Positions 1 to 64,000 of a DNA stretch of 64,000 nt are shown here, piece after piece. The stretch lies in NCBI GenBank assembly GCA_022969815.1, contig GCA_022969815.1_4535.1; one strand, 5' to 3'. A program made the position numbers and the translations under genes. How positions within the stretch are numbered: position 1 is the first letter of the stretch; each line of letters begins with the position of its first letter. Under the pieces are notes generated by a model. The model saw only the letters and a program-made list of their open reading frames with translations, was not told the origin of the DNA and searched no databases. This DNA is from Escherichia coli (lineage in GTDB: Bacteria; Pseudomonadota; Gammaproteobacteria; Enterobacterales; Enterobacteriaceae).

Positions 1-36
1 CAGTTTTTCTACGGTAACAATAGCGATAGTTTCCAT
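1..36 (-). CDS. 5' end of a leftward early gene that runs off the window edge (partial)
   Basis: ATG at 34-36 (minus) reads METIAIVTVEKL..., preceded by GAGGA SD and by promoter-hairpin module at 55-111. Confidence 0.3.
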   Translation of the reverse strand, partial: METIAIVTVEKL

Positions 37-54
37 TTTGTTTTCCTCATTATC

Positions 55-111
55 GGCGGCACCATTGCCGCCCTACGCATTAAATATAAGTTATCTAAGA
101 GATTAGATCAA
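55..111 (-). promoter_or_regulatory. early promoter-hairpin module E1
   Basis: hairpin GGCGGCACCATTGCCGCC 55-72; -10 TTATAT (rc of 84-89); -35 TTGATC (rc of 106-111); 16-nt spacer. Confidence 0.55.
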
Positions 112-114
112 GGA

Positions 115-306
115 TTATTTTGTAAAGATTACAGCTTCATCAAAATTTTCAACATAGTAAGCAAGCTCTTCATTTGCTGCAACCAGTTGTAAAAGTTGGT
201 CGTAAGATAATCCATTGATCCCCTCTTCATTGTTTAAAGCCTCGATGATTTCATCAACGGGGGCAAAAAACATGTTATTCGATTCCAGGTAGCTGATAGT
301 TTTCAT
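115..306 (-). CDS. hypothetical early protein, 63 aa
   Basis: ATG at 304-306, purine-rich SD, own promoter-hairpin module upstream; no recognisable motif. Confidence 0.6.
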   Translation of the reverse strand: MKTISYLESNNMFFAPVDEIIEALNNEEGINGLSYDQLLQLVAANEELAYYVENFDEAVIFTK

Positions 307-328
307 AATGTTTTACCTTTTTCGGGGA

Positions 329-384
329 GCGGCACCATTGCCGCCCTACGTGGTAAATATTAGCACACTGGCGATCGGTGTCAA
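329..384 (-). promoter_or_regulatory. early promoter-hairpin module E2
   Basis: -35 TTGACA (rc 379-384), 16-nt spacer, -10 TAATAT (rc 357-362), then CACGTAGGG and hairpin GCGGCA-CCAT-TGCCGC (329-344) at predicted 5' end of the 115..306 mRNA. Confidence 0.7.
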
Positions 385-390
385 TACTTT

Positions 391-777
391 TTATTCAATA
401 TAAATCAAATTATCTTCACCAATGTAAGCCGACACGTTCGGCATAAACTTAGCTGCATTTGTTAGGCGGTTCGCCGTGTTAGTGGTGTATACTTCAGGGC
501 GATCCCAGAATCCTACGCCGTGACCGTTACGGGTAAAATGTAAATCATTGCCGATCTGGTTGGCTGTAGCGCCGTCGCTCATTGCTTCCGCAATAGCGGC
601 AAGATTAGCATTAATAAAGGCTGTTACATCCTGGGCGATCCGTTCATCCGCACCAGGAGAAAAATCATAATCGTCTAAGTTATCAATAAAATCACCTTCG
701 TGATCCCTGGCGGATTCAGCAAAAATAAAGGCTTCTTTATAACCGTTGATGATTTCAATAATGATTTCTGTTTTCAT
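391..777 (-). CDS. hypothetical early protein, 128 aa
   Basis: ATG 775-777; ATGA overlap with upstream gene; no recognisable motif. Confidence 0.65.
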   Translation of the reverse strand: MKTEIIIEIINGYKEAFIFAESARDHEGDFIDNLDDYDFSPGADERIAQDVTAFINANLAAIAEAMSDGATANQIGNDLHFTRNGHGVGFWDRPEVYTTNTANRLTNAAKFMPNVSAYIGEDNLIYIE

Positions 778-989
778 GCTGTACGCTCGACAATAATAAT
801 AGTTTGCGGGATCTCGTTTTCTACTACTAACAAGGCTTTTTTCTGTGTAATAGATATTTTAACACGTTGTAACGTAGCGGTAAAGTCTTTCATTTCGTTA
901 TGTGCGGACTTGCTGCAATGCCAGATCTCAGGCTTACCGACTTGCAAACCGCGTAAAAATTCCGTTTTGCCTGTTTTGTTCGTGATCAT
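774..989 (-). CDS. hypothetical early protein, 71 aa
   Basis: track ORF 774..998 begins with GTG; in-frame ATG at 987-989 with AAGGTG SD chosen. Confidence 0.5.
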   Translation of the reverse strand: MITNKTGKTEFLRGLQVGKPEIWHCSKSAHNEMKDFTATLQRVKISITQKKALLVVENEIPQTIIIVERTA

Positions 990-999
990 TTGTTTCACC

Positions 1000-1104
1000 T
1001 TACCCGATACCGTGGGAAGATAGGATCATATTAGCCATAGTTGCAACCACTCCAACCGATAACGCCAGGCCAACTACTGCAACCGTGAAAATTTTCTCTA
1101 ACAT
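1000..1104 (-). CDS. small hydrophobic peptide, 34 aa (not in ORF track)
   Basis: ATG 1102-1104, GAGGG SD, reads MLEKIFTVAVVGLALSVGVVATMANMILSSHGIG, sits directly after promoter module E3. Confidence 0.35.
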   Translation of the reverse strand: MLEKIFTVAVVGLALSVGVVATMANMILSSHGIG

Positions 1105-1122
1105 GATGCTACCCTCATTAAT

Positions 1123-1185
1123 GGGCGTTGCCTTATTGCCCCGCCCTACAAGATGAATACTACGCGCTTACTTTGCTGTTGTCAA
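1123..1185 (-). promoter_or_regulatory. early promoter module E3 (variant leader)
   Basis: -35 TTGACA (rc 1180-1185), 17-nt spacer, -10 TAGTAT (rc 1157-1162), GC stem GGGCG...CGCCC 1123-1146; leader shares CAAGATGAATACTACG with E20. Confidence 0.55.
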
Positions 1186-1350
1186 CAACGGGCGAAAAAA
1201 CTTTTTGATCTGGCTTGCTGTTAGGCGCATATCTGCTTTGAGCGTTGCCAGGCGATAAGCTTTACCCTTGATCAGTTTATGGTGTCCGGTGCCGTTGCCG
1301 ATGATAACATCAATTTCACACAATACACGGGAATAATCAATCTTTTTCAT
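1168..1350 (-). CDS. hypothetical early protein, 60 aa
   Basis: ATG 1348-1350, module E4 upstream. Confidence 0.5.
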   Translation of the reverse strand: MKKIDYSRVLCEIDVIIGNGTGHHKLIKGKAYRLATLKADMRLTASQIKKFFRPLLTTAK

Positions 1351-1370
1351 GTTGTTACCTTTCGTGTTAT

Positions 1371-1427
1371 GGGGGCGCTTGTCGCCCCCTGTCTGATAAA
1401 GATAATCCCTTTCGGGATATCTGTCAA
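1371..1427 (-). promoter_or_regulatory. early promoter-hairpin module E4
   Basis: hairpin GGGGGCGCTTGTCGCCCCC 1371-1389; -10 TATCTT (rc 1399-1404); -35 TTGACA (rc 1422-1427). Confidence 0.55.
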
Positions 1428-1433
1428 CTATTT

Positions 1434-1619
1434 TTATTGTACGGTGTGGCGATCGCTGTATTCAGCGTAAAACTCACATCCATCGTCACGGCTATCAAGT
1501 TTAACGATATATCCACTATTCCAACGTTCAACTGATACTACCGGATAATACTTCCCGTTAAGGATATTTTTCACCAGGTCGCCTTTTACCAGTTCTTTCG
1601 TTTTCTTATAAGTAGTCAT
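1434..1619 (-). CDS. hypothetical early protein, 61 aa
   Basis: track ORF 1434..1700 runs through promoter hairpin E5; internal ATG at 1617-1619 chosen (MTTYKKTKELVKG...). Confidence 0.55.
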   Translation of the reverse strand: MTTYKKTKELVKGDLVKNILNGKYYPVVSVERWNSGYIVKLDSRDDGCEFYAEYSDRHTVQ

Positions 1620-1639
1620 GATGTTTTCTCTTCTGTTTT

Positions 1640-1700
1640 GCGGTGGACCGTTCCGCCGCCCTATGTGGTAAACTATACGCGCCAACGTTCCAGGCGTCAA
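1640..1700 (-). promoter_or_regulatory. early promoter-hairpin module E5
   Basis: hairpin 1640-1659; -10 TATAGT (rc 1672-1677); -35 TTGACG (rc 1695-1700); 17-nt spacer. Confidence 0.65.
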
Positions 1701-1730
1701 GCATATTTTTAAAATTATTTTCTACAACGT

Positions 1731-1757
1731 AAAACGCCCCAGCATAAACCAGGGCGC
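1731..1757 (-). terminator. candidate intrinsic terminator after gene 1818..2045
   Basis: minus-sense hairpin GCGCCC-loop-GGGCG followed by UUUU. Confidence 0.45.
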
Positions 1758-1817
1758 ACTAATTAAATCAGATAGGGGATTGCATTGCCTTACACCTTTT
1801 AGGCTGTTAGCTGGCGA

Positions 1818-2045
1818 TTAGTAGCGTAGGATGTTTACGGATTCATCGCGCCCTAAAATATTCTCATATCTGTTTCCCCTTCCTTCGTACCAGATGATCA
1901 CGGTGTCAGGATCAAACGGATTGTTTTCGATAGCCGTTACCTTGCAGAAGTCATAAGACGGGAACGGATAAACGCCAACCTGTAAACGCGCCCGATCTCC
2001 TGGGCGAATAGTAGCGGCACGATCTGCAATGATATTGTTATACAT
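1818..2045 (-). CDS. hypothetical early protein, 75 aa
   Basis: ATG 2043-2045; no recognisable motif. Confidence 0.55.
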   Translation of the reverse strand: MYNNIIADRAATIRPGDRARLQVGVYPFPSYDFCKVTAIENNPFDPDTVIIWYEGRGNRYENILGRDESVNILRY

Positions 2046-2169
2046 GGTGCACCCCCTTAATATTTTTCTTTTTCTTTGCTTCCAACCGTCTAAGGTTACG
2101 GCTTGACTTATTGCGCAAGGCGCTTAGATCGTCGTACCCTTTCCATGCTTGCATATCTTTCGGATTCAT
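2038..2169 (-). CDS. small basic protein, 43 aa (not in ORF track)
   Basis: ATG 2167-2169 with AAGGGGGG SD 12 nt after the stop of 2181..2459; reads MNPKDMQAWKGYDDLSALRNKSSRNLRRLEAKKKKNIKGVHHV. Confidence 0.4.
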   Translation of the reverse strand: MNPKDMQAWKGYDDLSALRNKSSRNLRRLEAKKKKNIKGVHHV

Positions 2170-2180
2170 GTTATCCCCCC

Positions 2181-2459
2181 TTAACGATTATAAACATTAT
2201 GGATGGCTTCAAAGGCAAGATGACCATAAGCCGCCAAATCGGGATTGATCCAAGCGTTATCCAACATCGTTTCAAGGACTGTGGAATCATCGTATAAAGC
2301 ATCATAGAAATCTGCACGGATGATCGTTTCAATGTCGTCCGGTGTTAGTTTGTCGTTCAACTTGCACACTGTTTCAACGTCAACACCAATTTTCCAATTT
2401 TGTAAATTAGTGGTTAACATTGTTTTCATTTCTTCGGTTGTTAATTTAACGATGGTCAT
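2181..2459 (-). CDS. hypothetical early protein, 92 aa
   Basis: ATG 2457-2459, module E6 upstream. Confidence 0.6.
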   Translation of the reverse strand: MTIVKLTTEEMKTMLTTNLQNWKIGVDVETVCKLNDKLTPDDIETIIRADFYDALYDDSTVLETMLDNAWINPDLAAYGHLAFEAIHNVYNR

Positions 2460-2483
2460 GATTTTTTCTCTCTTCTGTTAGGC

Positions 2484-2538
2484 GGGGCGCTTGTCGCCCC
2501 TATGTGATACATCTTATCAGGTTGATTCAGCTTGTCAA
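2484..2538 (-). promoter_or_regulatory. early promoter-hairpin module E6
   Basis: hairpin GGGGCGCTTGTCGCCCC 2484-2500; -10 TAAGAT (rc 2511-2516); -35 TTGACA (rc 2533-2538). Confidence 0.65.
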
Positions 2539-2539
2539 A

Positions 2540-2719
2540 CTATTTGTTAGCCGGATTATATGCCAGGACCGCGCCGCTCGCTTTCACGCTTTCCGTTTCA
2601 TAGTTGCGCAGATCGTTTTCTGTAAGATTGAGCGCGATCACTTCCTCGATCTCAATGCCAGTGGCAAGGGCGATCTCTTTAATGATGTTTGATGATCTGA
2701 TAACGTTTACTGTTTTCAT
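2540..2719 (-). CDS. hypothetical early protein, 59 aa
   Basis: internal ATG 2717-2719 with AAGGTG SD chosen over the longer track ORF 2540..2776. Confidence 0.5.
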   Translation of the reverse strand: MKTVNVIRSSNIIKEIALATGIEIEEVIALNLTENDLRNYETESVKASGAVLAYNPANK

Positions 2720-2729
2720 GGTGTGCACC

Positions 2730-2849
2730 TTATAAGATGATTGATAAGATAGTGATAACGAAAGCGATAACACCAACGGCGATCGTAGTCTTACGCCCTT
2801 CAGATACTGCCGGATTCTCTACCGTGTATTCTACTGTGTATTTGTTCAT
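2730..2849 (-). CDS. small C-terminally membrane-anchored peptide, 39 aa (not in ORF track)
   Basis: ATG 2847-2849, GAGAGG SD, reads MNKYTVEYTVENPAVSEGRKTTIAVGVIAFVITILSIIL; follows module E7. Confidence 0.35.
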   Translation of the reverse strand: MNKYTVEYTVENPAVSEGRKTTIAVGVIAFVITILSIIL

Positions 2850-2872
2850 TGTGTTATCCTCTCGCTTGCTTT

Positions 2873-2929
2873 GGGAACTATTCCCGCCGCCCTATGAATT
2901 AAATATACACTATCCCAAAATGATTGCAA
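2873..2929 (-). promoter_or_regulatory. early promoter-hairpin module E7
   Basis: hairpin GGGAACTATTCCC 2873-2885; -10 TATATT (rc 2902-2907); -35 TTGCAA 2924-2929. Confidence 0.5.
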
Positions 2930-2948
2930 GCCTTTTTCTAAATTATTT

Positions 2949-3233
2949 TTATGCAGTAAACAGACCATCATTTACAACGGCGGCGATGATCTCCCGCGCC
3001 ATTGATTCAGGAAACGGGGCGCTATAGTCCTGGCTTGTCTCGTCGCTGTCTGTTACCCAATGATAAGCCAACGAGTAAAAGCCTTTACTCCCTGTTTTCA
3101 GTGAAACGATGATCACTCGGTTAAGTCCATCGGTAAACGTTGCCGTTAATGTGCTATCATCTTGCGTCATATTGGACAAGTAAGCGGCATCATTAACCAG
3201 GGAAAACAGTAGCACCGTGTTAGCTTTAACCAT
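2949..3233 (-). CDS. hypothetical early protein, 94 aa
   Basis: track ORF start lies inside hairpin E8; in-frame ATG 3231-3233 with GAGGA SD chosen. Confidence 0.55.
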   Translation of the reverse strand: MVKANTVLLFSLVNDAAYLSNMTQDDSTLTATFTDGLNRVIIVSLKTGSKGFYSLAYHWVTDSDETSQDYSAPFPESMAREIIAAVVNDGLFTA

Positions 3234-3253
3234 GATTTGATCCTCAAACGGGC

Positions 3254-3310
3254 GCGGCACCATTGCCGCCCTACGTAATACAGTTTACCCTATTTCTTCC
3301 AAAAAGCAAG
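3254..3310 (-). promoter_or_regulatory. early promoter-hairpin module E8
   Basis: hairpin GCGGCACCATTGCCGC 3254-3269; -10 TAAACT (rc 3282-3287); -35 TTGCTT (rc 3304-3309). Confidence 0.5.
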
Positions 3311-3490
3311 TTTATTTGCAATTGGTGACAAATAACGTTTACCCGCGTAAAACAGTACAGCGACACTAACCACGGCGGCGATCTCATGCATAACCGACGG
3401 GAAACGAGTATCATAATAAGATCCAATAATAGCAATAGCGGCAACGGCTGCAACGTCGATAATGATTTTTTCTTGTTTTGCGGTGATCAT
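3290..3490 (-). CDS. small membrane protein, 66 aa
   Basis: ATG 3488-3490; hydrophobic stretch DVAAVAAIAIIGSYY and VVSVAVLFYAG. Confidence 0.55.
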   Translation of the reverse strand: MITAKQEKIIIDVAAVAAIAIIGSYYDTRFPSVMHEIAAVVSVAVLFYAGKRYLSPIANKLAFWKK

Positions 3491-3514
3491 AATATTTACC
3501 TTTTTGTATGGTGG

Positions 3515-3571
3515 GGGGAACTATTCCCCGCCTGATGTAATACAGTTTAACAGGTCCGGTTATGGTGTCAA
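3515..3571 (-). promoter_or_regulatory. early promoter-hairpin module E9
   Basis: hairpin GGGGAACTATTCCCC 3515-3529; -10 TAAACT (rc 3544-3549); -35 TTGACA (rc 3566-3571). Confidence 0.6.
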
Positions 3572-3577
3572 CCACTT

Positions 3578-3763
3578 TTAAAGATATTTTATGTTGATAA
3601 CGTTTTCCGGTTTAACCTGGTTGTGATAAGCATCAATGTAAATCAAACCATCATCGGACACGCCCAGGATCACGCCTTGCGCAATAAAACCGTATTGGTC
3701 GCGGTAACGTGCTGCCACTTTGTTCGCTGCGTTGTAGGCTGTTTTAATCTCGTTTAAGGTCAT
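3578..3763 (-). CDS. hypothetical early protein, 61 aa
   Basis: ATG 3761-3763. Confidence 0.5.
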   Translation of the reverse strand: MTLNEIKTAYNAANKVAARYRDQYGFIAQGVILGVSDDGLIYIDAYHNQVKPENVINIKYL

Positions 3764-3793
3764 GTGCTGTTATACTCTCGTTAGATATAAGAA

Positions 3794-3812
3794 AGGGCGC
3801 TATTTGCGCCCT
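3794..3812. terminator. intergenic hairpin, candidate attenuator
   Basis: AGGGCGC-TATTT-GCGCCCT with T-rich flank. Confidence 0.35.
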
Positions 3813-3821
3813 TGATTTGTT

Positions 3822-3968
3822 TTAGTCTTCCAGGTCCATCCATGCACGTTTCTCGGTGCGGTCGCGCTTAGTTTTGTTGCGCTTGTCGCCCTTGCGGATC
3901 ACTTCCTCATTCCACGCTGCGCGTGTTTTGGAGGATTGGATTTTTTCGGCGCGATTAGATGTATTCAT
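3822..3968 (-). CDS. small basic protein, 48 aa (not in ORF track)
   Basis: ATG 3966-3968, AGAGGA SD, reads MNTSNRAEKIQSSKTRAAWNEEVIRKGDKRNKTKRDRTEKRAWMDLED; follows module E10. Confidence 0.4.
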   Translation of the reverse strand: MNTSNRAEKIQSSKTRAAWNEEVIRKGDKRNKTKRDRTEKRAWMDLED

Positions 3969-3992
3969 GATGTTTCCTCTTTTTAGTTGTGA

Positions 3993-4049
3993 GCGGCACC
4001 ATTGCCGCCCTACGTGTTTAAATTTACTTTATTGCTTGATGCCTGTCAA
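3993..4049 (-). promoter_or_regulatory. early promoter-hairpin module E10
   Basis: hairpin 3993-4008; -10 TAAATT (rc 4021-4026); -35 TTGACA (rc 4044-4049); 17-nt spacer. Confidence 0.65.
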
Positions 4050-4066
4050 CTACTTTTAAAAACTTT

Positions 4067-4420
4067 TTATTCGTGGGAAAGTGTAAGGATCACCCCTGCA
4101 ATATATAACCAATAGTTTTCCCTTTCTTTCTGGATCTTGTTTTCGCTACTACGTTCGTTAATGTACCCCCAGGCTGTTAACAACCGATCTACTTCCCAAT
4201 ACTCGAAAGCTATATTAATATTTGACGGCAATCCTTGTAACCATGATGCTATTGCTCTGATAATATTATGATCGTAACGTTTTTGATTATCGGTATACCA
4301 ATACTCGGATTTAAAACAGCGCATCAATTCCGCGATCTTCTCTTTATCTTCTGTGATGCCATACTCGCTATAATCAATTGAGGCCAGAATATAAAGTTTA
4401 ATTGCATTCTGTGCTTTCAT
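4067..4420 (-). CDS. hypothetical early protein, 117 aa
   Basis: ATG 4418-4420, module E11 upstream. Confidence 0.65.
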   Translation of the reverse strand: MKAQNAIKLYILASIDYSEYGITEDKEKIAELMRCFKSEYWYTDNQKRYDHNIIRAIASWLQGLPSNINIAFEYWEVDRLLTAWGYINERSSENKIQKERENYWLYIAGVILTLSHE

Positions 4421-4441
4421 GTTGTCTCTCTTCTGTTGTGA

Positions 4442-4497
4442 GCGGCACCATTGCCGCCCTATGTGTTACATCTTACCGGATTTTTAAAACTTGTCAA
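4442..4497 (-). promoter_or_regulatory. early promoter-hairpin module E11
   Basis: hairpin 4442-4457; -10 TAAGAT (rc 4470-4475); -35 TTGACA (rc 4492-4497). Confidence 0.65.
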
Positions 4498-4718
4498 TCA
4501 TTTTTTACTATCATTTGATACCCTGTTTCCAGGTTAGTAAACACCGTGATCCCGTCCTGGCGTTCACTCATAAGCAAGCAAGGCGCTAACATCCTTCCTA
4601 CTTCCTTGCACTCGTTATAAGCGGCGGTAATGTCTCCCGCTGCCTTGTCTTCTGTGGTGAATGTATCGTTCACGTAAACTTGACCAGCGACAACGGCGAC
4701 AATAGCGAAAGTGATCAT
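4494..4718 (-). CDS. hypothetical protein with hydrophobic N-terminus, 74 aa
   Basis: internal ATG 4716-4718 (MITFAIVAVVAGQVYV...) chosen over the longer track ORF 4494..4790. Confidence 0.5.
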   Translation of the reverse strand: MITFAIVAVVAGQVYVNDTFTTEDKAAGDITAAYNECKEVGRMLAPCLLMSERQDGITVFTNLETGYQMIVKND

Positions 4719-4796
4719 AATGTTTTTCTCTTTATGTGTTTCATTTCGATTAGTTGATAATACGGCAATTCGCAGATTAGTCTTTAGCAATTCATG

Positions 4797-5015
4797 CTAT
4801 TTACTCACAACAATATCGAAAACAAATTTTTCTTTGTTGTCTAAGCTCACGTATCCGATTCGACCACGCAATCCGTGAGTAGTGCCGTATTCGTAACCAT
4901 CCAGACCTTTAACCTTCCAATCCATGCCCATTAAAACCGCATTATATTTCTGACCAACTACAAAAGCGCCACCAGTTGATTCAATGCAAATAACTTTAAT
5001 TTTACGGATTGCCAT
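4797..5015 (-). CDS. hypothetical early protein, 72 aa
   Basis: ATG 5013-5015. Confidence 0.55.
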   Translation of the reverse strand: MAIRKIKVICIESTGGAFVVGQKYNAVLMGMDWKVKGLDGYEYGTTHGLRGRIGYVSLDNKEKFVFDIVVSK

Positions 5016-5054
5016 TTTCTTTCTCTCTCTGTGGTAATTGGTTTCTCTTCTCTA

Positions 5055-5090
5055 TAACGCCCATTATAGGGCGTTATAACGAAAAGTCAA
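5055..5090 (-). promoter_or_regulatory. early promoter with palindrome over the -10 region
   Basis: -35 TTGACT (rc 5085-5090), 16-nt spacer, -10 TATAAT (rc 5063-5068), palindrome TAACGCCC-ATTA-TAGGGCGTTA 5055-5076. Confidence 0.6.
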
Positions 5091-5091
5091 A

Positions 5092-5259
5092 TTATTTTTT
5101 ACGGCTTAAGGTGCCCAGGTTATCAGCGTGGCGCAAACCAGGGAAGATCCACGCGCCTGATGCATCTTTCACAGGGGCTTTAAGCGTAGCGCCCAGGTTG
5201 GCGGCGTTAACTTTACGGGCAACGTTGCGAGCGGCTTCACGGGTAGTAAAAGTGATCAT
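5092..5259 (-). CDS. small protein, 55 aa (not in ORF track)
   Basis: ATG 5257-5259, reads MITFTTREAARNVARKVNAANLGATLKAPVKDASGAWIFPGLRHADNLGTLSRKK; follows module E12. Confidence 0.4.
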   Translation of the reverse strand: MITFTTREAARNVARKVNAANLGATLKAPVKDASGAWIFPGLRHADNLGTLSRKK

Positions 5260-5283
5260 GATGTTTTCCTCTTCTCTTTGTTA

Positions 5284-5345
5284 GGCGGTGGACCATTCCG
5301 CCGCCTTGATGTAATACAGTTTACTTTATTTTGTTAAGATTGCAA
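5284..5345 (-). promoter_or_regulatory. early promoter-hairpin module E12
   Basis: hairpin 5284-5305; -10 TAAACT (rc 5318-5323); -35 TTGCAA 5340-5345. Confidence 0.55.
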
Positions 5346-5351
5346 GTAGTT

Positions 5352-5567
5352 TTATGAAATAATTGTCAAAGTAAAATCATAATCTTTTGACAGTTTATAT
5401 TGCACCTTGTTACCGTATATGTCACCTTTACGTAAAGATCCACGGATACCGATAACATCCTTCACGTCTTTTAAATTTTTCACGCCTGTAATGTCTTTGT
5501 TGAAATACTCGTCATCTGAAAATAAAACTTGACTTGCATTTTTTAACAGTGTGCGGATATTAGCCAT
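5352..5567 (-). CDS. hypothetical early protein, 71 aa
   Basis: ATG 5565-5567. Confidence 0.55.
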   Translation of the reverse strand: MANIRTLLKNASQVLFSDDEYFNKDITGVKNLKDVKDVIGIRGSLRKGDIYGNKVQYKLSKDYDFTLTIIS

Positions 5568-5591
5568 TGAGATAATCTCTCTTTGTTGTGA

Positions 5592-5647
5592 GCGGCACCA
5601 TTGCCGCCCTACGTAATACAGTTTACTCTTTTTCTTTCCGGTGTCAA
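5592..5647 (-). promoter_or_regulatory. early promoter-hairpin module E13
   Basis: hairpin 5592-5607; -10 TAAACT (rc 5620-5625); -35 TTGACA (rc 5642-5647). Confidence 0.65.
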
Positions 5648-5656
5648 CAATCTTTT

Positions 5657-5884
5657 TCAGATTAATTCATCCAGGCATAACAGGCGATCAACGTTGAGAT
5701 CGGTCAGGCTGATGGTTGGCACCTGATAGGATTCGATGTACTCGACGCTCGCATATTCCCCAAAATTAGCAATAGCCCACTTATTCAAGATCTCACATAC
5801 ATCATTAATCTTTTTATTTGTTACAACTGCAATAACCTGGGAAGTGCCAACGGTGCCGGATACGCGAACAATATTGATAGCCAT
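5657..5884 (-). CDS. hypothetical early protein, 75 aa
   Basis: internal ATG 5882-5884 chosen; the longer track ORF runs into hairpin E14. Confidence 0.55.
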   Translation of the reverse strand: MAINIVRVSGTVGTSQVIAVVTNKKINDVCEILNKWAIANFGEYASVEYIESYQVPTISLTDLNVDRLLCLDELI

Positions 5885-5906
5885 GATTTTTCTCTCTTCG
5901 TTAGGC

Positions 5907-5961
5907 GGGGCGCTTGTCGCCCCTATGTGATACATCTTACACTAATTTTAAACGTTGTCAA
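5907..5961 (-). promoter_or_regulatory. early promoter-hairpin module E14
   Basis: hairpin 5907-5923; -10 TAAGAT (rc 5934-5939); -35 TTGACA (rc 5956-5961). Confidence 0.65.
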
Positions 5962-6056
5962 ATTATTTTCTATTTCTTCCGTAATAGCCCAATTTATGAT
6001 CTAAGCTAAAACGTTTTGTTAGATAGGTTGAACGATGTTTCATTTTTATGTCTCCT

Positions 6057-6296
6057 TTACATTCCAACCATAGCGGCGCGGATTGCAGTAGTGCTATATT
6101 TGAATCCGTCCGGTGTTTTATCTTGTCCAGTCTGTTCTAAAAATAACATCATATGACGGGCCGCATCATTGCGATTAGTGTTGTCGTTAATAAAATCCAG
6201 GGCCAACCGATACAATCCCTCATCGTTATTAATCCACAGGCTTACATTCCAATGAGTTTTGTTTTTGTGACCGTTGTACATTTTAGATTTAGCCAT
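6057..6296 (-). CDS. hypothetical early protein, 79 aa
   Basis: ATG 6294-6296. Confidence 0.55.
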   Translation of the reverse strand: MAKSKMYNGHKNKTHWNVSLWINNDEGLYRLALDFINDNTNRNDAARHMMLFLEQTGQDKTPDGFKYSTTAIRAAMVGM

Positions 6297-6317
6297 GATT
6301 TTTCTCTCTTTTTGTTA

Positions 6318-6379
6318 GGCGGTGGACCATTCCGCCGCCTTGATGTAATACAGTTTACTCTTTTTCTTCGTGCTGTCAA
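6318..6379 (-). promoter_or_regulatory. early promoter-hairpin module E15
   Basis: hairpin 6318-6339; -10 TAAACT (rc 6352-6357); -35 TTGACA (rc 6374-6379). Confidence 0.65.
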
Positions 6380-6385
6380 TGCTTT

Positions 6386-6751
6386 TTATAGATCTTTTTT
6401 ACGTTTAACATCGCTTGCATGACTGTATACAGTGATCCCATTGTCACGGCAAAAACGGGAAAGATACGCACCGCGTGAAAATTCCTTGCCCTCAAGGTTG
6501 ATAACCTTGCTAAATTCTTCCAGGGCGACGGTATCGAAATGATCACCATAACCATATTGAAACGGCACGTTAACCACTTCAACCAATTTACCGCAGATCT
6601 CAACGTCTACACTTAAAGAAAAATATGTATTACCGTAGGACTGTTGAAACCAGCGACGGGCGCTAATATGCACCGCCTCAATGCTGGATAATTCAATTTT
6701 AGCCGTGTTAGCCAGGGTAGCATAAGCGGAAACATTGATATTAATAGCCAT
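6386..6751 (-). CDS. hypothetical early protein, 121 aa
   Basis: ATG 6749-6751. Confidence 0.6.
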   Translation of the reverse strand: MAININVSAYATLANTAKIELSSIEAVHISARRWFQQSYGNTYFSLSVDVEICGKLVEVVNVPFQYGYGDHFDTVALEEFSKVINLEGKEFSRGAYLSRFCRDNGITVYSHASDVKRKKDL

Positions 6752-6777
6752 GATGATAATCTCTCTTTTTGGTTAGT

Positions 6778-6829
6778 GGGAAGTATTCCCGATAAAAGTT
6801 ATTATGCTTATACTATCACTCATTGTCAA
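6778..6829 (-). promoter_or_regulatory. early promoter-hairpin module E15b
   Basis: hairpin GGGAAGTATTCCC 6778-6790; -10 CATAAT (rc 6801-6806); -35 TTGACA (rc 6824-6829); 17-nt spacer. Confidence 0.6.
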
Positions 6830-6848
6830 TAGTATAAGACTAAAACTT

Positions 6849-7028
6849 TTAACGATAATCGTTATAGGCTTTATTGACCTGGCGAATGTAACATTCGAAA
6901 GCAAGATCAATGTATTCGTATTCACGCACATAATCACCATAGGTCACTACATACATTTTTAAAGTTTCCTCATAAGCCAGGAGGATCGAATCTAAACCTA
7001 TAATCTCAGTTTTTGCAATGATAGCCAT
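6849..7028 (-). CDS. small protein, 59 aa (not in ORF track)
   Basis: ATG 7026-7028, reads MAIIAKTEIIGLDSILLAYEETLKMYVVTYGDYVREYEYIDLAFECYIRQVNKAYNDYR; follows module E16. Confidence 0.4.
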   Translation of the reverse strand: MAIIAKTEIIGLDSILLAYEETLKMYVVTYGDYVREYEYIDLAFECYIRQVNKAYNDYR

Positions 7029-7049
7029 GATGTTAACCTTTTTATTGTT

Positions 7050-7106
7050 GGCGGCACCATTGCCGCCCTACGTGATAAACTATAACAGAATTTTAAACAG
7101 TGTCAA
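7050..7106 (-). promoter_or_regulatory. early promoter-hairpin module E16
   Basis: hairpin 7050-7067; -10 TATAGT (rc 7079-7084); -35 TTGACA (rc 7101-7106). Confidence 0.65.
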
Positions 7107-7116
7107 ACGTTTTTTC

Positions 7117-7362
7117 TTAGTTTGCGAAATATGGCGCGGCGGCTGATGCCGTTAAGCTCCAAGTGATTTGACTATCGATCAAGTATTCTTCATTCTTGAT
7201 CCGCACGGTATCAATCGAGAAGTTACTAAAAGGCTTACTTTTAATTTTACGAATAACCGTTACACGGCGATCACCTTTCATCTCTTTTAACTGAATCCAG
7301 GCGTAACCTTTTTCATTGACAAAAATTTCATTGTGGTTGGTGATAGATGATAGGTGTTTCAT
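7117..7362 (-). CDS. hypothetical early protein, 81 aa
   Basis: internal ATG 7360-7362 chosen; the longer track ORF runs into hairpin E17. Confidence 0.55.
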   Translation of the reverse strand: MKHLSSITNHNEIFVNEKGYAWIQLKEMKGDRRVTVIRKIKSKPFSNFSIDTVRIKNEEYLIDSQITWSLTASAAAPYFAN

Positions 7363-7383
7363 GATTTCTCTCTTCTGTTTTGA

Positions 7384-7443
7384 GCGGTGGACCATTCCGC
7401 CGCCCTATGTGTTACATCTTACTACTTTTTTAAACATTGTCAA
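7384..7443 (-). promoter_or_regulatory. early promoter-hairpin module E17
   Basis: hairpin 7384-7403; -10 TAAGAT (rc 7416-7421); -35 TTGACA (rc 7438-7443). Confidence 0.65.
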
Positions 7444-7451
7444 GGATATTT

Positions 7452-7733
7452 TTAACTATATGATCCACATCGTTCGCAGTAGTGATCATCGTCGTCATCT
7501 GCTACCTGGCTGATAAAGTGATCAACCTTTGATTTCAGGTTTTTATAGTCGTTTTCGACTTCCTGTAGTCGTCGCTGGTAATATTCCAGGGCTTGCACAT
7601 ATGCCGCTTGTTCGGTTTTCGCTTGCATTGCTAAATTCATGCCGCGCGTTTCATCATACAGCCAATACCCATCATTGCACCCGCTAATTGATAGTGTAGG
7701 GCTTAGTTTTTCGTGGCTGATTGCCTTGCTCAT
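7452..7733 (-). CDS. hypothetical early protein with C-terminal CxxC, 93 aa
   Basis: track start is GTG; in-frame ATG 7731-7733 with AAGGTGG SD chosen; coiled-coil-like middle. Confidence 0.55.
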   Translation of the reverse strand: MSKAISHEKLSPTLSISGCNDGYWLYDETRGMNLAMQAKTEQAAYVQALEYYQRRLQEVENDYKNLKSKVDHFISQVADDDDDHYCERCGSYS

Positions 7734-7743
7734 AGTGTCCACC

Positions 7744-7935
7744 TTACAAAATGACTACGTTATCTTTTTCGTGCAGTGTGGCGGTAATGTTGCGCCCTTT
7801 GTCGCACATTAGCGAGATCTTGCGGTGATGCGGTGGCACTTTCTCGATGTGCGCTACTGTCATTGTGATCCGGTGCAATTCTACTTTGTCACCTGCTTTC
7901 AATGTTGCTACGTTGCCAGTGATATTTTTAAACAT
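7744..7935 (-). CDS. hypothetical early protein, 63 aa
   Basis: in-frame ATG 7933-7935 with AAGGGG SD chosen over the longer track ORF. Confidence 0.5.
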   Translation of the reverse strand: MFKNITGNVATLKAGDKVELHRITMTVAHIEKVPPHHRKISLMCDKGRNITATLHEKDNVVIL

Positions 7936-7945
7936 GGTGCGCCCC

Positions 7946-8056
7946 TTACTTGAAAATGATTGTTGTGATAACTGCCACGGTGATCCAAAATGGAACAACC
8001 AAGATAATAGCGTTAATAGTTCCAACTGTCAAACTATTTTCTTTCTTGATCATCAT
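7946..8056 (-). CDS. small membrane peptide, 36 aa
   Basis: track ORF 7946..8176 starts with GTG inside hairpin E18; ATG 8054-8056 with AAGGA SD gives MMIKKENSLTVGTINAIILVVPFWITVAVITTIIFK. Confidence 0.3.
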   Translation of the reverse strand: MMIKKENSLTVGTINAIILVVPFWITVAVITTIIFK

Positions 8057-8169
8057 GTTTTCCTTACAGTGTCCAAAGAATGATTTCAAGTGCAGCACGG
8101 AAACCAGGAATAAAATTGATTGCAAAAAACAGGGAAGTAGTAGACATTTTTCTATCCTTTCAGTTGTGA

Positions 8170-8225
8170 GCGGCACCGTTGCCGCCCTATGAGTTAACTA
8201 TAAGTGATCACGTTTTACCTGTCAA
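8170..8225 (-). promoter_or_regulatory. early promoter-hairpin module E18
   Basis: hairpin GCGGCACCGTTGCCGC 8170-8185; -10 TTATAG (rc 8198-8203); -35 TTGACA (rc 8220-8225). Confidence 0.55.
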
Positions 8226-8779
8226 CCTAAATCATCAAAATAAAGATAATTTTTTTCGGCTTCTTTCTTCTCTTCCTGCGTTGCCTCAAAGACTGGGAGG
8301 AAGTGATCAAAGGCTATGCACTCAACCGCGTGATCGTCTTCCTCTTCCTGGTCTTCCTCCTGGGCTATGGCTGCAATTTTGGCCAATTTCCTTTCAGCCT
8401 GGATAAGCTTACCATCTAATACGCTTTTTGCAGTACTGTACGCCGTCCAGGTGATGCGCTTACTTTCGAGCGCGGCATCAAGCGCCGCTATCTTGCTGGG
8501 GTATTCATCCAGGACACGAAAAGCCGGATCTACCTTGTACAGCGGATTATCTTTCGCGCCGTCGCTATCATCTGCGGCGCTTGCAATGTCAGCGTTACCA
8601 TTCGCCAGCCAACCAGGGCGATCGCTGCGTGTTTTGGTATTCCCATGACTACGCGCCGATCTGTTGCCTACTTGCTCGCCACTATAACCAGGAGCGTGAT
8701 CGATCATGTCATCCGGTACAATACGCGGATCATTAGCGTCATGTTTTACCCAGGACTGGATCACATATTCGCGCCCCAT
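8222..8779 (-). CDS. hypothetical early protein with acidic patches, 185 aa
   Basis: ATG 8777-8779, AAGGGG SD; acidic run QEEDQEEEDD. Confidence 0.6.
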   Translation of the reverse strand: MGREYVIQSWVKHDANDPRIVPDDMIDHAPGYSGEQVGNRSARSHGNTKTRSDRPGWLANGNADIASAADDSDGAKDNPLYKVDPAFRVLDEYPSKIAALDAALESKRITWTAYSTAKSVLDGKLIQAERKLAKIAAIAQEEDQEEEDDHAVECIAFDHFLPVFEATQEEKKEAEKNYLYFDDLG

Positions 8780-9039
8780 TATACACCCCTTTTAACAATC
8801 ATTTCACACACAAAAAATAAACTGGCGGAATCACGGCAAGGGTAGAAAGATGTGCGATAATCTCTCACCCCTGCTTTTATGATCTCCGTGGTTTTACCTG
8901 ATAGCACATTGTAAATAGTGTAACTTGTCGGACTGTTTTTATATACCTTGCCAGGGTAGATCATAACATAACGAGCAAGGTTATAAAATTCCTCGTTACG
9001 AAAAGCTATGATCTTCCCGCATACCTTAAGAAAATGCAC
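8779..9039 (-). CDS. hypothetical early protein, 86 aa (GTG start)
   Basis: GTG 9037-9039 with AGGGGG SD; alternative ATG at 8962-8964 lacks an SD. Confidence 0.4.
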   Translation of the reverse strand: MHFLKVCGKIIAFRNEEFYNLARYVMIYPGKVYKNSPTSYTIYNVLSGKTTEIIKAGVRDYRTSFYPCRDSASLFFVCEMIVKRGV

Positions 9040-9048
9040 GTTAGCCCC

Positions 9049-9321
9049 CTACAGCAAAAAGTTTACTTGTCTTGCTGTTAATGTAGTATCAACCATCTTC
9101 GGGCTTTTATAATCCACAAAGCGCGCGGTTTTTTCAATAGCGAAACCGAGATAATCTTGCTTGTTGAAATTACATTCTTTCTTAAATGTCTCCCGTGCAA
9201 TGGCGATCGCTGCGTCCAGGGATAAACGCCCGTCAATATTGATATTAGCGAAAGATCCGCCACCGCTCATAGGTTTACCAGTTGTGCCCGTTACGATCAT
9301 TGTTGCGCTATATGATGCCAT
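9049..9321 (-). CDS. hypothetical early protein, 90 aa
   Basis: internal ATG 9319-9321 chosen; the longer track ORF runs into hairpin E19. Confidence 0.55.
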   Translation of the reverse strand: MASYSATMIVTGTTGKPMSGGGSFANINIDGRLSLDAAIAIARETFKKECNFNKQDYLGFAIEKTARFVDYKSPKMVDTTLTARQVNFLL

Positions 9322-9345
9322 GATGATAATCTCTCTTAGTTGTGA

Positions 9346-9405
9346 GCGGTGGACCATTCCGCCGCTCTACGTGATACATCTTATCAGGTTGTTGCCTGTT
9401 GTCAA
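9346..9405 (-). promoter_or_regulatory. early promoter-hairpin module E19
   Basis: hairpin 9346-9365; -10 TAAGAT (rc 9378-9383); -35 TTGACA (rc 9400-9405). Confidence 0.65.
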
Positions 9406-9411
9406 TACTTT

Positions 9412-9609
9412 TTATTCAAGCCCTACGATATGTAAGACACGGCGATCAGCCGTGGCGTGCTGGTCGTCTGTTATAACGCCCATTTCTACCAGGGAATCAA
9501 GGAAGGAAAGCACCGTGATATATTCGTCATCGGGTACACTCATTTCATTAGTACCGTTTACCACTACGCTGATTTGTCCTGCTTTCGCTACTATGTGCAA
9601 TGTTGCCAT
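9412..9609 (-). CDS. hypothetical early protein, 65 aa
   Basis: ATG 9607-9609, GGAG SD. Confidence 0.55.
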   Translation of the reverse strand: MATLHIVAKAGQISVVVNGTNEMSVPDDEYITVLSFLDSLVEMGVITDDQHATADRRVLHIVGLE

Positions 9610-9720
9610 GATCTTAACTCCAGGTGATGAATGATGTTTTTTGTTGGTGGACGGTGGATTATGGAGATCCTCACCTTTGCCCGTCCTACATTGCGCCCTC
9701 CTGTTGTTTATTGTCGTTGT

Positions 9721-9773
9721 GCCTCGCCCCCCTCGACAAGATGAATACTACGCTACCAGGTGCGGAACGTCAA
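9721..9773 (-). promoter_or_regulatory. early promoter E20 (variant leader, about 130-nt 5' UTR)
   Basis: -35 TTGACG (rc 9768-9773), 17-nt spacer, -10 TAGTAT (rc 9745-9750); GC-rich leader shares a motif with E3. Confidence 0.5.
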
Positions 9774-9844
9774 CCACTTTTTCAATCTTTTTTATTTTCT
9801 TTTTGCTTGCTATATATAAAGGAAAGGGCTATCATCTTTCTACC

Positions 9845-9860
9845 GCGCCAACCAGGGCGC
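9845..9860 (+). promoter_or_regulatory. GC hairpin in the leader of the rightward gene 9883..10149
   Basis: GCGCC-AACCAG-GGCGC just upstream of the SD; AT-rich promoter-like sequence at 9795-9836. Confidence 0.35.
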
Positions 9861-9882
9861 ACAACAAAGAAAGGGCGACACC

Positions 9883-10149
9883 ATGACAACTACTACATTA
9901 CACCTCATGCACTCGTTAGGCTGGCAAGGCGGCACGGTCCACCAGGTAGCAAGCGCAACGGGCTTAAAGGTTGAAACCGTTCTCAACCTGGGCGATCATA
10001 AAGTGGAAGAGATAGATCATTTTGATTCGTTCGCTGATGGTTATTTATGGGCTTGCAGTGGCGGCGGGGAAAGCAAGATACCGCCAGGGGCGCGGGGTGA
10101 TATGTATTTTTGGTTAGGCGTTCTTGCCTGGCAAGAAGACAAAAAATAG
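9883..10149 (+). CDS. hypothetical protein, 88 aa (lone rightward gene)
   Basis: ATG 9883, AAGGG SD; divergent from the early array. Confidence 0.45.
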   Translation: MTTTTLHLMHSLGWQGGTVHQVASATGLKVETVLNLGDHKVEEIDHFDSFADGYLWACSGGGESKIPPGARGDMYFWLGVLAWQEDKK

Positions 10150-10151
10150 TC

Positions 10152-10180
10152 TTGACAAGCCCAGGGATCGGGCTTATACT
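10152..10180 (+). promoter_or_regulatory. strong sigma70-type promoter reading into the non-coding region
   Basis: -35 TTGACA 10152-10157, 17-nt spacer, -10 TATACT 10175-10180; no ORF with a start codon downstream for more than 100 nt. Confidence 0.7.
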
Positions 10181-10186
10181 GTTTTA

Positions 10187-10285
10187 CATACAGAAGAGGA
10201 AGCGCCACCCCCACGGCGTAAAGGCGGGGCTAACATACCAGGGGCACCGGTTGGAAGGTCGATCGCCGGGAGGCTGGGCGCTATA
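10187..10285 (+). ncRNA. candidate structured GC-rich transcript
   Basis: about 65% GC with complementary runs (GCGCCACCCCC, GGCGGGG, CCGG-N-CCGG) downstream of the 10152 promoter; 3' end undefined. Confidence 0.3.
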
Positions 10286-10400
10286 TATTTGTAAAGAAAT
10301 GTAAAGATAAAATAATCGCTTGCTTTCCTGGCTGGATCTGTTATTCTTATTACATGGCGAGGGGACACGGGAGCGCGAGATAATCACCGGACCTGCCCGT

Positions 10401-10640
10401 CATTCTCTAAATGAGAATGATTATCATTTACCTTATTGAATAAAAATCAATCTTATTTGGATAGTTGAATGAGAATCAATCTCATTCGCAAGGTGAGAAT
10501 AAATCTCATTTACGCTATTGAATGCGAATCATTCGTATTTACCATGTTGAATGAGAATCATTATCATTTCCGATGCGAAATGAGAATCATTATCATTCTC
10601 ATTCGTATTTCGATTTTAAGTGAGAATAATTCTCATTTCG
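10401..10640. repeat. array of about 7 inverted repeats on GAGAAT/ATTCTC and AATGAG/CTCATT half-sites
   Basis: CATTCTC-TAAAT-GAGAATG (10401-10419), AATGAGAAT-N7-ATTCTCATT, GAGAATAATTCTC (10622-10634) and others. Confidence 0.7.
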
Positions 10641-10653
10641 GTAATTTTCACGC

Positions 10654-10711
10654 AAACTTTAGAATTTGCTTTTCAACTTTCACTTTTGTAAAAGCAAAAA
10701 AACTTTAAATA
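10654..10711. repeat. 58-bp direct repeat, copy R1
   Basis: AAACTTTAGAATTTG...TTTTGTAAA...TTTAAATA, about 80% identical to R2. Confidence 0.7.
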
Positions 10712-10757
10712 CCTGGTGCGCGCGACTTTTTTAAAAATTTTTCTCGGTTTTTTTGTT

Positions 10758-10787
10758 TTGCAATCTGGTCCACCCATTTGAGATAAT
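10758..10787 (+). promoter_or_regulatory. extended -10 promoter
   Basis: -35 TTGCAA 10758-10763, 18-nt spacer, TGaGATAAT 10779-10787; predicted start at the beginning of R2. Confidence 0.45.
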
Positions 10788-10793
10788 GTGTGT

Positions 10794-10851
10794 AAACTTT
10801 AGAATTTGGTTTTGGATTCTCGTTTTTGTAAACTCATAAAAAGTTTAAATA
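10794..10851. repeat. 58-bp direct repeat, copy R2
   Basis: second copy of the R1 unit. Confidence 0.7.
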
Positions 10852-10888
10852 ATTGTAGGGATTTTTGAGATAGTTTGCTTGTAAGATT

Positions 10889-10897
10889 TGAGATAAT
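10889..10897 (+). promoter_or_regulatory. second copy of the extended -10 element ATTTGAGATAAT
   Basis: TGaGATAAT 10889-10897, weak -35; predicted start near 10904. Confidence 0.35.
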
Positions 10898-10903
10898 CTT
10901 TCC

Positions 10904-11006
10904 TGAAGATGCTACGCAGCCTACAACCTACCTGAATGCTCGTCTAACGAGGTTAACTCTAAAAGATGAGTGTTGGTGTAGCTAAAGAGAAAAGGCTCTC
11001 TACGGA
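10904..11006 (+). ncRNA. candidate small RNA, about 100 nt
   Basis: bounded by the extended -10 at 10889-10897 and a terminator; 10-bp inner stem CCTACAACCT/AGGTTGTAGG. Confidence 0.3.
10971..11006. terminator. bidirectional intrinsic terminator
   Basis: AAAA-GGCTC-loop-GAGCC-TTTTT; ends the leftward NADAR operon and the candidate rightward small RNA. Confidence 0.55.
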
Positions 11007-11090
11007 GGTTGTAGGAGCCTTTTTCTGTGGCACAAAGTTGACGTATTCTTTTTAAAAACGAATTTTTTCAAAATATCACGAATATCGCCT

Positions 11091-11618
11091 TTATGGTATT
11101 TTGGCTGGGAACAGGATTTTAATCAGATTGTTGTGGTATTGTCCTAAAAGATTCTGCCCTTTCCAGTTGGCAGGATTAAGCACCCCTGGTTCGTACATAC
11201 CCATTCCAATTCCGTAAACCTTATCATAAGGACTCGCCTCAACGAACGTTTTGAATTGGTACAGTCGCAAGTCAGAGTAAAGATCAGGGTTCTGTGTATA
11301 CTTCAAGCATAAGCCTCGCATTACGATACGCTCTCGGTACTCTTCCCACATGTCATTATTAAAACCAGACACCGCTCGACCCATACGCTTGTAGTATGCC
11401 TGTCCCTTCTCGTCGTCACGCTTCATTGAGTGATCAATGATAGCTGCTGCGATTACCTGATCCTTGAACAGCAAAGCCTTACGCCACATCATGTATTGCT
11501 CTACACAACAGAAAGTCTCACTGTATCCTGGTTCCGTCTCTGTGAATGGTGCAATGTACCAATTGCTAAACACATCTTTATGTGAAAAGAAGAATACATA
11601 TTCATCAGTTATTCGCAT
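11091..11618 (-). CDS. NADAR (YbiA-like) family protein, 175 aa
   Basis: ATG 11616-11618; resemblance to the NADAR/YbiA family over blocks FSNWY, SETFCCVEQYMMWRKALLF, DMWEEYRERIVMRGLCLKYTQNPDL, GIGMG, GQNLLGQ. Confidence 0.7.
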   Translation of the reverse strand: MRITDEYVFFFSHKDVFSNWYIAPFTETEPGYSETFCCVEQYMMWRKALLFKDQVIAAAIIDHSMKRDDEKGQAYYKRMGRAVSGFNNDMWEEYRERIVMRGLCLKYTQNPDLYSDLRLYQFKTFVEASPYDKVYGIGMGMYEPGVLNPANWKGQNLLGQYHNNLIKILFPAKIP

Positions 11619-11793
11619 TTTTCATACCTCTTAAGACTTCAGCTTGCCCGTCTTGAAAAGCTTTCATCAGAACTATCTTAAGATTGACTTCCAAGCGTTC
11701 TTCATCCTCTTTATAACAATCCAACACTGCCTTAAGTTCATCATAGTGGTTCAGAATAGGTTTAAAGATTTCATGATCTGCTAAACGTGCCAT
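11605..11793 (-). CDS. hypothetical protein, 62 aa
   Basis: internal ATG 11791-11793 with AAAGGAG SD chosen. Confidence 0.45.
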   Translation of the reverse strand: MARLADHEIFKPILNHYDELKAVLDCYKEDEERLEVNLKIVLMKAFQDGQAEVLRGMKNANN

Positions 11794-11806
11794 AGTTTCT
11801 CCTTTG

Positions 11807-12172
11807 TTAGTCCATCCACCAGTAGCCATAAACTGCGTCTGCGTCGATGAGTTTGTGTTTGTTGTTCCGCATGTAGTCTAAGATAAGTAGACGTTTATTG
11901 TATCTGGAGAGATTATGACCCTCTTTTCCGCCATAGTCAAAATATTTTGCAAGATCTTTACACTCAAACAAAATCAGTTCGGGAGTTTCTTCACATTGAT
12001 CTGTCTGGTACACTTGACGGATGATCATGTATACATCATCGTCTTCCGCTAAATGCTCTACTGGTCCACATCCAGCAGGAACAAATTCATAGTCCCATCG
12101 AATCAGATGTTTCTCTACTGCTTCAAAGAAATCCATTTTTTCGTTACGCATGATCTGAACATCAACTAACAT
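11807..12172 (-). CDS. hypothetical protein, 121 aa
   Basis: ATG 12170-12172, GGAGG SD. Confidence 0.55.
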   Translation of the reverse strand: MLVDVQIMRNEKMDFFEAVEKHLIRWDYEFVPAGCGPVEHLAEDDDVYMIIRQVYQTDQCEETPELILFECKDLAKYFDYGGKEGHNLSRYNKRLLILDYMRNNKHKLIDADAVYGYWWMD

Positions 12173-12194
12173 AATTTTCCTCCATATGTGAGAA

Positions 12195-12212
12195 ATGCCC
12201 CTTGCGGGGCAT
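12195..12212 (-). terminator. intergenic hairpin, candidate attenuator
   Basis: ATGCCCC-TTGC-GGGGCAT between the ATPase gene and the next gene; weak U tract. Confidence 0.4.
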
Positions 12213-12217
12213 CTTTA

Positions 12218-13357
12218 TTAGAACACACTGCTCAGTGTTGCTGATCGTGTAGTTGTTGGCTCCAGAACTACGCGGAACGTATCTCCAGGTTTATCGCTCA
12301 CTACTACAATCTTACCACCCTCGATCAGGTCACACTTCAAACCTTCGGCAGTAGCTTTCAGGTCGATGCGTGGATCACCATCATCATCCAGGATGACGTA
12401 GCTGCTATCTTCGAGAGGCTCCAGTTCTTCGTCCTTCACTGCTTCCAGGTAGATGTTCAGTTCACATGCACCCGACAAGAACTTGGTAGGAGTGAACTCA
12501 TGCCAGTTGTTGACCCAGTTAGGCTTGATAGCTTTACCGTTGACAACAATAGAGCTAATCGTCCAGCGTGCATCGTTACCCAGAGAGATACCCATCATCT
12601 CCAGACAGGTCTTGAACGTCATTTTCGGATAGAAGTTTAACTCTTCTACGATCCCTTGAATAACATCGAAAGACAGTTCAGTGCTAACATCCCACAAACG
12701 TTGGAAGCTTTCAACATGTTTGCGATTCTTCAGATTCTTATCCAGGTAGTCCAGCATAGTTTCAATAGACAGTTTGTCGTAGTTGAAGCTATAGAAGATA
12801 CGGCTCGGACGGTTGACGAAGTATTCCGAGATGTATCCGCTGTTCTTTGTCAGCATGAACAGTTTGTTACCGCTACCTGTGCCATCCAGCAGAGTCAGCA
12901 GTGCTTCCTGATCTTCCTTCTTGGAATACACTTTGTCGAACTCATCGAACAGTACTACTGCGCGTTCAGAGATTTTACTCATGAACTCCAGGAAGTTGGC
13001 ATCAGAATATGGCTGCGTTACCAGAATAGTTGGGATTCCCAGGTCTTCCGCTTCCAACAGAGTGTTACTGATCAGTTTTGCCAGCATTGTCTTGCCACTG
13101 CCTTTTGTACCCGACAACAGGACACCTGTGTTCTTACCTTCTTTACTACGACGAGCGAAGGTACGGATAACGTGGGCTGCACGTTCTTTGGTTTCCCCGT
13201 ACAGGCGATCAGGAATCGTGAACTTATCAGCACGACTAAGAGAGTAGTTACCATGTGGATCACAATTGACAGTCCAAACGCCAGCGGGGAGTTTATCAAC
13301 CTCTACACCGAAGTCTTTATTAACAATAGCAACATCCCCGTACACTGTGTATTTCAT
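12218..13357 (-). CDS. P-loop NTPase (AAA-like), 379 aa
   Basis: Walker A GTKGSGKT, Walker B VVLFDEFD; ATG 13355-13357, GAGGAG SD. Confidence 0.75.
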   Translation of the reverse strand: MKYTVYGDVAIVNKDFGVEVDKLPAGVWTVNCDPHGNYSLSRADKFTIPDRLYGETKERAAHVIRTFARRSKEGKNTGVLLSGTKGSGKTMLAKLISNTLLEAEDLGIPTILVTQPYSDANFLEFMSKISERAVVLFDEFDKVYSKKEDQEALLTLLDGTGSGNKLFMLTKNSGYISEYFVNRPSRIFYSFNYDKLSIETMLDYLDKNLKNRKHVESFQRLWDVSTELSFDVIQGIVEELNFYPKMTFKTCLEMMGISLGNDARWTISSIVVNGKAIKPNWVNNWHEFTPTKFLSGACELNIYLEAVKDEELEPLEDSSYVILDDDGDPRIDLKATAEGLKCDLIEGGKIVVVSDKPGDTFRVVLEPTTTRSATLSSVF

Positions 13358-13382
13358 TTAATCTCTCCTCTTCTGTTGGAAT

Positions 13383-13417
13383 AGACGTATTATCTCTTGT
13401 CTAATACGTCTTGTCAA
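13383..13417 (-). promoter_or_regulatory. promoter with operator-like palindrome for the ATPase gene
   Basis: -35 TTGACA (rc 13412-13417), 17-nt spacer, -10 GATAAT (rc 13389-13394); 10-bp inverted repeat AGACGTATTA/TAATACGTCT 13383-13411. Confidence 0.55.
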
Positions 13418-13425
13418 TACTTATT

Positions 13426-13785
13426 TTAGATCCCTTCGCCTTTAGTGATGATAGCTTCCATCACCACAGCTTTCTTCTTCTGTTGAACATCTTGACGGAT
13501 CAGGAGGCTACCGCCTTGATCATCCTTATACTGCTTCATGATGATGAAGTTGTTGCCACACACAGCGCCGATAGCCACGTATGGGCGATTAGAGTTATCC
13601 ACATCCACAGATGGGGTTACATCCGTGCAAGTAAAGAACTTGCCATCAGGATCAGTATAAGCAAAGTGGCCTTTAGCAGTTACTGCAACTTCTCCAGTGC
13701 TTGTGGACTGTGCAGCCACAAACGGTGCAGCAGATGCTACGAAACTTGCAGACAGCAGGGCTACAGCTAAAATAATCTTTTTCAT
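13426..13785 (-). CDS. secreted or periplasmic protein, 119 aa
   Basis: N-terminal signal peptide MKKIILAVALLSASFVASAAP; ATG 13783-13785. Confidence 0.6.
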   Translation of the reverse strand: MKKIILAVALLSASFVASAAPFVAAQSTSTGEVAVTAKGHFAYTDPDGKFFTCTDVTPSVDVDNSNRPYVAIGAVCGNNFIIMKQYKDDQGGSLLIRQDVQQKKKAVVMEAIITKGEGI

Positions 13786-13797
13786 GGTGATCTCCTC

Positions 13798-13959
13798 TTA
13801 TTCCAACAACATACACAATGCAGCTACAACCAAGAACAGAGTAGCCACGCTTAAAGCGATAAACATTCCTAATTGAGAATGAAATTCGCCTATGATAGGT
13901 GCAGACAACGCACTTAGCAAACAACCTGTCAAACTTGATTTGATAATAAGATCTAACAT
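13798..13959 (-). CDS. small membrane protein, 53 aa (not in ORF track)
   Basis: ATG 13957-13959, AGGAGG SD; reads MLDLIIKSSLTGCLLSALSAPIIGEFHSQLGMFIALSVATLFLVVAALCMLLE; replaces the overlapping track ORF 13673..13924. Confidence 0.45.
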   Translation of the reverse strand: MLDLIIKSSLTGCLLSALSAPIIGEFHSQLGMFIALSVATLFLVVAALCMLLE

Positions 13960-13967
13960 ATTACCTC

Positions 13968-14219
13968 CTACAATTCCACAATAGTTTTATCTAAGTGGTG
14001 TGCCTCAACTTGAGATAAGGTTAGCACTTCAACCAAACCTCTGTCAATGCCTAATTTGATCACTTGCAAATAATCACCGAAAAGATCAGAGATTTCAATC
14101 TGGTGTTCAGTAACCACCACGACCTCGTTACCCTTGGTATACTCTCTCCAGATTCGTCCACACTTGTAAATGAAATCTTTCTGGTCTTCACTGATCATCT
14201 TAGGCTTAACGCTTAACAT
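13968..14219 (-). CDS. hypothetical protein, 83 aa
   Basis: ATG 14217-14219. Confidence 0.5.
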   Translation of the reverse strand: MLSVKPKMISEDQKDFIYKCGRIWREYTKGNEVVVVTEHQIEISDLFGDYLQVIKLGIDRGLVEVLTLSQVEAHHLDKTIVEL

Positions 14220-14557
14220 TACATACTCCCGTAGTCTGGTTCAATATGGTGTTTACGACAAACAGCATCCCAACGTTCACTACCGAAACCCCGTCCGTGT
14301 AGTGCATCGTATGCGAAATGTTCTGCCAACCACAATACTACACCATCCGGTTCAGTGTCAAGAGGAATTCGAAATTCTCGATCATAACGCATACGGAGAA
14401 CAAACTCATTACCGTCTTCCAGGAGATGCATGTGACTTTTCGCTCGTGATGCTAAGTCAAAGAAAGGTGCCTCATCTTTCCAAGCTTGACGTTCAACCTC
14501 GATACCATGATCAACTACCAGAGTAGCGATCACATCTCTCATTTCTTTACTAAACAT
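14219..14557 (-). CDS. hypothetical protein, 112 aa
   Basis: ATG 14555-14557, GGAGGA SD. Confidence 0.55.
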   Translation of the reverse strand: MFSKEMRDVIATLVVDHGIEVERQAWKDEAPFFDLASRAKSHMHLLEDGNEFVLRMRYDREFRIPLDTEPDGVVLWLAEHFAYDALHGRGFGSERWDAVCRKHHIEPDYGSM

Positions 14558-14566
14558 ATTTCCTCC

Positions 14567-14743
14567 TTAACTAATTAGTTGAACTGCCTTGCAGATGTAA
14601 ATCCAAACAGGACTAAGCATAAGAGCTATACCGAATGTACAAGCCCACTTAATTCCCATATTCTCTATTAGAGACATGATTAAGCCAACAGCATTAATAA
14701 CCAGATAAATCCCTAAGAAAACCACTGTAAAAAATTCAGACAT
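14567..14743 (-). CDS. small membrane protein, 58 aa
   Basis: track start is GTG; ATG 14741-14743 chosen; two hydrophobic segments. Confidence 0.5.
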   Translation of the reverse strand: MSEFFTVVFLGIYLVINAVGLIMSLIENMGIKWACTFGIALMLSPVWIYICKAVQLIS

Positions 14744-14745
14744 AG

Positions 14746-15078
14746 TTAGCTCCACAAGTTATGAAAGTATTCAGCAAACAGGCAACGACCTTCCATTTTA
14801 TCTGTTTTGGTCATAACTGATTCAGGTTTAAAACCTTCGATCATTTGATCAATAATGGATAACCACTCCACTGTAGCTTCCCGCTCCTGCTCTTCTGTTA
14901 GTTTACGGTAATCTGACACATATTTAGCCCAAATCTTAGATGGGATAAGGATATCCCCTCGTTCTACAATACGCGCCTTGAACGCACACAGTCCAGCACA
15001 GATAATCGCGGAGAACGTATCGTCCAGGTCTTGCAGATCTTCTACGTCAAACTGTAATTCATCATGGATAAGTTTCAT
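14746..15078 (-). CDS. hypothetical protein, 110 aa
   Basis: ATG 15076-15078, GAGGAG SD. Confidence 0.55.
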   Translation of the reverse strand: MKLIHDELQFDVEDLQDLDDTFSAIICAGLCAFKARIVERGDILIPSKIWAKYVSDYRKLTEEQEREATVEWLSIIDQMIEGFKPESVMTKTDKMEGRCLFAEYFHNLWS

Positions 15079-15362
15079 TTTGTTTCTCCTCGTTCTGCGT
15101 CCAATTTCAATAAGAAGGCTGCATACTCTTCCGAACCTTTGTGTAAGAACATACGATAAGAACTCACCAGTTTCTTCGTTGTCGTATAACGTTCCATTTC
15201 CCCAACAACACCTCCACCCAGAGTGTAGAGAACAACGCCTTCAACCCCGACATGGGTTACGACTTCAACCATGTCCGTGTTATCCCAGTGATATTTAGGG
15301 GATACAATAAGATCGCCAACTGCTAATTTGATGTTTGCCACTTCGTCTTGTGAATAGTACAT
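15075..15362 (-). CDS. hypothetical protein, 95 aa
   Basis: internal ATG 15360-15362 with GAGGAG SD chosen. Confidence 0.5.
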   Translation of the reverse strand: MYYSQDEVANIKLAVGDLIVSPKYHWDNTDMVEVVTHVGVEGVVLYTLGGGVVGEMERYTTTKKLVSSYRMFLHKGSEEYAAFLLKLDAERGETK

Positions 15363-15399
15363 TTTGTTCTCCTCTCTTAGTTGATGGAAGTAGTATACC

Positions 15400-15891
15400 T
15401 TACCACATAATCTCGCGCAACTCTTTTTCTTCTTTAAAATTACGTAAGTTCTCGATTGCACGGTTTAGTTCTTGTTCCGTCTCTGCTTTCTGAACTTTTT
15501 CCATCATTTTTGCAACAATATCTTTCTTAACTTGAAGATCTGGAACAGGCATACGTTTTTCCATTTCATAAACTTCTCGTCTGTGACGTTCTTCCATCTC
15601 TGCCTTTTCTTTCACCCAATCCGCCTCGTCCATTGCGCCTTTGCAGACACAAGTGTAACCTTTAATATCATAATCCCCATGCTCAATACCAGGTTGAAGG
15701 GATAACGCTTCATTGCCACAATACGCGCACAATGGACGACCTGGCATTTTCAAAGTTTTGGTGGCCTTAGCGCCACATTGACTGTCCCAGCTTGTTTTGT
15801 AGCTGGAACCTGCATCTCCATGTGTTTTTCCAACAAGGAAGTTACGGAAGAAGCCAGTAGCACGTTCGTCGATGTATTCAGGGTAAGCCAT
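15400..15891 (-). CDS. cysteine-cluster (zinc-binding) protein, 163 aa
   Basis: CAYC...CVC cysteines followed by a charged coiled-coil tail; ATG 15889-15891. Confidence 0.6.
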   Translation of the reverse strand: MAYPEYIDERATGFFRNFLVGKTHGDAGSSYKTSWDSQCGAKATKTLKMPGRPLCAYCGNEALSLQPGIEHGDYDIKGYTCVCKGAMDEADWVKEKAEMEERHRREVYEMEKRMPVPDLQVKKDIVAKMMEKVQKAETEQELNRAIENLRNFKEEKELREIMW

Positions 15892-15904
15892 TGTATTTCT
15901 CCTC

Positions 15905-16195
15905 TCACATTAAGACACGTTTTGTGTCGATGGGTGCATTATCAAACATCCGAAGAACGTTGTCAAGCAGTTTTACTAATTCATTTGTAATTTGTTCCTC
16001 TGAACGAGAAGAAGTAAGTACCTTACTCTCACCAACGATGTGCATCACCTTGATAGGAGCGTTCAGGATAATATTATGCTGCTCATCTTCTTCAAAAGAT
16101 GCTAACCACTTCTCATTATTCCCGTGCAAAGCCACGATAACACCAAAACCGTTGATAGTTTGTGAAATGTTCTTAGTTGCTAATGTAATGTTCAT
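15905..16195 (-). CDS. hypothetical protein, 96 aa (first gene of the leftward operon)
   Basis: ATG 16193-16195, AGAGAGG SD. Confidence 0.55.
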   Translation of the reverse strand: MNITLATKNISQTINGFGVIVALHGNNEKWLASFEEDEQHNIILNAPIKVMHIVGESKVLTSSRSEEQITNELVKLLDNVLRMFDNAPIDTKRVLM

Positions 16196-16223
16196 TGTTC
16201 ACCTCTCTTAATAATGTAGGGCT

Positions 16224-16251
16224 ATTGTACACTAAAAATATTTCAGGTCAA
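16224..16251 (-). promoter_or_regulatory. leftward promoter of a divergent pair
   Basis: -35 TTGACC (rc 16246-16251), 16-nt spacer, -10 TACAAT (rc 16224-16229). Confidence 0.6.
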
Positions 16252-16254
16252 GTG

Positions 16255-16282
16255 TTGACAAGCTTTTTGGTTCTGTTATGAT
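16255..16282 (+). promoter_or_regulatory. rightward promoter of a divergent pair
   Basis: -35 TTGACA 16255-16260, 16-nt spacer, extended -10 TGtTATGAT 16274-16282. Confidence 0.65.
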
Positions 16283-16312
16283 TAGCTCATACCAAATGAG
16301 AGGAGAAAACAA

Positions 16313-16729
16313 ATGCAAAACATCAAACTGACTTGGACCGAAGCTAAAGAAGCAATGAAGGAAGGTAGACGTGTTGAGCACAGCTATTTTTGTGGTGGCG
16401 AATGGTTTGAGATGCGGGATGGTGTTATTCTCGACGAACACGGTTATAACATGGAAACTTGGTTCAGAGGGGAGGCTTGGCAAGAAGAGGATTGGTCTGT
16501 AATTGAGGAAGAAGACAATAAGGAAGAACGCGAAATGCGTGAAACAAAGATGCCTGAACTGGACTACCATCGCCTGGAACTTCTTGTGGCAGCATCTTTC
16601 GCTACTGGAGATACAATGTGGCAAACTCCGGTGTCCCGTGTCGATAACCAAAATAAACCGTCTGCCCGTAATCACAAGCTTTACAAAGGTAAAGGTCATA
16701 ACAAACTGAAGAAAGGAAAGAAGAAATGA
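16313..16729 (+). CDS. hypothetical protein with basic C-terminal tail, 138 aa
   Basis: ATG 16313, GAGAGGAG SD; C-terminus KGKGHNKLKKGKKK. Confidence 0.6.
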   Translation: MQNIKLTWTEAKEAMKEGRRVEHSYFCGGEWFEMRDGVILDEHGYNMETWFRGEAWQEEDWSVIEEEDNKEEREMRETKMPELDYHRLELLVAASFATGDTMWQTPVSRVDNQNKPSARNHKLYKGKGHNKLKKGKKK

Positions 16730-16872
16730 TCTACAAAAACAAGTTCACTGGTTGTCTACGTAAGTTTGTCGATAAGAAAGGTTATGTTTCGCTTGACAAC
16801 GGGACTACATGGGTGCAGAATGGGACTTCAGAACAATTGATCAAGGCTCTGCCTTACTACGAGGAGGTTTAA
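16726..16872 (+). CDS. small protein, 48 aa (not in ORF track)
   Basis: ATGA overlap with the upstream stop; its stop abuts the next ATG at 16873; reads MIYKNKFTGCLRKFVDKKGYVSLDNGTTWVQNGTSEQLIKALPYYEEV. Confidence 0.4.
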   Translation: MIYKNKFTGCLRKFVDKKGYVSLDNGTTWVQNGTSEQLIKALPYYEEV

Positions 16873-17196
16873 ATGTCCAACAATCTGTTTAGCGTGTCAA
16901 TCGCACCGCGTGTTAATATTCGCTGCCAGTTTGTTACCTTGCCAGGCGTGACACACATTACTTTAGAGTATGATCCTCGTTCACGAGAGAACCCAATTAC
17001 AGGTAAGATTGATTCAGCCTACGGCGACTTCCTGATGGATCACCAAGCGATCTTATGTTGTGTGCAACGCTTACAGGCAGGGTCTTTATACATCTTTAAG
17101 AAGTCTGTGTTCCAAGAGATTGCTCAAGCAGTTGAAAGCGGTATGGAGACTCTTAACGCTATGATTGAATCAGCTAACAAGAAGGAGGTTTTATGA
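16873..17196 (+). CDS. hypothetical protein, 107 aa
   Basis: ATG with GAGGAGG SD. Confidence 0.6.
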   Translation: MSNNLFSVSIAPRVNIRCQFVTLPGVTHITLEYDPRSRENPITGKIDSAYGDFLMDHQAILCCVQRLQAGSLYIFKKSVFQEIAQAVESGMETLNAMIESANKKEVL

Positions 17197-17450
17197 CACT
17201 TTATCACGTAACTACAGAAGGCGACTGTGAAGGCCGCACTACAAAAGATTTGGGGTATGTTGAAGCAGATTCACCTGAACATGCTATCAAATACCTGCAC
17301 TCCATCGGGAAGTATGCGGGTTATGAGTATACTATCAACGAGGTTGAAGTTAACCCTATACAAGTGGCAACTCCTATGGCAGAGTTGAAACATCTTAAGG
17401 CAAAAGTAAGACCTGGTATAGTGTCCGATTACAAAGGGGAAGTAAAATGA
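17193..17450 (+). CDS. hypothetical protein, 85 aa
   Basis: ATGA overlap, AAGGAGG SD. Confidence 0.6.
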   Translation: MTLYHVTTEGDCEGRTTKDLGYVEADSPEHAIKYLHSIGKYAGYEYTINEVEVNPIQVATPMAELKHLKAKVRPGIVSDYKGEVK

Positions 17451-17656
17451 GTGGATGGATTAAAGTATCTGGCACCGAGGATGTTCCTGTCGGAGAGTGG
17501 TTTGTAATCATGGCAAACGGCAAGAAGGGATTCTGTGAAGTTAACAAAACACGCAATGGCACGGTAGCTGTTATCAATGGTCATTTTTATTTTGACTTGG
17601 CACCTGTGATCGCATATCATGAACTACCAACATATGAAGAGGAGACTAACAAATGA
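17447..17656 (+). CDS. hypothetical protein, 69 aa
   Basis: ATGA overlap. Confidence 0.55.
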   Translation: MSGWIKVSGTEDVPVGEWFVIMANGKKGFCEVNKTRNGTVAVINGHFYFDLAPVIAYHELPTYEEETNK

Positions 17657-17949
17657 GCCTTACCACTATGCACAAAACACTGCTCAAACTATTTAACAAT
17701 CAACGTAATCTTTTGATCGAAGATTTCCGTAGCTTTAAACGTAACAAGGTCAATCGTGCCTACATGCCTCATTCAGCCTTTGATGCCACGTTAAAAGAGT
17801 TTCGTAACCGTATCTCTGAAATGGATGCTTACATCCGTGGCACAAAGCTTGCACGCACAGTAACTATCCAAACAGGGTTGTTGCACTTTTATGATGGAAC
17901 TACCGGATCGATCTACAATCCAGACAGCATAGAGAATTATTTAAAATAA
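17653..17949 (+). CDS. hypothetical protein, 98 aa
   Basis: ATGA overlap. Confidence 0.6.
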   Translation: MSLTTMHKTLLKLFNNQRNLLIEDFRSFKRNKVNRAYMPHSAFDATLKEFRNRISEMDAYIRGTKLARTVTIQTGLLHFYDGTTGSIYNPDSIENYLK

Positions 17950-17952
17950 TTG

Positions 17953-17982
17953 TTGACTTTGATATACGAAGTATGCTACCCT
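17953..17982 (+). promoter_or_regulatory. candidate promoter TTGACTTTGAT...TACCCT
   Basis: -35 TTGACT 17953-17958, 18-nt spacer, -10-like TACCCT 17977-17982; same motif recurs at 42838. Confidence 0.35.
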
Positions 17983-18058
17983 ACCCACGAAGTGCCGAGC
18001 GGGAGCGAGGTATAAGTGTTACCCTCCCGTTAGGGTAGAGGGTAGTAATTATAGTTTC

Positions 18059-18112
18059 TATCGTTAGATTGTTCGAAGAACAGAAACTTAGATCTTGTTC
18101 TTATCGTTAGAT
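18059..18112. repeat. direct repeat TATCGTTAGAT x2 with palindrome TGTTCGAAGAACA
   Basis: copies at 18060-18070 and 18102-18112; palindrome at 18070-18082; in the 200-bp leader of gene 18152. Confidence 0.5.
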
Positions 18113-18151
18113 GATCGTAAGATCAAGAACATAATATAGAGGAGATAAAGA

Positions 18152-18688
18152 ATGAAATTGTTAGATTATGCGATGGTTATGGATCTTAGTGTGCTTCGTG
18201 ACGATGCTCAATACATGACACAGAACCAGGAAGGCACCTTAAACCTGTATTCTGCCTATCCACGTAATCATGGCCCAGTTACAACTTACGGTTGGGGTGA
18301 TAGCAACTTCCTGGATTACTACCCAGCGCCACGTAGCCTGGAAACTGCTGAAGATTGGTTCCACTCTATTATCAACTTGCAAGCAATCCGTGACTACCAA
18401 GAGAGTGGGTCAGATAGCAACCTGGCAAATACATTAGGAACATTGAATACCATCTCTTACACAGAGAAGCCGCCTAAGCTTTACTTCCTGCGGGATATTC
18501 CAGAAGGCACTTTCTTTGTCTATGGCGGTGCTGACGCTTCTGGTGAGCCTCCTATCTGGCAGAAAGTAGATGGTGGTTTAGCAGTTATGTTTGATACAGG
18601 GATCACTTCTCCGCAAGATACCTTCTCTCAAGATCGTATGTGGAAAATCTTGAAAGCGCATCTGACTGTTAGCCCAATCCGAGAATAA
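18152..18688 (+). CDS. hypothetical protein, 178 aa
   Basis: ATG 18152, GAGGAG SD. Confidence 0.65.
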   Translation: MKLLDYAMVMDLSVLRDDAQYMTQNQEGTLNLYSAYPRNHGPVTTYGWGDSNFLDYYPAPRSLETAEDWFHSIINLQAIRDYQESGSDSNLANTLGTLNTISYTEKPPKLYFLRDIPEGTFFVYGGADASGEPPIWQKVDGGLAVMFDTGITSPQDTFSQDRMWKILKAHLTVSPIRE

Positions 18689-18708
18689 TCTTAATCTGTA
18701 AATAAGTC

Positions 18709-18737
18709 TTGATCACGAGGTTGTATTCTGGTAGAAT
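18709..18737 (+). promoter_or_regulatory. sigma70-type promoter
   Basis: -35 TTGATC 18709-18714, 17-nt spacer, -10 TAGAAT 18732-18737. Confidence 0.55.
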
Positions 18738-18766
18738 GCAATCTCACTAAACAAAAGGAGATTTAA

Positions 18767-18964
18767 ATGGCTACGAAGAAACAAAAAATGAAATGTCTGT
18801 CACTGACTCAACTGGGACACAGTGCAGGTTGTGTGACGATCGGTAAAACCTACTCCACCACTTTGAATAAAGAGAACAACAGCTTTACATTCAAAGATGA
18901 CAATGGTAACATGCAGGTGGGTATTTACCCTGAGTGTGCATTCGGCACTTGGGAAAAAGTTTAA
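18767..18964 (+). CDS. hypothetical protein, 65 aa
   Basis: ATG 18767, AAGGAG SD. Confidence 0.55.
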   Translation: MATKKQKMKCLSLTQLGHSAGCVTIGKTYSTTLNKENNSFTFKDDNGNMQVGIYPECAFGTWEKV

Positions 18965-18983
18965 TTAACTGATCGGAGGGAGT

Positions 18984-19157
18984 ATGCAAGACAAGAAAAA
19001 TAATGTTCGTTATGCTTTGTACGGACGTATGGGCGTAGACTGCGAATGGAGACTTCTGTTACAGCGTATTCCCTCTTATCAAGAAGCCATGACGAAGCGA
19101 GAACATTATAAGAAGACGTGGAGACACGTTGTTTGCAAACATTACGAGGAGGCATAA
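18984..19157 (+). CDS. small protein, 57 aa (not in ORF track)
   Basis: ATG 18984 with GGAGGGAG SD; stop overlaps the next start (TAATG); reads MQDKKNNVRYALYGRMGVDCEWRLLLQRIPSYQEAMTKREHYKKTWRHVVCKHYEEA. Confidence 0.4.
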   Translation: MQDKKNNVRYALYGRMGVDCEWRLLLQRIPSYQEAMTKREHYKKTWRHVVCKHYEEA

Positions 19158-19465
19158 TGAGCACATTATCAACAGCAGTCAAGTTCCACCAGGATTATGA
19201 AGAAGCTGTCAAAGATGCTGACAATCCTTCCTCATTAGTGTTTGAGGATCGTACAGGTTTGAAGTGGGTTAAATCTTTCGATGAGATCTATTTCTGGTAT
19301 CCGCAGGGAGCCACAAGCAATAGTTCTCTGTATAGCTACGAACTGGAATACCGTGGCCCTGTAGACGAAGATGAAAACTTTATCATGTATTTCGTAAATA
19401 ATGGTTGCGGTGAAACGTTTAATGTTGTATTCTCTAAAGCAGATGAGTCTGACGAGGAGGTGTGA
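19157..19465 (+). CDS. hypothetical protein, 102 aa (paralog A)
   Basis: ATG 19157 with GAGGAGG SD chosen over the track start 19118; paralogous to 19462..19770. Confidence 0.55.
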   Translation: MSTLSTAVKFHQDYEEAVKDADNPSSLVFEDRTGLKWVKSFDEIYFWYPQGATSNSSLYSYELEYRGPVDEDENFIMYFVNNGCGETFNVVFSKADESDEEV

Positions 19466-19770
19466 TGCAGTACAATACGACTTTAAGTTTGGCAGTTGCA
19501 GCCCACATGCTGTACAATGATTCTGTGAAGGATGAGTTGTCGCCTGTGAGTTTAGCTTTCTATCTGATAGACAGGGATTGGATGTTCTCTGGTGAGGATG
19601 AAATCTACTACGTAAATTCGCGCGGGTTTATTGAAAGTTTTGAACTTGAACATCGCGCACCAACAGCAGAAGATGATCGTTTTATTATGTTCTGTGTAAA
19701 TGATGGTTACGGAGAGGTATATGACGTAGTATTCTTCAAAAACCGACAGAAGACTGAAGAGGAATTCTAA
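19462..19770 (+). CDS. hypothetical protein, 102 aa (paralog B)
   Basis: shares F(V/I)E...E(L/Y)(E/R)...(V/I)N(N/D)G(C/Y)GE(T/V)(F/Y)(N/D)VVF with the upstream gene. Confidence 0.6.
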   Translation: MMQYNTTLSLAVAAHMLYNDSVKDELSPVSLAFYLIDRDWMFSGEDEIYYVNSRGFIESFELEHRAPTAEDDRFIMFCVNDGYGEVYDVVFFKNRQKTEEEF

Positions 19771-20133
19771 ATGAAAAAGCTACTTTGTATCTTGATGTTG
19801 ATGATTGCCACCAATGCTACAGCCGCCCGTGACGGTTTCAAGATTGGGGTGGAAGGTAGCCAATTCTTCACTTGGTACGGTGGTGAAGCTGTCTACCAGG
19901 TGGATGATAAAAAGTATAACTGTAAGTTTGATCGTATAGATCGTGGAGTAGATAGTTGGGGCGACGCTTATAAAGCAACAGGTTTCTATTGCACAAAAGA
20001 TTTATATATTACAGTCAAAGAACCACAAGACAACAGAAAGGTGTTGTTTATTGTGATAAACCCTGCTAAATTTGAAGAACGTAAAGCTTATTATGCAGAT
20101 ATGTTCATTGAATACAAAAAGGAGGAGAAATGA
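19771..20133 (+). CDS. secreted protein, 120 aa
   Basis: signal peptide MKKLLCILMLMIATNATAA. Confidence 0.6.
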   Translation: MKKLLCILMLMIATNATAARDGFKIGVEGSQFFTWYGGEAVYQVDDKKYNCKFDRIDRGVDSWGDAYKATGFYCTKDLYITVKEPQDNRKVLFIVINPAKFEERKAYYADMFIEYKKEEK

Positions 20134-20492
20134 GAGAAACAATCGTAGATGTTGTTATTAATGGTCAACGTTATGTACCTGTTGTAGAGAAGGCTGAACC
20201 AGATGCTTTAGATGTTGTCTTTGAGGATGATGATCTTGGCACTGTTACTGTACGTGAATATTTCAGACGACTGCTCTCTACACTTTGGGAAGAAGAAGAT
20301 AGTTTCAGTGGAAAACGACCTTTTGGTAACTCTTGCTGGCAGTTCGATTTGATTATCGGTTTGATCGATGCTGGCTACCTGGAGGGTAAAGTTTATCGTG
20401 ACGAAGATGGTGGTATAGAAGATACTGATTATGATCGTGAAGAAGCAGATAAACTCATTCAAGGTCTAATTTCACGCATGTGTTTGGGGTAA
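20130..20492 (+). CDS. hypothetical protein, 120 aa
   Basis: ATGA overlap, AAGGAGGAG SD. Confidence 0.6.
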   Translation: MRETIVDVVINGQRYVPVVEKAEPDALDVVFEDDDLGTVTVREYFRRLLSTLWEEEDSFSGKRPFGNSCWQFDLIIGLIDAGYLEGKVYRDEDGGIEDTDYDREEADKLIQGLISRMCLG

Positions 20493-20493
20493 T

Positions 20494-20862
20494 ATGAAAG
20501 TCTTGAACTTCTACCATTTAGGTAAAGTTGTTCCCGACACTGCAACATACATTGGACGCGCGATGCCCCACTTCGGGCTGAAAGCGTCAAAGTTTGCCAA
20601 CCCGTTCAAACTGAAAGAGGATGAACCAAGAGGTGCTACTATCCAAAGATACAAAGAGTGGTTGTGGGATCAGATTCGTTCTGGTAAGATAACTCTTGAA
20701 GATTTGTTGGAGTTGGAAGGTAAAGATGTAGTCTGCTTTTGCTCGCCACAACCGTGCCACGGAGATGTGCTCGTTGCAGCCGTGACATGGGCGAGAAGGG
20801 AATACGATAGACGTAATCCACCGTTTGTGGATGGGTATTGGAACTGGGAGGAGAATCTATGA
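20494..20862 (+). CDS. DUF4326-like protein, 122 aa
   Basis: G(K/R)...NPF...(V/L)xCFCSPQPCHGDVL pattern. Confidence 0.55.
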   Translation: MKVLNFYHLGKVVPDTATYIGRAMPHFGLKASKFANPFKLKEDEPRGATIQRYKEWLWDQIRSGKITLEDLLELEGKDVVCFCSPQPCHGDVLVAAVTWARREYDRRNPPFVDGYWNWEENL

Positions 20863-21212
20863 AGAACATTGTTGCGGTGGATGTATTTGGTGCAAGCGTT
20901 TTGCAAGACAAGCAAGCTCTGCTGTACCACTATGAAGAAGACAAGCTTACGTACATTTATGTCGGGTCAGAAAAGTATCGTATCTTTGATTTGGCTTTGT
21001 TGAAAGAGGGTGATCTCCCTTTAACAGAGAAGCTATACGGCTTCAAATTCAGACGAGATGTAAAGCTTGATGGGAAGATTGCAGTGATTCAAGTTGACGC
21101 GTATTATATCATTACCTTTGTCACCCCTGTGTTCAGCGATCTGAACGGAGAAGGTGCTATTAATGATGTGATCGTCCTGAAAGTAGGTAATGCACTGCAC
21201 GATGTGAAATAA
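20859..21212 (+). CDS. hypothetical protein, 117 aa
   Basis: ATG 20859 with GGGAGGAG SD and ATGA overlap chosen over the track start 20838. Confidence 0.55.
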   Translation: MKNIVAVDVFGASVLQDKQALLYHYEEDKLTYIYVGSEKYRIFDLALLKEGDLPLTEKLYGFKFRRDVKLDGKIAVIQVDAYYIITFVTPVFSDLNGEGAINDVIVLKVGNALHDVK

Positions 21213-21223
21213 CAGGAGGTAGT

Positions 21224-21733
21224 ATGTTCTTTGACGTAGATTCCTTATTCGTTGCCACTGCTGGACAATCTGCGGTTAACGCAGAGTTTGAAGAAAGGGA
21301 GGCGTGGATTGATGCTCATAACTATGATCCTACAAACCTAAACTGGTGCCGTATGGATATCAAAGGTATGAGCAGGGATAGTGCGTTTAGGGCATACTAC
21401 GCTGTATATACTCTTGACAATCTTTATCAGTATTTTGTATTCCGTAATATGATTGTCAACCTTAATCTTGCTGGGAGGCTCAAGAACAAGAAAGAGTTTA
21501 CCCTGGGTCACTACATACCGTTCAAAAAAGGTGGTGAACATTTTCCTTCCAACTGGACAGTGCAAATAAGAGTTGAAAATAACCATGCAGGTGATACAAT
21601 ACCAAAAGTCAAAACAAAATGGTCATGGGAGAAACAGGAACGTTATATACGTTCCCATCTCCCACCAAACTTGAGAGAGCCGTATGCGAGTCGGGCCTTT
21701 CATTTAATGAATATTGTCAAGAGTTTTTACTAA
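21224..21733 (+). CDS. hypothetical protein, 169 aa
   Basis: ATG 21224, AGGAGG SD. Confidence 0.6.
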   Translation: MFFDVDSLFVATAGQSAVNAEFEEREAWIDAHNYDPTNLNWCRMDIKGMSRDSAFRAYYAVYTLDNLYQYFVFRNMIVNLNLAGRLKNKKEFTLGHYIPFKKGGEHFPSNWTVQIRVENNHAGDTIPKVKTKWSWEKQERYIRSHLPPNLREPYASRAFHLMNIVKSFY

Positions 21734-21743
21734 GGAGGATTTA

Positions 21744-23345
21744 GTGTCTAATAATTTGAGTTTCACTCCAACCGAAGAGCAATTTGCTATTGAGCGTGCT
21801 TTCGGGGAAAACCGTTTTGTAACTATTCAAGCAAAATCTGGTTCGGGGAAAACATCTACCCTATACATGCTGGCAAATGGCACAGACAAGAGCATCCTGT
21901 ACCTGGCATTCAACAAAAGCATGGCAGAAGAAGCGCGTCGTAAGATGCCGAGTAATGTAGAGTGTCGAACTCTGCACTCAATTTGCTATCAGAAGCTTCC
22001 GCAAAATTTACGTCACAAACTCTCACGTCCTGAAGGAAAATATGTGAATGTGGCGGGAACAGGTAGCGAAATCGCCAAGAAGTTTAAGATCCAAAACCTT
22101 ATTGATAAAAACGGAAAGACTTTGGTCACTCGTGCTATGATCGGTTTAATGGTTAAACAAACTTTGGCTAAATATGAGTTTTCAGATGATGAGCATATCT
22201 CTTTGAAACACTTCCCTAAAATGCACATCTCTGACCTGAAACGTAAGAATGTGAATGAGAATAAGCTGATCGCAGAAGTCGTTAAATATGCAAAACAATT
22301 GTGGCGTGAGCGTATTGATCCTAACTCGGAAACGATCATGACTCATGACACCTATGTGAAACTGTTCGAACTATCGGGCGAAGACTTAGGGTATGATATC
22401 ATCTTTGGTGATGAGTTCCAGGATGTTAACCCTGCGTTTCTGTCTATCCTGTGTAACGCAGAAAAGGCCAGTCGTATTGTGGTTGTAGGTGATGAGTTCC
22501 AGAGTATTTATCAGTTCCGAGGTAGTCAGAACATGATGAAAGAGACTGCTCAATATGGTGTGGAATTACCATTGACAGCATGTTTCCGTTTTGGTCCTAA
22601 AGTGGCAGATATTGCTAATGCGATCCTTAGTGATAAAACTCCCCTGGCCCATCCATTGGTAGGGAAAGGGTATAACACGGTGACAGGTAGCTTCCACTCG
22701 GATATAGTGGACTTCTCCAAACCGTACACAATCATCTTCCGTAAAAACCTGACATTGCTTATGGATGCAATGGATCGTATTGCGAACGGAGAAGATATCA
22801 ATATTAACGTTGACACCAAAGATTTTATTGCTATGGTGGACAGTGTGAATGCATTGCGTCGCGGAGATATTGATAAAGTTAAGCATGAGACTGTTCTCCC
22901 TTATGCAGACTGGCAGGAGTTTGTGGATTGTGCAGAATCAGATCCAGACGCTAAACGTTTACTGAATATTGTTGTTTCCGGTAAGGCTAACAATATTGCT
23001 TATACGTTGCGTATGCACCGTAATTCACCTACAGCAAAGGTGACGCTGACCACAGCACACAAATCGAAAGGTTTGGAATGGGATCAAGTTATCGTTGCAA
23101 ATGACTTCCCTTCAAACTATGATAAGAAGACACGCGAGTGGGTAGGACTGGAAGAATCTGAACGTAACCTTCTGTATGTTGCTCACACACGTTGTATTAA
23201 ATGTTTGCAGTGGAATGAGACAGTGCATGAGATCTTAACCATGCAGCAATTAGGCGGAGATACATCTCCTAAGATGACTGAAGAAGATGAAATGGTTGCA
23301 GCATTGGCTCGTAAGATCAAGCAGATTCGATGCGAGGAGTATTAA
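21744..23345 (+). CDS. SF1 UvrD/Rep-like DNA helicase, 533 aa
   Basis: Walker A AKSGSGKTS, motif II VVVGDEFQ, motif VI TAHKSKGLEWDQV; GTG start 21744 with AAGGAGG SD just after the upstream stop. Confidence 0.85.
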   Translation: MSNNLSFTPTEEQFAIERAFGENRFVTIQAKSGSGKTSTLYMLANGTDKSILYLAFNKSMAEEARRKMPSNVECRTLHSICYQKLPQNLRHKLSRPEGKYVNVAGTGSEIAKKFKIQNLIDKNGKTLVTRAMIGLMVKQTLAKYEFSDDEHISLKHFPKMHISDLKRKNVNENKLIAEVVKYAKQLWRERIDPNSETIMTHDTYVKLFELSGEDLGYDIIFGDEFQDVNPAFLSILCNAEKASRIVVVGDEFQSIYQFRGSQNMMKETAQYGVELPLTACFRFGPKVADIANAILSDKTPLAHPLVGKGYNTVTGSFHSDIVDFSKPYTIIFRKNLTLLMDAMDRIANGEDININVDTKDFIAMVDSVNALRRGDIDKVKHETVLPYADWQEFVDCAESDPDAKRLLNIVVSGKANNIAYTLRMHRNSPTAKVTLTTAHKSKGLEWDQVIVANDFPSNYDKKTREWVGLEESERNLLYVAHTRCIKCLQWNETVHEILTMQQLGGDTSPKMTEEDEMVAALARKIKQIRCEEY

Positions 23346-23346
23346 T

Positions 23347-23598
23347 ATGGCGGGTTATCATTTAATAGATATTGAGAAACAACCTTACGGCAGTATTGAA
23401 AAGATTCAGGAAGAAGTTTATGAACTTTTTGATGCTGTCGAACAGGATTGCAGACTTATGCAATTGGTCGAATTGTCAGATATTGTGGGTGCTGTTGAAG
23501 GTGTGCTGGAGACACAGTTTCCTGGGATGACGTTGCAAGATTTGATCACTATGTCAGACCTTACCAAACGTGCTTTCCGCACAGGAGGAAGATCATGA
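23347..23598 (+). CDS. hypothetical protein, 83 aa
   Basis: ATG 23347 with GAGGAG SD chosen over the track start 23287. Confidence 0.5.
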   Translation: MAGYHLIDIEKQPYGSIEKIQEEVYELFDAVEQDCRLMQLVELSDIVGAVEGVLETQFPGMTLQDLITMSDLTKRAFRTGGRS

Positions 23599-24158
23599 AT
23601 GGGGAAGTCATTGCCAATGCGATCCACTATTACGGACGCTATGCACAAATGATTCAAGTACCTTACCTGGTAGATGCAGATATTCTTGCATACACACTAC
23701 CAGAAGGTAAAGAGGATCGCCCTTTGGGGCATCCTAATGGGAGATTCTATGTTGCCAGCGCAGAACAATCCTTCCTCCAGATGGAGAAAGATGGTTTTGA
23801 GTTTGTAGCAGAACACCCTTATATGGCATTGACCCCATGTTACCGCACAGAAGATGTTCTTGATGAAAGTCATTTTAACATCTTTCTGAAACTGGAATTG
23901 ATTGAGTTTTATCCGAAACATGGACCTATAGCATATGCAAAGGATATGTGTAATTTTCTTTGGACCTATTATAGTCTGGAAACACGTATAGTAAAAACTG
24001 AAATAGGGTTTGACGTGGAAGACAAATATGGGTTAGAATTAGGGTCATTCGGAATGAGGAATTCTCCGAAAGGTCATCCGTACATGTATGCCACAGGCAT
24101 AGCAGAACCACGAGCATCTATTGCTCTTAACCACAGAGAGGGGTTTATTTATGAATAA
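23595..24158 (+). CDS. hypothetical protein with class II aminoacyl-tRNA synthetase-like motifs, 187 aa
   Basis: PCYRTEDVLDESH...LELIEFY resembles class II motif 2; GLELGSFGMR resembles motif 3; tentative. Confidence 0.45.
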   Translation: MNGEVIANAIHYYGRYAQMIQVPYLVDADILAYTLPEGKEDRPLGHPNGRFYVASAEQSFLQMEKDGFEFVAEHPYMALTPCYRTEDVLDESHFNIFLKLELIEFYPKHGPIAYAKDMCNFLWTYYSLETRIVKTEIGFDVEDKYGLELGSFGMRNSPKGHPYMYATGIAEPRASIALNHREGFIYE

Positions 24159-25653
24159 GTCGATGGAAGAATTGGTTAAATATTATGTCCACACAGAAGA
24201 CCTGACAGATGCAGAGTTTACCAAGATCTATGATCTTTGCGAGCAGATTCAGCAAGGTCCGTGGGACAACGAAGAAGATTTTCGTAATGATGTAGGCGCA
24301 GAGACAGGGTTTTTGTTCTTTGATCCGTCTAATGGTATTGATGCTACACACTCCGAGGATTATCTGCCAGCAGGTGTTTCTTCTGTTACCACTACCGAAC
24401 ATTTTATTGATCTGCTTTTGGAGACAGCCTGGTGTGATTCGAAGCCTATCTACTACTGCATGAAGGATACGCTGCGTATGGCAGCAAGTCGTCTGTACGA
24501 TGGGAACTCCCGTTTATATACGGCTGTAGCCGCGCTTTATGGGAATGGTTGGACTGCCGATCAACTCCAAAAAGCTTGGGAAGAAGGGCATGGTGGGCGT
24601 GACGTTGTTATTTTCTCTGAAGTTTTAGGGGTGGATTCTATCTCCTATGAAAATATTCCACGCTTAGGGACAAAACCAGAAATCATAGATGGAGAAGAAA
24701 TGTTAGATCTTATTTTAGCTAAAGTGGCAGGGCGATCTATTCACGAAGTGTGCGTATCTACCAGAAAGATTTCCACAAGTCAAATGGAATCTCTTTTAAA
24801 GATTTTCACCCTGGTAACTGGTGAAGGGTATTGGAAAGATGCTGAACATTTTCTGATGTATAGTCGTGGTCTGTCTGAACACTACTCTTTCTATAGTTCT
24901 AAGTCGGGGATTGATGGTCACAACAGTCCACAAGGATTAGAAATAGGTGTTGACGAATTTATCAAACTGTTTTTGAAGCATTTAGGTATTGACAATACCG
25001 AGAAATCATTGGAAGATATCATTGCTGACTTAACAAAAGAAGGAGATAAAGTGGAAGAGAATACTTTTGAAGTTGAAGAATATGTGGACGAATATCTTCC
25101 GAACCCTGGTTTCCCTCCAGAGGGTAATCCTTATGTGAAGATCGTCTGCCGTAACGGGCAAACTTTCACAGGTCCAGCCGATGATATGGGTTGGAGAGTA
25201 GATGAGAACCATCCTGATAATTGGGATCTGGTGAAATACATGATTGTTCCGCGTGTAGCTAAAGTGGAGGCTGTTCGAGATGATGTGGTTGCTCCGGTAT
25301 ATGCACCTAAACCACGTTATCGCAAGACTCGCCAAAAACCTCCTGTAGGTAAGAAGCCAGTTGTGCGTATTCTCTACACCACACAACAAACCTACATGTT
25401 TAAGAATGTGGACAGTGTACAGGTTACAGGCGAGAAAGTGTATATCCAATATGCGCGTAATATTGCAGAAGGTATTGTTGAGTCTGTTGTTTCCGAGATC
25501 GACAGCAATCTGCTTCTCGCGGTGGTGATTGAAGAGAATGGACACCGTGATAACTTCTTAGCTAACATCGACGGTTCTTGGGATTACCAAGGTCATGATG
25601 GTACTGCCGTTAAAGGTGGTAAGCTGATGGGACGACAGTTCCTTTCTAAATAA
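24151..25653 (+). CDS. hypothetical protein, 500 aa
   Basis: ATG 24151 chosen (8-nt overlap with the upstream gene); no recognisable motif. Confidence 0.65.
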   Translation: MNKSMEELVKYYVHTEDLTDAEFTKIYDLCEQIQQGPWDNEEDFRNDVGAETGFLFFDPSNGIDATHSEDYLPAGVSSVTTTEHFIDLLLETAWCDSKPIYYCMKDTLRMAASRLYDGNSRLYTAVAALYGNGWTADQLQKAWEEGHGGRDVVIFSEVLGVDSISYENIPRLGTKPEIIDGEEMLDLILAKVAGRSIHEVCVSTRKISTSQMESLLKIFTLVTGEGYWKDAEHFLMYSRGLSEHYSFYSSKSGIDGHNSPQGLEIGVDEFIKLFLKHLGIDNTEKSLEDIIADLTKEGDKVEENTFEVEEYVDEYLPNPGFPPEGNPYVKIVCRNGQTFTGPADDMGWRVDENHPDNWDLVKYMIVPRVAKVEAVRDDVVAPVYAPKPRYRKTRQKPPVGKKPVVRILYTTQQTYMFKNVDSVQVTGEKVYIQYARNIAEGIVESVVSEIDSNLLLAVVIEENGHRDNFLANIDGSWDYQGHDGTAVKGGKLMGRQFLSK

Positions 25654-25658
25654 TGCAT

Positions 25659-25684
25659 AGGGCGCTCTCTGCGCCCTTTTTCTT
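25659..25684 (+). terminator. intrinsic terminator
   Basis: AGGGCGC-TCTCT-GCGCCCT followed by TTTTTCTTT. Confidence 0.65.
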
Positions 25685-25694
25685 TGGAGGTGAT

Positions 25695-25886
25695 ATGGTT
25701 ACGTATTTTGCAGTGAAAAACGAAGTAGGAACGGCTGGGAAGCTGATTATGGACAGCGATCGAGACACTCGTGAGGTTATTTGTATCCTGATTGATATTT
25801 TACAAAGAAAAGAGTTGCTTTCTGATCGAGATATTGCTAATCTACTTGGCATCGGCGGTGACGAACTTCAACGACTGCCATTCTAA
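25695..25886 (+). CDS. hypothetical protein, 63 aa
   Basis: ATG 25695 with GGAGG SD; the track start 25653 lies inside the terminator hairpin. Confidence 0.45.
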   Translation: MVTYFAVKNEVGTAGKLIMDSDRDTREVICILIDILQRKELLSDRDIANLLGIGGDELQRLPF

Positions 25887-25898
25887 AGGAGACTAACA

Positions 25899-26501
25899 AT
25901 GCAACAACTGATCGTTAATATGCCTCGCACTGGTAATGAAGTTTTTGGTGTACCAGTAGACAAAGTTTGGAAAGCACACTTTCATCTGACCTTAGCCGAG
26001 GTAAGTAGTGAAGAGCTTATGCGAGCAGCAAAGATTATCGGTGCAAAATGCACAACTATCGATCTACATCGTGACACGCAATCACAACGCGATCGTATGT
26101 TAACTAAGTATCAGGGTGGCATTGACACAGGCTTGATGTTGGAATGTGTGGCAAAGTTAAAAGCTGCTGGCTTCAAAGTGTTACGCTATAAACTGGAACA
26201 AATGTTCAAGGATGTAGAACATGTAATGCAGATGAACCTAAGCAAAGAGCACTACGGAGAGGTACACATCAAGACTCCTGCTTCTATGCCGGAGATTGAC
26301 ACTGGCTTCTTCCGTATCTCTTCTAATGCAGAAGAGGTGGATTATCGTTTCTATAATGCCCGTCTGTATACCGAAGAAGATAAGTTGCAGTTCAAGAAAG
26401 CTTATGATATGCTTCTGGCACATAATGTTGAAATAAAGGGCTACCATGTAGAACAAGTGGTAGTAGACAGTAATCTTAACTTAGACGCATGGTGGGCTTA
26501 A
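25899..26501 (+). CDS. hypothetical protein, 200 aa
   Basis: ATG 25899, AAGGAG SD. Confidence 0.6.
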   Translation: MQQLIVNMPRTGNEVFGVPVDKVWKAHFHLTLAEVSSEELMRAAKIIGAKCTTIDLHRDTQSQRDRMLTKYQGGIDTGLMLECVAKLKAAGFKVLRYKLEQMFKDVEHVMQMNLSKEHYGEVHIKTPASMPEIDTGFFRISSNAEEVDYRFYNARLYTEEDKLQFKKAYDMLLAHNVEIKGYHVEQVVVDSNLNLDAWWA

Positions 26502-26502
26502 T

Positions 26503-27159
26503 ATGACAATCAAACACATTTCTTTCGATGTATGGAACACACTGATCACAGCAAACCCAAATTACGCGGATATGCGAGCTTGGACTATCGCAAAATACGG
26601 AGATATTTCGGAAGTAGAAGCAAGAGCAGCTTACAAGAAGATCAAAAAGGAACTGGATAATGCGGCACTTCAGGGAACAGCCGAGTGTGCAGCATATGCC
26701 TGGGAAAGACTTGGTTACGAACTTGGGATAACACCTTTGAAGTCTGCAAAGCTTCGTTTCGAGTGTGAACAATGGTTCCTTAAGTTTCCACCTCATGTAG
26801 CTGTGGATCTACCGATGCACTTGCTATATCTTTCGGGGCGTTATGATTTGAGCATTAAGAGCAATACCAACTTCATATCAGGAGATATCTTGCGACGTGC
26901 CTGTAAGTTTGAAAGTTGGAATTGTTTTGAGTTCACACATTTCTCGGATGAAGCTTTACTTTGTAAACCAGATCCGCGATTCTTTGCTCGCACGATCACT
27001 TATTCTCCAATCCCTCTGGTAGGGCAGGAAGTGTTGCACGTAGGTGATAGTGAAGAATATGATGGAAAATGTGTTGACGTAGGATTTAACTTCTGTCATA
27101 TTAAGAACCCTAACGACTTGTTAGATAAACTTGCTAAAGGAGAACTTGTTAATGCGTAA
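26503..27159 (+). CDS. HAD-superfamily hydrolase, 218 aa
   Basis: motif I FDVWNTL (haloacid-dehalogenase-like), motif III KPDP, motif IV GDSEEYD. Confidence 0.65.
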   Translation: MTIKHISFDVWNTLITANPNYADMRAWTIAKYGDISEVEARAAYKKIKKELDNAALQGTAECAAYAWERLGYELGITPLKSAKLRFECEQWFLKFPPHVAVDLPMHLLYLSGRYDLSIKSNTNFISGDILRRACKFESWNCFEFTHFSDEALLCKPDPRFFARTITYSPIPLVGQEVLHVGDSEEYDGKCVDVGFNFCHIKNPNDLLDKLAKGELVNA

Positions 27160-27979
27160 TCAAACTCAAATCTTTGCTCACAAATTTGATAATCTGGAAA
27201 CTGCTCGCTTTGATATTCGTGATTATTCCAAACTGAAGTTTGGTAGCAACCAGGCGGCACGCCGTATGGGGAAAACATTAGCAGTCTCTTTCTATGACTT
27301 GGTAGTCAAGAATATGCCGGAAGAAGAGTTTGTGGTGATCCCTTCACCTTACAATCATGTGCATAACGCAGCAACGATGATGACCAATCAGTTCATCAAC
27401 TTCCTGAACCTGTTGCTGTTGAATCACAAGGGTAGCCGTGCAGTAGAGTTGGATACGATCCACCGCAAGGTGAGTTACATTAACGATTATGGTTTCCTGG
27501 ACAAAGCAAGCCGTAAGAAACTGATCGACGGGGACACATTTTATTGCAACAAAGATTTTTGGGGCAACAAGAAGTTGATCTTCATTGATGATGTGAACAT
27601 CACGGGGACTCATGAAGACAAACTCATTGAGATCCTGGATGAAAACAAAGTTACAAACGATGTTTACTTCCTGTATTTTGCCAAGTACACTGGTAATCAA
27701 GCAGACACAGAAGCTAAACTGAACTTCAATCATATTAACACGACAGATGCTTTTGTTAAGATGATCAATGAAGAACAGGATGCACAATGTTTGGTTCGTC
27801 CTATCAAGTATCTGATGGGACAAGCACCGGAAGAGTTTAAAATCATTCTCTCCCGTCTGCCACACCGTTATGTAGAAGCACTGTTCTTTGGGTGTCTTGG
27901 GGAAGGTTATGACAAGATCGAGAAGTATTCTGAAAACTTCGTCTTCCTGAACCGTTACTTTAACCAACATATCCTGTAA
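27152..27979 (+). CDS. phosphoribosyltransferase-like protein, 275 aa
   Basis: PRPP-binding-loop-like LIFIDDVNITGT; ATG 27152 with AAAGGAG SD chosen. Confidence 0.5.
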   Translation: MRNQTQIFAHKFDNLETARFDIRDYSKLKFGSNQAARRMGKTLAVSFYDLVVKNMPEEEFVVIPSPYNHVHNAATMMTNQFINFLNLLLLNHKGSRAVELDTIHRKVSYINDYGFLDKASRKKLIDGDTFYCNKDFWGNKKLIFIDDVNITGTHEDKLIEILDENKVTNDVYFLYFAKYTGNQADTEAKLNFNHINTTDAFVKMINEEQDAQCLVRPIKYLMGQAPEEFKIILSRLPHRYVEALFFGCLGEGYDKIEKYSENFVFLNRYFNQHIL

Positions 27980-27988
27980 GGAGGCAAA

Positions 27989-28462
27989 ATGTTGAAGGTT
28001 GTTACTGGGAATCTGATCGATGCAGCCAAGAATGGGGAAGTGAACGTTATAGCCCACTGTTGTAACTGTATGTGTAATATGGGTGCAGGAATTGCTCCGC
28101 AAATTAAACGAGCATTTCCTTATGCATATGCAGCAGATCTGGGCACAATGGCAGGTGATCAAAGTAAGTTAGGTTATTTTAGTTTAGGGGTGCCAGACGA
28201 ACAATCAGATCCTTTGGTATATAATCTATACGGGCAGTATCGTTATGGATACAATGCTAAAGGTCGTCAGTTGGACTATGATGCCCTCTACGATGCACTA
28301 ATAGCTATGGCTAATGATTTGCTTCTCCGTGACCAAAAATGTAAGATCGGTTTACCTATGATTGGAGCGGGACACGCTGGAGGTAATTGGGCTATCATCC
28401 AAGTGATGATTGAAGAAACTTTAGTAAAAACAGGTCACGATGTGACTATCTATAAACTTTAA
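27989..28462 (+). CDS. macro-domain protein, 157 aa
   Basis: VVTGNLIDA...VNVIAHCCNC...GAGIA and later GAGHAGG match the macro-domain (ADP-ribose binding/hydrolase) pattern. Confidence 0.7.
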   Translation: MLKVVTGNLIDAAKNGEVNVIAHCCNCMCNMGAGIAPQIKRAFPYAYAADLGTMAGDQSKLGYFSLGVPDEQSDPLVYNLYGQYRYGYNAKGRQLDYDALYDALIAMANDLLLRDQKCKIGLPMIGAGHAGGNWAIIQVMIEETLVKTGHDVTIYKL

Positions 28463-28475
28463 GAGGAGAAATATT

Positions 28476-28697
28476 ATGGGCGTTTTAGCAGGTATTCTTG
28501 CAGTGATTATTGTGTTTGTTATTGCTTTTCTGATCAGTATGATTCCAGCATGGCTTCTGCTGCTGGCTTATAACTACGTTGTTGAAATGATGGGTCACAC
28601 AGATATCACTGTTCCTATCACCTTCTGGACTGTGGTGTGTGTGGCATTTATCATGGCTGTACTACGTGGGATCTTTTCCTCAAGTTCTTCAAAATAA
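28476..28697 (+). CDS. small membrane protein with two hydrophobic segments, 73 aa
   Basis: AGGAG SD; predicted TM segments. Confidence 0.55.
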   Translation: MGVLAGILAVIIVFVIAFLISMIPAWLLLLAYNYVVEMMGHTDITVPITFWTVVCVAFIMAVLRGIFSSSSSK

Positions 28698-28700
28698 GTG

Positions 28701-28759
28701 TTGACAAAGTTTTAGAATAGAGTAAGATGTATCACATGAGGCGGGGAGTGGTTCCCCGC
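28701..28759 (+). promoter_or_regulatory. early-type promoter-hairpin module on the + strand, upstream of terC
   Basis: -35 TTGACA 28701-28706, 16-nt spacer, -10 TAAGAT 28723-28728, then GTATCACAT and hairpin GCGGGGAGTGGTTCCCCGC 28741-28759. Confidence 0.65.
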
Positions 28760-28778
28760 AAAGAGAAAGGAGAAAATA

Positions 28779-29753
28779 ATGCAACTTGGTTTCCCCATTA
28801 TTGATGTAGTGGTTCTGGTAGGTATCTTAGTACTGTCTATTGCGGTGGATTTTTTCGGGCACCGTGAGAACAAGGAGATCTCATTCAAATCAGCAGTCGG
28901 TTGGTCAATCTTTTGGATTGGGGTGTCACTGGCGTACTACGGTTTTGTATACTTCCAACATGGCGCTGACTTCGCCAACCTGTTCCTAAGTGGGTATGTG
29001 TTAGAGAAGTCGCTTTCGGTAGATAACTTAGTTGTGTTTGTGGCAGTGTTCACCAGTTTCGGTATTAAGAGCACGCACTTACAACATAAGATTCTGCTGT
29101 GGGGTATTGCAGGTGCGATTGTCTTCCGAGGTGTGTTTGTAGCAGCAGGTACTTACTTGTTAAGTTTGGGCTGGTATGTTAACATTATCTTCGGTGCTGT
29201 TATCCTGTTCTGTGCATTCAAAATGGTAATGGCTGGCGGGGATGATGAAGAAGTTGATTACTCTAAACATTGGGCTACCCGCGTCGTTCGTAAACTGTTC
29301 CCAGTATCGGATCAGATGGATGGTGAGAAGTTCTTCACGATTAAGAATGGTGTTCGTGTAGCAACTCCGGCTCTGGTTTGTGTGTTCGTGATGGAAATGG
29401 TAGATGTGATCTTTGCAGTAGACTCGGTTCCGGCTGTAATTGCAGTGACACAAGAACCTCTGCTGGTGTTCTCTTCGATGCTCTGTGCAATCTTAGGCTT
29501 ACGTGCTCTGTTCTTTGTTCTTAGTGTGGCCCTGAAGTATCTGGTTCACCTGGAGAAAGCAGTTATCGCGGTACTGGTGTTTGTTGGTGTGAAACTGATG
29601 TATCACCCGTTTGCAGAAACGCTGCACGCAAAAGTGAGCTTCCTGCCAGCGCATATTGACCCGACGATCAGCATGTATATCGTGCTTGGTACTCTGACCC
29701 TGGGCGTGATTGCAAGTTTCATCTTCCCTGAAAAAGAAGAAGCTACCGCTTAA
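28779..29753 (+). CDS. terC: TerC-family integral membrane protein, 324 aa
   Basis: multiple TM helices and the TerC signature EKSLSVDNL. Confidence 0.8.
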   Translation: MQLGFPIIDVVVLVGILVLSIAVDFFGHRENKEISFKSAVGWSIFWIGVSLAYYGFVYFQHGADFANLFLSGYVLEKSLSVDNLVVFVAVFTSFGIKSTHLQHKILLWGIAGAIVFRGVFVAAGTYLLSLGWYVNIIFGAVILFCAFKMVMAGGDDEEVDYSKHWATRVVRKLFPVSDQMDGEKFFTIKNGVRVATPALVCVFVMEMVDVIFAVDSVPAVIAVTQEPLLVFSSMLCAILGLRALFFVLSVALKYLVHLEKAVIAVLVFVGVKLMYHPFAETLHAKVSFLPAHIDPTISMYIVLGTLTLGVIASFIFPEKEEATA

Positions 29754-29761
29754 TACCAATG

Positions 29762-29786
29762 AACCTCCTTCGGGAGGTTTCTTACT
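29762..29786 (+). terminator. candidate intrinsic terminator after terC
   Basis: AACCTCC-TTCG-GGAGGTT followed by a T-rich tract. Confidence 0.55.
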
Positions 29787-29801
29787 AACATAGGAGGAAT
29801 T

Positions 29802-30152
29802 ATGTCTGTATATTTTGACGATGTTCAGGAATATGTTTGGTGTCTTTCTGGCACAATCTCGGAGGTAGAAGCTGCGATTCAAGAGGTTTTTCCTTACGCT
29901 TATGTAGAAGTTAAACAGGCACCTCCTATGGATCTTCCCCCTAATGTGGAAGCTTGTTGTGGTTCCGGCGAGGGTACAGTCATCCCAGTTCTGCGTTACG
30001 AACTACAAGCAGCAAGTGCAAATGTCGATGATATTATTACAGAAATTAAGGCGTATGGTTTCTGGACCTCTCCTTACGCTAAATGGGATAACTCTGACAC
30101 TTGGGATTTATTCTTCTGGGATAATGAGACAGATGACGAGGTATTTCTGTAA
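29802..30152 (+). CDS. hypothetical protein, 116 aa
   Basis: ATG 29802, AGGAGG SD. Confidence 0.55.
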   Translation: MSVYFDDVQEYVWCLSGTISEVEAAIQEVFPYAYVEVKQAPPMDLPPNVEACCGSGEGTVIPVLRYELQAASANVDDIITEIKAYGFWTSPYAKWDNSDTWDLFFWDNETDDEVFL

Positions 30153-30394
30153 TGAAAGTTGTTTGGGTTGTGTTTGAAAATATTTGTTTTGCAATAGGTT
30201 TGTTCGTCATACTTTTTGTGTTGACAAACGTGATCAATGGTAGTAAAGTATCCCTATACAAAGACGGGGAGCAGATTTACTGCTTCTCTGGAGATTTCAA
30301 ACACACCTGTGTTAATATGCAGAAAGAAGAAACTCCACACCAGAAGTCAAGAGAAGATTTTGATTGGTGGTCACTACTTAATAACTTAAGATGA
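30152..30394 (+). CDS. small protein with N-terminal TM helix, 80 aa
   Basis: hydrophobic N-terminus VVWVVFENICFAIGLFVILFVL. Confidence 0.5.
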   Translation: MKVVWVVFENICFAIGLFVILFVLTNVINGSKVSLYKDGEQIYCFSGDFKHTCVNMQKEETPHQKSREDFDWWSLLNNLR

Positions 30395-30403
30395 GGAGAA
30401 AAT

Positions 30404-31270
30404 ATGAAAAATATTCAGCCATTACCTGTAGTTGGGGATTTGTATTTCTTATCTGGTACGGGTTATTCCCCAGAAGCATTAGAAGTTAACAAGAACGTCT
30501 TCCGAGTGAAAGAAATAAGAGAAGAATGTAATGAAATTGTTTTCGAAGGTATTACTAACGGAGTTCTTCAGTATGCAGAGATGCGTAGCTGCTTCCAGCA
30601 ACCTTTCCGCCCGTTGGCAGACGAGTATAAGATTGCGGTAAATATTGACGATCTTAAAAAATCTCCTTTGTTTGAAGGGTTCTCTGCTTTTATGGCAGAT
30701 ACTTATGTTGATGTAAAGAGATCTAACCTTTTCGCAGGGGATAATTTCCCTCACTTTGTAGCAGAGAAAAGTCATGGTTTTTCCGATTATGTGGATGCTG
30801 TAAACTATGATGTTTCTGAATTGACAGGAGAGCAGGATTATCTCCTGTTGTCTCCTGAAGATTTCATGAGTGTAATGTATGCCGTAGCTGAACAGAAATG
30901 GAAGAAAGAAGAACCTGTAGCCAAAGTTAAAAAGGTTAAAGGTAAACGTGCCAAAGGTGTTCCAGAACGTAAGCGCACCGTAAATAAGGCGACAGTTTTC
31001 TTTACCAGCGGTGAGCAATATACGATCAAAGGTTTTAAAGAAGTGGGTTACACTGCTGGCGGAAACCTTATGTTCTTCACAGTTGCAGAAGAAGGAGAAA
31101 CTTTTATCCGTTTTTCCAATATGTGGGAAATGTCTGTAGAAGATATTAAAAGTGTTGTTGTTTTAGGTGTACATAAGAGTTTCATTATTAACCAAATCTC
31201 TGATTTCAGTGCACACTTAACGGCACCAGATTTCGAAACTACCACAACAAGCTTTAACTTCAAGGTGTAA
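30404..31270 (+). CDS. hypothetical protein, 288 aa
   Basis: ATG 30404, GAGGAG SD. Confidence 0.6.
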   Translation: MKNIQPLPVVGDLYFLSGTGYSPEALEVNKNVFRVKEIREECNEIVFEGITNGVLQYAEMRSCFQQPFRPLADEYKIAVNIDDLKKSPLFEGFSAFMADTYVDVKRSNLFAGDNFPHFVAEKSHGFSDYVDAVNYDVSELTGEQDYLLLSPEDFMSVMYAVAEQKWKKEEPVAKVKKVKGKRAKGVPERKRTVNKATVFFTSGEQYTIKGFKEVGYTAGGNLMFFTVAEEGETFIRFSNMWEMSVEDIKSVVVLGVHKSFIINQISDFSAHLTAPDFETTTTSFNFKV

Positions 31271-31273
31271 TGC

Positions 31274-31864
31274 ATGAATACCGAGAGAGATTTAAAACTC
31301 TTGTGGTGGGAAGTGATGCAGGAGATCAAGGAAGATTTCCCTGTTTACTACAACATGCTACGTGAAGCTGGATATACGGCTTGCGTTAGGAACAAAGTGA
31401 ATAACTCTTTCGGTTGGTGCAACTACCGAGAAAAGATTGTTGTTGTGAATTGGTACTTGCATAAAAACTCCACAAGGGATATGATAGTGGACACAATGAA
31501 GCATGAAATTGCTCATGCTATTGATGGTTGTATGGGTAAGTTCAGTCGTCATGGACCACACTGGCAAAAACTGGCAGCAGAGTTGGGAGCCAATCCTAAA
31601 GCTACTTCCAAAGAACCGTTCAATCATGAATACAAATATGTTCTTGTTTTGGTAGACAGATTTGCCACAAGATGTGTTAGAGGGTATAATCGTAAACCTA
31701 ACCGTATGACTCCAGGGAAACAACCACATATTTGGTTGAAGAGTGATAAAGAGGGGACAGAAGGAAAAATATGGTTGTATAAATGGGAAGATTGGGTTAA
31801 AGTAGCTAAAGAATATGGTGTTTCACCTTACACAAGAGAAATAGAAGAGGAGAATGAAGAATGA
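31274..31864 (+). CDS. SprT-like zinc metallopeptidase, 196 aa
   Basis: HExxH motif MKHEIAHAIDG with a downstream H and SprT-like N-terminal region. Confidence 0.6.
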   Translation: MNTERDLKLLWWEVMQEIKEDFPVYYNMLREAGYTACVRNKVNNSFGWCNYREKIVVVNWYLHKNSTRDMIVDTMKHEIAHAIDGCMGKFSRHGPHWQKLAAELGANPKATSKEPFNHEYKYVLVLVDRFATRCVRGYNRKPNRMTPGKQPHIWLKSDKEGTEGKIWLYKWEDWVKVAKEYGVSPYTREIEEENEE

Positions 31865-32973
31865 CAAGTCCATTTTTGAAAGCGGCAACTGGTGGTCAAA
31901 AGAAATCTGAAACGAGTGTACTGACTGCTACTACAGACGCAAGCAAGTCCGTGTTCGCTCCGAGTGTCCTGGATGCAAGTCCGGTGTATGCTCCAGCAGC
32001 GCCAAAAGCTGTGCCTACCCTGCCAACAATGTCTCGTAAAGAGATTGAAGAAGTAGGTGCAGAAGCAGGTTTAACTCTCCGTTCTCTGAACGCTGAAGTG
32101 CTGAAGCACCAACGTAGCAATCAAGGTGACGAAATGAGTCAACGCCTTACCGCCTTGATTAAACAAGCCAAACAGCTTGATCCTGCCTCCATTAAGCAGA
32201 GTAAAGGTGTAGGTAAACTCATCAAGAAACTGATGGGGATGAAAGAAGATCTCTTCGGCGAGTTTGATAACGTGAACAACCGTATCGAAGAACTCGTTAA
32301 GAATCTTCAAATGGATATCCGTAAAGAAGAAGACTCTCTGGTGTACCTGGAGAAGCTGCACCAGGCGATCGGGCAGTACGCCGCAAGTCTGAATCGTGAT
32401 ATGGAATTACTCACAGCAGCTTATGAGCAAGAACTGGCTACTTTTGAAGCCACACCAGAAGATGATGTAGAAGCCCGTCAGAGCGTCCGTGACACGCTTG
32501 ATCTTCTGGAGATACGTATTGCTGACTTAAAGGCATTACGCTTGCTGTGCGTGCAAATGGGGCCGCGTGTACTGGGTATGCAGAAAGTATCTGCCAGCCT
32601 CATGCGTTCTGCTCGTAATATTGTGAACAATGTGATTCCTGCTTACTCTGCCAACTTCTCAATGTATATTGAAAGTCTGCGCCAGAAGAAAGCAGCAGAA
32701 ACACAGAACAACGTTCTGGACGAGTTCAACCTGGCAATCAAACTGGGTAGCGATCTTGCCACACAGAATCAGATCGAAGCAGCAGCACTGGCTAACCGCC
32801 AAGTGTTGGATATTGAAACCCTGCGTCACGATCAGGAAAACTTGGTTAAGATGTTGGAAGAAACTAACCGCATCAATACGGAAGCCCGTGCTGCCCGTGT
32901 TGATTACATCAATGAAGTTCAATCTCTCGAAGATGGGATGGTTGATGCTGTTAAGAAGGGGCTTGGTAAATGA
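31861..32973 (+). CDS. coiled-coil protein, possibly TelA-like, 370 aa
   Basis: long helical, charged repeats; size and composition are compatible with TelA-type proteins; family assignment unverified. Confidence 0.55.
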   Translation: MTSPFLKAATGGQKKSETSVLTATTDASKSVFAPSVLDASPVYAPAAPKAVPTLPTMSRKEIEEVGAEAGLTLRSLNAEVLKHQRSNQGDEMSQRLTALIKQAKQLDPASIKQSKGVGKLIKKLMGMKEDLFGEFDNVNNRIEELVKNLQMDIRKEEDSLVYLEKLHQAIGQYAASLNRDMELLTAAYEQELATFEATPEDDVEARQSVRDTLDLLEIRIADLKALRLLCVQMGPRVLGMQKVSASLMRSARNIVNNVIPAYSANFSMYIESLRQKKAAETQNNVLDEFNLAIKLGSDLATQNQIEAAALANRQVLDIETLRHDQENLVKMLEETNRINTEARAARVDYINEVQSLEDGMVDAVKKGLGK

Positions 32974-33164
32974 GAATCCGTATCTATATAATTGATGATA
33001 GTTTTGGTGTACGTTATGATGACGAACGTCGATTCGCACCTATGAGCAGCGTACATCCCCCAAGCATTTTAGCAAGTTTACGGAAAGATTATTCTTATGA
33101 AACTTGTAATAGTTTCGGTTTTGAGATTCTTTCAGATATAGAATTTAATGAGGAAGAAGAATGA
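32970..33164 (+). CDS. hypothetical protein, 64 aa
   Basis: ATGA overlap. Confidence 0.45.
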   Translation: MRIRIYIIDDSFGVRYDDERRFAPMSSVHPPSILASLRKDYSYETCNSFGFEILSDIEFNEEEE

Positions 33165-33334
33165 AAATTTTACGAGTGAGCATCGAAACAGCTTGGTGTG
33201 GATGTAGTGAGGTTGTTGATATTGAGATTGAAGAGGATATGTCTCAAGAAGATATCGAAGATCTTGCAAAAGAAACATTCCAGGATTATTGTAACTACGG
33301 GTTCCATATTTTAGAGGAGGGAGAAGATGTTTAA
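33161..33334 (+). CDS. small acidic protein with CGC motif, 57 aa (not in ORF track)
   Basis: ATGA overlap; the stop overlaps the next ATG; reads MKILRVSIETAWCGCSEVVDIEIEEDMSQEDIEDLAKETFQDYCNYGFHILEEGEDV. Confidence 0.4.
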   Translation: MKILRVSIETAWCGCSEVVDIEIEEDMSQEDIEDLAKETFQDYCNYGFHILEEGEDV

Positions 33335-33530
33335 CTACGAGAACGACCCTAACATTATCCAGTTAACTCGACAAGAACTGATCACAATCATGGAAGATGC
33401 TTTTATCGATGGGTGGAAGACTCAAAACTATGATTGGAGTGGCCCAGAAGACTTTCTGCGTCTTCATAAAGAGTATGACGAGTCCAGTGAGACGACTATT
33501 GCCATTGACGATCTTAAGGCAGGTGTATAA
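33327..33530 (+). CDS. hypothetical protein, 67 aa
   Basis: GGAGGGAG SD. Confidence 0.5.
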   Translation: MFNYENDPNIIQLTRQELITIMEDAFIDGWKTQNYDWSGPEDFLRLHKEYDESSETTIAIDDLKAGV

Positions 33531-34099
33531 TGGGTTGCTTTAGTTTTCTGTGTAAGGAGTCGGGCAAAGCTGCCCTCTCCACCTCTTTCGATGGATCTCC
33601 TTGCTATCTCTTTCTACTGAAAGATGGAAAGGTTATCGAAGAGATGCACGGCAATTATGATAGTTATGGGCGTGTCTTCTCCAGTAAGCAGGATGCTCAC
33701 GGGAACAGAGAAAGCTTTAAATGGACTATACCTTGGAGCGACGTTTGTGATCTTATGTTCTCTGTAAACCGTGGAGACGGTATTGCTATGGTTTTAGCAG
33801 AACACTTTACAGGAGAAGCCCCCACAGAACGATCCGAGGATGATCCTAATCAAGGTTGGGGAGACGGAGAAGAAGAGGAAGAAGAGGATTATTTCTACAG
33901 CACCGAAAATAATATTTTCAAACGTGTTGACAACCCTTATCATAAAGTGCATAATGTCCTCACTGAAACAGAAGACGACAAAATGGAAATTGAAGAAGAT
34001 GATCCTCTTGTAACACTGCCTACAAGCGAGTTACAAAAAATCATCAAAGAAGCTTACGATTTGGGCTTCAAAACTGGTAAAGGAGGAGTTAATGTTTGA
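33530..34099 (+). CDS. hypothetical protein with polyacidic tract, 189 aa
   Basis: GEEEEEEDYFY acidic run. Confidence 0.55.
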   Translation: MGCFSFLCKESGKAALSTSFDGSPCYLFLLKDGKVIEEMHGNYDSYGRVFSSKQDAHGNRESFKWTIPWSDVCDLMFSVNRGDGIAMVLAEHFTGEAPTERSEDDPNQGWGDGEEEEEEDYFYSTENNIFKRVDNPYHKVHNVLTETEDDKMEIEEDDPLVTLPTSELQKIIKEAYDLGFKTGKGGVNV

Positions 34100-34364
34100 T
34101 TTTAAAATAAAAGATTCAAAACCCCAAGACGTAGCGGTTCGCTTCGAAGAGTTGGGGATTGGTGAAACTTTCATGTATTATTCAGCATACGAAGAAAATG
34201 GTTTGGATACATTTGCAAACTTAGTATTTCTTAAAAGCGGCGGCGCGACTGCTGTTTGTTTGAATAGTTCATCAAGAGGGAGTGTTCATACCGTATCCCC
34301 AGATGTGCCGATGGTTGCAGTTCGTTTAGTAGTTACCGATATTACACTTACAGAGGAGAAATAA
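34092..34364 (+). CDS. hypothetical protein, 90 aa (paralog of 35386..35667)
   Basis: shared F.IK(K)DSKP...SAY(E/D)E(N/D)GLD pattern. Confidence 0.5.
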   Translation: MFDFKIKDSKPQDVAVRFEELGIGETFMYYSAYEENGLDTFANLVFLKSGGATAVCLNSSSRGSVHTVSPDVPMVAVRLVVTDITLTEEK

Positions 34365-34365
34365 T

Positions 34366-35166
34366 ATGTCCAATAAAATTAGCCTGAAGAAACGCCAAGA
34401 CACCCTGACCATTTCACTGAAGAAAAAGAAAATCGTGAACGAAGATCAAAAGATCGTTCTGCGTGTTGCAAGTGCACTGGATATCTCCGGTAGCATGTCC
34501 AGCCTGTATCGTAACGGTACTGTAAGTGAGTTTGTTGGTAAGTTGCTTCCGTTTGGTATGCTGTTCGATGATAACGCGCAGATCGATATGTGGGCTTTCA
34601 ACAATAGCTCTCGTGAAATCACTCCAGCAACTGCTGATGTGTATGATGATTACGTTGGTAAATGCATTAATGGTCGTGTAACAGTCCAGGGTGGCACAAG
34701 CTATGCACCTGTTATGCAGGATATTTACGATTCCTACTTCGGTAGCACCACTAAATATGAAACTGTAGAAACTCCTGTAACCAAAGAAGTTCCTAAGAAA
34801 GGTTTCTTCAACCGTTTACTGGGTAAAACTGAAACTGTAGAAGCTGTTGTAGAAAAAACTGTAGCCGTTGCTGTGCCTGGTGTAGACGTTACTCCGGCAG
34901 TTGTGTTCTTCCAGACAGATGGTGAGAACGATGATCCGAGCCGTGTACTCTCCGTACTGGAAAAGAACAAGGGTAAACCTATCTACTGGTTCATGGTGGG
35001 TGTTGGTAGTGCTCGTTTCTCTTTCCTGAAAGATTTGGCTGAAGCTTACGACAACGTAGCATTCATTGGTCTGAACGATCTTTCCTTGACAGACGAGCAG
35101 CTTTACGATAAACTCTTGTCTGAAGAGTTCGGTGAGTGGGTCGAAAAGGTTGGTGCTAAGAAATGA
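34366..35166 (+). CDS. vWA-domain protein (TerY-like), 266 aa
   Basis: MIDAS motifs DISGSM, GGTSY, QTDGEND; N-terminus ISLKK...ISLKK like the TerD-type protein downstream. Confidence 0.7.
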   Translation: MSNKISLKKRQDTLTISLKKKKIVNEDQKIVLRVASALDISGSMSSLYRNGTVSEFVGKLLPFGMLFDDNAQIDMWAFNNSSREITPATADVYDDYVGKCINGRVTVQGGTSYAPVMQDIYDSYFGSTTKYETVETPVTKEVPKKGFFNRLLGKTETVEAVVEKTVAVAVPGVDVTPAVVFFQTDGENDDPSRVLSVLEKNKGKPIYWFMVGVGSARFSFLKDLAEAYDNVAFIGLNDLSLTDEQLYDKLLSEEFGEWVEKVGAKK

Positions 35167-35405
35167 TCGACACGCTGATCTCTCAAACGGTGTTACAAGT
35201 GATGCGCGAGAGAGAAGCTTTCATCATGAAGGGTCTTAAAGATTACTTTGGGACTCTTTCTTTGGAAGAACTCAAGCTACGCGTTGAAATCCATCAGTAT
35301 CCTTTTTATGAAGAATGGATTGACAAAGCAAATAAAGCTGTTATAATGCGTATCAACAAACCAGAAATCACGACAGGAGGACAAGATGTTAAATTTCGCC
35401 ATTAA
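35163..35405 (+). CDS. hypothetical protein, 80 aa
   Basis: ATGA overlap. Confidence 0.5.
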   Translation: MIDTLISQTVLQVMREREAFIMKGLKDYFGTLSLEELKLRVEIHQYPFYEEWIDKANKAVIMRINKPEITTGGQDVKFRH

Positions 35406-35667
35406 GAAAGATAGCAAACCAGAGATTCAGACTTGTCGCATTGCAAATCTTACACATCGGGATTTGTTTGTTCTGAAAAGCGCCTACGATGAAGACGGTC
35501 TTGACCCAGAAGCAGTCATCGTTTATATGGTATTGCGGCGAGACGAAGACACCAAGCACCCATATAATGCGGTAGAAATGAATTACAATGCAATGTTGTG
35601 TTCAATACACCATACGGCAGAGTTGGTGCAGGTAGAGTTAACAGTTAACGAAATTAAACTTAAATAA
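35386..35667 (+). CDS. hypothetical protein, 93 aa (paralog of 34092..34364)
   Basis: AGGAGG SD; shared pattern with 34092..34364. Confidence 0.5.
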   Translation: MLNFAIKKDSKPEIQTCRIANLTHRDLFVLKSAYDEDGLDPEAVIVYMVLRRDEDTKHPYNAVEMNYNAMLCSIHHTAELVQVELTVNEIKLK

Positions 35668-35682
35668 TAGAGGAGACATATA

Positions 35683-36285
35683 ATGAGCGATAAAATTTCC
35701 CTGAAAAAAGGTTCCACCGACAAGATTTCCCTGAAGAAAGTTGCTCCGGCACTGAAAGAACTGCGTCTGGAGTTCTCCTGGAAATCAAACTCTAAACTGG
35801 ATCTGGATGTAAGCGCACTGGTATGCCGACACAACGCTTCTGGCAACCCTGAAATGCTGTCTGCACGTCATCTGGTTTGTTATGCTAACAAGTTTGATCC
35901 AGAACGTTCTGTATTCGCGGGTGATGATGTTCGTGACGGTACTGGTCAAATGGAACAGATCGATGTAACCTTGGCTAAGATCTCCGATAAAGCCGAAGAG
36001 ATTGCTTTTGTCCTGACTATTGATGATGAAACGGGTCAGAAACGTCTGGGTCACGCTACTGAAGGTATGCTGAAGATTTTCGATTCCGAACGTAACGTAG
36101 AGATCCTGGACTTCGACTTCCTGGCTCCTGAAGTAGCTGGTAACACGATCTGCCACGTAGCTTCCTTGGTTCGTGAAGACGGCGAATGGAAACTGAAAGC
36201 TTACGGTGTTGGTAAAGCAGGTATGGATATCTGTGATGTGGTTATGGCCTTCGGTGGTCAGAAAGAATGGTATGATTGCCCGTAA
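35683..36285 (+). CDS. terD: TerD-family protein, 200 aa
   Basis: ISLKKG...ISLKK, LDLDVSALV, FAGDDVRDGTGQMEQIDV, EIAFVLTIDDE, EDGEWKLKAYGVG match the TerD/TerZ/TerE domain pattern. Confidence 0.8.
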   Translation: MSDKISLKKGSTDKISLKKVAPALKELRLEFSWKSNSKLDLDVSALVCRHNASGNPEMLSARHLVCYANKFDPERSVFAGDDVRDGTGQMEQIDVTLAKISDKAEEIAFVLTIDDETGQKRLGHATEGMLKIFDSERNVEILDFDFLAPEVAGNTICHVASLVREDGEWKLKAYGVGKAGMDICDVVMAFGGQKEWYDCP

Positions 36286-36322
36286 GATTTAACTGAAATG
36301 TTGTTGGGGGAGAAATCCCCCA

Positions 36323-36351
36323 TTGCAAAAACGCCTCTCATGTGTTATACT
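36323..36351 (+). promoter_or_regulatory. sigma70-type promoter for the hydrolase gene
   Basis: -35 TTGCAA 36323-36328, 17-nt spacer, -10 TATACT 36346-36351; hairpin GGGGGAGAAATCCCCC 36306-36321 just upstream. Confidence 0.6.
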
Positions 36352-36382
36352 GGTAGTTCATTCACCCAAAAGGAGGCAAAAT

Positions 36383-36904
36383 TTGCTGATAAAAAACTTT
36401 GTAACAGTTGCGTTACTATCCTTAACTGCTTTTACATTTACACCTGTCACGGCAACCGCCGAAGCTGCAAACGTAAAGACTGCTAAAGTAGTTCACAAAT
36501 GTGCAAAGCAAGATACTAAAGAAAATCTCTTAGCTTGTGCAATTTACGCTGAAAGTCGTAATCAGGGTAAACGTGGAATGTATGCTGTAGGTAACGTAGT
36601 ATTGAACAGGAAAGGTGATGATTACTTCCCTGACAATATTAAAGATATTCTCTTCCAACGGGGACAATTCTCTTACAGGAAGAAGTTTAACGTTACTGAA
36701 GCAGAGCGATGGAAAGAAGCTAAAGCTATCGCAAAACGACTTATATACCTGGATACAAACTTCCCTACACTTAGAGAAGCCCAGGACATGACAAAAGGTG
36801 CGACATTTTTTAAGAAAGTAAAAACCCGTGCACACTGGACAAAAGATATGGTCTTAGTGTATCGTTATAAAGAACATCAGTTCTACTCACCGACAAGGAG
36901 CTAA
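36383..36904 (+). CDS. SleB-like cell-wall hydrolase with signal peptide (probable endolysin), 173 aa
   Basis: hydrolase motifs LACAIYAESRNQGKRGMYAVGNVVLNRKG...FP...QRGQFS; TTG start 36383 six nt after AGGAGG; cleavable signal-like N-terminus VTVALLSLTAFTFTPVTATAEA. Confidence 0.7.
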   Translation: MLIKNFVTVALLSLTAFTFTPVTATAEAANVKTAKVVHKCAKQDTKENLLACAIYAESRNQGKRGMYAVGNVVLNRKGDDYFPDNIKDILFQRGQFSYRKKFNVTEAERWKEAKAIAKRLIYLDTNFPTLREAQDMTKGATFFKKVKTRAHWTKDMVLVYRYKEHQFYSPTRS

Positions 36905-36905
36905 T

Positions 36906-37190
36906 ATGCGAGAAGATAATACTGTTGTTGTTGCGAGCTATCTCGTTATCGGTTTAACCGAAGAAGATGTGTACTACATTCGTAAAGGTTTGGAAGCTTA
37001 CGCTACCCTCTTCATGGAAGACGAAAGCGATGTTGATAAATATTCCGTGGAGTTGATCAACGACAGTATTTATCCTTGCATAGCTCTTAAAGTAGATGCT
37101 GTTCTGTGGGAGCGTTTTGCAAGAAGTCACGATGCTATTGAATCTTCAATGGTTATGACACAAAACAACATTTTGGGGGTGATTCACTAA
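36906..37190 (+). CDS. hypothetical protein, 94 aa
   Basis: AAGGAG SD. Confidence 0.5.
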   Translation: MREDNTVVVASYLVIGLTEEDVYYIRKGLEAYATLFMEDESDVDKYSVELINDSIYPCIALKVDAVLWERFARSHDAIESSMVMTQNNILGVIH

Positions 37191-37420
37191 TGGCAGATAT
37201 CATTGAGGTAAACTTCCGTACTCGGAAGAAAGTAGAGAAATATACAATATTGAAAAGTGTTTGCGTTGTTTGTTTCAATAGTGTAATCTACGATTCAAGA
37301 AAGGGCGAAGACGGTAATGAGCCGTATATCGAACTGTCAAAGGGCAACGGTAGTTGCATTTGTAAAGCTTGTGCTGTTCAGATTAAGGGGGTTGTTGATG
37401 AAAACGAATGGGATAAATAA
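37190..37420 (+). CDS. CxxC zinc-ribbon protein, 76 aa
   Basis: CVVC...CICKAC. Confidence 0.5.
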   Translation: MADIIEVNFRTRKKVEKYTILKSVCVVCFNSVIYDSRKGEDGNEPYIELSKGNGSCICKACAVQIKGVVDENEWDK

Positions 37421-37592
37421 TACAGGGGAACTTTCTCTTGAGAACGTAACAAACGACAAACTGATTAAAATGCGAGATGTAGCTTTGGATCATCTCCAAG
37501 ACTCCTTCAAGGAATATATGGAAGCACGGGATCGTGTGCTTGAGATTCGTCAAGCAATGGTTAAACGCGGAATGGTAGTGGATTCTAAGTAA
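37398..37592 (+). CDS. hypothetical protein, 64 aa
   Basis: internal ATG 37398 with AAGGGGG SD chosen; 23-nt overlap with the upstream gene. Confidence 0.4.
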   Translation: MKTNGINNTGELSLENVTNDKLIKMRDVALDHLQDSFKEYMEARDRVLEIRQAMVKRGMVVDSK

Positions 37593-37601
37593 GGGGTTAG
37601 T

Positions 37602-38165
37602 ATGATTTATTATATTACCCCGTATCTGACTGGAGATATCGGCAAAGCAATTAACGATGCTATTGCCGTTCTTCATGAAGATAGTTGGGTGTGTTTACGT
37701 GATACAGATACCATGTTCTTACTGCCAGACCAACCTTCCATGTTGGAAGATTTGGTAGCAACCAACCCACCGTTCGATGTAATCGGTGCATCCTGTAACC
37801 GTTTAGGCAGTAGTTATCAACTCCTCGGCGGAAAGATTGATGATGATCCTGACATTCTGAACCATATTTCTCATGCCAAAGTTGCTCGTGATTACTATGG
37901 TGATGAAATTGAGGAAGTCCCACAAGGCACTCCCTTGGCAGGTTTCTTCCTATTGTTCAGGAAATCATTATGGAAGGAGATCCCTTTTGAAGAACGTAGC
38001 ATCCAGTTCGATATAATCTTCTCAAACACTTTACATGAACGAGGGAAAAGGTTAGGATTGATGCGTGGGATGTATCTCTTCCACATTTACCGTTTAGGTC
38101 AAAAAGATCCTCAACGGGCAATATCACACCTCATGCATTGTCATGATCACCGGAAAACTATTTAG
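37602..38165 (+). CDS. hypothetical protein, 187 aa (possible transferase)
   Basis: sits at the head of the glycosyltransferase cluster; no firm motif. Confidence 0.5.
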   Translation: MIYYITPYLTGDIGKAINDAIAVLHEDSWVCLRDTDTMFLLPDQPSMLEDLVATNPPFDVIGASCNRLGSSYQLLGGKIDDDPDILNHISHAKVARDYYGDEIEEVPQGTPLAGFFLLFRKSLWKEIPFEERSIQFDIIFSNTLHERGKRLGLMRGMYLFHIYRLGQKDPQRAISHLMHCHDHRKTI

Positions 38166-38173
38166 GGGGAAAG

Positions 38174-38857
38174 ATGGAAAATGTTAAAATTGGGGTTGGC
38201 GTTATCACTGTAGGCGTTCGTCCACTTAAAGATTACATGGTTGCACCTGGTGTAGACTTCAAAGTGTTTCACGATCCCGATCGTAAAGGTGTAGCTTATG
38301 CTCGCAACCAATTGATGAAACAGTTCTACGATGAAGGTTTTGACTACTGGTTTATTTTCGACGATGATTGCTATCCAGTTAAACGTGGTTGGGAAGAATA
38401 CTTCGTTAACCAGGCTGTCGAGAATGGTTGGGACTTCTTCGGTATGCCAGAATACTTCAAAGATACTGTGATCGGTTGTTCTGGAGAAGTAGTCTTCTGG
38501 GAATTGGCTATGTGTCAGTTTGCAATGTATTCTCGTGCAATTGTTGAGACGATGGGTTATTTCCGCCCGTATACGCACGGATATGGTTTTGAAGATGCGG
38601 AATGGACTAACCGTCTGAAAGCTTCAGGTTTGAATAAAGGACTCCAGGGCGTACCTTGCCCGATGCGCATTATGGCGTACATTCACCCCGACGATGTTTT
38701 CGGAGACAACCCTTTACCTTTTGCGAATCTGACGAAAGAAGAGAAAGAAGCAGCAATCGGGATCAACTGGGAAGAATACAAACTATCTTTGGAGGATATC
38801 AATAATGGCAAAACATACATCTCTTTTGAAGAGGCTGAAGGATATGGCGTTAAATAA
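38174..38857 (+). CDS. GT-A (family 2-like) glycosyltransferase, 227 aa
   Basis: GVGVITVGVRP...KGVAYARNQLM...YWFIFDDDCYP (ARN motif and DxD). Confidence 0.65.
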   Translation: MENVKIGVGVITVGVRPLKDYMVAPGVDFKVFHDPDRKGVAYARNQLMKQFYDEGFDYWFIFDDDCYPVKRGWEEYFVNQAVENGWDFFGMPEYFKDTVIGCSGEVVFWELAMCQFAMYSRAIVETMGYFRPYTHGYGFEDAEWTNRLKASGLNKGLQGVPCPMRIMAYIHPDDVFGDNPLPFANLTKEEKEAAIGINWEEYKLSLEDINNGKTYISFEEAEGYGVK

Positions 38858-39791
38858 GAAACCAACCCTACTGTGCGATAACAAATTCAACAGTGGTTGT
38901 GATTATCATCGCATTGTTATGCCATTTTCTCACATAGAGATCAAGCCACGTACTGATGTACTGGTCTTTAACCGCATCTTCTCGAAAGGTTCTGATGAAG
39001 TAGCCAAACTTAAGCGTCAAGGTGTTAAGATTGTTGTAGATTTGGATGATTTCTATCAGTTGAATCCAGAGCACTACCTTGCGCATCTGTACGCGCCAAA
39101 CACCCGCACCATTGTGGAAATGGTTAAATTGGCAGATGCGGTCATCGTGACAACAGAATACCTGGCATATAAAATTCGTCACTTAAACTCTAATGTTGTT
39201 GTGATCCGAAATGCTCTACCGTTCGATGATGACCAGTTCACTCTCTCGAATGATCGTACTTCGGGTACGCCTATTATCTGGGCTGGAGGTGCAAGTCATG
39301 AGCCTGATTTACGTTTGCTTTCAAATACTTTTGATGATAGTCTGTTGTCTATCGCAGGGTATGAAGCGAGCAGCACAGTGACAGGGCAAGAGTGGGTTAA
39401 GATTCGCCGTAGTTTGCCTAATGCGCAGTATAAACCTGCTGTACATTCTTTGGATGAGTATATGTCGGCATACGATGGTCACGCTATGGCGGTAGCCCCG
39501 TTAGTAGATAATGACTTCAACCATTGCAAGAGCAACCTGAAAGTATTAGAAGCTGGTGCTAAAGGCATTCCAATCGTTTGTTCTAAGGTATTACCTTACT
39601 ACAACCCGATCGATGCCCGTGCAGTAACCTTCGCAGATAGCAAGGCAGAGTGGCACTATGAAGTTGTAAAACTACTTCGTAATCCAAACTACCGTGAAGA
39701 TCGTGGACTGTTCTTGGCTGAACATGTTCGTACTCATTACAACTTGAAGGATGCAAACGAATTGCGTCGTCAAGTGATCGAAAGTCTATAG
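38844..39791 (+). CDS. GT-B-type glycosyltransferase, 315 aa (paralog 1)
   Basis: C-terminal K.NLK.LEAGAKG.P.VCS nucleotide-sugar-binding-like motif; ATG 38844 chosen by length match to the paralog (alternative ATG 38805). Confidence 0.6.
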   Translation: MALNKKPTLLCDNKFNSGCDYHRIVMPFSHIEIKPRTDVLVFNRIFSKGSDEVAKLKRQGVKIVVDLDDFYQLNPEHYLAHLYAPNTRTIVEMVKLADAVIVTTEYLAYKIRHLNSNVVVIRNALPFDDDQFTLSNDRTSGTPIIWAGGASHEPDLRLLSNTFDDSLLSIAGYEASSTVTGQEWVKIRRSLPNAQYKPAVHSLDEYMSAYDGHAMAVAPLVDNDFNHCKSNLKVLEAGAKGIPIVCSKVLPYYNPIDARAVTFADSKAEWHYEVVKLLRNPNYREDRGLFLAEHVRTHYNLKDANELRRQVIESL

Positions 39792-39797
39792 GTGTCT

Positions 39798-40742
39798 ATG
39801 GGACAAATTATTCTTGACAATCGTGCTGGAAAAGAATATAGTGTCTGCGATTATCACCGAGTAATGCTGCCTTACACAAGGCAGTTCTCGGCTCAACCGT
39901 CACAGAACGTATATGTCTTTAACGGTGTCCCTACAAAAGGGAAACAAGGTTTCATAGCCCTTAAGAGCATGGGTTTTAAGATGGTAATGGATTTGGATGA
40001 CTCCTTAAACATTCCTCAAGGACACATGCTGGAAGACATTTTTGATGCAGGTATTCGAGAAGACTTGCAATGGTTTCTTGAACGTAGCGATCTTGTGACG
40101 ACAACAACACCTGCTCTCCAGGTGGAACTGTCCCAGTACAATCCTAACGTACATATTATTCCAAATGGCTTACCGTTTGATGAGGATCAGTTCACGTTAA
40201 CTCGTGATCGCTATTCCAAATCGCCGATAGTATGGGCTGGAAGTGAAACACATAAACAAGATTTAGCTCTACTGCCGAATTTTGGAAGGGATTTAACAAT
40301 CTGCGGATTCCGTAGAGATAGTGAAGTCTTAAGTAGTAAGCAATGGACTGACATACGTGAAAAAGTGGCTCCAAGCTGCAATTATGAGGCTGTTAGACCA
40401 TATGAGAGCTATATGGAATCTTATGATGGTCATCAAATAATGCTTGCGCCTTTGACCGATAACCTGTTTAATAACGCCAAAAGTAACCTTAAGATTCTGG
40501 AGGCTGGTGCCAAGGGTCTGCCTTTGGTCTGTTCTCCTCGTGAGAATTACTTCACAGAAGAGTTTAAGGATTTACTGTTCTTTGCAGAATCAAGAAGTGA
40601 ATGGGAAGATATTGTTAATTACCTGATCCAAGAACCTGATGTGGGGATCGAGAAGGGATTGGCTTTAGCTAAATATGTTCGTAAGCATTATCACATTGAT
40701 GTGCTGAATGAACGCCGTAGATTATTATTTGAGGAGCTATAA
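39798..40742 (+). CDS. GT-B-type glycosyltransferase, 314 aa (paralog 2)
   Basis: about 35-40% identical by eye to 38844..39791 (CDYHR, PNGLPFDEDQFTL, LEAGAKGLPLVCS); ATG 39798 (track start is GTG 39792). Confidence 0.6.
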   Translation: MGQIILDNRAGKEYSVCDYHRVMLPYTRQFSAQPSQNVYVFNGVPTKGKQGFIALKSMGFKMVMDLDDSLNIPQGHMLEDIFDAGIREDLQWFLERSDLVTTTTPALQVELSQYNPNVHIIPNGLPFDEDQFTLTRDRYSKSPIVWAGSETHKQDLALLPNFGRDLTICGFRRDSEVLSSKQWTDIREKVAPSCNYEAVRPYESYMESYDGHQIMLAPLTDNLFNNAKSNLKILEAGAKGLPLVCSPRENYFTEEFKDLLFFAESRSEWEDIVNYLIQEPDVGIEKGLALAKYVRKHYHIDVLNERRRLLFEEL

Positions 40743-41020
40743 TGCTGAATACTTTTGATTTTGAGTACACTACGAAAAGTGGTTTTAATGTTGTGGTGGA
40801 AGTTGATTATTACTACGAAGAACCTGATCCACACTCACGGGAAAGTGATTGGGATTACCACGGTGGGTTACTGATCGACGGTATCCGTTTCTATGCGGGT
40901 CTGGAACAGCTTGATGCGGAAGATATTAACGTGACCGTAACAGAAATCGCATACCAATTCAAAAAACATATGGAGGCATTAGAAGCCGCGTACATGATGG
41001 AAACTAACGAATCATTTTAA
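40742..41020 (+). CDS. hypothetical protein, 92 aa
   Basis: TAATG overlap. Confidence 0.5.
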   Translation: MLNTFDFEYTTKSGFNVVVEVDYYYEEPDPHSRESDWDYHGGLLIDGIRFYAGLEQLDAEDINVTVTEIAYQFKKHMEALEAAYMMETNESF

Positions 41021-41032
41021 CAGGAGAGGATT

Positions 41033-42814
41033 GTGACACACATTATAACGAAATATGGATTTGATGTTGATCTTAGCAGGGAAGGGCACACTGGCTGTCC
41101 ACGCTGCATGAAAAATGGCAAGGATCGCTCTCGTAATAACCTGATGGTTTATGGATTGGATTCTAACGGTGAGCATAAAGGAGCTAAATGCTTTGCGTGT
41201 GAGTACACAATCCCCAGCGTTGAATGGTTAAGAGAGAATGGTGAAGTTTTAGAAGAAGAGGAGGATATTGTGGGTTCGGAATTTAATAAAGAGATTCATC
41301 GTAAGATTGTAGAAGAAACAGGTACTAACCCACGAGGCTACCGTGGGATCAAGGAAGAATATTCTAAATTCTACGGTGTTCGTTACCAGTATAAACAAGA
41401 AGAATCTAATCTTGTTGTGGAACATACTTTGTATCCAACAACTATCGGTAAAGAACTGGTAGGTTTTAAGCGTCGTATCCATCCTAAAGACTTCTCCAAG
41501 CCCATTGGTCAAGTAGGTAAAGATGTAGATTTGTTTGGACAATTTCGTTTCCTTGAGCGTTCCCATACCGTAATCATTACTGGTGGTGAACATGATGCCT
41601 TGGCAGCATATCAAATGTTGGCAGAAGGTCTTGACAGGAAATATGAATTACCAGCAGTAGTTAGTGGCACAACTGGTGAAACCAGTATGTACAAACAGGT
41701 ACAGGCACAGTACCCTTTCTTTGAGAAGTTCAAGAAGATCATCGTCTGCATGGATAATGATAAAGCAGGTAAGGAAGCTTTTGAGAACATTGTAAAAGTG
41801 TTGCCTCGTAATAAAGTTTACCTGATGAAGATGGAACTGAAAGATGCTAATGAATACCTGTTGCAAGATAAAGCAAAAGACTTTGTGAAGGCTTATTGGG
41901 GTGCAAAACTCTATACCCCAGCAGGTGTTTATGCTTCAAACGAACTTTATGAAGCTGCAATGGATTGCTTGGATGCACAAGTGATCACTCTCCCTCCGTT
42001 CATGCGTACTGCTGCGAACATGTTGGGTGGTGGTCTGGTAGAAGAAGAGATCACAGTTATTCTGGCTAAAACGAGTATCGGTAAGACGTTGATGGTGAAT
42101 GAGATCACCAAACACATTATCGTAGCTCATCCAGAACATGTGTTGGGTATTCTGTCCCTGGAAGCAACGTATAAGAAATACTCACGTAACCTTCTTTCTT
42201 CGTTCCTGCATATTCCTTTGCATCGTAAGACTAAGGAAGAAAAGGCTGCGATCCTGGAAGAGAACAAGGAAGCTATTAATAACTTCTACGTTCGTGAAGA
42301 TGGTTCTCCTCGCTTCTTTGTCTGTGATGACCGTGGTGCAGACATTGATTCAATCAAGGAGAAGGTGCTGGAGATGATTATCTACTTTGGCATTACCATC
42401 TTGGTAATTGACCCATACTCGGATCTGTTGTCGGGGATGAGTGTTCAGGAACAAGAAGAATTGGCAACGTGGTTGAAGCGCATCATGAAAGAATATGGCA
42501 TTACGATCATCGTGATCTCTCACGTTAAGAAAGCTGCGAACAATGGTAATGAGCACTTAACCGAAGATGATGCAATGGGTAGTAGTTTCTTGGCAAAAGG
42601 TGCAGGTATTACACTGGCACTGGAACGAGATAAAGCCGCAGAAGACCCTGTTGAGCGCAACACAACTCATTGTTATATCTTGAAAAACCGTGAGTTCTCA
42701 GAAACTGGTCCTGCTGGACAATTCTATTACGATATTAAAACTGCCACACTGCACGACAAAGCACAGTATTTTGCTAATCCTGATAATGCAGGTGGTGCAG
42801 AAGGCGCATATTGA
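41033..42814 (+). CDS. bifunctional primase-helicase (T7 gp4-like), 593 aa
   Basis: N-terminal zinc ribbon CPRC...CFAC, TOPRIM CMDNDKAGKE, helicase Walker A AKTSIGKT; GTG start with AGGAGAGG SD. Confidence 0.85.
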   Translation: MTHIITKYGFDVDLSREGHTGCPRCMKNGKDRSRNNLMVYGLDSNGEHKGAKCFACEYTIPSVEWLRENGEVLEEEEDIVGSEFNKEIHRKIVEETGTNPRGYRGIKEEYSKFYGVRYQYKQEESNLVVEHTLYPTTIGKELVGFKRRIHPKDFSKPIGQVGKDVDLFGQFRFLERSHTVIITGGEHDALAAYQMLAEGLDRKYELPAVVSGTTGETSMYKQVQAQYPFFEKFKKIIVCMDNDKAGKEAFENIVKVLPRNKVYLMKMELKDANEYLLQDKAKDFVKAYWGAKLYTPAGVYASNELYEAAMDCLDAQVITLPPFMRTAANMLGGGLVEEEITVILAKTSIGKTLMVNEITKHIIVAHPEHVLGILSLEATYKKYSRNLLSSFLHIPLHRKTKEEKAAILEENKEAINNFYVREDGSPRFFVCDDRGADIDSIKEKVLEMIIYFGITILVIDPYSDLLSGMSVQEQEELATWLKRIMKEYGITIIVISHVKKAANNGNEHLTEDDAMGSSFLAKGAGITLALERDKAAEDPVERNTTHCYILKNREFSETGPAGQFYYDIKTATLHDKAQYFANPDNAGGAEGAY

Positions 42815-42820
42815 TTCAGA

Positions 42821-42836
42821 AGGGGCGCAAGCCCCT
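42821..42836 (+). terminator. hairpin after the primase-helicase gene
   Basis: AGGGGC-GCAA-GCCCCT with a modest T tract. Confidence 0.45.
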
Positions 42837-42837
42837 C

Positions 42838-42867
42838 TTGACTTTTGATTGAGGAATGTGATACCCT
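42838..42867 (+). promoter_or_regulatory. candidate promoter TTGACTTTTGAT...TACCCT
   Basis: -35 TTGACT 42838-42843, 18-nt spacer, TACCCT 42862-42867; mirrors the element at 17953. Confidence 0.35.
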
Positions 42868-42897
42868 TCAGGTTGAGTTACATAATATGGAGGACTA

Positions 42898-45495
42898 ATG
42901 AGTAAGTTTACATGGGATATTGAAGCAACCGCATTACTGAACAATGACACAATTGATTACCTGGCAAGCCCTTATCGATTGAAAGACACTTTTGGTATGC
43001 ATTGTATTTGTCTGGAAAACCACGAAACAGGAGAGATCATTGCTTTTCACGATGGTCCTAAGTACATTTTCGATGGTCGTCCTTATGAAGAGTCTGACGG
43101 TAAGTACACTTATGTACTGAAGGAGTATGTGGCACAAGAATACACACACTTTCCTCTGGCAGATTTTCCAGATTTTGTCAACCATACAGGCAAGTTCGCA
43201 GATAAGCCTGAATACCTCGTAGAAATGGCTGTAGCCCATAACGGCATCAACTATGACCACTTGGCAGTTAAGCTTTACTACGGGCTGAATTACAGCGTTA
43301 AATACAACACTTGGGGTGATTCAAAAGTTAAGATTATTGATACCTTAATCCTTAGTAAAGTATTGAACCCTGATCGCAAGGTTGATGGTAAACCTGGACA
43401 CAACTTGAATGCCCTTTCTAAAAAAGCTGGCGGGGATGTTAAGATCGATTTCCGTAAAGAGATTCCAGAAGGAGAGCGATTCAAGACGTTCGCCGCAGAT
43501 ATGTTGTACTACTGTATCTACGACAACAAGGCAACTACAGCAGTATATTATTACCTCATGGAAGAATGGGGTGATTATAAGAAGTGGCAAGAGCCGTTCG
43601 ACTTGGAGCAACGTATTGCGGATATCATCACCCGTCAAGAACACCGTGGCTTTAAGTTCAACATGCAACAAGCTGAACAGAACCTGGAATTCTTGGACAA
43701 AGAAATGGAACGTCTACGTTTGTTGGTAGAGCCTATTCTTCCACCTAAACCAGCGACTAAAGGTTATCTGAAAGATTTTATTCCACCGAAACTTCAAATC
43801 AAGAAGAACGGTGAGCCAACAAATCATATCATCAGGTTTGCGGAGAAACATGGCGGTAGCCTTGAAGAACGTGAAGGTGATTGGTGGCTGCTTGTTTTAG
43901 ATAAAGAGTTTAAGTTACCGATCTCAAGTGAAGAACCTATTTGTGAACCTACCATTCCGTCTACACTGAATGATACGACACACATTAAAAACTGGCTTGT
44001 AGGTTTGGGTTGGGTTCCGTCTGAATATAAAGACAAAGACTTGACGCTTAAATCTGGTTCGAAGATCAAGAAAGATCCTGACGACTTAGAGAAAGGTATT
44101 CTGTCTTATGTCAAACAAACTCTGGAAAGCAACTTCTGTAATGATCGTTGCGAACACTTACAAGCTGATGCTGAAACATTAGAGCTTAGAATCCGTGAAC
44201 GTCTGGCTAAAGGGAAAGGTCGTGGTCTTAAAGTGCTGACCAACCCATGCTTCACGAAGGGGCAGGAGAAAGAGATTTGTCCTAATCTTGAAGCACTGGG
44301 CGAGAAGTTCCCGTATGCCACGCAGATTGTGCAGTACCTGACGTACAAACATCGTCGAAACTCTATTTTGGGCGGTGGTGCAGATTGGGAAGACGATGAG
44401 GAAGATCAAGAATACGATAAAGGCTTCTTAGCAGCAGTTCGTGCCGATGGTCGTATATCGACTCCAGCGGCTACGTGTGACGCTGCAACATCTCGTATGA
44501 AGCATCGCTCTGTTGCGAACGTTCCTCGCGTTACATCGTTGTTTGGGTACGAAATGCGTAACTTGTTTGGGGTAGAAACACCGCGTTACTTCCAGATCGG
44601 TTATGACTTTGACTCCTTGGAAGCAAAGATTGAGTCGCATTATTGTTGGCGCTACGAACCGGAGCCTCATGAATATTGTAACGCTCTCTTGTTGGAGAAG
44701 CCTAACGATGTTCATACCATGATGGCAAGACGTATCACAGAAACTATTGGACGTAAGTTTGAACGTAGTCCAGCTAAATCTGTTAAGTACGGGATTACAT
44801 ATGGAGCACAGGCAGACAAGGTTGCTAAGACAATTGGTAGTGATAAGTACACAGGACAACTGGTGTTTGATGCATTCTGGGAAGCGGCTTTCCCGTTAGC
44901 ACAACTGAAAGAGAAGTTGAATGCTTTCTGGGTTAACACTGGCAAGCAGTATGTTCTCGGTATCGATGGACGTAAAGTCCCAACACGATCTGCACATGCA
45001 ATCTTAAACTCACTGTTCCAAAGTGGCGGGGTTATCTGTGCTAAACGTGCAATGGTGATTTATGACGATATGATCGAAGAGGAAGGTTTAGCTGTTGACT
45101 TCTTCGTTGACGACTGGAAGAATAAAGACTTCGTTCAGCAAATGATCGCTTACCACGATGAAGCGCAGCTTGAAGTATCTCGTAACTTGGTGGAATTTAA
45201 ATGGTTCTCCAAAGAATCTTTAGGTTGGGTTAAAGTGGATGACGAGAAAGAGCAGAAGAAAATAGATGCGGAATGTCTTGCAAAAGCTAACGAATGGAAG
45301 CATAATAAAGAGAAAGAGACAGGGCAGATTTGGGCTAACGTTCACGAATCACCTAAAGGTGGTTGGTTTACCGCTTACAGTCGTGCCGGAGAACTTGCTT
45401 CTCTTGCTGTTATCAAAGCTGGGGAATATTACAAACTAAATGTTCAGCTTACTGCTGGATACGATGTTGGTAGTTCCTGGGCGAGCTGTCACTGA
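42898..45495 (+). CDS. family A DNA polymerase with 3'-5' exonuclease domain, 865 aa
   Basis: Exo I DIEAT; motif A DFDSLEAKI; motif B RRITETIGRKFERSPAKSVKYGITYG; motif C HDE. Confidence 0.9.
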   Translation: MSKFTWDIEATALLNNDTIDYLASPYRLKDTFGMHCICLENHETGEIIAFHDGPKYIFDGRPYEESDGKYTYVLKEYVAQEYTHFPLADFPDFVNHTGKFADKPEYLVEMAVAHNGINYDHLAVKLYYGLNYSVKYNTWGDSKVKIIDTLILSKVLNPDRKVDGKPGHNLNALSKKAGGDVKIDFRKEIPEGERFKTFAADMLYYCIYDNKATTAVYYYLMEEWGDYKKWQEPFDLEQRIADIITRQEHRGFKFNMQQAEQNLEFLDKEMERLRLLVEPILPPKPATKGYLKDFIPPKLQIKKNGEPTNHIIRFAEKHGGSLEEREGDWWLLVLDKEFKLPISSEEPICEPTIPSTLNDTTHIKNWLVGLGWVPSEYKDKDLTLKSGSKIKKDPDDLEKGILSYVKQTLESNFCNDRCEHLQADAETLELRIRERLAKGKGRGLKVLTNPCFTKGQEKEICPNLEALGEKFPYATQIVQYLTYKHRRNSILGGGADWEDDEEDQEYDKGFLAAVRADGRISTPAATCDAATSRMKHRSVANVPRVTSLFGYEMRNLFGVETPRYFQIGYDFDSLEAKIESHYCWRYEPEPHEYCNALLLEKPNDVHTMMARRITETIGRKFERSPAKSVKYGITYGAQADKVAKTIGSDKYTGQLVFDAFWEAAFPLAQLKEKLNAFWVNTGKQYVLGIDGRKVPTRSAHAILNSLFQSGGVICAKRAMVIYDDMIEEEGLAVDFFVDDWKNKDFVQQMIAYHDEAQLEVSRNLVEFKWFSKESLGWVKVDDEKEQKKIDAECLAKANEWKHNKEKETGQIWANVHESPKGGWFTAYSRAGELASLAVIKAGEYYKLNVQLTAGYDVGSSWASCH

Positions 45496-45501
45496 TGGTA
45501 C

Positions 45502-45520
45502 GGGGCTTCGGCCCCTTTAT
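45502..45520 (+). terminator. hairpin, partial terminator after the polymerase gene
   Basis: GGGGC-TTCG-GCCCC followed by TTTAT. Confidence 0.45.
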
Positions 45521-45530
45521 AGGAGGATAT

Positions 45531-45725
45531 ATGAGTTACGATTTAGATTACTTTGGTATGCCTTACCTACCCGATGAGTTCGCAGATGAGGCGGAGGATC
45601 GTGAGTGGGATGATGGGGATATCCGTTGTTGGTCTTGTGGTAAAGACATGTCTTATGAACAACACATGCACAACGATGGCTTCTGTCCACACTGTCAGAA
45701 TGAAATCGATTTAGAGGAGGACTAA
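45531..45725 (+). CDS. zinc-ribbon protein, 64 aa
   Basis: CWSC...CPHC; ATG 45531 with GGAGG SD (the track start lies before the hairpin). Confidence 0.5.
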   Translation: MSYDLDYFGMPYLPDEFADEAEDREWDDGDIRCWSCGKDMSYEQHMHNDGFCPHCQNEIDLEED

Positions 45726-45727
45726 TA

Positions 45728-45895
45728 ATGACTTCCGGTATTATGATCTGTTATAAGATCGTTCGTATTGTTGGGGATGAAGTTACTACTCGCCACTTTA
45801 TGATTGAAAATCACGCTGACGAAGTGTATAATGATTGGCTGGAACAAGGCGGATACGACTTCGTATCTAAAGAAACTTTCCACTTGGAAGTATAA
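45728..45895 (+). CDS. small protein, 55 aa (not in ORF track)
   Basis: ATG 45728; reads MTSGIMICYKIVRIVGDEVTTRHFMIENHADEVYNDWLEQGGYDFVSKETFHLEV. Confidence 0.4.
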   Translation: MTSGIMICYKIVRIVGDEVTTRHFMIENHADEVYNDWLEQGGYDFVSKETFHLEV

Positions 45896-45904
45896 GGAGA
45901 AGAA

Positions 45905-46123
45905 ATGCGTAAATTAGTGAGTTTTAATGTTTCAATTCTTGTTGATGAACAACATGAAGATGTTATTAAAGGTCTTGCAAATAAGCTTGCAGGTGGAATG
46001 ACGGAAGCTGAAGTGTGGGAAGAATGTGCTCGACTTTATGAGGAAGGTGTTATTGAGGTCTTGGGGGATGAGATTAATATGGACGATGTTGTAAAAGTAA
46101 CTGTGGAGCGTATCAATGACTAA
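45905..46123 (+). CDS. hypothetical protein, 72 aa
   Basis: GGAGAAG SD. Confidence 0.5.
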   Translation: MRKLVSFNVSILVDEQHEDVIKGLANKLAGGMTEAEVWEECARLYEEGVIEVLGDEINMDDVVKVTVERIND

Positions 46124-46712
46124 ATCAAGCCAGATTACCCTTGCCTGTGAGATCCTTACTGTTCTTAAGATTGCTGATCCTCGTTCAATCCTGGCAGGTG
46201 GCGCAGTCCGTGACTGGCGAATGTTAAATGCTGCTGGGCGAGATCTTGACTTCTACACCTCTCTTCCTGCATATAACGGGGAAGCAGAGATTAAAGAATT
46301 TATCACCACATCTTTACGTGGGACAAATATTAAGCTTTTAGGTAACAAAGATTTACCTGAAAACTATTCGTCAATGGTTGGTTTGAAACATGTGTTTGAA
46401 TTTGAACGTGATGGTCAATTATGTAACCTCATGATCATGGAAAGGGGCTACCTACCACAAGTAGCACATAACTTTGATACATCTGTTTGCCAAGCTTCTT
46501 TCGACGGAGACACCTACTGGTATAGTGATAACTTTGAAGTTACACTCGCTACTGGTATTTGTTTCTTGCACAAAGATGCAAAGGAGGATGCCAAACATGT
46601 TCGTAAACTTGCTGATCGCTTCCCAACTATGCGTTTTGTTCGTGAAGTACATGTTCGTCCCGACCCGCAAGCGGATAATTTTGAAGATTTTCAGGACGAC
46701 ATTCCTTGGTAA
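46116..46712 (+). CDS. minimal nucleotidyltransferase (Pol-beta superfamily head domain) with SSB-tip-like C-terminus, 198 aa
   Basis: GGAVRDWRMLNAAGRDLDF (GG.VRD...DxD, as in CCA-adding/poly(A) polymerase heads); C-terminus EDFQDDIPW. Confidence 0.55.
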   Translation: MTKSSQITLACEILTVLKIADPRSILAGGAVRDWRMLNAAGRDLDFYTSLPAYNGEAEIKEFITTSLRGTNIKLLGNKDLPENYSSMVGLKHVFEFERDGQLCNLMIMERGYLPQVAHNFDTSVCQASFDGDTYWYSDNFEVTLATGICFLHKDAKEDAKHVRKLADRFPTMRFVREVHVRPDPQADNFEDFQDDIPW

Positions 46713-46719
46713 ATAAAGC

Positions 46720-46749
46720 TTGACTTTCACTAATCTTTTATGATAGGAT
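46720..46749 (+). promoter_or_regulatory. candidate promoter
   Basis: -35 TTGACT 46720-46725, 18-nt spacer, -10 TAGGAT 46744-46749. Confidence 0.4.
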
Positions 46750-46757
46750 GACAATCA

Positions 46758-47153
46758 ATGACTGAACGTTCAAAAATAAGTGTTGAAACTGAATACAGCG
46801 AATACCTGAACAGTTTGATACTTGTTGAAAAAGATGTAATAGGTCTGGATAACTCGTTCTTCTTTCAAATCCTGATAGGTAAGGGTGGACACCGAAAGTT
46901 ATTCTCTCGTGTGGAAGACTCTGACCTATCCGAAACTGAAATAACGGTTAAAGAATTTATTAGCTTGCAGGATAACATCCGAAAAGTTATTGACACAGCC
47001 GGAAACGCTGTTACAATAAAACTCGATATGCATTCTGTGCAATTTGTTCATTTTCCGAATGGAGAAATTGGAGTTGGAATAGGTAAAGGTAAGTACCTTT
47101 TAGAAAAAGAAAACGCAGAGCTTCTTCGTGAGTTCTGTGCAAAAACAATGTGA
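46758..47153 (+). CDS. hypothetical protein, 131 aa
   Basis: ATG 46758. Confidence 0.55.
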   Translation: MTERSKISVETEYSEYLNSLILVEKDVIGLDNSFFFQILIGKGGHRKLFSRVEDSDLSETEITVKEFISLQDNIRKVIDTAGNAVTIKLDMHSVQFVHFPNGEIGVGIGKGKYLLEKENAELLREFCAKTM

Positions 47154-47170
47154 ATATAGAGGAGATAATA

Positions 47171-48079
47171 ATGTCCGTAATTAATACTGAAACTGATCGT
47201 AAAGGCAAAACTGTAACTTATGCAACTGGTGTTGTAGACTACGTTAAACTGGATAAATTTGCAGAGCCTAAAACCTTCCAATGGGATGGTAAGTCGATTG
47301 TTTCTACTCACCGTGCTTCACTCGTTCTGAAAGAAAAGGGTGCCAAGCAGGATGCAAAAGGGACGTGGATTAGCCTGGGTGATATTGAACTGAAAGAAGG
47401 TTACGAAAATCTTCAGGTTAAAGATGGTGATACTTGGATCACTATCGAAAAAGGTGTTGAAGTTAGTATTGATATCGACAAAGTTGATACCAAAGGTGAC
47501 AAAACTTACTACAATACTAAGAAATCTCGTATCACTGTTCTTTCTACTGAAGGCGTTCAAAAGAAAGAAAATAAATCAGGTGGCACTGGCGTTTCAGGTA
47601 ACACTGGAAACAAACAATCCTTCAAAAAACGTGATACCGTAGGTCTTGAGACTGGTCACGCAGTTAACGGAGCTTTGGAACTGATTCGTAATGGTGTGAA
47701 AGGTGAAGCGTTTGATATTGCAGGTGTGGTTCAGTCTGCTACTGTGACTCTGAAAGCTGAAGTGGCTAAAGAGCGTGGCGTAGATATCAGTGATTATGAT
47801 CTGGGGGCTTCTGTTGGTCACGCTGTTCTGAATGCCTGTAAAGATCATTCCGGTAAGTCTGTTTCAGTAGAAGATTTGATTGAAACTGCTCGTGAAGTTC
47901 TGGCACTTTCTGACAAGGTAGCTAATGCCATTCGTGGTGCAGCAGAACAACCTAAGAAAGAAGAAGCCAAGAAAGAGCCTAAGAAGGAAGAACCTAAGCA
48001 GGAGCCTAAGCAAGAACCTGCTCCTCAACAAAATCAAGAAGAACCTCCAATGGACTTCGACGATGATATTCCTTTTTGA
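47171..48079 (+). CDS. putative ssDNA-binding protein ending in the host SSB C-terminal tip, 302 aa
   Basis: last residues EPPMDFDDDIPF, preceded by a Pro/Glu/Lys-rich linker; ATG 47171 with GAGGAG SD. Confidence 0.6.
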   Translation: MSVINTETDRKGKTVTYATGVVDYVKLDKFAEPKTFQWDGKSIVSTHRASLVLKEKGAKQDAKGTWISLGDIELKEGYENLQVKDGDTWITIEKGVEVSIDIDKVDTKGDKTYYNTKKSRITVLSTEGVQKKENKSGGTGVSGNTGNKQSFKKRDTVGLETGHAVNGALELIRNGVKGEAFDIAGVVQSATVTLKAEVAKERGVDISDYDLGASVGHAVLNACKDHSGKSVSVEDLIETAREVLALSDKVANAIRGAAEQPKKEEAKKEPKKEEPKQEPKQEPAPQQNQEEPPMDFDDDIPF

Positions 48080-48110
48080 TCTTATTGATTTATAAAGAGT
48101 TTTTATAAAA

Positions 48111-48142
48111 GAAAAGGGAACCTTTGCGGGTTCCCTTTTTTA
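48111..48142. terminator. bidirectional intrinsic terminator at the convergence point
   Basis: AAAA-GGGAACC-TTTGCG-GGTTCCC-TTTTTT. Confidence 0.8.
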
Positions 48143-50818
48143 TTAGTCGTAATATTTCAAACCTGTAATGAACTTCGATCCCCAATCCGCACTTGCGGCG
48201 GTGAACGTCAACATCCAAGTAGTAGCTGTACCAGTGAAGACCTCTCGTTGCACAGTCCCATCCGTGTGGTAAATGTCCACCCCAGTGTGTCCGTTCTTAG
48301 GAATAGTGAAGGTAGCAGCACTGGAACTGTCTCGTGCATAAGAACAAACAAATGGTGTCCCCGCCCAAACTGGATTTGTCATATCACCCATCTCAAGCTG
48401 TGGAACCCAAGCAATAAGACCTGCCGTACCATCTCCTGCGAAAGTGTCTGATCCACTTGCATTCAAAGCTATAATCTCATAGGTTATAGATGCTTGTTTG
48501 GCAACTGTCACTTTGTGTAGAATTACACGATACCAACCATTCCCCATATCGATTATGTTTGCATCTGCACCTGTAAATGTTCCAGCTACAAGATCATAAG
48601 TCCCTTCGTTAATCTCGTCTCCTGAAGTCAATTTGAGTTTCACTTTAGTGATCCCGTCTGGCTTCAAGAATACAGATGCCGCCCATTGTTTACCTGCTGT
48701 GATATCCGAAGCCGTGTTCACTGCTGATAAAATATGTTGTCCTGAAGTTGTAGAAGGTGTTAACTTGTAAGTGTTAGCGGTAGTTCCAACCGGAGAGTTG
48801 ATTGTTGATGCTGCTACTGTCAAGTTAGTCTTCAGCCACGGGGAGGCGGTTGTCAAGTTATTGTTGATAAAGATATGTGTACGACTGTTTGCTACAACAC
48901 GTCTACCCTGTGGAGTTGTACCAACATATTCTAAAGGTGCTACGGGAGCAGAACTCTCTGTAGGTACAAGGATATCTCCAGAAGTCCTCGCATAACGGTT
49001 ACTCCTGTTTACGCTTACACCTGCCGGAATAGTTTCTTGCGTCAAATCATAGTCCATCACAATCACCACAGCATTTACCGCTAAATAAGAACTATCTTCC
49101 GCAGTTACCACGCCTTGATAGGTTGCTCTACAACCGATACGACAATCCCCATCAGTAACCGCTGTAATAACGCCTGTAACGGGGTCAACTGTTGCTACCG
49201 TAGGGTCGTTAGAGAAATACTCAACAACCATGCCAGGGAGGTTCTCCGCCCCTGCTGGAGTTATTTCTGCCACCAATGTCTGCGTTGTTCCTTCATCCAT
49301 AGCTGAAAGGCTCGGAGTATACACCCCCAGTACAGAAGCATATCCCCCAGAACTGTCGGATAAGGTTGTTCCTGCTGCGTTTAATGCTGTCATCCCTGCA
49401 TCAAAACCACCTTCAGCAACAAACGTCATCAAACCAGAGGAAGATATCGTCATATAAGCTGGGGCAGATGTTGTGTAAGCTTCGTTGAAGATCTTACCTC
49501 CTGAAGGACTTACTGAATAGGTTAACTGTTTGCTCCCACCAACAATACAAATACCTAAAGAATCTGTAGTTAAACTGGTAGCCAAATCTGATCCTAAGAT
49601 CGAATCTTGTGAAATAGGTGCGAACTTGTTAGAATTCAACGTCCCATTAAACAGAGGGTTGGTCTTACCGTCAACAGTAACACCAGAGTAAAACAGATTA
49701 CCATCGTAGACAAAGAAAGTAGCATGGTAGCCTAACTGGTTAGTCACATCCAGATTCTGACTGTGGACACTTGTTAGTTTGCTCATGTCCCAATTCGGAA
49801 CACCTTCGGGTTTAAGAGGCTTCTCAACAACCAAAGGATCTGCTGCCAGAGATGCGTAACCAACACCTAAGTTTCCTGTGTAGTTTTTACCTACAGCCCA
49901 CAAACTGTTATTAATACTTAAGAAGAAAGCGTGGCGACTCATTGGGAAACTCCATGCAGAGAAACCGCCGGAGAAGTTGCTTACTTTCGTATAAGTTGTC
50001 GCAGTGTTAGAACGTGCATACAAATAATTCGTTGTTCCAGTACCGCCAGAGGTATCTCCAATTACCAATGTCTGGGAAACCGTGTTAACGTAATCTTTCA
50101 CAAAAACTGTTTCGGTAGAAGATATAGTCGCAGTAACGAAAGCTGTTGTTGTACTGTTGTTACCTGCCATACCTTTGCTTGCACCGCAAACACGTAATGC
50201 ACCGACATTGTTAAGGTAAGAACACTGGTTGTATCCTGCATCAAATGCTAAAGCAACAGAAGTTATTTGACGTGGATTTGGGATTTGGTTAGTATTACTT
50301 GCACCAAGGCTTCCTACTGTGTTTTGTCCCGAACCATAAAGGACTCCATTGTTCATGAGCCACAAGGTGTTATTATAACCCCCTTTGACCTCTTTCAGGT
50401 TGGCTAAGGTTATGATTGAGGTAATAGATGATGGGAAGCTGGTCCACGTAGTCATGCAAACATCAGCGCCGCCAGCGGCTGTAGATCCAACAAGACCTGC
50501 TAACAATCCTGCATACTGCCAACCACCACTTTGAAGCTTGATAACGAAGCAACGATCTGCTGGAAATATATCTGCTGCTGTTGTTGATGCTAAATGGAAG
50601 GTAGAGTATTTTGCTGTACGTGTGCCGTCAGCAATCTCTCCGAACACATTATCCCCTTGAGTGAATAAACGCCCATCGTTCAAGAGGAGAGCTAAACTGC
50701 TTTTAGAATTGCCAGAAGCATCTGGGTAATCTAAAGTTATTACTTTCTTGATTATTCCTGCTGGAAGTGGAACTACACCTGTGCTGGTCATAATCATCAT
50801 TACTGGAATTGGAAACAT
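48143..50818 (-). CDS. large tail fibre or adhesin-like protein, 891 aa
   Basis: G/S/T/N-rich beta-type repeats typical of fibre and receptor-binding proteins; ATG 50816-50818, GGAGGA SD. Confidence 0.65.
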   Translation of the reverse strand: MFPIPVMMIMTSTGVVPLPAGIIKKVITLDYPDASGNSKSSLALLLNDGRLFTQGDNVFGEIADGTRTAKYSTFHLASTTAADIFPADRCFVIKLQSGGWQYAGLLAGLVGSTAAGGADVCMTTWTSFPSSITSIITLANLKEVKGGYNNTLWLMNNGVLYGSGQNTVGSLGASNTNQIPNPRQITSVALAFDAGYNQCSYLNNVGALRVCGASKGMAGNNSTTTAFVTATISSTETVFVKDYVNTVSQTLVIGDTSGGTGTTNYLYARSNTATTYTKVSNFSGGFSAWSFPMSRHAFFLSINNSLWAVGKNYTGNLGVGYASLAADPLVVEKPLKPEGVPNWDMSKLTSVHSQNLDVTNQLGYHATFFVYDGNLFYSGVTVDGKTNPLFNGTLNSNKFAPISQDSILGSDLATSLTTDSLGICIVGGSKQLTYSVSPSGGKIFNEAYTTSAPAYMTISSSGLMTFVAEGGFDAGMTALNAAGTTLSDSSGGYASVLGVYTPSLSAMDEGTTQTLVAEITPAGAENLPGMVVEYFSNDPTVATVDPVTGVITAVTDGDCRIGCRATYQGVVTAEDSSYLAVNAVVIVMDYDLTQETIPAGVSVNRSNRYARTSGDILVPTESSAPVAPLEYVGTTPQGRRVVANSRTHIFINNNLTTASPWLKTNLTVAASTINSPVGTTANTYKLTPSTTSGQHILSAVNTASDITAGKQWAASVFLKPDGITKVKLKLTSGDEINEGTYDLVAGTFTGADANIIDMGNGWYRVILHKVTVAKQASITYEIIALNASGSDTFAGDGTAGLIAWVPQLEMGDMTNPVWAGTPFVCSYARDSSSAATFTIPKNGHTGVDIYHTDGTVQREVFTGTATTWMLTFTAASADWGSKFITGLKYYD

Positions 50819-50838
50819 TTTTATCCTCCATAAAAGAA

Positions 50839-50856
50839 AAGCCCCTTGCGGGGCTT
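50839..50856 (-). terminator. hairpin terminator between tail genes
   Basis: AAGCCCC-TTGC-GGGGCTT followed by U-rich tract on the minus strand. Confidence 0.55.
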
Positions 50857-50859
50857 CTA

Positions 50860-52905
50860 TTATCGTGTTACAACAACCATGTCCACGATATTACCCACAC
50901 CTGGATACGTCAACTGTAGAATTGTCACAGCACTTGCTGCTGTTGCTACATCCGTATCGTTCAGTGCTCCGTAAGACGCATCCAGCGTCACGGTGTGTCC
51001 CGTTGTATCTTGCAGAAGGTAAATCATTGCAGAGAAAGCTTTCGGTTTTGTAGCCCCTGTAACTCCAGGCCATGCTCCGATCGTCAATGCGTCTGTAACG
51101 TTGACCACGTACATATTGGTGGCTCCAGAAGGAGTCCAAGAAGTACCTGAACTTGCTACCGTAGTAGTTTCCAGTTCCAGATAACCCGCTGTTACCTTCG
51201 TAGGCGTGATTGCTTCTGTAGGATCTCCCGCAGAGATTTCAATCCAATCACCATCAGAACGCCCGTAGGTTAAACCATCTTCAGGAGCTTCAGGAATGCT
51301 TGGAAGTGTACCAACTTGCGTCCAAACAGTAGCAGCGGTTTTCTTAAAGACAGCCCCTGTTGCAGTGTTGAAAGCGTAGTCGTTAATAACACCTTCGGCA
51401 TTGGTTGGGTTGGTTGCAGCTACAAACCATTGCGCTCCATCCTTACCATCTGTTCCATCAGTCCCTGGTGTACCGTTAGTTCCGTCTGTTCCGTTAGTAC
51501 CTGCTGGACCTGGATCACCCTTATCTCCCTTGTCACCTTTGTCCCCTTTTATACTACCCATGTCAACAAAAGAGGCGGTGTTCGTATCTTTGTCATAAGT
51601 GTAGATATAGAGGTTGCTGGTGTCTTCTGTCAGATAAGCATCGCCGTAGCTGTTGTACGTTGGCAGCGCAGAACCGTTTGGTACATGACCTTTGGCAGTG
51701 ATAGATGTTCCACCAAGGCTTCCTACGTTCATCCAGTCTGTAGCGCCTTCTACCCAAACATACAAGTTGTTGTTGATAATATATGCATCACCAACTTCCC
51801 CTGTTGCTGGGAGTTCAGATTCATTAGAGAGAACGTCTAAGATTTCCAAGCCAGAACCTGTTGCACCAACTGGACCTTGTGGGCCTACTTCACCCTGATC
51901 GCCTTGTTGACCCTGAATCCCTTGGTCGCCTTTCTCCCCTTTGATCGCTGCGATAAAATCTACTTCTGTCCCTGTGTTACCGATATCTAACCAAGATTGG
52001 TAAGCTGACTTCCCTTCGTCACCGTCTGTCCCATCAAGACCATCAACACCTGCTTCACCTTGCGGACCTTGTGGGCCTACAATGTTACCCATGTTAACCC
52101 AGTCTTCACCATTAGAGACATAAAGATATCCGCCAATAGAGTAAGCTTGGCTTACGTTATTTGGGTTAGCTGCTGGTAGGTTAGCAGTAGAGTCAAGATC
52201 CCCACGGTAATCAAAACCGTTCGCATTAAGACCTGCCGCCCCTTGTGGACCTTGAGGACCAACATCTCCTCGATCTCCTTTCAGGGATTCCAGGTAGTCG
52301 TAAATTGTACCAGTATTACCTATTGACAACCATACTTGGTACGCTGACTTCCCTTCTGGACCCAGAGAAGAAATCATTTTCCAAGTTGCGCCGTCCCAAG
52401 CGTAAATTGCGTCCCCGACAATCCAACCATCTCCTAAAGCATTACCTGTTGTAGGTAATTGGTTGATGTTGTTCAAAGATCCTTTGATATTTAATTGTGC
52501 GCCAGTGTCACCTTTAAGAGACGCTAACCACTGTTGTTCTGTGCCTACGAAACCATTATCCAGAGCAATCTGGTAGGCTGATTTCCCAGCTTCAGGGATT
52601 TGAGAAGAGATGTTATTGATCTCTTGCTGCATTATTGCAAAACGGGCATTAATTACTGCGATATCATCAGCAGTGCCTACGCTCTCCCATCCAGTGGAGT
52701 TAATGCCGCCTGTGCTTGCCGGAGTAGAGTTCTCAGGAACAACTTTCGGAAAAGCACCTTTCCATTTATAATAGTTACCGTCATCATCTAAAAGCAGAAC
52801 TTCACGGGCATTACGTAAAGTAAATCCCGCTGCAAAGCTTCGACGTTTACGGTACGTAGCTTCGACCATATCTGCAATCGAGCTATTCGGTCTTGTTAAA
52901 AGCAT
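50860..52905 (-). CDS. tail fibre with collagen-like Gly-X-Y repeats, 681 aa
   Basis: multiple G-X-Y tracts, e.g. KGDKGDKGDKGDPGPAGTNGTDGTNGTPGTDGTDGKDG. Confidence 0.8.
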   Translation of the reverse strand: MLLTRPNSSIADMVEATYRKRRSFAAGFTLRNAREVLLLDDDGNYYKWKGAFPKVVPENSTPASTGGINSTGWESVGTADDIAVINARFAIMQQEINNISSQIPEAGKSAYQIALDNGFVGTEQQWLASLKGDTGAQLNIKGSLNNINQLPTTGNALGDGWIVGDAIYAWDGATWKMISSLGPEGKSAYQVWLSIGNTGTIYDYLESLKGDRGDVGPQGPQGAAGLNANGFDYRGDLDSTANLPAANPNNVSQAYSIGGYLYVSNGEDWVNMGNIVGPQGPQGEAGVDGLDGTDGDEGKSAYQSWLDIGNTGTEVDFIAAIKGEKGDQGIQGQQGDQGEVGPQGPVGATGSGLEILDVLSNESELPATGEVGDAYIINNNLYVWVEGATDWMNVGSLGGTSITAKGHVPNGSALPTYNSYGDAYLTEDTSNLYIYTYDKDTNTASFVDMGSIKGDKGDKGDKGDPGPAGTNGTDGTNGTPGTDGTDGKDGAQWFVAATNPTNAEGVINDYAFNTATGAVFKKTAATVWTQVGTLPSIPEAPEDGLTYGRSDGDWIEISAGDPTEAITPTKVTAGYLELETTTVASSGTSWTPSGATNMYVVNVTDALTIGAWPGVTGATKPKAFSAMIYLLQDTTGHTVTLDASYGALNDTDVATAASAVTILQLTYPGVGNIVDMVVVTR

Positions 52906-52950
52906 TTATTTACTCCTGATTAATCATTCGTTTATCGTTGGGAGTTAAAA

Positions 52951-52965
52951 GGGGGACAAGCCCCC
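52951..52965 (-). terminator. hairpin terminator after the tailspike gene
   Basis: GGGGG-ACAAG-CCCCC followed by UUUU on the minus strand. Confidence 0.5.
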
Positions 52966-52971
52966 TTTCAC

Positions 52972-55900
52972 TTATGTCGTCGGAGTATCAATCACCGGAG
53001 TAGGACGAATTACCGCAGTGTTACCAACCGCAACGTTGCTTGCGCTATTAGGAATAGTTGTGATACGTACTCCTGCTGCTGTCGCTGTTTGGATAGGATC
53101 TGCAATATCCACCTTCACTGGGTTGGTCCAAGTATCGTTATCCTGATAAGGGGCACGAGTGATTACTGTGTCCAAATCAGATCCGCCTGGACCCGCACCT
53201 GGGATACGGATACGTGTACCTGCTGACAGTGGGTAATGATATAACCAAGAAGCATTTGTCGCTGTACCGTTAGGTGTCAGGTTCTGCACAATCGATTTAT
53301 CACCAACATTTGTCGCTCGGATACCGAAGGCTGGAATGTCTGGGATGTACGCACCACTTGTAGTTACAAGGAAGAACGTGTTATCTGCTTTAACGATAAT
53401 ATCTCCTTTATCGAACTCTTTCCCTGTTGGGAAGTGCATCCCGTCAATGTTACGACCTGGGATTGCTTCGATGTAGTAAGATTTACCAGTAGAGCCTACC
53501 AGAGCACCAATACCACCTGCGATGTTCGTATACATATTCGCTTCAACGTTACAGTTGATACGATGTATATCCGAGTAACGGCAACGGCTCCATTGAGGAC
53601 GACCAGTTACCATTGTGTTTCCATTTGGATAGCAGTTTACGTTCACCATCTCCAGTACGGACTTCTCTCTACGGAAGAAACCATCGTAGAAAGTACCTGG
53701 ACCAGATTCAGGCTGACCCACACACTCGAAAGAGTTACAAGTGATGTTAGCCATTGACAACCAAGAAGCGATACCAAACAATTGCAGAGCGTTACAACGG
53801 ATGTTATCGAAGCTAACGCGGTTCTCAAAGCCTGGACCCGCTGATACACCTGCGAAGACACGTCCTGTAGCTGTATGTACGTTACGTACCGAGTAATTGA
53901 AGCAAGGGTTTGATGGGCGACCCTGTGCAGGAACAACAGGTTTACCATCCTCGCCTAAAACTGCGTTCGTACCCCATTCCAGATAGATCATACGGATTGC
54001 ACTTGGCAACGTACTGTCGTCTGTAATAGGCTCACCATAAACACCATCGATCGTGAAATCTTTACAGCCGTACATTACAACAGCGCCTGTTGCAAGCCCT
54101 GTACCAACAGAAACTGTCTGGTCAGGATCACCGTGGATGTTCTGGATAGAAATGTTACGACCAACTTCTACGTGAACAATCTGGCGGCAACGTTTCGCAA
54201 ATACGTTACGGATTGTAATATTCTTACAATACTGCGTATCTGGAATGTCATAACCGTATGGGCCTTTACCTGCTACACCGATACCGATACCCCAGTTGGA
54301 AAGAGGAATTGGTGCGTTCGTTCCGTCGATGTGAGACAAGTAGATGTTCTCAATAACACAACCTTCATCGTAGTGCTTGTTGATTACGTTCAGTTCGATT
54401 GCATCGCCCTGCATATCCATAAACGTCAAGTTACGGAAGACACCGCGACTAACTGGTTCACCAGTACCTTGTTGAAGGATACCGTAAAGTCCGTTTTTAA
54501 ACGTACAGTTGTCAATCTCAAAAGTACCTGGAATTGGGTTGCCCTGGAATACCAAGCTACCAACCTGTCCTGGACGAGGTGCACCATCCCACAAGCAGTC
54601 ATAGATACGCACATCGCCACCCCAGTACATTACACGGGAGTTGCGGAAAGTTGTACCTTCCACTTTACAGTTTTGTAGACGGTAGTCACGTTGTCCACGG
54701 AAGACACCACCAAGGAGGGTGATCCCAGTAATATCAAAAGAACTTGTAGTGAAGGTCATATCACAACCATAAGCATTCAGGATCTTGCTCTTGGTTGCTG
54801 CTGTTGCCACGAGAGCCGCTTGGAAAGCTGCTTCTGGAGTAGCGTACACTGCACTGTTTGCAAACTCGGACAGGTAAACAACATCAAACAGATCATCAAA
54901 CTTACCACCATGTGGAGTTAACAGACCTTCTGTGTTTGTCAGTACCCAAGCATTTGGACCTACGCCACCAGAGGAGGCAAGGGTGTCACTCGCAGAGAGA
55001 GTTTTTGGCAAAGTGCCAGCCCAACGGTAACGACCTGCACCCATACCAATAGTCTGGTGTTTAAGGGTCAGGGTAATTTCATTACCGAAACTGGTAGGCA
55101 GATGTACATATTGCTGACGTTCAACTGCTAATGCTGCCAAGTCAACAGTACCAGAAGAGTGGGTAAGAACACCAGTATCTGATAAGCTAACAAATGTCCC
55201 AGTTAAACCAGGTGGCAGGGTGTAAGCTATTTGGTTAGTGGCATCATACAGGGCTTTCAGACCTACTAAAGCTTGTCCTGATTTTGCGTAAGCCACTTCA
55301 TAATTCAGGAAACCATATTTACGAGCAATTGTCTGAAGAGGAACAGCGTTCATATCTTCGGTCAATGTTTCAGTAGTTGTTTCCAGGTTAGAAATTCGGT
55401 TTTCGAGGTTAGGATCGTTTTCTGCGCTTGCTACAATCTTGCCGATGTAAGCAAACAACTGATTAGGTAATCCAGTTGCAGGATCATGTCCAAGTGGTTC
55501 GGACAAGATGATCTGACTGTTCTCAATACGGAATGCATCACCCACGATCTGGATAACGCCGTTGATAGTCACAATAGCACTATCGAACACATAAGGAGGA
55601 CTGATTACTTTTTCATAACCTGTTGCAGAGGTATACAGCCAAGGAATAACTTCACTTGGCAGTTGTTCAGTCTGCATTCCCCACAGCACCCAGTTATTGT
55701 CCCCGACTGGAGTCCCTTGCATTGGGATAGGGTTCACCAGTGTTGCTGCTGGAGCGTAGTAGTATCCACTCAAGATTCCGTTCTGATAGAAACGGAGTTG
55801 GTTGAATACTGTTTCATTGGTCCCTTGCGCCCAGGCAATAGGACTTTTGAAGTAAAAGTTATCAACCAAAGCCTTACGTAAAGTCGGAATCAATCCTGAT

Positions 55901-56022
55901 TCCGTATCAATACTTTCTGTTGCGCTTCCGTTGATGATATCATGTATCTGGTTAGAAGAAAAGATTACCAGATCTACGCCCTGTTCCAAGGACGTAGCGG
56001 GATATGTTGGGAATAGTGTCAT
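52972..56022 (-). CDS. tailspike with probable right-handed beta-helix (pectate-lyase-like) domain, 1016 aa
   Basis: periodic short beta-strand repeats (NITIRNV, ISIQNIHGD, DFTIDGVYG, FRNLTFMDMQGDAIE) typical of parallel beta-helix depolymerases. Confidence 0.7.
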   Translation of the reverse strand: MTLFPTYPATSLEQGVDLVIFSSNQIHDIINGSATESIDTESGLIPTLRKALVDNFYFKSPIAWAQGTNETVFNQLRFYQNGILSGYYYAPAATLVNPIPMQGTPVGDNNWVLWGMQTEQLPSEVIPWLYTSATGYEKVISPPYVFDSAIVTINGVIQIVGDAFRIENSQIILSEPLGHDPATGLPNQLFAYIGKIVASAENDPNLENRISNLETTTETLTEDMNAVPLQTIARKYGFLNYEVAYAKSGQALVGLKALYDATNQIAYTLPPGLTGTFVSLSDTGVLTHSSGTVDLAALAVERQQYVHLPTSFGNEITLTLKHQTIGMGAGRYRWAGTLPKTLSASDTLASSGGVGPNAWVLTNTEGLLTPHGGKFDDLFDVVYLSEFANSAVYATPEAAFQAALVATAATKSKILNAYGCDMTFTTSSFDITGITLLGGVFRGQRDYRLQNCKVEGTTFRNSRVMYWGGDVRIYDCLWDGAPRPGQVGSLVFQGNPIPGTFEIDNCTFKNGLYGILQQGTGEPVSRGVFRNLTFMDMQGDAIELNVINKHYDEGCVIENIYLSHIDGTNAPIPLSNWGIGIGVAGKGPYGYDIPDTQYCKNITIRNVFAKRCRQIVHVEVGRNISIQNIHGDPDQTVSVGTGLATGAVVMYGCKDFTIDGVYGEPITDDSTLPSAIRMIYLEWGTNAVLGEDGKPVVPAQGRPSNPCFNYSVRNVHTATGRVFAGVSAGPGFENRVSFDNIRCNALQLFGIASWLSMANITCNSFECVGQPESGPGTFYDGFFRREKSVLEMVNVNCYPNGNTMVTGRPQWSRCRYSDIHRINCNVEANMYTNIAGGIGALVGSTGKSYYIEAIPGRNIDGMHFPTGKEFDKGDIIVKADNTFFLVTTSGAYIPDIPAFGIRATNVGDKSIVQNLTPNGTATNASWLYHYPLSAGTRIRIPGAGPGGSDLDTVITRAPYQDNDTWTNPVKVDIADPIQTATAAGVRITTIPNSASNVAVGNTAVIRPTPVIDTPTT

Positions 56023-56028
56023 TTATAA

Positions 56029-56364
56029 TTAACCCTTACTCTGTGTACGTTTAGTAATATCCTCTAACATCATCTGGATCGTTGCATTCTTGAGGTCCAT
56101 GATTTTTTCAATCTTCTGCTCAAGAGTCGTATTGTTCGCCAGTAATGTAGAGTTAATCTGATTCAGCATTTGAGTAAGTTCAGCTTTCGTTGCGTAAGTG
56201 GATTCGACGAAAACAAGTTTCTTTTCCAACTCACGGGCCTTGTCTTCGACCTTCTCCAAATCAACACCAAACTTATCTATTTTTTGTTTAAACAGAAACC
56301 AGATTAAACCGATTAGAGGGATGATTGCATCCTTAGCAAGACCCCAGACTTCTTGAAATTCCAT
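56029..56364 (-). CDS. membrane-anchored coiled-coil protein, 111 aa
   Basis: N-terminal TM helix AIIPLIGLIWFLF followed by a charged heptad region. Confidence 0.5.
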   Translation of the reverse strand: MEFQEVWGLAKDAIIPLIGLIWFLFKQKIDKFGVDLEKVEDKARELEKKLVFVESTYATKAELTQMLNQINSTLLANNTTLEQKIEKIMDLKNATIQMMLEDITKRTQSKG

Positions 56365-56375
56365 ATTTGCATCCC

Positions 56376-56921
56376 TTATTTTGTTGGTAGGGTAGGCCAG
56401 TTAACCTCGTAAGGATATCCCTCTTGAAGAGGCACACGGTTCAATTCCACAACATAAACTTGGAGTTGCTTCAGTTCCGCAAGTTCTTCGGGTGTCGCTA
56501 TCTCAAGATCTTTTGCATATTGCAAAGGCGTGATAAGGGCAACGGCTGCTTCTTGCTTATTCTTTATTTCAGCAGAAACCTTGACAATCATTTGTTCACG
56601 ACTGTACTCTTTATCTTTCAGTGTAAGAGTTTCTAAGTCTAAAACCTTGTCACGGATATCTTCGAAACTTGTAATCTCAAAATCAACTTGTGCAAGAGAC
56701 ATGTTTTCGGGACACAACAGAGTAGGATCTGTGTTCCAAAAAACTATACGGTTCTGATCGTCAAACACAACTTTCATTTTGTCGTTTTTTAACAGACCAT
56801 CGCGTAATTCATACCAATCAAAACCCTGGTCGCAAAGTAGGAACAAAATGTTCTCTACTTCTACGAGTTCTCTTAGGGCGGGATCTTCTGGGATATACTT
56901 CTTAAAATTAGTGTAGAGCAT
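56376..56921 (-). CDS. hypothetical tail-associated protein, 181 aa
   Basis: ATG 56919-56921, GGAGG SD. Confidence 0.55.
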   Translation of the reverse strand: MLYTNFKKYIPEDPALRELVEVENILFLLCDQGFDWYELRDGLLKNDKMKVVFDDQNRIVFWNTDPTLLCPENMSLAQVDFEITSFEDIRDKVLDLETLTLKDKEYSREQMIVKVSAEIKNKQEAAVALITPLQYAKDLEIATPEELAELKQLQVYVVELNRVPLQEGYPYEVNWPTLPTK

Positions 56922-57983
56922 TTAGCCTCCAATATCGTACCAGTTTCCGTTCACGTTTCGCTGGAGACGTTTGAAGTAAACACCACCAATGTTATCCGCA
57001 GAACTACGGCCTGTTTCCTGGACAATAATACCAGAAAGAACATAGCCGGAAGAACAAACATATGTCCAAGACACTTCGTTACCTGGTGGGTAATATACGC
57101 CTTGGCTGGTATAACGTATGTCACGAACAAAAGTACCATTCGCATAGTTATAGTTGTTACTGATCTGGTTTTGCAAGTTATTGTTCACGTTGTCAATACG
57201 TGAGTTCAAGTTGTTGTTAACGTTGTTCAGGTTGTTTTGAACAGAGTTAATATTCGTTTGCAAGGTGTTCTGTAAAGAGCTTAAACGTGAGTTCAAGTAA
57301 TCTAAACGAACCAGAGCATTACCGTTCCCAGTATCTTGTCCACTATTAGATCGTGGATTATCAATCAGGACATAACCACCATCATACAAACGTACTGCAC
57401 AGGATACGTTACCATTGGTAGGGTTCCTGCGATACATGTAAAGGTGTCCTCCGTTATTGTATTCGGAAGAGATTTCACCGTTGGTTTGACCTGCGAAGTT
57501 TTTAAAGAATATAGTAGCAGGATCTGAAGTAGATGTACCATTTACATAAATATCTCCACCATAGATAGCACCGCCGCCGTCACGTTTAACTAACACGTTA
57601 GGGGTTACTGTAGTGCTTGTTGCATCTGTGATGTTTGAAGATAAGTGGTTGTGGCTGTTATCTACAACTTGGATAGAAAGCGTTACTGCTGCATTTCCGT
57701 TCCAGGTTACTTCACCTGTTGCATCCCCTGCCATTGTTATTTTAGTACCAACCAGAGGAAGATATGTATTTGGTAATGTTGGAAGAAACTCGTCAACCAG
57801 ATAACGAATCCATAGCCCGTTATTGTTGAGTACCCAGTTCATTTCTTCACAAGTCATGATCTGACCATAATCCATACCCACGGTACGAATAATTTCTTTA
57901 GGTCGAATCTTGTTTAAGTTTTGTGTTCCTGGGAGGGTAACTGTTTCTACAGCCCAATCAGGATAGTATATTGGCTTCGCCAT
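56922..57983 (-). CDS. tail fibre protein, 353 aa
   Basis: Asn-rich heptad region NINSVQNNLNNVNNNLNSRIDNVNNNLQNQ, Gly/Thr/Ser-rich distal part. Confidence 0.65.
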   Translation of the reverse strand: MAKPIYYPDWAVETVTLPGTQNLNKIRPKEIIRTVGMDYGQIMTCEEMNWVLNNNGLWIRYLVDEFLPTLPNTYLPLVGTKITMAGDATGEVTWNGNAAVTLSIQVVDNSHNHLSSNITDATSTTVTPNVLVKRDGGGAIYGGDIYVNGTSTSDPATIFFKNFAGQTNGEISSEYNNGGHLYMYRRNPTNGNVSCAVRLYDGGYVLIDNPRSNSGQDTGNGNALVRLDYLNSRLSSLQNTLQTNINSVQNNLNNVNNNLNSRIDNVNNNLQNQISNNYNYANGTFVRDIRYTSQGVYYPPGNEVSWTYVCSSGYVLSGIIVQETGRSSADNIGGVYFKRLQRNVNGNWYDIGG

Positions 57984-57992
57984 TGGAACTCC

Positions 57993-58622
57993 TTAATCGA
58001 TTTGTTTCAGAAGCATACACATGCGTCCAGTTTCATCTCCTGTAGATTCCAAGTACAAGGAACCCAAACCACCAATACCATGAGGATCTTTGGTAGCGTA
58101 ATAAGAGGTGAATCCAAAAGCTGATCCGGCTTTAGCTCCCAGTCGATAGTTGCTTATAATTGGGAACACACTTAAAAGTTGCTCAAGAGCTTGATCAGAC
58201 TGAAGACACAAGTTATAAAAGAACACATCAAAGGATTTATTCAATCCCACATATGTGTTAATTGTATCTCGTTTTGTACCTGTGAAACGGGCGAAGATAT
58301 CAATAATGTCCCCACGAGTCCCCGAAGAGGCAACACGATAAGCCCTGATTTTTAAAATTGTGCGGTACTCTTCATCATCAGAACCATTTCGTTCAATACC
58401 CATCTCTTCACCAAGGAGATCAAGATAATCTCCCGTGGCTGTAGATATTAAACGGTGTTTAGCAAGATAGATCATTGCCTGATCTATCTTTTGCTTTTCA
58501 CTTGATACGATGTAGAGGAGCTTGACAATGTTAGGGGAAGATTTAAAATCTTCAATCAACAGATCTTTAACGTCTTCATTGATATTCTCCCAAGTCGTTA
58601 CATGGTCAACACTCACTGCCAT
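57993..58622 (-). CDS. baseplate-associated protein (assumed), 209 aa
   Basis: position within the tail module. Confidence 0.5.
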   Translation of the reverse strand: MAVSVDHVTTWENINEDVKDLLIEDFKSSPNIVKLLYIVSSEKQKIDQAMIYLAKHRLISTATGDYLDLLGEEMGIERNGSDDEEYRTILKIRAYRVASSGTRGDIIDIFARFTGTKRDTINTYVGLNKSFDVFFYNLCLQSDQALEQLLSVFPIISNYRLGAKAGSAFGFTSYYATKDPHGIGGLGSLYLESTGDETGRMCMLLKQID

Positions 58623-58624
58623 TT

Positions 58625-60112
58625 TTAGACTCCATACTCGTAGGAAATGTTATCAAGGTCGAAAGACGGGACAATATTGTAGGCAGGAATAATGTTCCCT
58701 TCTGTATATTTACTGTCGTCTTCATTATTAAGTTTAACATAAACACGGAGAGAAGTCAAGCGCCCAAAGGCAAGTGCTGCATAAATAACACCTTTAATCT
58801 GGTCGTTTGTCACAGAAGAACCCAATTCGAAATAGGCTTGCAGGTTATCCAATGCTTTAACAATGTTTTCTTTCTCTGTTCCACTTAACGTTGTACCGTT
58901 GATTGTCTGGTATACAAGTTTCAAAGAGTACGTTGCAGTAGCACCAGGAGAGAAGCGGATAATCTCTTGTCCACCGTCTTCCGTCATGACAGTAATGTTA
59001 GTTGTGCCATACGTCAAGGTATTGATTGGTTTAGTGTCGTAAATCACTTTAGCAACTTCTTCGGCACTCCCACCATACACGATTGTCTGGAAACTCATTG
59101 CAGGTGCATGTTCCTGATCGTGGATTGTCGGGTTGTCGTAAATCTTAACCTTAGTTACGCCATCAGTTTGCAACAAGGCTTTAACGATAGCTGCGCGTGT
59201 ACCTGCGTTTGCTTCATCAAGGTTATCGTTGAAACGTGAGCGGAACTCTGCGTCTGTCTCTACATCTCGTCCTGAAGAGAAAGCATAGAAGTTACCAGAA
59301 TCAAGGTAGCCTGTGAAGGTTGAAGAGATTCCAGAAATGGATTCCACACCTACCGGATTGTACCCTGCTTCCGCCCCTACCACTGGAATTTCACTCCACT
59401 TCATCCCAACAGGGACAGAAGCGTAGAATTTTATTGGTGTTACCAAACCAACAGGTTCTGCATCTCCCGCTGCTGCGAAGCCAACGTAAACGTTACTTGC
59501 GTCTGCGTGGATTAAACCTTGATCCGTAGTGGAGAGGTTGTCTCGAATAAAGTTTGCAAGATCTGTAATGAATGTCGAAGAAGCTGGAGAGAGTACTCGA
59601 CTGTTCAGACCACCATCATTTGCACTTTGTGCGTAGAAAGTTATGTTAGCCATACCTGTAGCTGTTGCATTCGCACGCGAGATTTGATATGCTGCGATCT
59701 TAGCATTCAACATAGTAGGTGCACTGACATAATAGTTCATGTCGTTGTCTGCATTAAAATACGTATCTGTACCAAGTTCAAAAGTCCAAGGGGCTTTGTT
59801 GTTGCTTTTCACATAAGCAAAACCTGAACCAGGTGCAGCGGCTGAACGGTAGAAACCACGTTTGGAGAAGATCTCATCAAGGTAGATACCTTCGGCACCA
59901 TCCAGTGTCTGGGTATTATAAACCCCTTGCATCCCTTCCCATAATGTGTAGTCGGTATAAGCAATAATACGGAACAACTGCCCGAAAACAGTATCCTCCG
60001 AAGTCGCTGCATCAGCACCAAAGGTGTTCTTAAGTGCAGTCATGTAGTTGTTAAGTACATCGTCGAATGTCGGGATTACAAATCCCGCATCGGTTAAACC
60101 ATATTCATCCAT
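58625..60112 (-). CDS. baseplate-like structural protein, 495 aa
   Basis: position and size within the tail module. Confidence 0.55.
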   Translation of the reverse strand: MDEYGLTDAGFVIPTFDDVLNNYMTALKNTFGADAATSEDTVFGQLFRIIAYTDYTLWEGMQGVYNTQTLDGAEGIYLDEIFSKRGFYRSAAAPGSGFAYVKSNNKAPWTFELGTDTYFNADNDMNYYVSAPTMLNAKIAAYQISRANATATGMANITFYAQSANDGGLNSRVLSPASSTFITDLANFIRDNLSTTDQGLIHADASNVYVGFAAAGDAEPVGLVTPIKFYASVPVGMKWSEIPVVGAEAGYNPVGVESISGISSTFTGYLDSGNFYAFSSGRDVETDAEFRSRFNDNLDEANAGTRAAIVKALLQTDGVTKVKIYDNPTIHDQEHAPAMSFQTIVYGGSAEEVAKVIYDTKPINTLTYGTTNITVMTEDGGQEIIRFSPGATATYSLKLVYQTINGTTLSGTEKENIVKALDNLQAYFELGSSVTNDQIKGVIYAALAFGRLTSLRVYVKLNNEDDSKYTEGNIIPAYNIVPSFDLDNISYEYGV

Positions 60113-60369
60113 TACTCATCCTCTTTGTTGTGTTCAGGGTTAGAAGACCTACCCCAACGCAGGTCTATTAGATTTTTCATTAATCGTGAGGGAGTGATCA
60201 TAAAAACAAAAGCCCAGCCCATCCATTCAGGAATTTCTTTTTCTATTCCTAAAAAGATGAACATGCCTGTCATTGTCATCATACCTACGGCGTTCCATAC
60301 TTTAGTGGAACTTACCCCGTTCCCAGGGTAAGTGCAGAACATGCCACGTAAAAATTTTTTAATGCTCAT
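60112..60369 (-). CDS. small membrane protein with two TM segments and charged C-terminus, 85 aa
   Basis: MMTMTGMFIFLGI and GWAFVFMITP hydrophobic segments, tail ...SSNPEHNKEDE. Confidence 0.45.
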   Translation of the reverse strand: MSIKKFLRGMFCTYPGNGVSSTKVWNAVGMMTMTGMFIFLGIEKEIPEWMGWAFVFMITPSRLMKNLIDLRWGRSSNPEHNKEDE

Positions 60370-60370
60370 A

Positions 60371-63202
60371 TTATGGCCTCAAGTCAATACCGATGTTTGG
60401 TAAGCTGGATTGTGCATTGCTTCGACGATACAAAGCGTACAGACCAAAGCCACGGAGGATTTCTCCAGAGTGGAAACCAAACGCCGGAGCGTTATCATTT
60501 GCAGCATCAGGGTTAGAACTCCAAGAACCGTTCATTACATGGTTGGGACCAGCAACAACATAATTCTCTTGCAGGAGGTCAAAGCAACGATCCGCTACGA
60601 TGGAAATATTAGGGATCTGGTTTTCCAGATTAGCCAACCCGATATAACAGCAACCCGCCAGGAACAATGCAGACATGTGGGATGTAAAGTCCCATGTAGG
60701 AGCCGAGACTGTGCCATCAGGCATGAAGATTGTAGGAGTACGCCCTTCGTTGTTGTCTTGGAACCACTTCAGATAGTTCACCCAGTTCTTAGTCACTGTC
60801 ATGAGTTTGGCTGGAATAGGTTCACCACGAGCTTGCAGTTCATGCAAACAACGAGCACCACAATAAAATGCACGAGCTTCATATCCATCCCAAGCTTTTT
60901 CATTCCAGTGTTTCATTGTAAACTGGTTCTTTTCCCCGTACTTCAATGCATCCCAACGATCCCATACAAAGGCTTGAGCCATTGGTCCAGGCATAACAGG
61001 ATCAAATGTTTCATAGAACCACATTTGAGAGTCATAAAGGAAGTTGATACTTTCTGTTAATCGTGTATACTCAATATTCTCACCAGCAAAGCAATACAAT
61101 ACTGGGTACTGGTATCCAGGGTAGGGCAGTCCACGCCAACCATCAAAGAGCGCCGTATTAGGATCGCTAATGTTGGAGAATGGAATAATACCTGGTGTGT
61201 AATGGAGGCTATTCAGTTTGTAGTCAACAATTACGCAGTCGCCAAGTTTCGCGCTGTATGGATTTTGTGCTTGCAAAGAGATGCGGAAATACATTGTGTA
61301 ATCATCACCATTTGCAGAAGAATACCGAGTAGGTACTTCATTCACACAATACCAATCAAACTGTGCGTTAACACCATTAACAGGATCAGTGTCCAATCCG
61401 ATGTTGATTTGGTCGAGAGCACTAATGTCGATAGTCGCAGGTTTAGGATCTGTTTCTGGGTGATTCGGTTGCCAAGAGCTTAACTGGAAACTTGCCGCAG
61501 TTATTGTCTTAGTTACCCAAGTCCCACCAGTTTTCTCCAACATAGCCCACCATCTCCATCCGTCTTTATCCGTCAATGTGATATTGAAATCATCATTGTA
61601 AGTACGGTAAGATAAAGATTGGAGTGGTGCTACTTCTTCATCCAGTAACCAGAAACCAATAGAGATTCCACCGTCAGTATCCATAACCGCAGTGCAAATC
61701 TGATCGCTAATGTTTGAAGGTAAAATATTCGTTGTATACTGGAAGTTTACCACAGTATTGTCACCCCAGTCAATAACATTTCGCGGATCAGCAACAATAT
61801 ACTGTCCACCACCTGGAGGTGTTGAACGAATGAAGCTGGATAGCGGAATATCCATCGACTGGATAGAGGTTGTCGCTGTTGGGATACCACAACGATAATC
61901 TACCAGGTCATCATTCGTTTTTGTCTTACTCAAAGACAATTCTGGACGGAAGATAACAGGGACACCCGCATCATCCACACCTGCAAACTCTACACGCAAT
62001 TTGGAATTATTATCCACACGGAACCAAATAGCTTGTTGCTCCATTGTCGTCTGTGCAGCCACTTTCTGACGAATGGTAATGTACCCTTGAGCATCACGAC
62101 CAAAATCAGCCGTAGATCCTGATGGATAGTAATAGTCATAACTAATACCATCTGTGAACGGAATACTTGCCAATGTGGATTTACGGAAGAACTTGTCGAA
62201 ACGGTCAATATCAGAGTAATCAATACAAACCATCAAAGAAGACTTCCATGCCAGACGATACTTTTCTTCTCCGGTGATCTTGTACATCATGTAACAAGCA
62301 TCGCACCACCAAGTTTCAGCATCGGAAGCATTATCTGCAAACGAAATATCAATCGGAACGTTTACTGGGCGGTTATGCCACATTTCGTTACGTCCGATCA
62401 GATAACCACCTTTGTCTACAGGATTACATGTTGCATAGTTGAACTTGTAGTTGCCAGTGACTGTCTTGTTTTTCAGTTGAACCGTACCGTACTCGGAAAG
62501 AGAGTGTCCAGTAGAAAGAATGTTTCCGTCCCAGTCTACTTTACGTCCCAGACGATCGATAATCCAATCTACATCCCACTGACTACCCTTAACGTCCCAA
62601 TCTGTTGATCCGTCTGCCTTGGTGCCATATACTGTAGCGTTTACAGAGTTCCATCCCAGATTACCGTCGAAAGCAAACCAAGCTTTATCCAAGTATTCTC
62701 CCCAATGTGGAGCACCTTTAGGAATCACTGTGCGTCCGTTGGTCCAAGTCATCACGCTTCCTTTAAAGCCGCCGTGAGTTGGATACCCATCGTCTGTCAG
62801 AGGATAGTGAGCCAAACGAGGCTCCTTTCCGTTGATGATCCAGTTAGGACGATATTTTGCCGGAGGATTAGGGATTGGCTGACCACCAAAGAAGTGGTCA
62901 ATGTAAGCTTGCCAGTAAGTTTTAGCCAAGTCAAGATACTTAACATCGCCAGTACCCAAATAAGCATAAGCACACCCCAGAACTAAAACAGATTGACCTT
63001 CTGTGGTCGCATCTCCGTTGGGCTGTCCTTCCTGTCCAGTCCAGTTGATGAAGTGTCGGTTGTTTGCAAGAACATGCTCTGGGTTGATAAGGTAATGCTG
63101 TACCGTTGGGTCGATTGTCAAACCTGTGCTTCTTTCCATGAACTGGACATGACCATCAATCAGTTGGAAAGCATTATCAATATTGTGCTTAATTTGAGAC
63201 AT
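60371..63202 (-). CDS. large virion protein, possibly with a carbohydrate-active domain, 943 aa
   Basis: Trp/Tyr-rich; ATG 63200-63202, GGGAG SD; function unassigned. Confidence 0.6.
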   Translation of the reverse strand: MSQIKHNIDNAFQLIDGHVQFMERSTGLTIDPTVQHYLINPEHVLANNRHFINWTGQEGQPNGDATTEGQSVLVLGCAYAYLGTGDVKYLDLAKTYWQAYIDHFFGGQPIPNPPAKYRPNWIINGKEPRLAHYPLTDDGYPTHGGFKGSVMTWTNGRTVIPKGAPHWGEYLDKAWFAFDGNLGWNSVNATVYGTKADGSTDWDVKGSQWDVDWIIDRLGRKVDWDGNILSTGHSLSEYGTVQLKNKTVTGNYKFNYATCNPVDKGGYLIGRNEMWHNRPVNVPIDISFADNASDAETWWCDACYMMYKITGEEKYRLAWKSSLMVCIDYSDIDRFDKFFRKSTLASIPFTDGISYDYYYPSGSTADFGRDAQGYITIRQKVAAQTTMEQQAIWFRVDNNSKLRVEFAGVDDAGVPVIFRPELSLSKTKTNDDLVDYRCGIPTATTSIQSMDIPLSSFIRSTPPGGGQYIVADPRNVIDWGDNTVVNFQYTTNILPSNISDQICTAVMDTDGGISIGFWLLDEEVAPLQSLSYRTYNDDFNITLTDKDGWRWWAMLEKTGGTWVTKTITAASFQLSSWQPNHPETDPKPATIDISALDQINIGLDTDPVNGVNAQFDWYCVNEVPTRYSSANGDDYTMYFRISLQAQNPYSAKLGDCVIVDYKLNSLHYTPGIIPFSNISDPNTALFDGWRGLPYPGYQYPVLYCFAGENIEYTRLTESINFLYDSQMWFYETFDPVMPGPMAQAFVWDRWDALKYGEKNQFTMKHWNEKAWDGYEARAFYCGARCLHELQARGEPIPAKLMTVTKNWVNYLKWFQDNNEGRTPTIFMPDGTVSAPTWDFTSHMSALFLAGCCYIGLANLENQIPNISIVADRCFDLLQENYVVAGPNHVMNGSWSSNPDAANDNAPAFGFHSGEILRGFGLYALYRRSNAQSSLPNIGIDLRP

Positions 63203-63675
63203 TAGATCACTCCCGCCATTACCATACTTCCAATCCAGGAAGCACCGTTGTCTAAACTGATAAATTCAAAAGTATCGATCGCACCTTGACGATAACTCAA
63301 AACAGGTGCACGCCCAAAACTCCACTTAACCGATGCTGGCCATACCACTTTATTCGCCCCACTACCCTGACGCAAAGCCAAACTAAAGTTTAAAACTGTC
63401 GCTGTGGTAACAGGAATGTTTGTAAAGCTGATCGTACAAGAAGCGGAAGAGAGAGTCGCATAAAAATACTCTGCCGAACCCACATCTAAAGCCAATGTAC
63501 TGGTGGCAGTGCCACGGGTACTTAAACGATTACGAGTAACCCCAGCACCATTCAAAAGAACGCGCAGGGACGTTTTCTTAGTTATCCCTGCCTGATCCGT
63601 TACAAAGAAATCTGTATCTGAGACAGACGTGGTTTGAACCAAATCTGTAACTTTGATAGTTGTTAAATCTGCCAT
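63202..63675 (-). CDS. hypothetical tail protein, 157 aa
   Basis: ATG 63673-63675, AGGAG SD. Confidence 0.55.
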   Translation of the reverse strand: MADLTTIKVTDLVQTTSVSDTDFFVTDQAGITKKTSLRVLLNGAGVTRNRLSTRGTATSTLALDVGSAEYFYATLSSASCTISFTNIPVTTATVLNFSLALRQGSGANKVVWPASVKWSFGRAPVLSYRQGAIDTFEFISLDNGASWIGSMVMAGVI

Positions 63676-63676
63676 T

Positions 63677-63988
63677 TTATACTCCTGTCATAGCCGTAAG
63701 GCCGAAGTTATTACTTGTTGAAAGAACTGAACCAGAATCGCTAACCATCATGCGTTCAACAGCAGTTTCCGTCGCCCATTCATTCCACCAAGTAGAATAT
63801 GTATTTTCAGGCAGACCAACAAAGTTAATGAAGCGGTACAGACGGTTAGAAGATTCAACAATGGTATATGCTTCACAAGTGATTGCTGCATTGTCATCGC
63901 CAGCTTCTGGGTAAATAAATTCTTCAGAAGGTTGGGTGTTGAAACTTGTTGTTACTGTGTCTGCGCCTACTGTGACAACAACATCCAT
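63677..63988 (-). CDS. hypothetical structural protein, 103 aa
   Basis: ATG 63986-63988; its upstream region lies outside the window. Confidence 0.5.
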   Translation of the reverse strand: MDVVVTVGADTVTTSFNTQPSEEFIYPEAGDDNAAITCEAYTIVESSNRLYRFINFVGLPENTYSTWWNEWATETAVERMMVSDSGSVLSTSNNFGLTAMTGV

Positions 63989-64000
63989 ATTATAATAGCG

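Follow-up and report, generated by a model that had tools for sequence, protein, structure and literature searches.

Repeated sigma70-type promoter and stem-loop cassettes, with a possible 5′-protective role, in a small-gene array of a phAPEC8-like coliphage

The window analysed here is a 64,000-nucleotide stretch of DNA from a Phapecoctavirus, a phAPEC8-like coliphage. On its minus strand, between positions 36 and 9785, 22 sigma70-type promoters serve 34 small open reading frames, and the gene of the leftmost element is truncated by the window end, so the array extends beyond the window. We curated these 22 elements on the minus strand of positions 1–9800 and name each by the first base of its −35 hexamer, which is the upper coordinate of the spans given below. 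Perfect TTGACA is present in 17 of them and every spacer measures 16–17 nt, as the sequence-only reading had claimed when it counted about 22 leftward promoters. Of 22 intergenic gaps measuring 50 nt or more, 20 hold a promoter, the exceptions being 3764–3821, which contains a true terminator, and 4719–4796; the remaining 13 gene boundaries of the array are tight or overlapping. Hairpins are found only behind promoters and are absent before the internal genes of small operons. The strict pattern TTGACA-N15–19-TANNNT-N5–10-TAGGG has 10 matches, all on the minus strand (344–8225), where 0.01 are expected. Searching the 64 kb with a covariance model returned 20 matches, 19 on the minus strand (41–9383) and one on the plus strand (28723–28773), with no further matches elsewhere or on the opposite strand; across the window and nine related loci (217 kb) the model returned 145 matches, all on the coding strand of small-gene arrays. 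Each RTAGGGSGG motif has a −10/−35 pair upstream, so there are no orphan hairpins.

The hairpins belong to the four families that had been proposed, read as the reverse complement of the earlier plus-strand spelling; all +1 positions given here are predicted, from promoter geometry alone. Family F1, GGGCGGCA-ATGG-TGCCGCTC, has eight copies: 8148..8225 (TTGACA-17-TATAGT, +1 A 8190, hairpin 8187–8168 with loop AACGG, ATG 8147), 7029..7106 (TTGACA-16-TATAGT, +1 G 7071, hairpin 7071–7047 with its 5′ end paired, ATG 7028), 5568..5647 (TTGACA-16-TAAACT, +1 G 5612, hairpin 5612–5588, ATG 5567), 4421..4497, the best match to the model (TTGACA-16-TAAGAT, +1 A 4462, hairpin 4459–4440, ATG 4420), 3969..4049 (TTGACA-17-TAAATT, +1 G 4013, hairpin 4013–3989, ATG 3968), 3234..3309 (a weak −35 TTGCTT within the end of the upstream ORF, −10 TAAACT at 3287–3282, +1 G 3274, hairpin 3271–3251, ATG 3233), 307..384 (TTGACA-16-TAATAT, +1 G 349, hairpin 346–327, ATG 306) and 37..111 (TTGATC-17-TATATT, +1 G 76, hairpin 72–55, ATG 36). 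The five copies of F2, GGCGGCGGA-ATGG-TCCACCGCC, lie at 9322..9405 (TTGACA-16-TAAGAT, +1 G 9370, hairpin 9370–9342, ATG 9321), 7363..7443 (TTGACA-16-TAAGAT, +1 A 7408, hairpin 7405–7382, ATG 7362), 6297..6379 (TTGACA-16-TAAACT, +1 A 6344, hairpin 6340–6317, ATG 6296), 5260..5345 (TTGCAA-16-TAAACT, +1 A 5310, hairpin 5306–5283, ATG 5259) and 1620..1700 (TTGACG-17-TATAGT, +1 A 1664, hairpin 1659–1640 with loop ACGG, ATG 1619). F3, GGGGCG-ACAAG-CGCCCC, occurs three times, at 5885..5961 (TTGACA-16-TAAGAT, +1 A 5926, hairpin 5923–5907, ATG 5884), 2460..2538 (TTGACA-16-TAAGAT, +1 A 2503, hairpin 2500–2484, ATG 2459) and 1351..1427 (TTGACA-17-TATCTT, hairpin 1389–1371, ATG 1350), the last with a second stem-loop, ATCCC-GAAA-GGGAT (1418–1405), in its promoter spacer. 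F4, GGG(G)AA-TAG/TAC-TTCC(C)C, also has three copies: 6752..6829 (TTGACA-17-CATAAT, +1 A 6793, ATG 6751) with a short GGGAA-TAC-TTCCC at 6790–6778 that at −5.5 kcal/mol is by itself not significant, 3491..3571 (TTGACA-16-TAAACT, +1 A 3536, GGCGGGGAA-TAG-TTCCCCCC at 3532–3513, ATG 3490) and 2850..2929 (TTGCAA-16-TATATT, +1 A 2895, GGGAA-TAG-TTCCC within GGGCGGCGGGAATAGTTCCC, ATG 2849).

A hairpin had been claimed behind every promoter, and one follows 19 or 20 of the 22; three elements are atypical. The first promoter of the array (9610..9773, TTGACG-17-TAGTAT) has a leader of 128 nt whose only hairpin, at 9737–9713, is weak; phage ESCO25 carries a standard F1 hairpin at this position. Element 5090 (5016..5090, TTGACT-16-TATAAT) places its −10 hexamer in the loop of an 11-bp stem (5079–5069 with 5062–5052) and has no hairpin in the leader, and element 1185 (1105..1185, TTGACA-17-TAGTAT, +1 G 1149, ATG 1104) carries an irregular GGGCG..GGCAATAAGGCAA..CGCCC at 1146–1123. 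The plus-strand copy noted upstream of terC is likewise present, as a solitary cassette at 28701..28778 (TTGACA-16-TAAGAT, −35 from 28701, +1 A 28736) with the hairpin GCGGGGA-GTGGT-TCCCCGC at 28741–28759 and the ATG of the TerC gene (Pfam TerC, 3e-39) at 28779.

Folding energies of the predicted leaders run from −11 to −19 kcal/mol, and 15 of 20 reach z-scores between −2 and −4.4; the hairpins of elements 6829 and 2929 are weak (z about −0.5), and a standard hairpin is missing from three further promoters. The stem is predicted to begin at +4 or, in F1 and F2 copies that start with G, to take in G1 and U2; the leader downstream of the hairpin, including the ribosome-binding site, is predicted to be unpaired. 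At least 62 distinct hairpins occupy the same position in the window and its relatives, and nearly all retain the outer stem GGCGG/CCGCC while inner stem and loop differ. This variation preserves pairing: indels are matched between the arms (GCA/TGC versus GGA/TCC versus GGGAA/TTCCC versus GGGAAA/TTTCCC), and the C·A mismatch of F2 gives way to a proper pair in two relatives, C-G in PsgM04F and T-A in phi92. A covariation score of 0.110, compared with 0.078 for shuffled alignments (none of 500 shuffles reached 0.110) and 0.002–0.039 in slid registers, comes from a single-structure test with 75% of cells paired that is weak, given the register differences between families and an alignment fitted to the model. 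For 68 of 101 distinct elements, folding is more favourable on the sense than on the antisense strand (p = 1.6e-4), and the stems include 36 G·U pairs.

Across 125 distinct elements from two phage subfamilies the consensus reads A-tract, TTGACA, N16, G-TAAAnT, GTATCAC, R, TAGGGCGG, with a pyrimidine–purine step 7–8 nt past the −10 hexamer. Information in the promoter spacer is almost nil and TAGGGCGG is conserved as strongly as the −10 hexamer; the hairpin arm is therefore constrained, beyond what recent copying would leave. The (C)AC(G/A)TAGGG motif described in the sequence-only reading is present, but its CAC lies only 4 nt after the −10 hexamer rather than about 7; it is the variable purine of CAC-R-TAGGG that falls at the seventh or eighth nucleotide, behind a pyrimidine. 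This placement is the standard geometry of a sigma70 start, from which the stem is predicted to begin at +4 or to include the first nucleotide. Hairpins in the window start 10–12 nt past the −10 hexamer; among 116 distinct elements the first paired base lies 11–12 nt past it in 74, and 8 nt past it in 19 more, in which the outer pairs reach +1. The total distance from −10 to ATG is 51.9 ± 3.8 nt, and longer hairpins tend to go with shorter linkers (r = −0.49).

The motif search across related phages that had been suggested recovered the same promoter and hairpin design in phi92, FV3 and phiTE. The cassettes are a hallmark of the whole rV5-like phage group, a breadth that the first reading had missed, as it had the existing phAPEC8 annotation and the parallel with the PeSLs of T4-type phages. 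In the phAPEC8 GenBank record the hairpin 20-mer GTAGGGCGGCAATGGTGCCG is tagged "putative promoter determined with PHIRE" at at least 11 sites.

Two canonical intrinsic terminators lie in the array, at 3793..3813 (minus strand; an 8-bp stem and T-run) and 1734..1757 (minus strand). The former shows the form of a true terminator in this phage, and its orthologous site is an ARNold terminator in the Schickermooser annotation. A hairpin-plus-T-run scan of the gene strand passes both and none of the cassette hairpins, which also went uncalled in the ARNold runs by the annotators of phAPEC8 and Schickermooser. In silico, then, the hairpins are not called as terminators; it is terminator behaviour that the earlier reading had named as evidence against itself. 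The array contains no boxA-like GCTCTTWA.

Together these features suggest, with a probability of about 0.5, a modular early expression cassette in which a 5′-terminal stem-loop protects the start of the mRNA against RppH and RNase E. Each self-contained unit of about 90 bp would open with an UP-element-like A-tract ahead of the −35, followed by a sigma70 promoter close to consensus (TTGACA, 16–17 nt, TAnnnT) whose transcript starts at the purine of CAC-R-TAGGG. A GC-rich stem-loop would span about +4 to +25, and after it would come an A/C-rich linker without structure, a ribosome-binding site rich in purines and, about 45 nt from the start, the ATG. Directly after infection, host RNA polymerase would transcribe from these promoters, giving transcripts that open with zero to four unpaired nucleotides and a stable hairpin (−12 to −16 kcal/mol). 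As both RppH and the RNase E 5′ sensor require 5′ ends that are single-stranded, the hairpin would delay 5′-end-dependent decay of the short early mRNAs without hindering translation initiation; where transcription reads through from an upstream promoter, the same hairpin could act as a protective 3′ end. Protection may be partial, since A-starts have a predicted 5′ overhang of 3–5 nt, at the edge of RppH use, and the benefit is not guaranteed, as one review puts the share of RppH-dependent E. coli mRNAs at only about 10%. All in silico tests agree with the earlier claim of a transcribed 5′-terminal hairpin, but the start itself is predicted only. Start site, early timing and stabilising effect are inferred; the searchable literature on this phage group yielded no transcription start, RNA-seq, half-life or expression timing.

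Conservation of RTAGGGCGG beyond pairing exceeds what a passive stabiliser needs, which hints at factor recognition or concerted evolution. A phage or host protein might bind the invariant 5′ RUA and GGCGG/CCGCC stem base and so single out early transcripts for selective protection, shut-off at a set time, control of translation or nut-site-like antitermination, a tentative idea to which we give low weight. Sequence as well as pairing is conserved, and the outer stem persists through nearly all hairpin variants. A 5′ self-mark would also have a rationale, as in T4, where phage mRNA is stabilised, Srd stimulates RNase E to act on host mRNA (PMC4980113) and an Srd-like gp11 is reported in the rV5 paper; no Srd-like annotation was found among the ORFs scanned, nor did a candidate binding protein emerge. 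Loops vary freely (AUGG, AUAG, UAG, UAC, UGG, ACAAG, GUGGU, UGU, AAC), unlike the loop-specific binding of lambda N/boxB, stem length spans 5 to 10 bp, and the lack of boxA argues against a nut-like site.

It is doubtful that the stem-loop instead damps read-through from the upstream promoter and insulates each cassette, as proposed for the PeSLs of T4-type phages. In RB49 and phi1 a PeSL stem-loop lowered lacZ expression about as much as rrnB T1 (PMC2839356), elements 5090 and 1427 have stem-loops placed within the promoter as in PeSLs, and some insulation would help in an array that has 22 promoters and just two canonical terminators. However, the hairpins lie downstream of their own predicted starts, so that efficient termination there would cut short the very transcript the cassette produces; none has a T-run, CUCACAAC or CUAACAA coming next instead, and ARNold leaves them uncalled in annotated relatives.

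The inverted repeat from +4 to +25 could also be a DNA operator at which a dimeric phage repressor shuts early promoters at the middle/late switch. Its overlap with the start region is ideal for repression, a site shared by all early promoters would coordinate shut-off, and the outer half-sites GGCGG/CCGCC are conserved. We nevertheless consider an operator unlikely: half-site spacing varies from 8 to 12 bp among families with paired indels in the inner arms, which an RNA helix tolerates and a rigid DNA-binding dimer does not, the F3 arms are wholly different, and the G·U pairs and sense-strand folding advantage indicate RNA.

The cassettes of about 90 bp might persist mainly through recombination, spreading and homogenising by PeSL-like shuffling with little RNA function for the hairpin. 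Compared with its relatives the array is strongly mosaic (50–62% covered, in 5–11 pieces), 24 of 43 internal BLAST segment ends fall inside elements, which make up about 21% of the region, and promoter types (TAAGAT, TAAACT, TATAGT) combine freely with hairpin families. Relatedness switches sharply at element 2538, where one flanking gene is 100% identical to ESCO25 and phAPEC8 and the other 80%; the pattern is reversed in phiWec179 and PsgM04F, and the element itself is nearly identical in all four phages. Yet discordant gene boundaries, scored by presence or absence, show no excess at elements (19 of 87 with an element, 16 of 59 without, p = 0.55), the one mapped indel has just one end at an element, and at orthologous loci elements are no better conserved than genes (87% versus 88%). 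A gene-shuffling role was therefore not specifically supported, and with randomised spacers beside conserved hairpin arms arguing for selection on the hairpin, recombination as the main cause seems quite improbable.

T7-class promoters have the initiation region CACTATAGGG, which CAC-A-TAGGG resembles. That the PHIRE-tagged 20-mer is a phage-specific promoter is nonetheless very improbable, as PHIRE merely detects repeated 20-mers, the motif is 1 nt shorter than the T7 form, always lies at a fixed distance from a complete sigma70 promoter and never alone, is absent before middle or late genes, and no gene for a phage RNA polymerase is described in papers on this phage group.

The preferred reading, a 5′-protective expression cassette, concerns an anatomy that is real and has known counterparts. 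It is a family-wide variant of the regulatory cassettes already known in T4-like phages, the PeSLs, which analogously join a promoter to a stem-loop and which, alongside classical 5′ stabiliser hairpins, are the closest systems known.

The first 10 kb of the window match Phapecoctavirus coliphages (ESCO25, nieznany, phiWec179 and relatives of phAPEC8). Each of the 241 matching records covers at most 62% of this query, in 5–11 pieces, identifying the stretch as a mosaic part of a phAPEC8-like genome. Here the minus strand carries an array of 34 small ORFs in a row (36–9609; 25–185 amino acids), in which we curated 22 promoter elements. TTGACA is perfect in 17 of the 22, spacers are 16–17 nt, the −10 hexamer has the form TAnnnT, and most promoters are preceded by an A-tract, which the 125-element consensus places around −45 to −39. 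A strict composite promoter–hairpin pattern occurs 10 times against 0.01 expected, and a generic promoter scan returned 49 sites against 24 ± 5 in shuffles, with array elements making up almost all of the top scorers. Of the 22 gaps that reach 50 nt or more, 20 hold elements; the remaining 13 gene boundaries are tight, indicating that the array is built of 1–4-gene units. The sequence-only reading had proposed about 22 promoters, each with a hairpin. The promoter count stands, but a hairpin (−11 to −16 kcal/mol) is present in 19–20 of the 22 cassettes, promoters 9773, 5090 and 1185 (named by the first base of the −35) being atypical. In 19–20 elements, (G)TATCAC-R-TAGGG and the GC-rich hairpin come after the −10 hexamer, and a Shine–Dalgarno sequence and ATG lie within the next 17–23 nt. 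The four hairpin families named in that reading are correct (F1, 8 copies; F2, 5; F3, 3; F4, 3). Its distance of about 7 nt between the −10 hexamer and CAC is in fact 4 nt, the variable purine being the 7th or 8th nucleotide after −10.

We set +1 at this purine of CAC-R-TAGGG, a pyrimidine–purine step 7–8 nt after the −10 hexamer and thus in the usual sigma70 geometry, so that predicted transcripts start 5′-RUAGGGCGG. The earlier proposal that transcripts begin with the hairpin agrees with folds of 20 predicted leaders, which place the hairpin at +4 of a start site that is itself predicted from promoter geometry. The overhang left unpaired between the hairpin and this predicted 5′ end is 0 or 3–5 nt; in the F1 and F2 copies starting with G, G1 and U2 also pair and no overhang is left. 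These 20 leaders fold at −11 to −19 kcal/mol, with z-scores of −2 to −4.4 in 15, and leave the purine-rich ribosome-binding site and all else 3′ of the hairpin unpaired. The stem of standard window copies begins 10–12 nt past −10 and downstream of the predicted +1. We compared 116 distinct elements drawn from ten sources: pairing begins 11–12 nt past −10 in 74 and 8 nt past it in 19, −10 and ATG are 51.9 ± 3.8 nt apart, and hairpin length and linker length compensate for one another (r = −0.49).

A covariance model trained on 20 copies and run over the whole 64 kb recovers exactly those 20, every one in gene orientation, and we found no case of the hairpin motif without a promoter. One copy, on the plus strand at 28701–28759, had been noted from the sequence and is real: it lies 20 nt upstream of a TerC-family gene (28779–29753, plus strand; Pfam 3e-39). 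This own early-type cassette suggests that terC is expressed as an early auxiliary gene. Like terC, telA (31861–32973, plus strand) is a tellurite-resistance-type membrane/stress gene, and the phage also carries a NADAR-domain gene (11091–11618, minus strand). The first promoter of the array (9610–9773, minus strand) has a 128-nt leader in the window, phiWec179 and phi92, with no significant structure (z = 0.15). ESCO25 has a standard F1 hairpin and short leader at the same place (10490–10690 of its fetched locus, L001); judged from this sequence comparison, about 88 nt are inserted or replaced inside the first cassette.

Motif search across related phages confirmed that the cassette is widespread, with one 96-nt copy matching 153 phage records at 768 places, including Phapecoctavirus, Justusliebigvirus (phi92), Vequintavirus (FV3, slur16 and PDX) and Certrevirus (phiTE). 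The covariance model detects 125 further copies in loci from nine relatives, all on the coding strand of small-gene arrays, and phAPEC8 carries 16 along its array, which spans the record ends. This spread marks the design as characteristic of rV5-like phages in general, not as an oddity of the window. A pattern scan of IMG/VR with TCACRTAGGGCGG-N11-CCGC returned 20 loci; real elements occur in only one, a 149.5-kb Phapecoctavirus-like contig, the others being single matches. Several records near-identical to these coliphages are labelled as Pseudomonas phage PsgM04F (96% identity over 5 kb), Campylobacter phages A110a, A142 and A145, or Acinetobacter, Serratia and Klebsiella phages, and these host labels look doubtful.

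Sequence comparison indicates constraint on the hairpin itself. When 125 distinct elements are combined into a consensus, the promoter spacer is nearly without information and TAGGGCGG is as informative as the −10 hexamer, so the hairpin arm is constrained and not merely recently copied. Per-sequence folding yields 62 distinct hairpins at one position, in which the GGCGG/CCGCC outer stem is kept and the inner stem and loop vary. Inner stems carry paired indels (GCA/TGC, GGA/TCC, GGGAA/TTCCC and GGGAAA/TTTCCC), and the C·A mismatch of the F2 stem is repaired to C-G in PsgM04F and T-A in phi92. Support from a single common structure is modest, with 75% of cells paired in an alignment fitted to the model and families differing in register; in this fitted alignment the covariation score is 0.110, compared with 0.078 after shuffling and no more than 0.039 when the register is slid. 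Built on the F1 register, the model finds copies well and gives weak pair statistics because families differ in stem length, and we therefore relied on per-sequence folding. Of 101 distinct elements, 68 fold better as the sense strand than as the antisense strand (P = 1.6 × 10−4), favouring a role at the RNA level. The feature is thus real, statistically solid and conserved across the phage family.

We propose, with a probability of roughly 0.5, that the elements are early expression cassettes in which the 5′ stem-loop, once transcribed, shields the 5′ terminus of the mRNA; what we infer from the sequence are the start site, the early timing and the stabilisation. The promoter–leader module would serve as a standard early expression cassette, and its stem-loop would deny RppH and the RNase E 5′ sensor a single-stranded terminus. 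Both need single-stranded 5′ termini, which is the accepted explanation of stabilisation by 5′ hairpins (PMC3997798). Coupling of the hairpin to promoters and not to ribosome-binding sites, its fixed distance from −10 and the free ribosome-binding region all fit 5′ protection. In the literature searched, we found no transcriptome or start-site study of these phages.

The sequence is also conserved more than pairing requires, which speaks for a sequence-specific reader of a 5′ tag, a reading we consider unlikely. Under it, the RUA-GGCGG...CCGCC hairpin would be a family-wide 'self' tag on essentially all early rV5-like transcripts, read by a dedicated phage or host factor across Stephanstirmvirinae and Vequintavirinae. 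Such a tag, an improbable step beyond a passive stabiliser, would set phage early mRNAs apart from host mRNAs, and could, for example, spare them the RNase E decay that the phage stimulates or bring about their coordinated shut-off. T4 offers a precedent in Srd, which activates RNase E against host mRNA (PMC4980113), and an Srd-like protein is reported for rV5 (PMC3606486). Near the divergent promoters, searches of the scanned ORFs with Pfam, PHROGs and tblastn for an Srd-like protein or other RNA-decay modulator returned only proteins of unknown function.

Earlier annotation had read the repeat as a phage promoter. Early sigma70-like promoters have been reported for rV5 (PMC3606486) and for the Certrevirus phages CB7 and CR3 (PMC7344957). 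These and the phAPEC8 promoters are the same as ours, with an A-tract, TGTTGAC or TTGACA and a TATAAT-like hexamer in a block of short hypothetical genes, but the earlier descriptions end at the −10 hexamer: the hairpin goes unmentioned in rV5 and Certrevirus and is labelled a separate phage promoter in phAPEC8. In the phAPEC8 RefSeq record, GTAGGGCGGCAATGGTGCCG, the 20-mer of the hairpin, bears the label "putative promoter determined with PHIRE" at 11 or more sites and lies immediately 3′ of a feature called "host dependent promoter determined with MEME", so the repeat was seen in 2012 and taken for a phage promoter. This reading is unlikely because the hairpin is always fused to a complete sigma70 promoter and no phage RNA polymerase has been reported for this phage group. 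The initiation region of T7-class promoters is TCACTATAGGG; TATCAC-A-TAGGG, in all cassettes (for example, window 4462–4475, minus strand), resembles it at one nucleotide shorter, probably through coincidence or convergence. Two phAPEC8 cassette copies (17923–17976 and 15981–16032 of the fetched locus) overlap annotated CDS 5′ ends, such as G377_gp150 at 17927, and the start codons of these CDSs may be annotated too far upstream.

Other roles fare worse. A dimeric DNA operator is disfavoured, as the conserved half-sites lie a variable 8–12 bp apart. Lambda nut sites and the rrn antiterminator combine boxA with a boxB hairpin. The elements resemble them in that a hairpin is transcribed close to the promoter and an A/C-rich segment comes next (CUCACAAC or CUAACAA), faintly recalling the AACAA end of rrn boxA. 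Unlike those sites, the array has no match to the boxA core GCTCTTWA within 1–9800 and at least nine different hairpin loops, and on these grounds we reject a nut-type site; processive antitermination is in any case not needed, as a promoter precedes nearly every array gene. An intrinsic terminator is rejected on the sequence criterion that no T-run follows the promoter-proximal hairpins: a terminator scan caught none of them on the minus strand and found two true terminators on the gene strand (1757–1734 and 3813–3793), and ARNold-based annotations of relatives agree in not calling the hairpins terminators. No Rfam covariance model matched at gathering score in the 64 kb, and a tRNA search found none.

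The window holds two further features. The inverted-repeat motif AATGAGAATCATTATCATT is present in six tightly clustered copies at 10410–10637, within a non-coding region of about 1.2 kb that adjoins the array; the motif gives 11 strand-matches at up to 3 mismatches against 0.03 expected, with none elsewhere in the window. Two of these differ from the E. coli Fur-box consensus GATAATGATAATCATTATC at 3 positions each, and from sequence the cluster could represent Fur-binding sites or replication-origin iterons. At 10152–10300 on the plus strand, about 115 nt of non-coding sequence come after a consensus promoter (TTGACA-17-TATACT). This stretch has hardly changed in phi92 and stays very similar in Pectobacterium phage phiTE (loci L007, 10919–11038, and L009, 9827–9946, both minus strand); neighbouring array proteins are 31–45% identical to those of phiTE where any match exists. 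RNAalifold predicts two GC-rich helices here, with 24 pairs of which 1 is compensatory, and Rfam gives no meaningful match within 9550–11150 at E-values up to 1. The stretch is a candidate for a small RNA conserved among these phages.

Should the hairpins prove to be 5′ stabilisers, a large therapeutic coliphage group with hundreds of sequenced genomes expresses its host-takeover genes through one standard promoter–leader module, and this module would supply a compact, strong part, ready for use in E. coli expression. The finding would also correct the "PHIRE promoter" misannotation in the genus type genome and provide a simple marker of early transcription units in rV5-like genomes. Among known 5′ stabilisers is the leader stem-loop with which transcripts from T7 phi10 (gene 10) begin. 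Further known examples are the ompA 5′ UTR hairpin, papA and a hairpin appended to bla (Emory, Bouvet, Arnold, Bricker and Belasco, cited in PMC3997798). The elements share with all of these a stable hairpin a few nucleotides from the 5′ end, here the predicted end, and an accessible ribosome-binding site beyond it, and the proposed mechanism, blocking of RppH and the RNase E 5′ sensor, is identical to that of ompA-type stabilisers. Unlike these single-gene cases, one design stands on about 20 promoters per genome and is kept across two phage subfamilies, and RUAGGGCGG is conserved beyond the needs of pairing. This strict conservation leaves room for a factor reading the 5′ end.

The closest known composites are promoter-early stem-loops (PeSLs), known from the T4-type phages RB49/phi1, PST/T4 and nt-1/KVP40, which join a sigma70 promoter to a stem-loop in hyperplastic ORFan regions (Arbiol 2010, PMC2839356; Comeau 2014, PMC4122927). 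Their stem-loops, placed upstream of, inside or just before the promoter start in five subclasses (Arbiol 2010, PMC2839356), are reported as partly tested terminators that also mediate cassette shuffling and mini-circle formation (PMC2839356, PMC4122927). Like PeSLs, the elements are repeated cassettes, about 100 bp long, separating the small ORFan genes of a plastic, mosaic early region. Each combines an AT-rich stretch upstream of a near-consensus sigma70 promoter with a GC-rich stem-loop, a Shine–Dalgarno sequence and a start codon in the same intergenic cassette. A shuffling role is not specifically supported here. The array is mosaic gene by gene; across five non-independent relatives, BLAST segment ends are enriched in elements (24 of 43, against a coverage of about 21%), and discordance is as frequent at gene boundaries that lack an element as at those that have one (P = 0.55). 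At element 2538 the genes on either side differ in ancestry, and the element itself is nearly identical in four genomes. One indel resolved to the base has just one of its ends in an element, and in orthologous loci elements are no better conserved than genes. The equal discordance, one-ended indel and lack of extra conservation leave a recombination role unproven. A promoter-internal stem-loop like that of RB49 occurs only in elements 5090 and 1427. In promoter 5090 (5047–5090, minus strand) an 11-bp stem, TTATAACGCCC/GGGCGTTATAG (−16.8 kcal/mol, z = −5.3), has the −10 TATAAT as its loop, exactly the PeSL placement, and the gene it drives (4797–5015) is absent from PsgM04F and ESCO25. By contrast, 19–20 of the 22 stem-loops lie past the predicted start, fixed at +4 and without a T-run, in an rV5-like lineage unrelated to T4-like phages. 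Standard copies thus depart from a placement that defines PeSLs, implying a different job for the stem-loop. The elements extend the idea of a composite promoter and stem-loop cassette beyond T4-like phages, as a variant of these known cassettes with a probable 5′-stabiliser role.

Follow-up and report, generated by a model that had tools for sequence, protein, structure and literature searches.

The first 9500 nucleotides of the window, which is the whole stretch of 64,000 nucleotides analysed here, form the early-gene region of an Escherichia coli myovirus of the Stephanstirmvirinae (phAPEC8/phi92-like), in which every gene lies on the minus strand. A megablast search with this region returned 240 phage records, with Phapecoctavirus best at 88–95%. 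Between the larger genes there are odd gaps of 135–365 nt, and the question is whether these are occupied by genes too short for an ORF track that begins at 60 aa. An initial annotation had proposed eight such micro-ORFs. Very probably they are genuine protein-coding early genes of this phage. This reading is based on sequence anatomy, conservation, purifying selection and family membership, and we infer transcription timing, translation, the role of the hairpins and function. Once the micro-ORFs are added, the gaps shrink to the usual 56–99 nt, corresponding to one promoter module, or to about 10 nt, as between coupled cistrons.

Anatomy of the micro-ORFs

All eight listed micro-ORFs (Table 1) lie on the minus strand, start with ATG and carry a purine-rich SD 6–9 nt upstream (8/8), so that the proposed start codons, SDs and operon punctuation were borne out at the coordinates given. 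In six cases the micro-ORF is the leading cistron after a repeated module of a sigma70 promoter and a GC hairpin, and 2038–2169 and 7946–8056 are translationally coupled downstream cistrons. The stop codon TAA is followed after 10 nt by the ATG of the next gene for 1000–1104 (gene 774–989), 2730–2849 (gene 2540–2719) and 7946–8056, by the terminator-like hairpin for 3822–3968, and by the next promoter for 5092–5259 and 6849–7028. The ATG of 2038–2169 lies 11 nt past the stop of 2181–2459, and its end overlaps the next gene by ATGTATAA. For 8064–8147, TAA overlaps the SD of 7946–8056 (TAAGGAAAACATG), with 7 nt from TAA to ATG.

ORFs of at least 26 aa with an ATG and an SD were sought in the nine spaces of 100 nt or more that separate the larger genes. 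The gene strand held 9 and the opposite strand 0, compared with 0.94 ± 0.95 in 1000 shuffles, none of which reached 9. Seven of the nine are listed ORFs; the others are a 26-aa ORF missing from the list and an ORF that overlaps 6849–7028 out of frame. The suggestion that many of the products are hydrophobic or highly basic also held: four (1000, 2730, 7946 and 8064) are hydrophobic and contain a 19-residue window resembling a transmembrane segment (Kyte-Doolittle 1.7–2.65), three are strongly basic (2038, 3822 and 5092; pI 10.1–11.5), and 6849 alone is acidic.

Table 1. Promoter modules, terminator-like hairpin and micro-genes of the early region
Feature	Position	Strand	Description
Module P1185	1105..1185	-	TTGACA-17-TAGTAT, GC hairpin, then SD
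34-aa hydrophobic micro-gene	1000..1104	-	First cistron behind P1185; SD GAGGGT
43-aa basic micro-gene	2038..2169	-	Second cistron of the P2538 operon; SD AAGGGGGG
Module P2929	2850..2929	-	TTGCAA-16-TATATT and hairpin
39-aa micro-gene, C-terminal transmembrane segment	2730..2849	-	First cistron behind P2929; SD GAGAGGA
Module P4049	3969..4049	-	TTGACA-17-TAAATT, GGGCGGCAAUGGUGCCGCUC hairpin
48-aa basic micro-gene	3822..3968	-	Monocistronic, between P4049 and terminator; SD AGAGGA
Terminator-like hairpin	3793..3813	-	8 bp, 6 GC, T-rich tail; directly after stop of 3822–3968
Module P5345	5260..5345	-	TTGCAA-16-TAAACT, GGCGGCGGAAUGGUCCACCGCC hairpin
55-aa very basic micro-gene (pI 11.5)	5092..5259	-	Monocistronic behind P5345; SD AGAGGA
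26-aa basic micro-gene MKHRSTYLTKRFSLDHKLGYYGRNRK	5963..6043	-	Second cistron after 6057–6296; SD AAGGAG
Module P7106	7029..7106	-	TTGACA-16-TATAGT, extended -10 TG, and hairpin
59-aa acidic micro-gene	6849..7028	-	Monocistronic behind P7106; SD AAGGT
Module P8225	8148..8225	-	TTGACA-17-TATAGT, GGGCGGCAACGGUGCCGCUC hairpin
27-aa hydrophobic candidate micro-gene	8064..8147	-	First cistron behind P8225; SD AAAGGA, 7 nt before ATG
35/36-aa transmembrane micro-gene	7946..8056	-	Second cistron behind P8225; SD TAAGGA

Promoter-hairpin modules

Promoter-like sites with at least 10 of 12 matches number 20 on the minus strand and one on the plus strand. The module repeats fall into families D1–D5, and most modules carry, 18–24 nt ahead of the ATG, a hairpin whose stability is about -12 to -19 kcal/mol. 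This arrangement does not differ between micro-ORFs and long genes, and the stems have five or more distinct sequences. In Schickermooser the annotation has a terminator at the site homologous to 3793–3813.

The early region would be a string of about 20 short minus-strand cassettes, each with a near-consensus sigma70 promoter (TTGACA, 16–17 nt, TAnnnT), a stable GC-rich hairpin about 10 nt past the -10 box, a spacing that would put it at the transcript's 5' end or very close to it, and an unpaired purine-rich SD 18–24 nt after the hairpin, followed by the ATG. Immediately upon infection, host RNA polymerase would start from these promoters. Six micro-ORFs would simply be the first gene of a cassette, and 2038–2169, 7946–8056 and the unlisted 5963–6043 would be read as downstream cistrons by translational coupling.

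A similar arrangement is found in the PeSL (promoter-early stem-loop and ORFan) cassettes of the T4-type phages RB49 and phi1 (PMC2839356). Both consist of repeated intergenic cassettes in which a strong early promoter of sigma70-like type is joined to a GC-rich stem-loop, to an SD and to the beginning of a small gene that is often an orphan, and in both the genes between cassettes are mosaic, being present or absent among close relatives; the likeness is one of layout and implies no claim of sequence homology. The PeSL stem-loop lies most often between or overlapping the -35 and -10 boxes, and its ability to terminate transcription has been demonstrated (PMC2839356); here the stem-loop always follows the -10 box by about 10 nt. 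Most likely, the 5'-terminal hairpin would stabilise the short mRNAs and provide recombination homology, as in PeSL cassettes. A literature search on this phage group found no transcriptome studies and no ribosome-profiling or peptide data.

Conservation and prior annotation

Across related phages the reading frames are kept and purifying selection is evident for seven of the listed ORFs. These have intact frames and aligned starts in 8–15 of the relatives examined, including Justusliebigvirus and Klebsiella phages, with pN/pS of 0.17–0.52 in frame versus 0.75–2.7 in shifted frames, which contain stops in nearly every sequence. In codon usage, seven of the eight micro-ORFs score higher than 99% or more of the null ORFs, and 2038–2169 scores higher than 96%. 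In breadth of conservation 3822, 5092 and 7946, found at 15–16 of 16 loci, rank among the top genes of the region. Seven of the eight are thus supported as real small genes with their own SD, filling the gaps behind promoter modules, and the eighth, 8064–8147, is plausible.

Six of the eight match PHROGs end to end, namely 1000–1104 (phrog_14631, E 8.5e-22), 2038–2169 (phrog_31652, E 8.9e-28), 2730–2849 (phrog_10979 'membrane protein', E 9.2e-20), 3822–3968 (phrog_2490), 5092–5259 (phrog_13689, E 7.4e-33) and 6849–7028 (phrog_9374, E 2.7e-36). The small early genes annotated in Stephanstirmvirinae (phAPEC8, phi92-like) are the same genes, being CDSs of identical length at the same positions. 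The description of the micro-ORFs as hidden applies to the 60-aa ORF track, which omitted them, but not to the databases, as seven are already annotated in GenBank relatives and the exact sequences of these occur in public protein sets. The micro-ORF finding is correct but ordinary, since nearly all are already annotated in related phages.

Individual micro-genes

The frame 1000–1104 is intact in 8 relatives (91–100% identity, pN/pS 0.17), both other frames having stops in 8/8 sequences; its counterpart is an annotated 105-bp CDS in ESCO25 and PsgM04F, and the exact sequence is in NCBI. In 2038–2169, annotated in phiWec179, nieznany and phAPEC8, residues 1–35 are conserved in 8 relatives (pN/pS 0.20), and the C-terminus past a lysine-coding A-rich run is variable (34, 36 or 43 aa). 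The length of 2730–2849 is constant at 39 aa in 11 relatives down to 48% identity, with pN/pS of 0.52 in frame versus 1.1–1.2 shifted; an annotated 120-bp CDS is its counterpart in relatives. For 5092–5259 (16/16 loci, 69–96% identity, pN/pS 0.25), the AlphaFold2 model has a pLDDT of 80, and a fold search against the PDB gave no match. The model of 6849–7028 (pN/pS 0.34) reaches a pLDDT of 94.6 with four strands and a helix, a predicted fold common to small uncharacterised proteins of PBECO4, RaK2 and phiIBB-PF7A.

To judge from its sequence, 3822–3968 (15/16 loci, 63–100% identity, pN/pS 0.32) is a homologue of T7 gp1.1. It matches Pfam PF08200 (Phage_1_1) with 45.8 bits at a cut-off of 21, covering model positions 2–40 of 40, and BLASTP against T7 gp1.1 aligned 13/18 identical residues with the motif KGxKxNKTKRDRxxKRxW in both. 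The proteins are of 48 and 42 aa, respectively, and both strongly basic. Their settings differ: 3822–3968 forms a monocistronic cassette with a sigma70 promoter and a terminator of its own in a 150-kb myovirus, whereas the T7 gene lies upstream of gene 1.2 behind T7-RNAP promoters in an Autographiviridae podovirus. T7 gp1.1 has been described as of unknown function (PMC7064336).

A ninth micro-ORF, 5963–6043, was absent from the initial list of eight. It occurs in 36 phage records, mostly unannotated, of which 34 show 100% amino-acid identity, and its exact sequence is absent from the public protein set at these boundaries. Its codon-usage score is poor (-0.10 bits/codon). By its pattern of substitutions it is under very strong purifying selection: 11 variable codons are synonymous-only versus 2 with an amino-acid change, and variable sites by codon position are 1/2/11.

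A tblastn search finds 7946–8056 in 114 phage records, among them Klebsiella phages with 44–54% identity. It is present at 16/16 loci (pN/pS 0.45; shifted-frame stops in 16/16 and 15/16 sequences), and the annotations of ESCO25, nieznany, Schickermooser and nepoznato have it as a CDS of 96 or 105 bp. In most relatives the gene starts not at 8056 but at the second ATG (8053), which is likely the true start. A near-consensus sigma70 site lies inside 7946–8056 and could add to nucleotide conservation there; in the Klebsiella homologues the protein is kept and this site is lost.

The eighth listed ORF, 8064–8147, is an orphan confined to a single tight clade: it occurs in no more than 6 phage records and one IMG/VR contig, with 0–1 substitutions. 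Diverged copies were not found in metagenomes, no family matched in PHROG, Pfam or NCBIfam, and the ORF is absent from the public protein set at these boundaries. The few substitutions are uninformative on selection, and it looks coding by its SD, codon usage and position.

Alternative readings

Being so short, the frames might be untranslated 5' leaders, small RNAs or chance ORFs in long intergenic or regulatory spacers, as random ORFs of this length are generally common. An Rfam search found no family, where none was expected, which is compatible with RNA outside known families, and the evolutionary evidence is neutral for 8064–8147. This is extremely improbable given the third-position-biased variation in seven listed ORFs and the 26-aa ORF, a pN/pS that drops well below 1 in no frame but the proposed one, starts and lengths kept down to 36–48% protein identity, the excess of gene-strand ORFs over shuffles, and the two confident predicted folds (6849, 5092). 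For 8064–8147 in particular, translation might merely bring ribosomes to the SD of 7946–8056, the peptide itself being functionless. The overlap of its stop with that SD and the 7-nt spacer would fit, as would the lack of homologues elsewhere; all other relatives have the 7946 homologue driven straight from this module, which marks the 27-aa ORF as an insertion specific to the clade, placed between module and gene. Such a leader is nevertheless unlikely: at 0.39 bits/codon the codon usage is gene-like, the highest of the six frames and higher than in any of 199 null ORFs, the sequence is a plausible membrane helix, and small coupled cistrons in this region normally have functional products.

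The boundaries might also be wrong, the real genes being longer ORFs started in the hairpins, such as a 76-aa GTG ORF at 7946–8176 or a 52-aa version of 1000–1104. Public long versions exist, namely a 231-bp CDS in PsgM04F (equal to 7946–8176), a 159-bp CDS in Schickermooser and 52-aa cluster members, but this too is very improbable. The long starts fall, without an SD, in hairpin loops or arms or in -35/-10 boxes: the ATG of 2949–3263, 7117–7395 and 9049–9357 lies in a hairpin loop (GGCGGCA-ATGG-TGCCGC), the GTG of 7946–8176 in a hairpin 3' arm, the TTG of 1434–1700 is part of a -35 box, and the ATG of 5657–5935 overlaps a -10 box. The short start follows immediately upon the promoter module in most relatives, and in IMG/VR contig L016 a 1-nt insertion between 8064–8147 and 7946–8056 breaks the 76-aa frame and leaves both short ORFs intact. 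The initial view that several long track ORFs begin inside promoter hairpins was confirmed, and their trimming to internal starts was justified; the same holds for public records.

Possible roles of the products

Library and fold searches for a function gave none. The label of host-takeover or anti-defence microproteins, which rests only on size, charge and position in the early region, is not supported as stated. Phage small proteins of fewer than 100 aa are a widely recognised class, often membrane-active or basic, expressed early and shaping the phage-host interaction (PMC11323111); no single mechanism from this class could be tied by sequence or fold to any of the nine. Their products would comprise four single-pass membrane micro-proteins, four basic peptides, including the 26-aa ORF and the T7 gp1.1 homologue, and one well-folded acidic mini-domain; together these would most likely act early in infection on the host cell envelope and on host nucleic-acid or translation machinery.

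Micro-ORFs of the early region

The initial annotation had proposed that the gaps between promoter modules and listed genes are filled by ORFs below 60 aa which its ORF track omits. ATG, Shine-Dalgarno (SD) sequence and the spacing to neighbours ascribed to them were present for all eight listed ORFs, and the SD lies at proper spacing before the start in these eight as well as in an unlisted ORF of 26 aa (see Table). Six of the eight are the first cistron behind a module, a repeated unit of sigma70 promoter and GC-rich hairpin, and share the hairpin-to-ATG distance of the long genes. Gaps between genes include 135, 178, 229, 286, 303, 336 and 365 nt when the micro-ORFs are ignored and measure 56–99 nt (one module) or about 10 nt when they are counted. 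Nine ORFs of at least 26 aa with ATG and SD were found on the gene strand (nine gaps of at least 100 nt) and none on the other strand. The observation is correct and well beyond chance, as 1000 shuffles of the gaps of at least 100 nt gave 0.94 ± 0.95 ORFs versus the nine observed. Two off-frame ORFs overlapping 6849–7028 (6773–6931 and 6773–6940) were dismissed as by-products.

Table. Micro-ORFs of the early region and ORFs with doubtful starts (window coordinates)
Coordinates	Strand	Placement or track start	Pooled pN/pS	Likely start
1000–1104	minus	first cistron behind module	0.17	
2038–2169	minus	starts 11 nt after stop of 2181–2459; overlaps next gene by ATGTATAA	0.20	
2730–2849	minus	first cistron behind module	0.52	
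3822–3968	minus	first cistron behind module	0.32	
5092–5259	minus	first cistron behind module	0.25	
5963–6043	minus	26 aa, basic, MKHRSTYLTKRFSLDHKLGYYGRNRK; SD AAGGAG; from systematic gap scan, not in initial annotation		
6849–7028	minus	first cistron behind module	0.34	
7946–8056	minus	starts 7 nt past TAA of 8064–8147, which forms part of its SD	0.45	
8064–8147	minus	first cistron behind module		
2949–3263	minus	hairpin-loop ATG (3263)		SD-preceded ATG 3233
7117–7395	minus	hairpin-loop ATG (7395)		SD-preceded ATG 7362
9049–9357	minus	hairpin-loop ATG (9357)		SD-preceded ATG 9321
7946–8176	minus	hairpin-arm GTG (8176)		SD-preceded ATG 8053
1434–1700	minus	-35 TTG		SD-preceded ATG 1619
5657–5935	minus	ATG overlapping -10 box		SD-preceded ATG 5884

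Megablast of window positions 1–9000 matched 240 phage records. The best matches were Phapecoctavirus/Stephanstirmvirinae genomes with 88–95% identity (phiWec179/181/186, ECO340P1 and PsgM04F), each covering about 40–62% of the query in several pieces. All plausible genes of the early region lie on the minus strand, and this is the ORFan-rich early-gene region of an E. coli myovirus of about 150 kb from the phAPEC8/phi92 group. The nearest fully annotated relative (OR584014.1) is labelled 'Pseudomonas phage PsgM04F', and other matches carry the names of Campylobacter, Acinetobacter and Serratia phages. These oddly labelled phages share about 86–95% DNA identity and many near-identical proteins with E. 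coli Phapecoctavirus genomes, and such host labels look doubtful.

Conservation and synonymous constraint were analysed in 15 related early regions (Phapecoctavirus, Justusliebigvirus and Klebsiella phages) and one IMG/VR contig. Seven of the eight listed ORFs are conserved with frame-specific purifying selection, as is 5963–6043, and frame, start and length are kept in all of them; 8064–8147 has near-identical copies only. Homologues of the seven with aligned ATG, SD and intact frame were present in 8–15 relatives, down to 36–48% protein identity, with an excess of third-position variation. The two shifted frames of the same alignments gave pN/pS of 0.75–2.7 and contain stops in every sequence for six of the ORFs; for 7946–8056 the figure is 15 or 16 of 16. 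A codon-usage log-odds score trained on the window's long genes and compared with 199 null ORFs placed the listed frame best of six for each listed ORF, and the score exceeded at least 99% of the null ORFs for seven and 96% for 2038–2169. AlphaFold2 yielded a confident model for 6849–7028 (pLDDT 94.6, four strands and a helix) and a fair one for 5092–5259 (pLDDT 80). According to a presence/absence matrix, 3822–3968, 5092–5259 and 7946–8056 occur in 15–16 of 16 loci, above most longer neighbours, and are therefore core early genes. Literature searches found no report of ribosome occupancy, translation products or small-gene expression for the phi92/phAPEC8-like group.

Thus, the gene-model part of the first interpretation is right, but 'hidden' applies to the 60-aa track and not to PHROG families, GenBank relatives or public protein sets. 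Six listed ORFs match PHROG families end to end, and relatives have CDSs at the same places and of the same sizes (105, 111/132, 120, 147, 168, 180 and 96/105 bp). For six ORFs the exact sequence, and for 7946–8056 the 35-aa form, could already be found in protein sets of NCBI, ENA or JGI; a 151-kb contig carries two of these matches as E. coli locus tags (MOO17_11195 and MOO17_11215). The 7946–8056 family was found by tblastn in 114 phage records. The micro-ORFs are ordinary, already catalogued small early genes, with the exception of two ORFs below 30 aa, one listed and one unlisted.

Inside 7946–8056 lies a near-consensus sigma70 site (8004–8032, minus strand; TTGACA-17-TATTAT, 11/12) within the stretch coding for the conserved SLTVGTINAII, which might act as an internal promoter for the next gene (7744–7935). 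That this site (read from 8032 to 8004) accounts for the conservation of the ORF was rejected because Klebsiella homologues keep the peptide motif and lose the site.

Taking one hydrophobic stretch of about 19 residues with a mean Kyte-Doolittle value above 1.6 as the mark of a single-pass membrane protein, four micro-proteins are predicted to belong to this class (best 19-residue windows: 1000–1104, 2.34; 2730–2849, 2.65; 7946–8056, 2.65; 8064–8147, 1.71). For 2038–2169, conservation is limited to residues 1–35, and in the C-terminal third the protein ends after an A-rich run coding for lysine. The versions seen in relatives are 34, 36 or 43 aa long, of which the 43-aa form overlaps the next gene, and these length variants apparently stem from indels in the A-rich run.

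Two ORFs below 30 aa

The 26-aa ORF 5963–6043 is placed 13 nt after the TAA of 6057–6296 and ends just before the next -35 box. In 10 genomes, which give 8 distinct nucleotide sequences, variation is purely synonymous at 11 codons and alters the amino acid at 2; the variable sites by codon position are 1/2/11. By tblastn the ORF was present in 36 phage records across two genera, 34 of them at 100% amino-acid identity. The site is without a feature in most annotated GenBank records, and the public protein collection does not contain the exact peptide. The ORF scores poorly for codon usage, which shows how limited this test is for ORFs so short.

Occurrence of the 27-aa ORF 8064–8147 was limited to six phage records and an IMG/VR contig, whose copies are near-identical and show a single substitution (S2F) over 84 nt. 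Viral and metagenome contigs scanned with degenerate patterns (FAINFIPGF) contained no diverged copy, only one identical IMG/VR copy and three unrelated chance matches in metagenomes. Its codon usage is gene-like (0.39 bits/codon, above all null ORFs), it has a strong SD and a membrane-helix-like sequence, and its distance from the hairpin is standard. Translation of 8064–8147 is fairly probable, and the product may be less important than coupling to the next gene. Every other relative has its 7946–8056 homologue driven directly by the same module, so that the 27-aa ORF represents a clade-specific insertion between module and gene.

PsgM04F annotates here an alternative 76-aa GTG ORF (7946–8176). 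This candidate was rejected as a real gene, as it starts in a hairpin arm and its fused frame is broken in the IMG/VR contig by a 1-nt insertion in the spacer between 8064–8147 and 7946–8056, with both short ORFs left intact. In the same contig, the first of two tandem start codons of the 7946–8056 homologue is changed from ATG to ATC. It is a tentative proposal, a little short of an even chance, that 5963–6043 and 8064–8147, both too small for the size limits of gene callers, are functional early products missing from every public protein set at these boundaries.

Promoter-hairpin modules and ORF starts

A repeat finder detected a 40–76-nt unit in families of 9–15 copies, and a consensus scan counted 20 sigma70 sites with at least 10/12 matches on the minus strand versus 1 on the plus strand. 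The minus-strand modules run in the order TTGACA, 16–17 nt, TAAGAT/TAAACT/TATAGT, about 10 nt, GC-rich hairpin, CACAAC/CTAAC, purine-rich SD and ATG. When modules were folded singly, most formed a hairpin (about -12 to -19 kcal/mol), which in most cases ends 18–24 nt ahead of the ATG, the SD being unpaired. At least five distinct stem sequences occur (GGGCGGCA/UGCCGCUC, GGCGGCGGA/UCCACCGCC, GGGGCG/CGCCCC, GGGGAA/UUCCCC and GGGAA/UUCCC), which argues for structure over a fixed protein-binding sequence. A MAFFT alignment of 19 modules, in which different stem types were misaligned, for that reason yielded no consensus structure with RNAalifold, and separate folding revealed the hairpins. A search of Rfam returned no family match (one sub-threshold hit, E 0.49, and nothing relevant), and literature searches found no description of the modules in phi92/phAPEC8-like phages. 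Both elements are already marked in the phAPEC8 GenBank record, the hairpin as 'PHIRE promoters' (20 nt) and the sigma70 part as 'MEME host promoters'. At phAPEC8 7423–7442, 8951–8970 and similar loci, the feature noted as 'putative promoter determined with PHIRE' corresponds to a 20-nt hairpin (GTAGGGCGGCAATGGTGCCG) instead of a promoter, and immediately upstream of it are the real sigma70 boxes.

The closest described architecture is the promoter-early stem-loop (PeSL) cassette of T4-type phages, where small ORFans follow a strong early promoter (sigma70-like), a stem-loop and an SD; this cassette mediates modular shuffling (PMC2839356). As in PeSL cassettes, a repeated intergenic unit with sigma70-like promoter, stem-loop and SD is found before small genes. 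In these modules the stem-loop sits downstream of the -10 box and would therefore be at the mRNA 5' end. In E. coli mRNA decay, 5'-terminal stem-loops guard against RNase E. Gene content is patchy among close relatives, both by megablast coverage and in the presence/absence matrix, and this mosaic, together with the inserted 27-aa cistron, is compatible with cassette shuffling. The promoter of gene 4797–5015 (5063–5090; TTGACT-16-TATAAT) has its -10 box in the loop of a hairpin (ATAACGCCC-TATAAT-GGGCGTTAT), a layout unlike the other modules and nearer to one PeSL subclass, that with a stem-loop overlapping the -10 box. Just past the early cassettes, at 10400–10640 and 10654–10851, there are an array in which a 22-nt unit (GAATGAGAATCATTATCATTTC-like) recurs about eight times, mostly at 29-nt distance, and a pair of 58-nt repeats 140 nt apart. 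Phage alia has annotated repeat_regions at the apparently corresponding place, and the array looks iteron-like and may be an origin or regulatory array.

It had also been claimed that several long ORFs begin inside promoter hairpins, and this was borne out for 2949–3263, 7117–7395, 9049–9357 and 7946–8176. The commonest hairpin (GGCGGCA-ATGG-TGCCGC) has the loop AATGG followed by TGCCGC and thereby offers an in-frame ATG and GTG to gene callers. The 2949–3263 homologue appears in most public records as the 315-bp hairpin-start version and in ZCKP1 as a 285-bp version, the 9049–9357 homologue as a 309-bp version in phAPEC8, phiWec188 and PsgM04F, and metagenome proteins beginning 'MVPAP...' show the same artefact. 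The hairpin-embedded starts in many public records are probably wrong, and a start at the hairpin-loop ATG would add a spurious N-terminal extension such as MVP...

Functional assignment

The product of 3822–3968 matches Pfam PF08200 (45.8 bits, cut-off 21, E 8.4e-12, model positions 2–40 of 40), and all 11 of its homologues with precomputed Pfam domains carry this family. BLASTP against T7 gp1.1 gave 13/18 identical residues in the C-terminal basic motif KGxKxNKTKRDRxxKRxW (E 2e-7, single comparison). By sequence, 3822–3968 is a T7 gp1.1 homologue. The context differs from that of T7 gp1.1, a class II gene beside gene 1.2 with T7-RNAP promoters, as 3822–3968 forms, within a myovirus, a sigma70 cassette that has a terminator of its own; context lies outside the Pfam definition. 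Gp1.1 has been described as a small protein of unknown function, which together with Ocr shut off host protein synthesis (PMC7064336).

Small uncharacterised phage proteins share the fold of 6849–7028 (BFVD); they come from T7-like podophages and from the jumbo phages PBECO4 and RaK2. Homologues of this 59-aa protein in the 350-kb jumbo phages EJP2 and PBECO4 have 76–78% identity, and the gene has crossed between widely differing phage groups. Nothing beyond a sub-threshold SecE match came from NCBIfam, Foldseek against PDB gave no match with E <1 for the 5092–5259 or 6849–7028 models, and the BFVD fold search gave only uncharacterised small phage proteins. Pfam, PHROGs, NCBIfam, PDB and BFVD yielded nothing of characterised function, and no characterised relative among anti-defence or host shut-off proteins. 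Functional leads are limited to the gp1.1 family and the PHROG category 'moron, auxiliary metabolic gene and host takeover' for the 2730–2849 family. Since nothing was assigned beyond gp1.1 and the relatives of the 6849–7028 fold, calling them 'host-takeover or anti-defence' proteins is a guess, reasonable in view of position, size and charge, rather than a result.

Implications

The main consequence is one of quality control, as a 60-aa cut-off conceals about one quarter of the early-region genes (9/33), and three of those concealed (3822–3968, 5092–5259 and 7946–8056) belong to the subfamily's most widely conserved early genes. Modest leads are the PeSL-like cassette layout outside T4-type phages, a T7 gp1.1 homologue in a large myovirus and a very strongly constrained 26-aa peptide missing from most annotations. 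The two exceptions below 30 aa, 8064–8147 and 5963–6043, merit experiment. If functional, 5963–6043 would be among the most constrained Stephanstirmvirinae early genes and a candidate for an effector that acts directly on a conserved host target.
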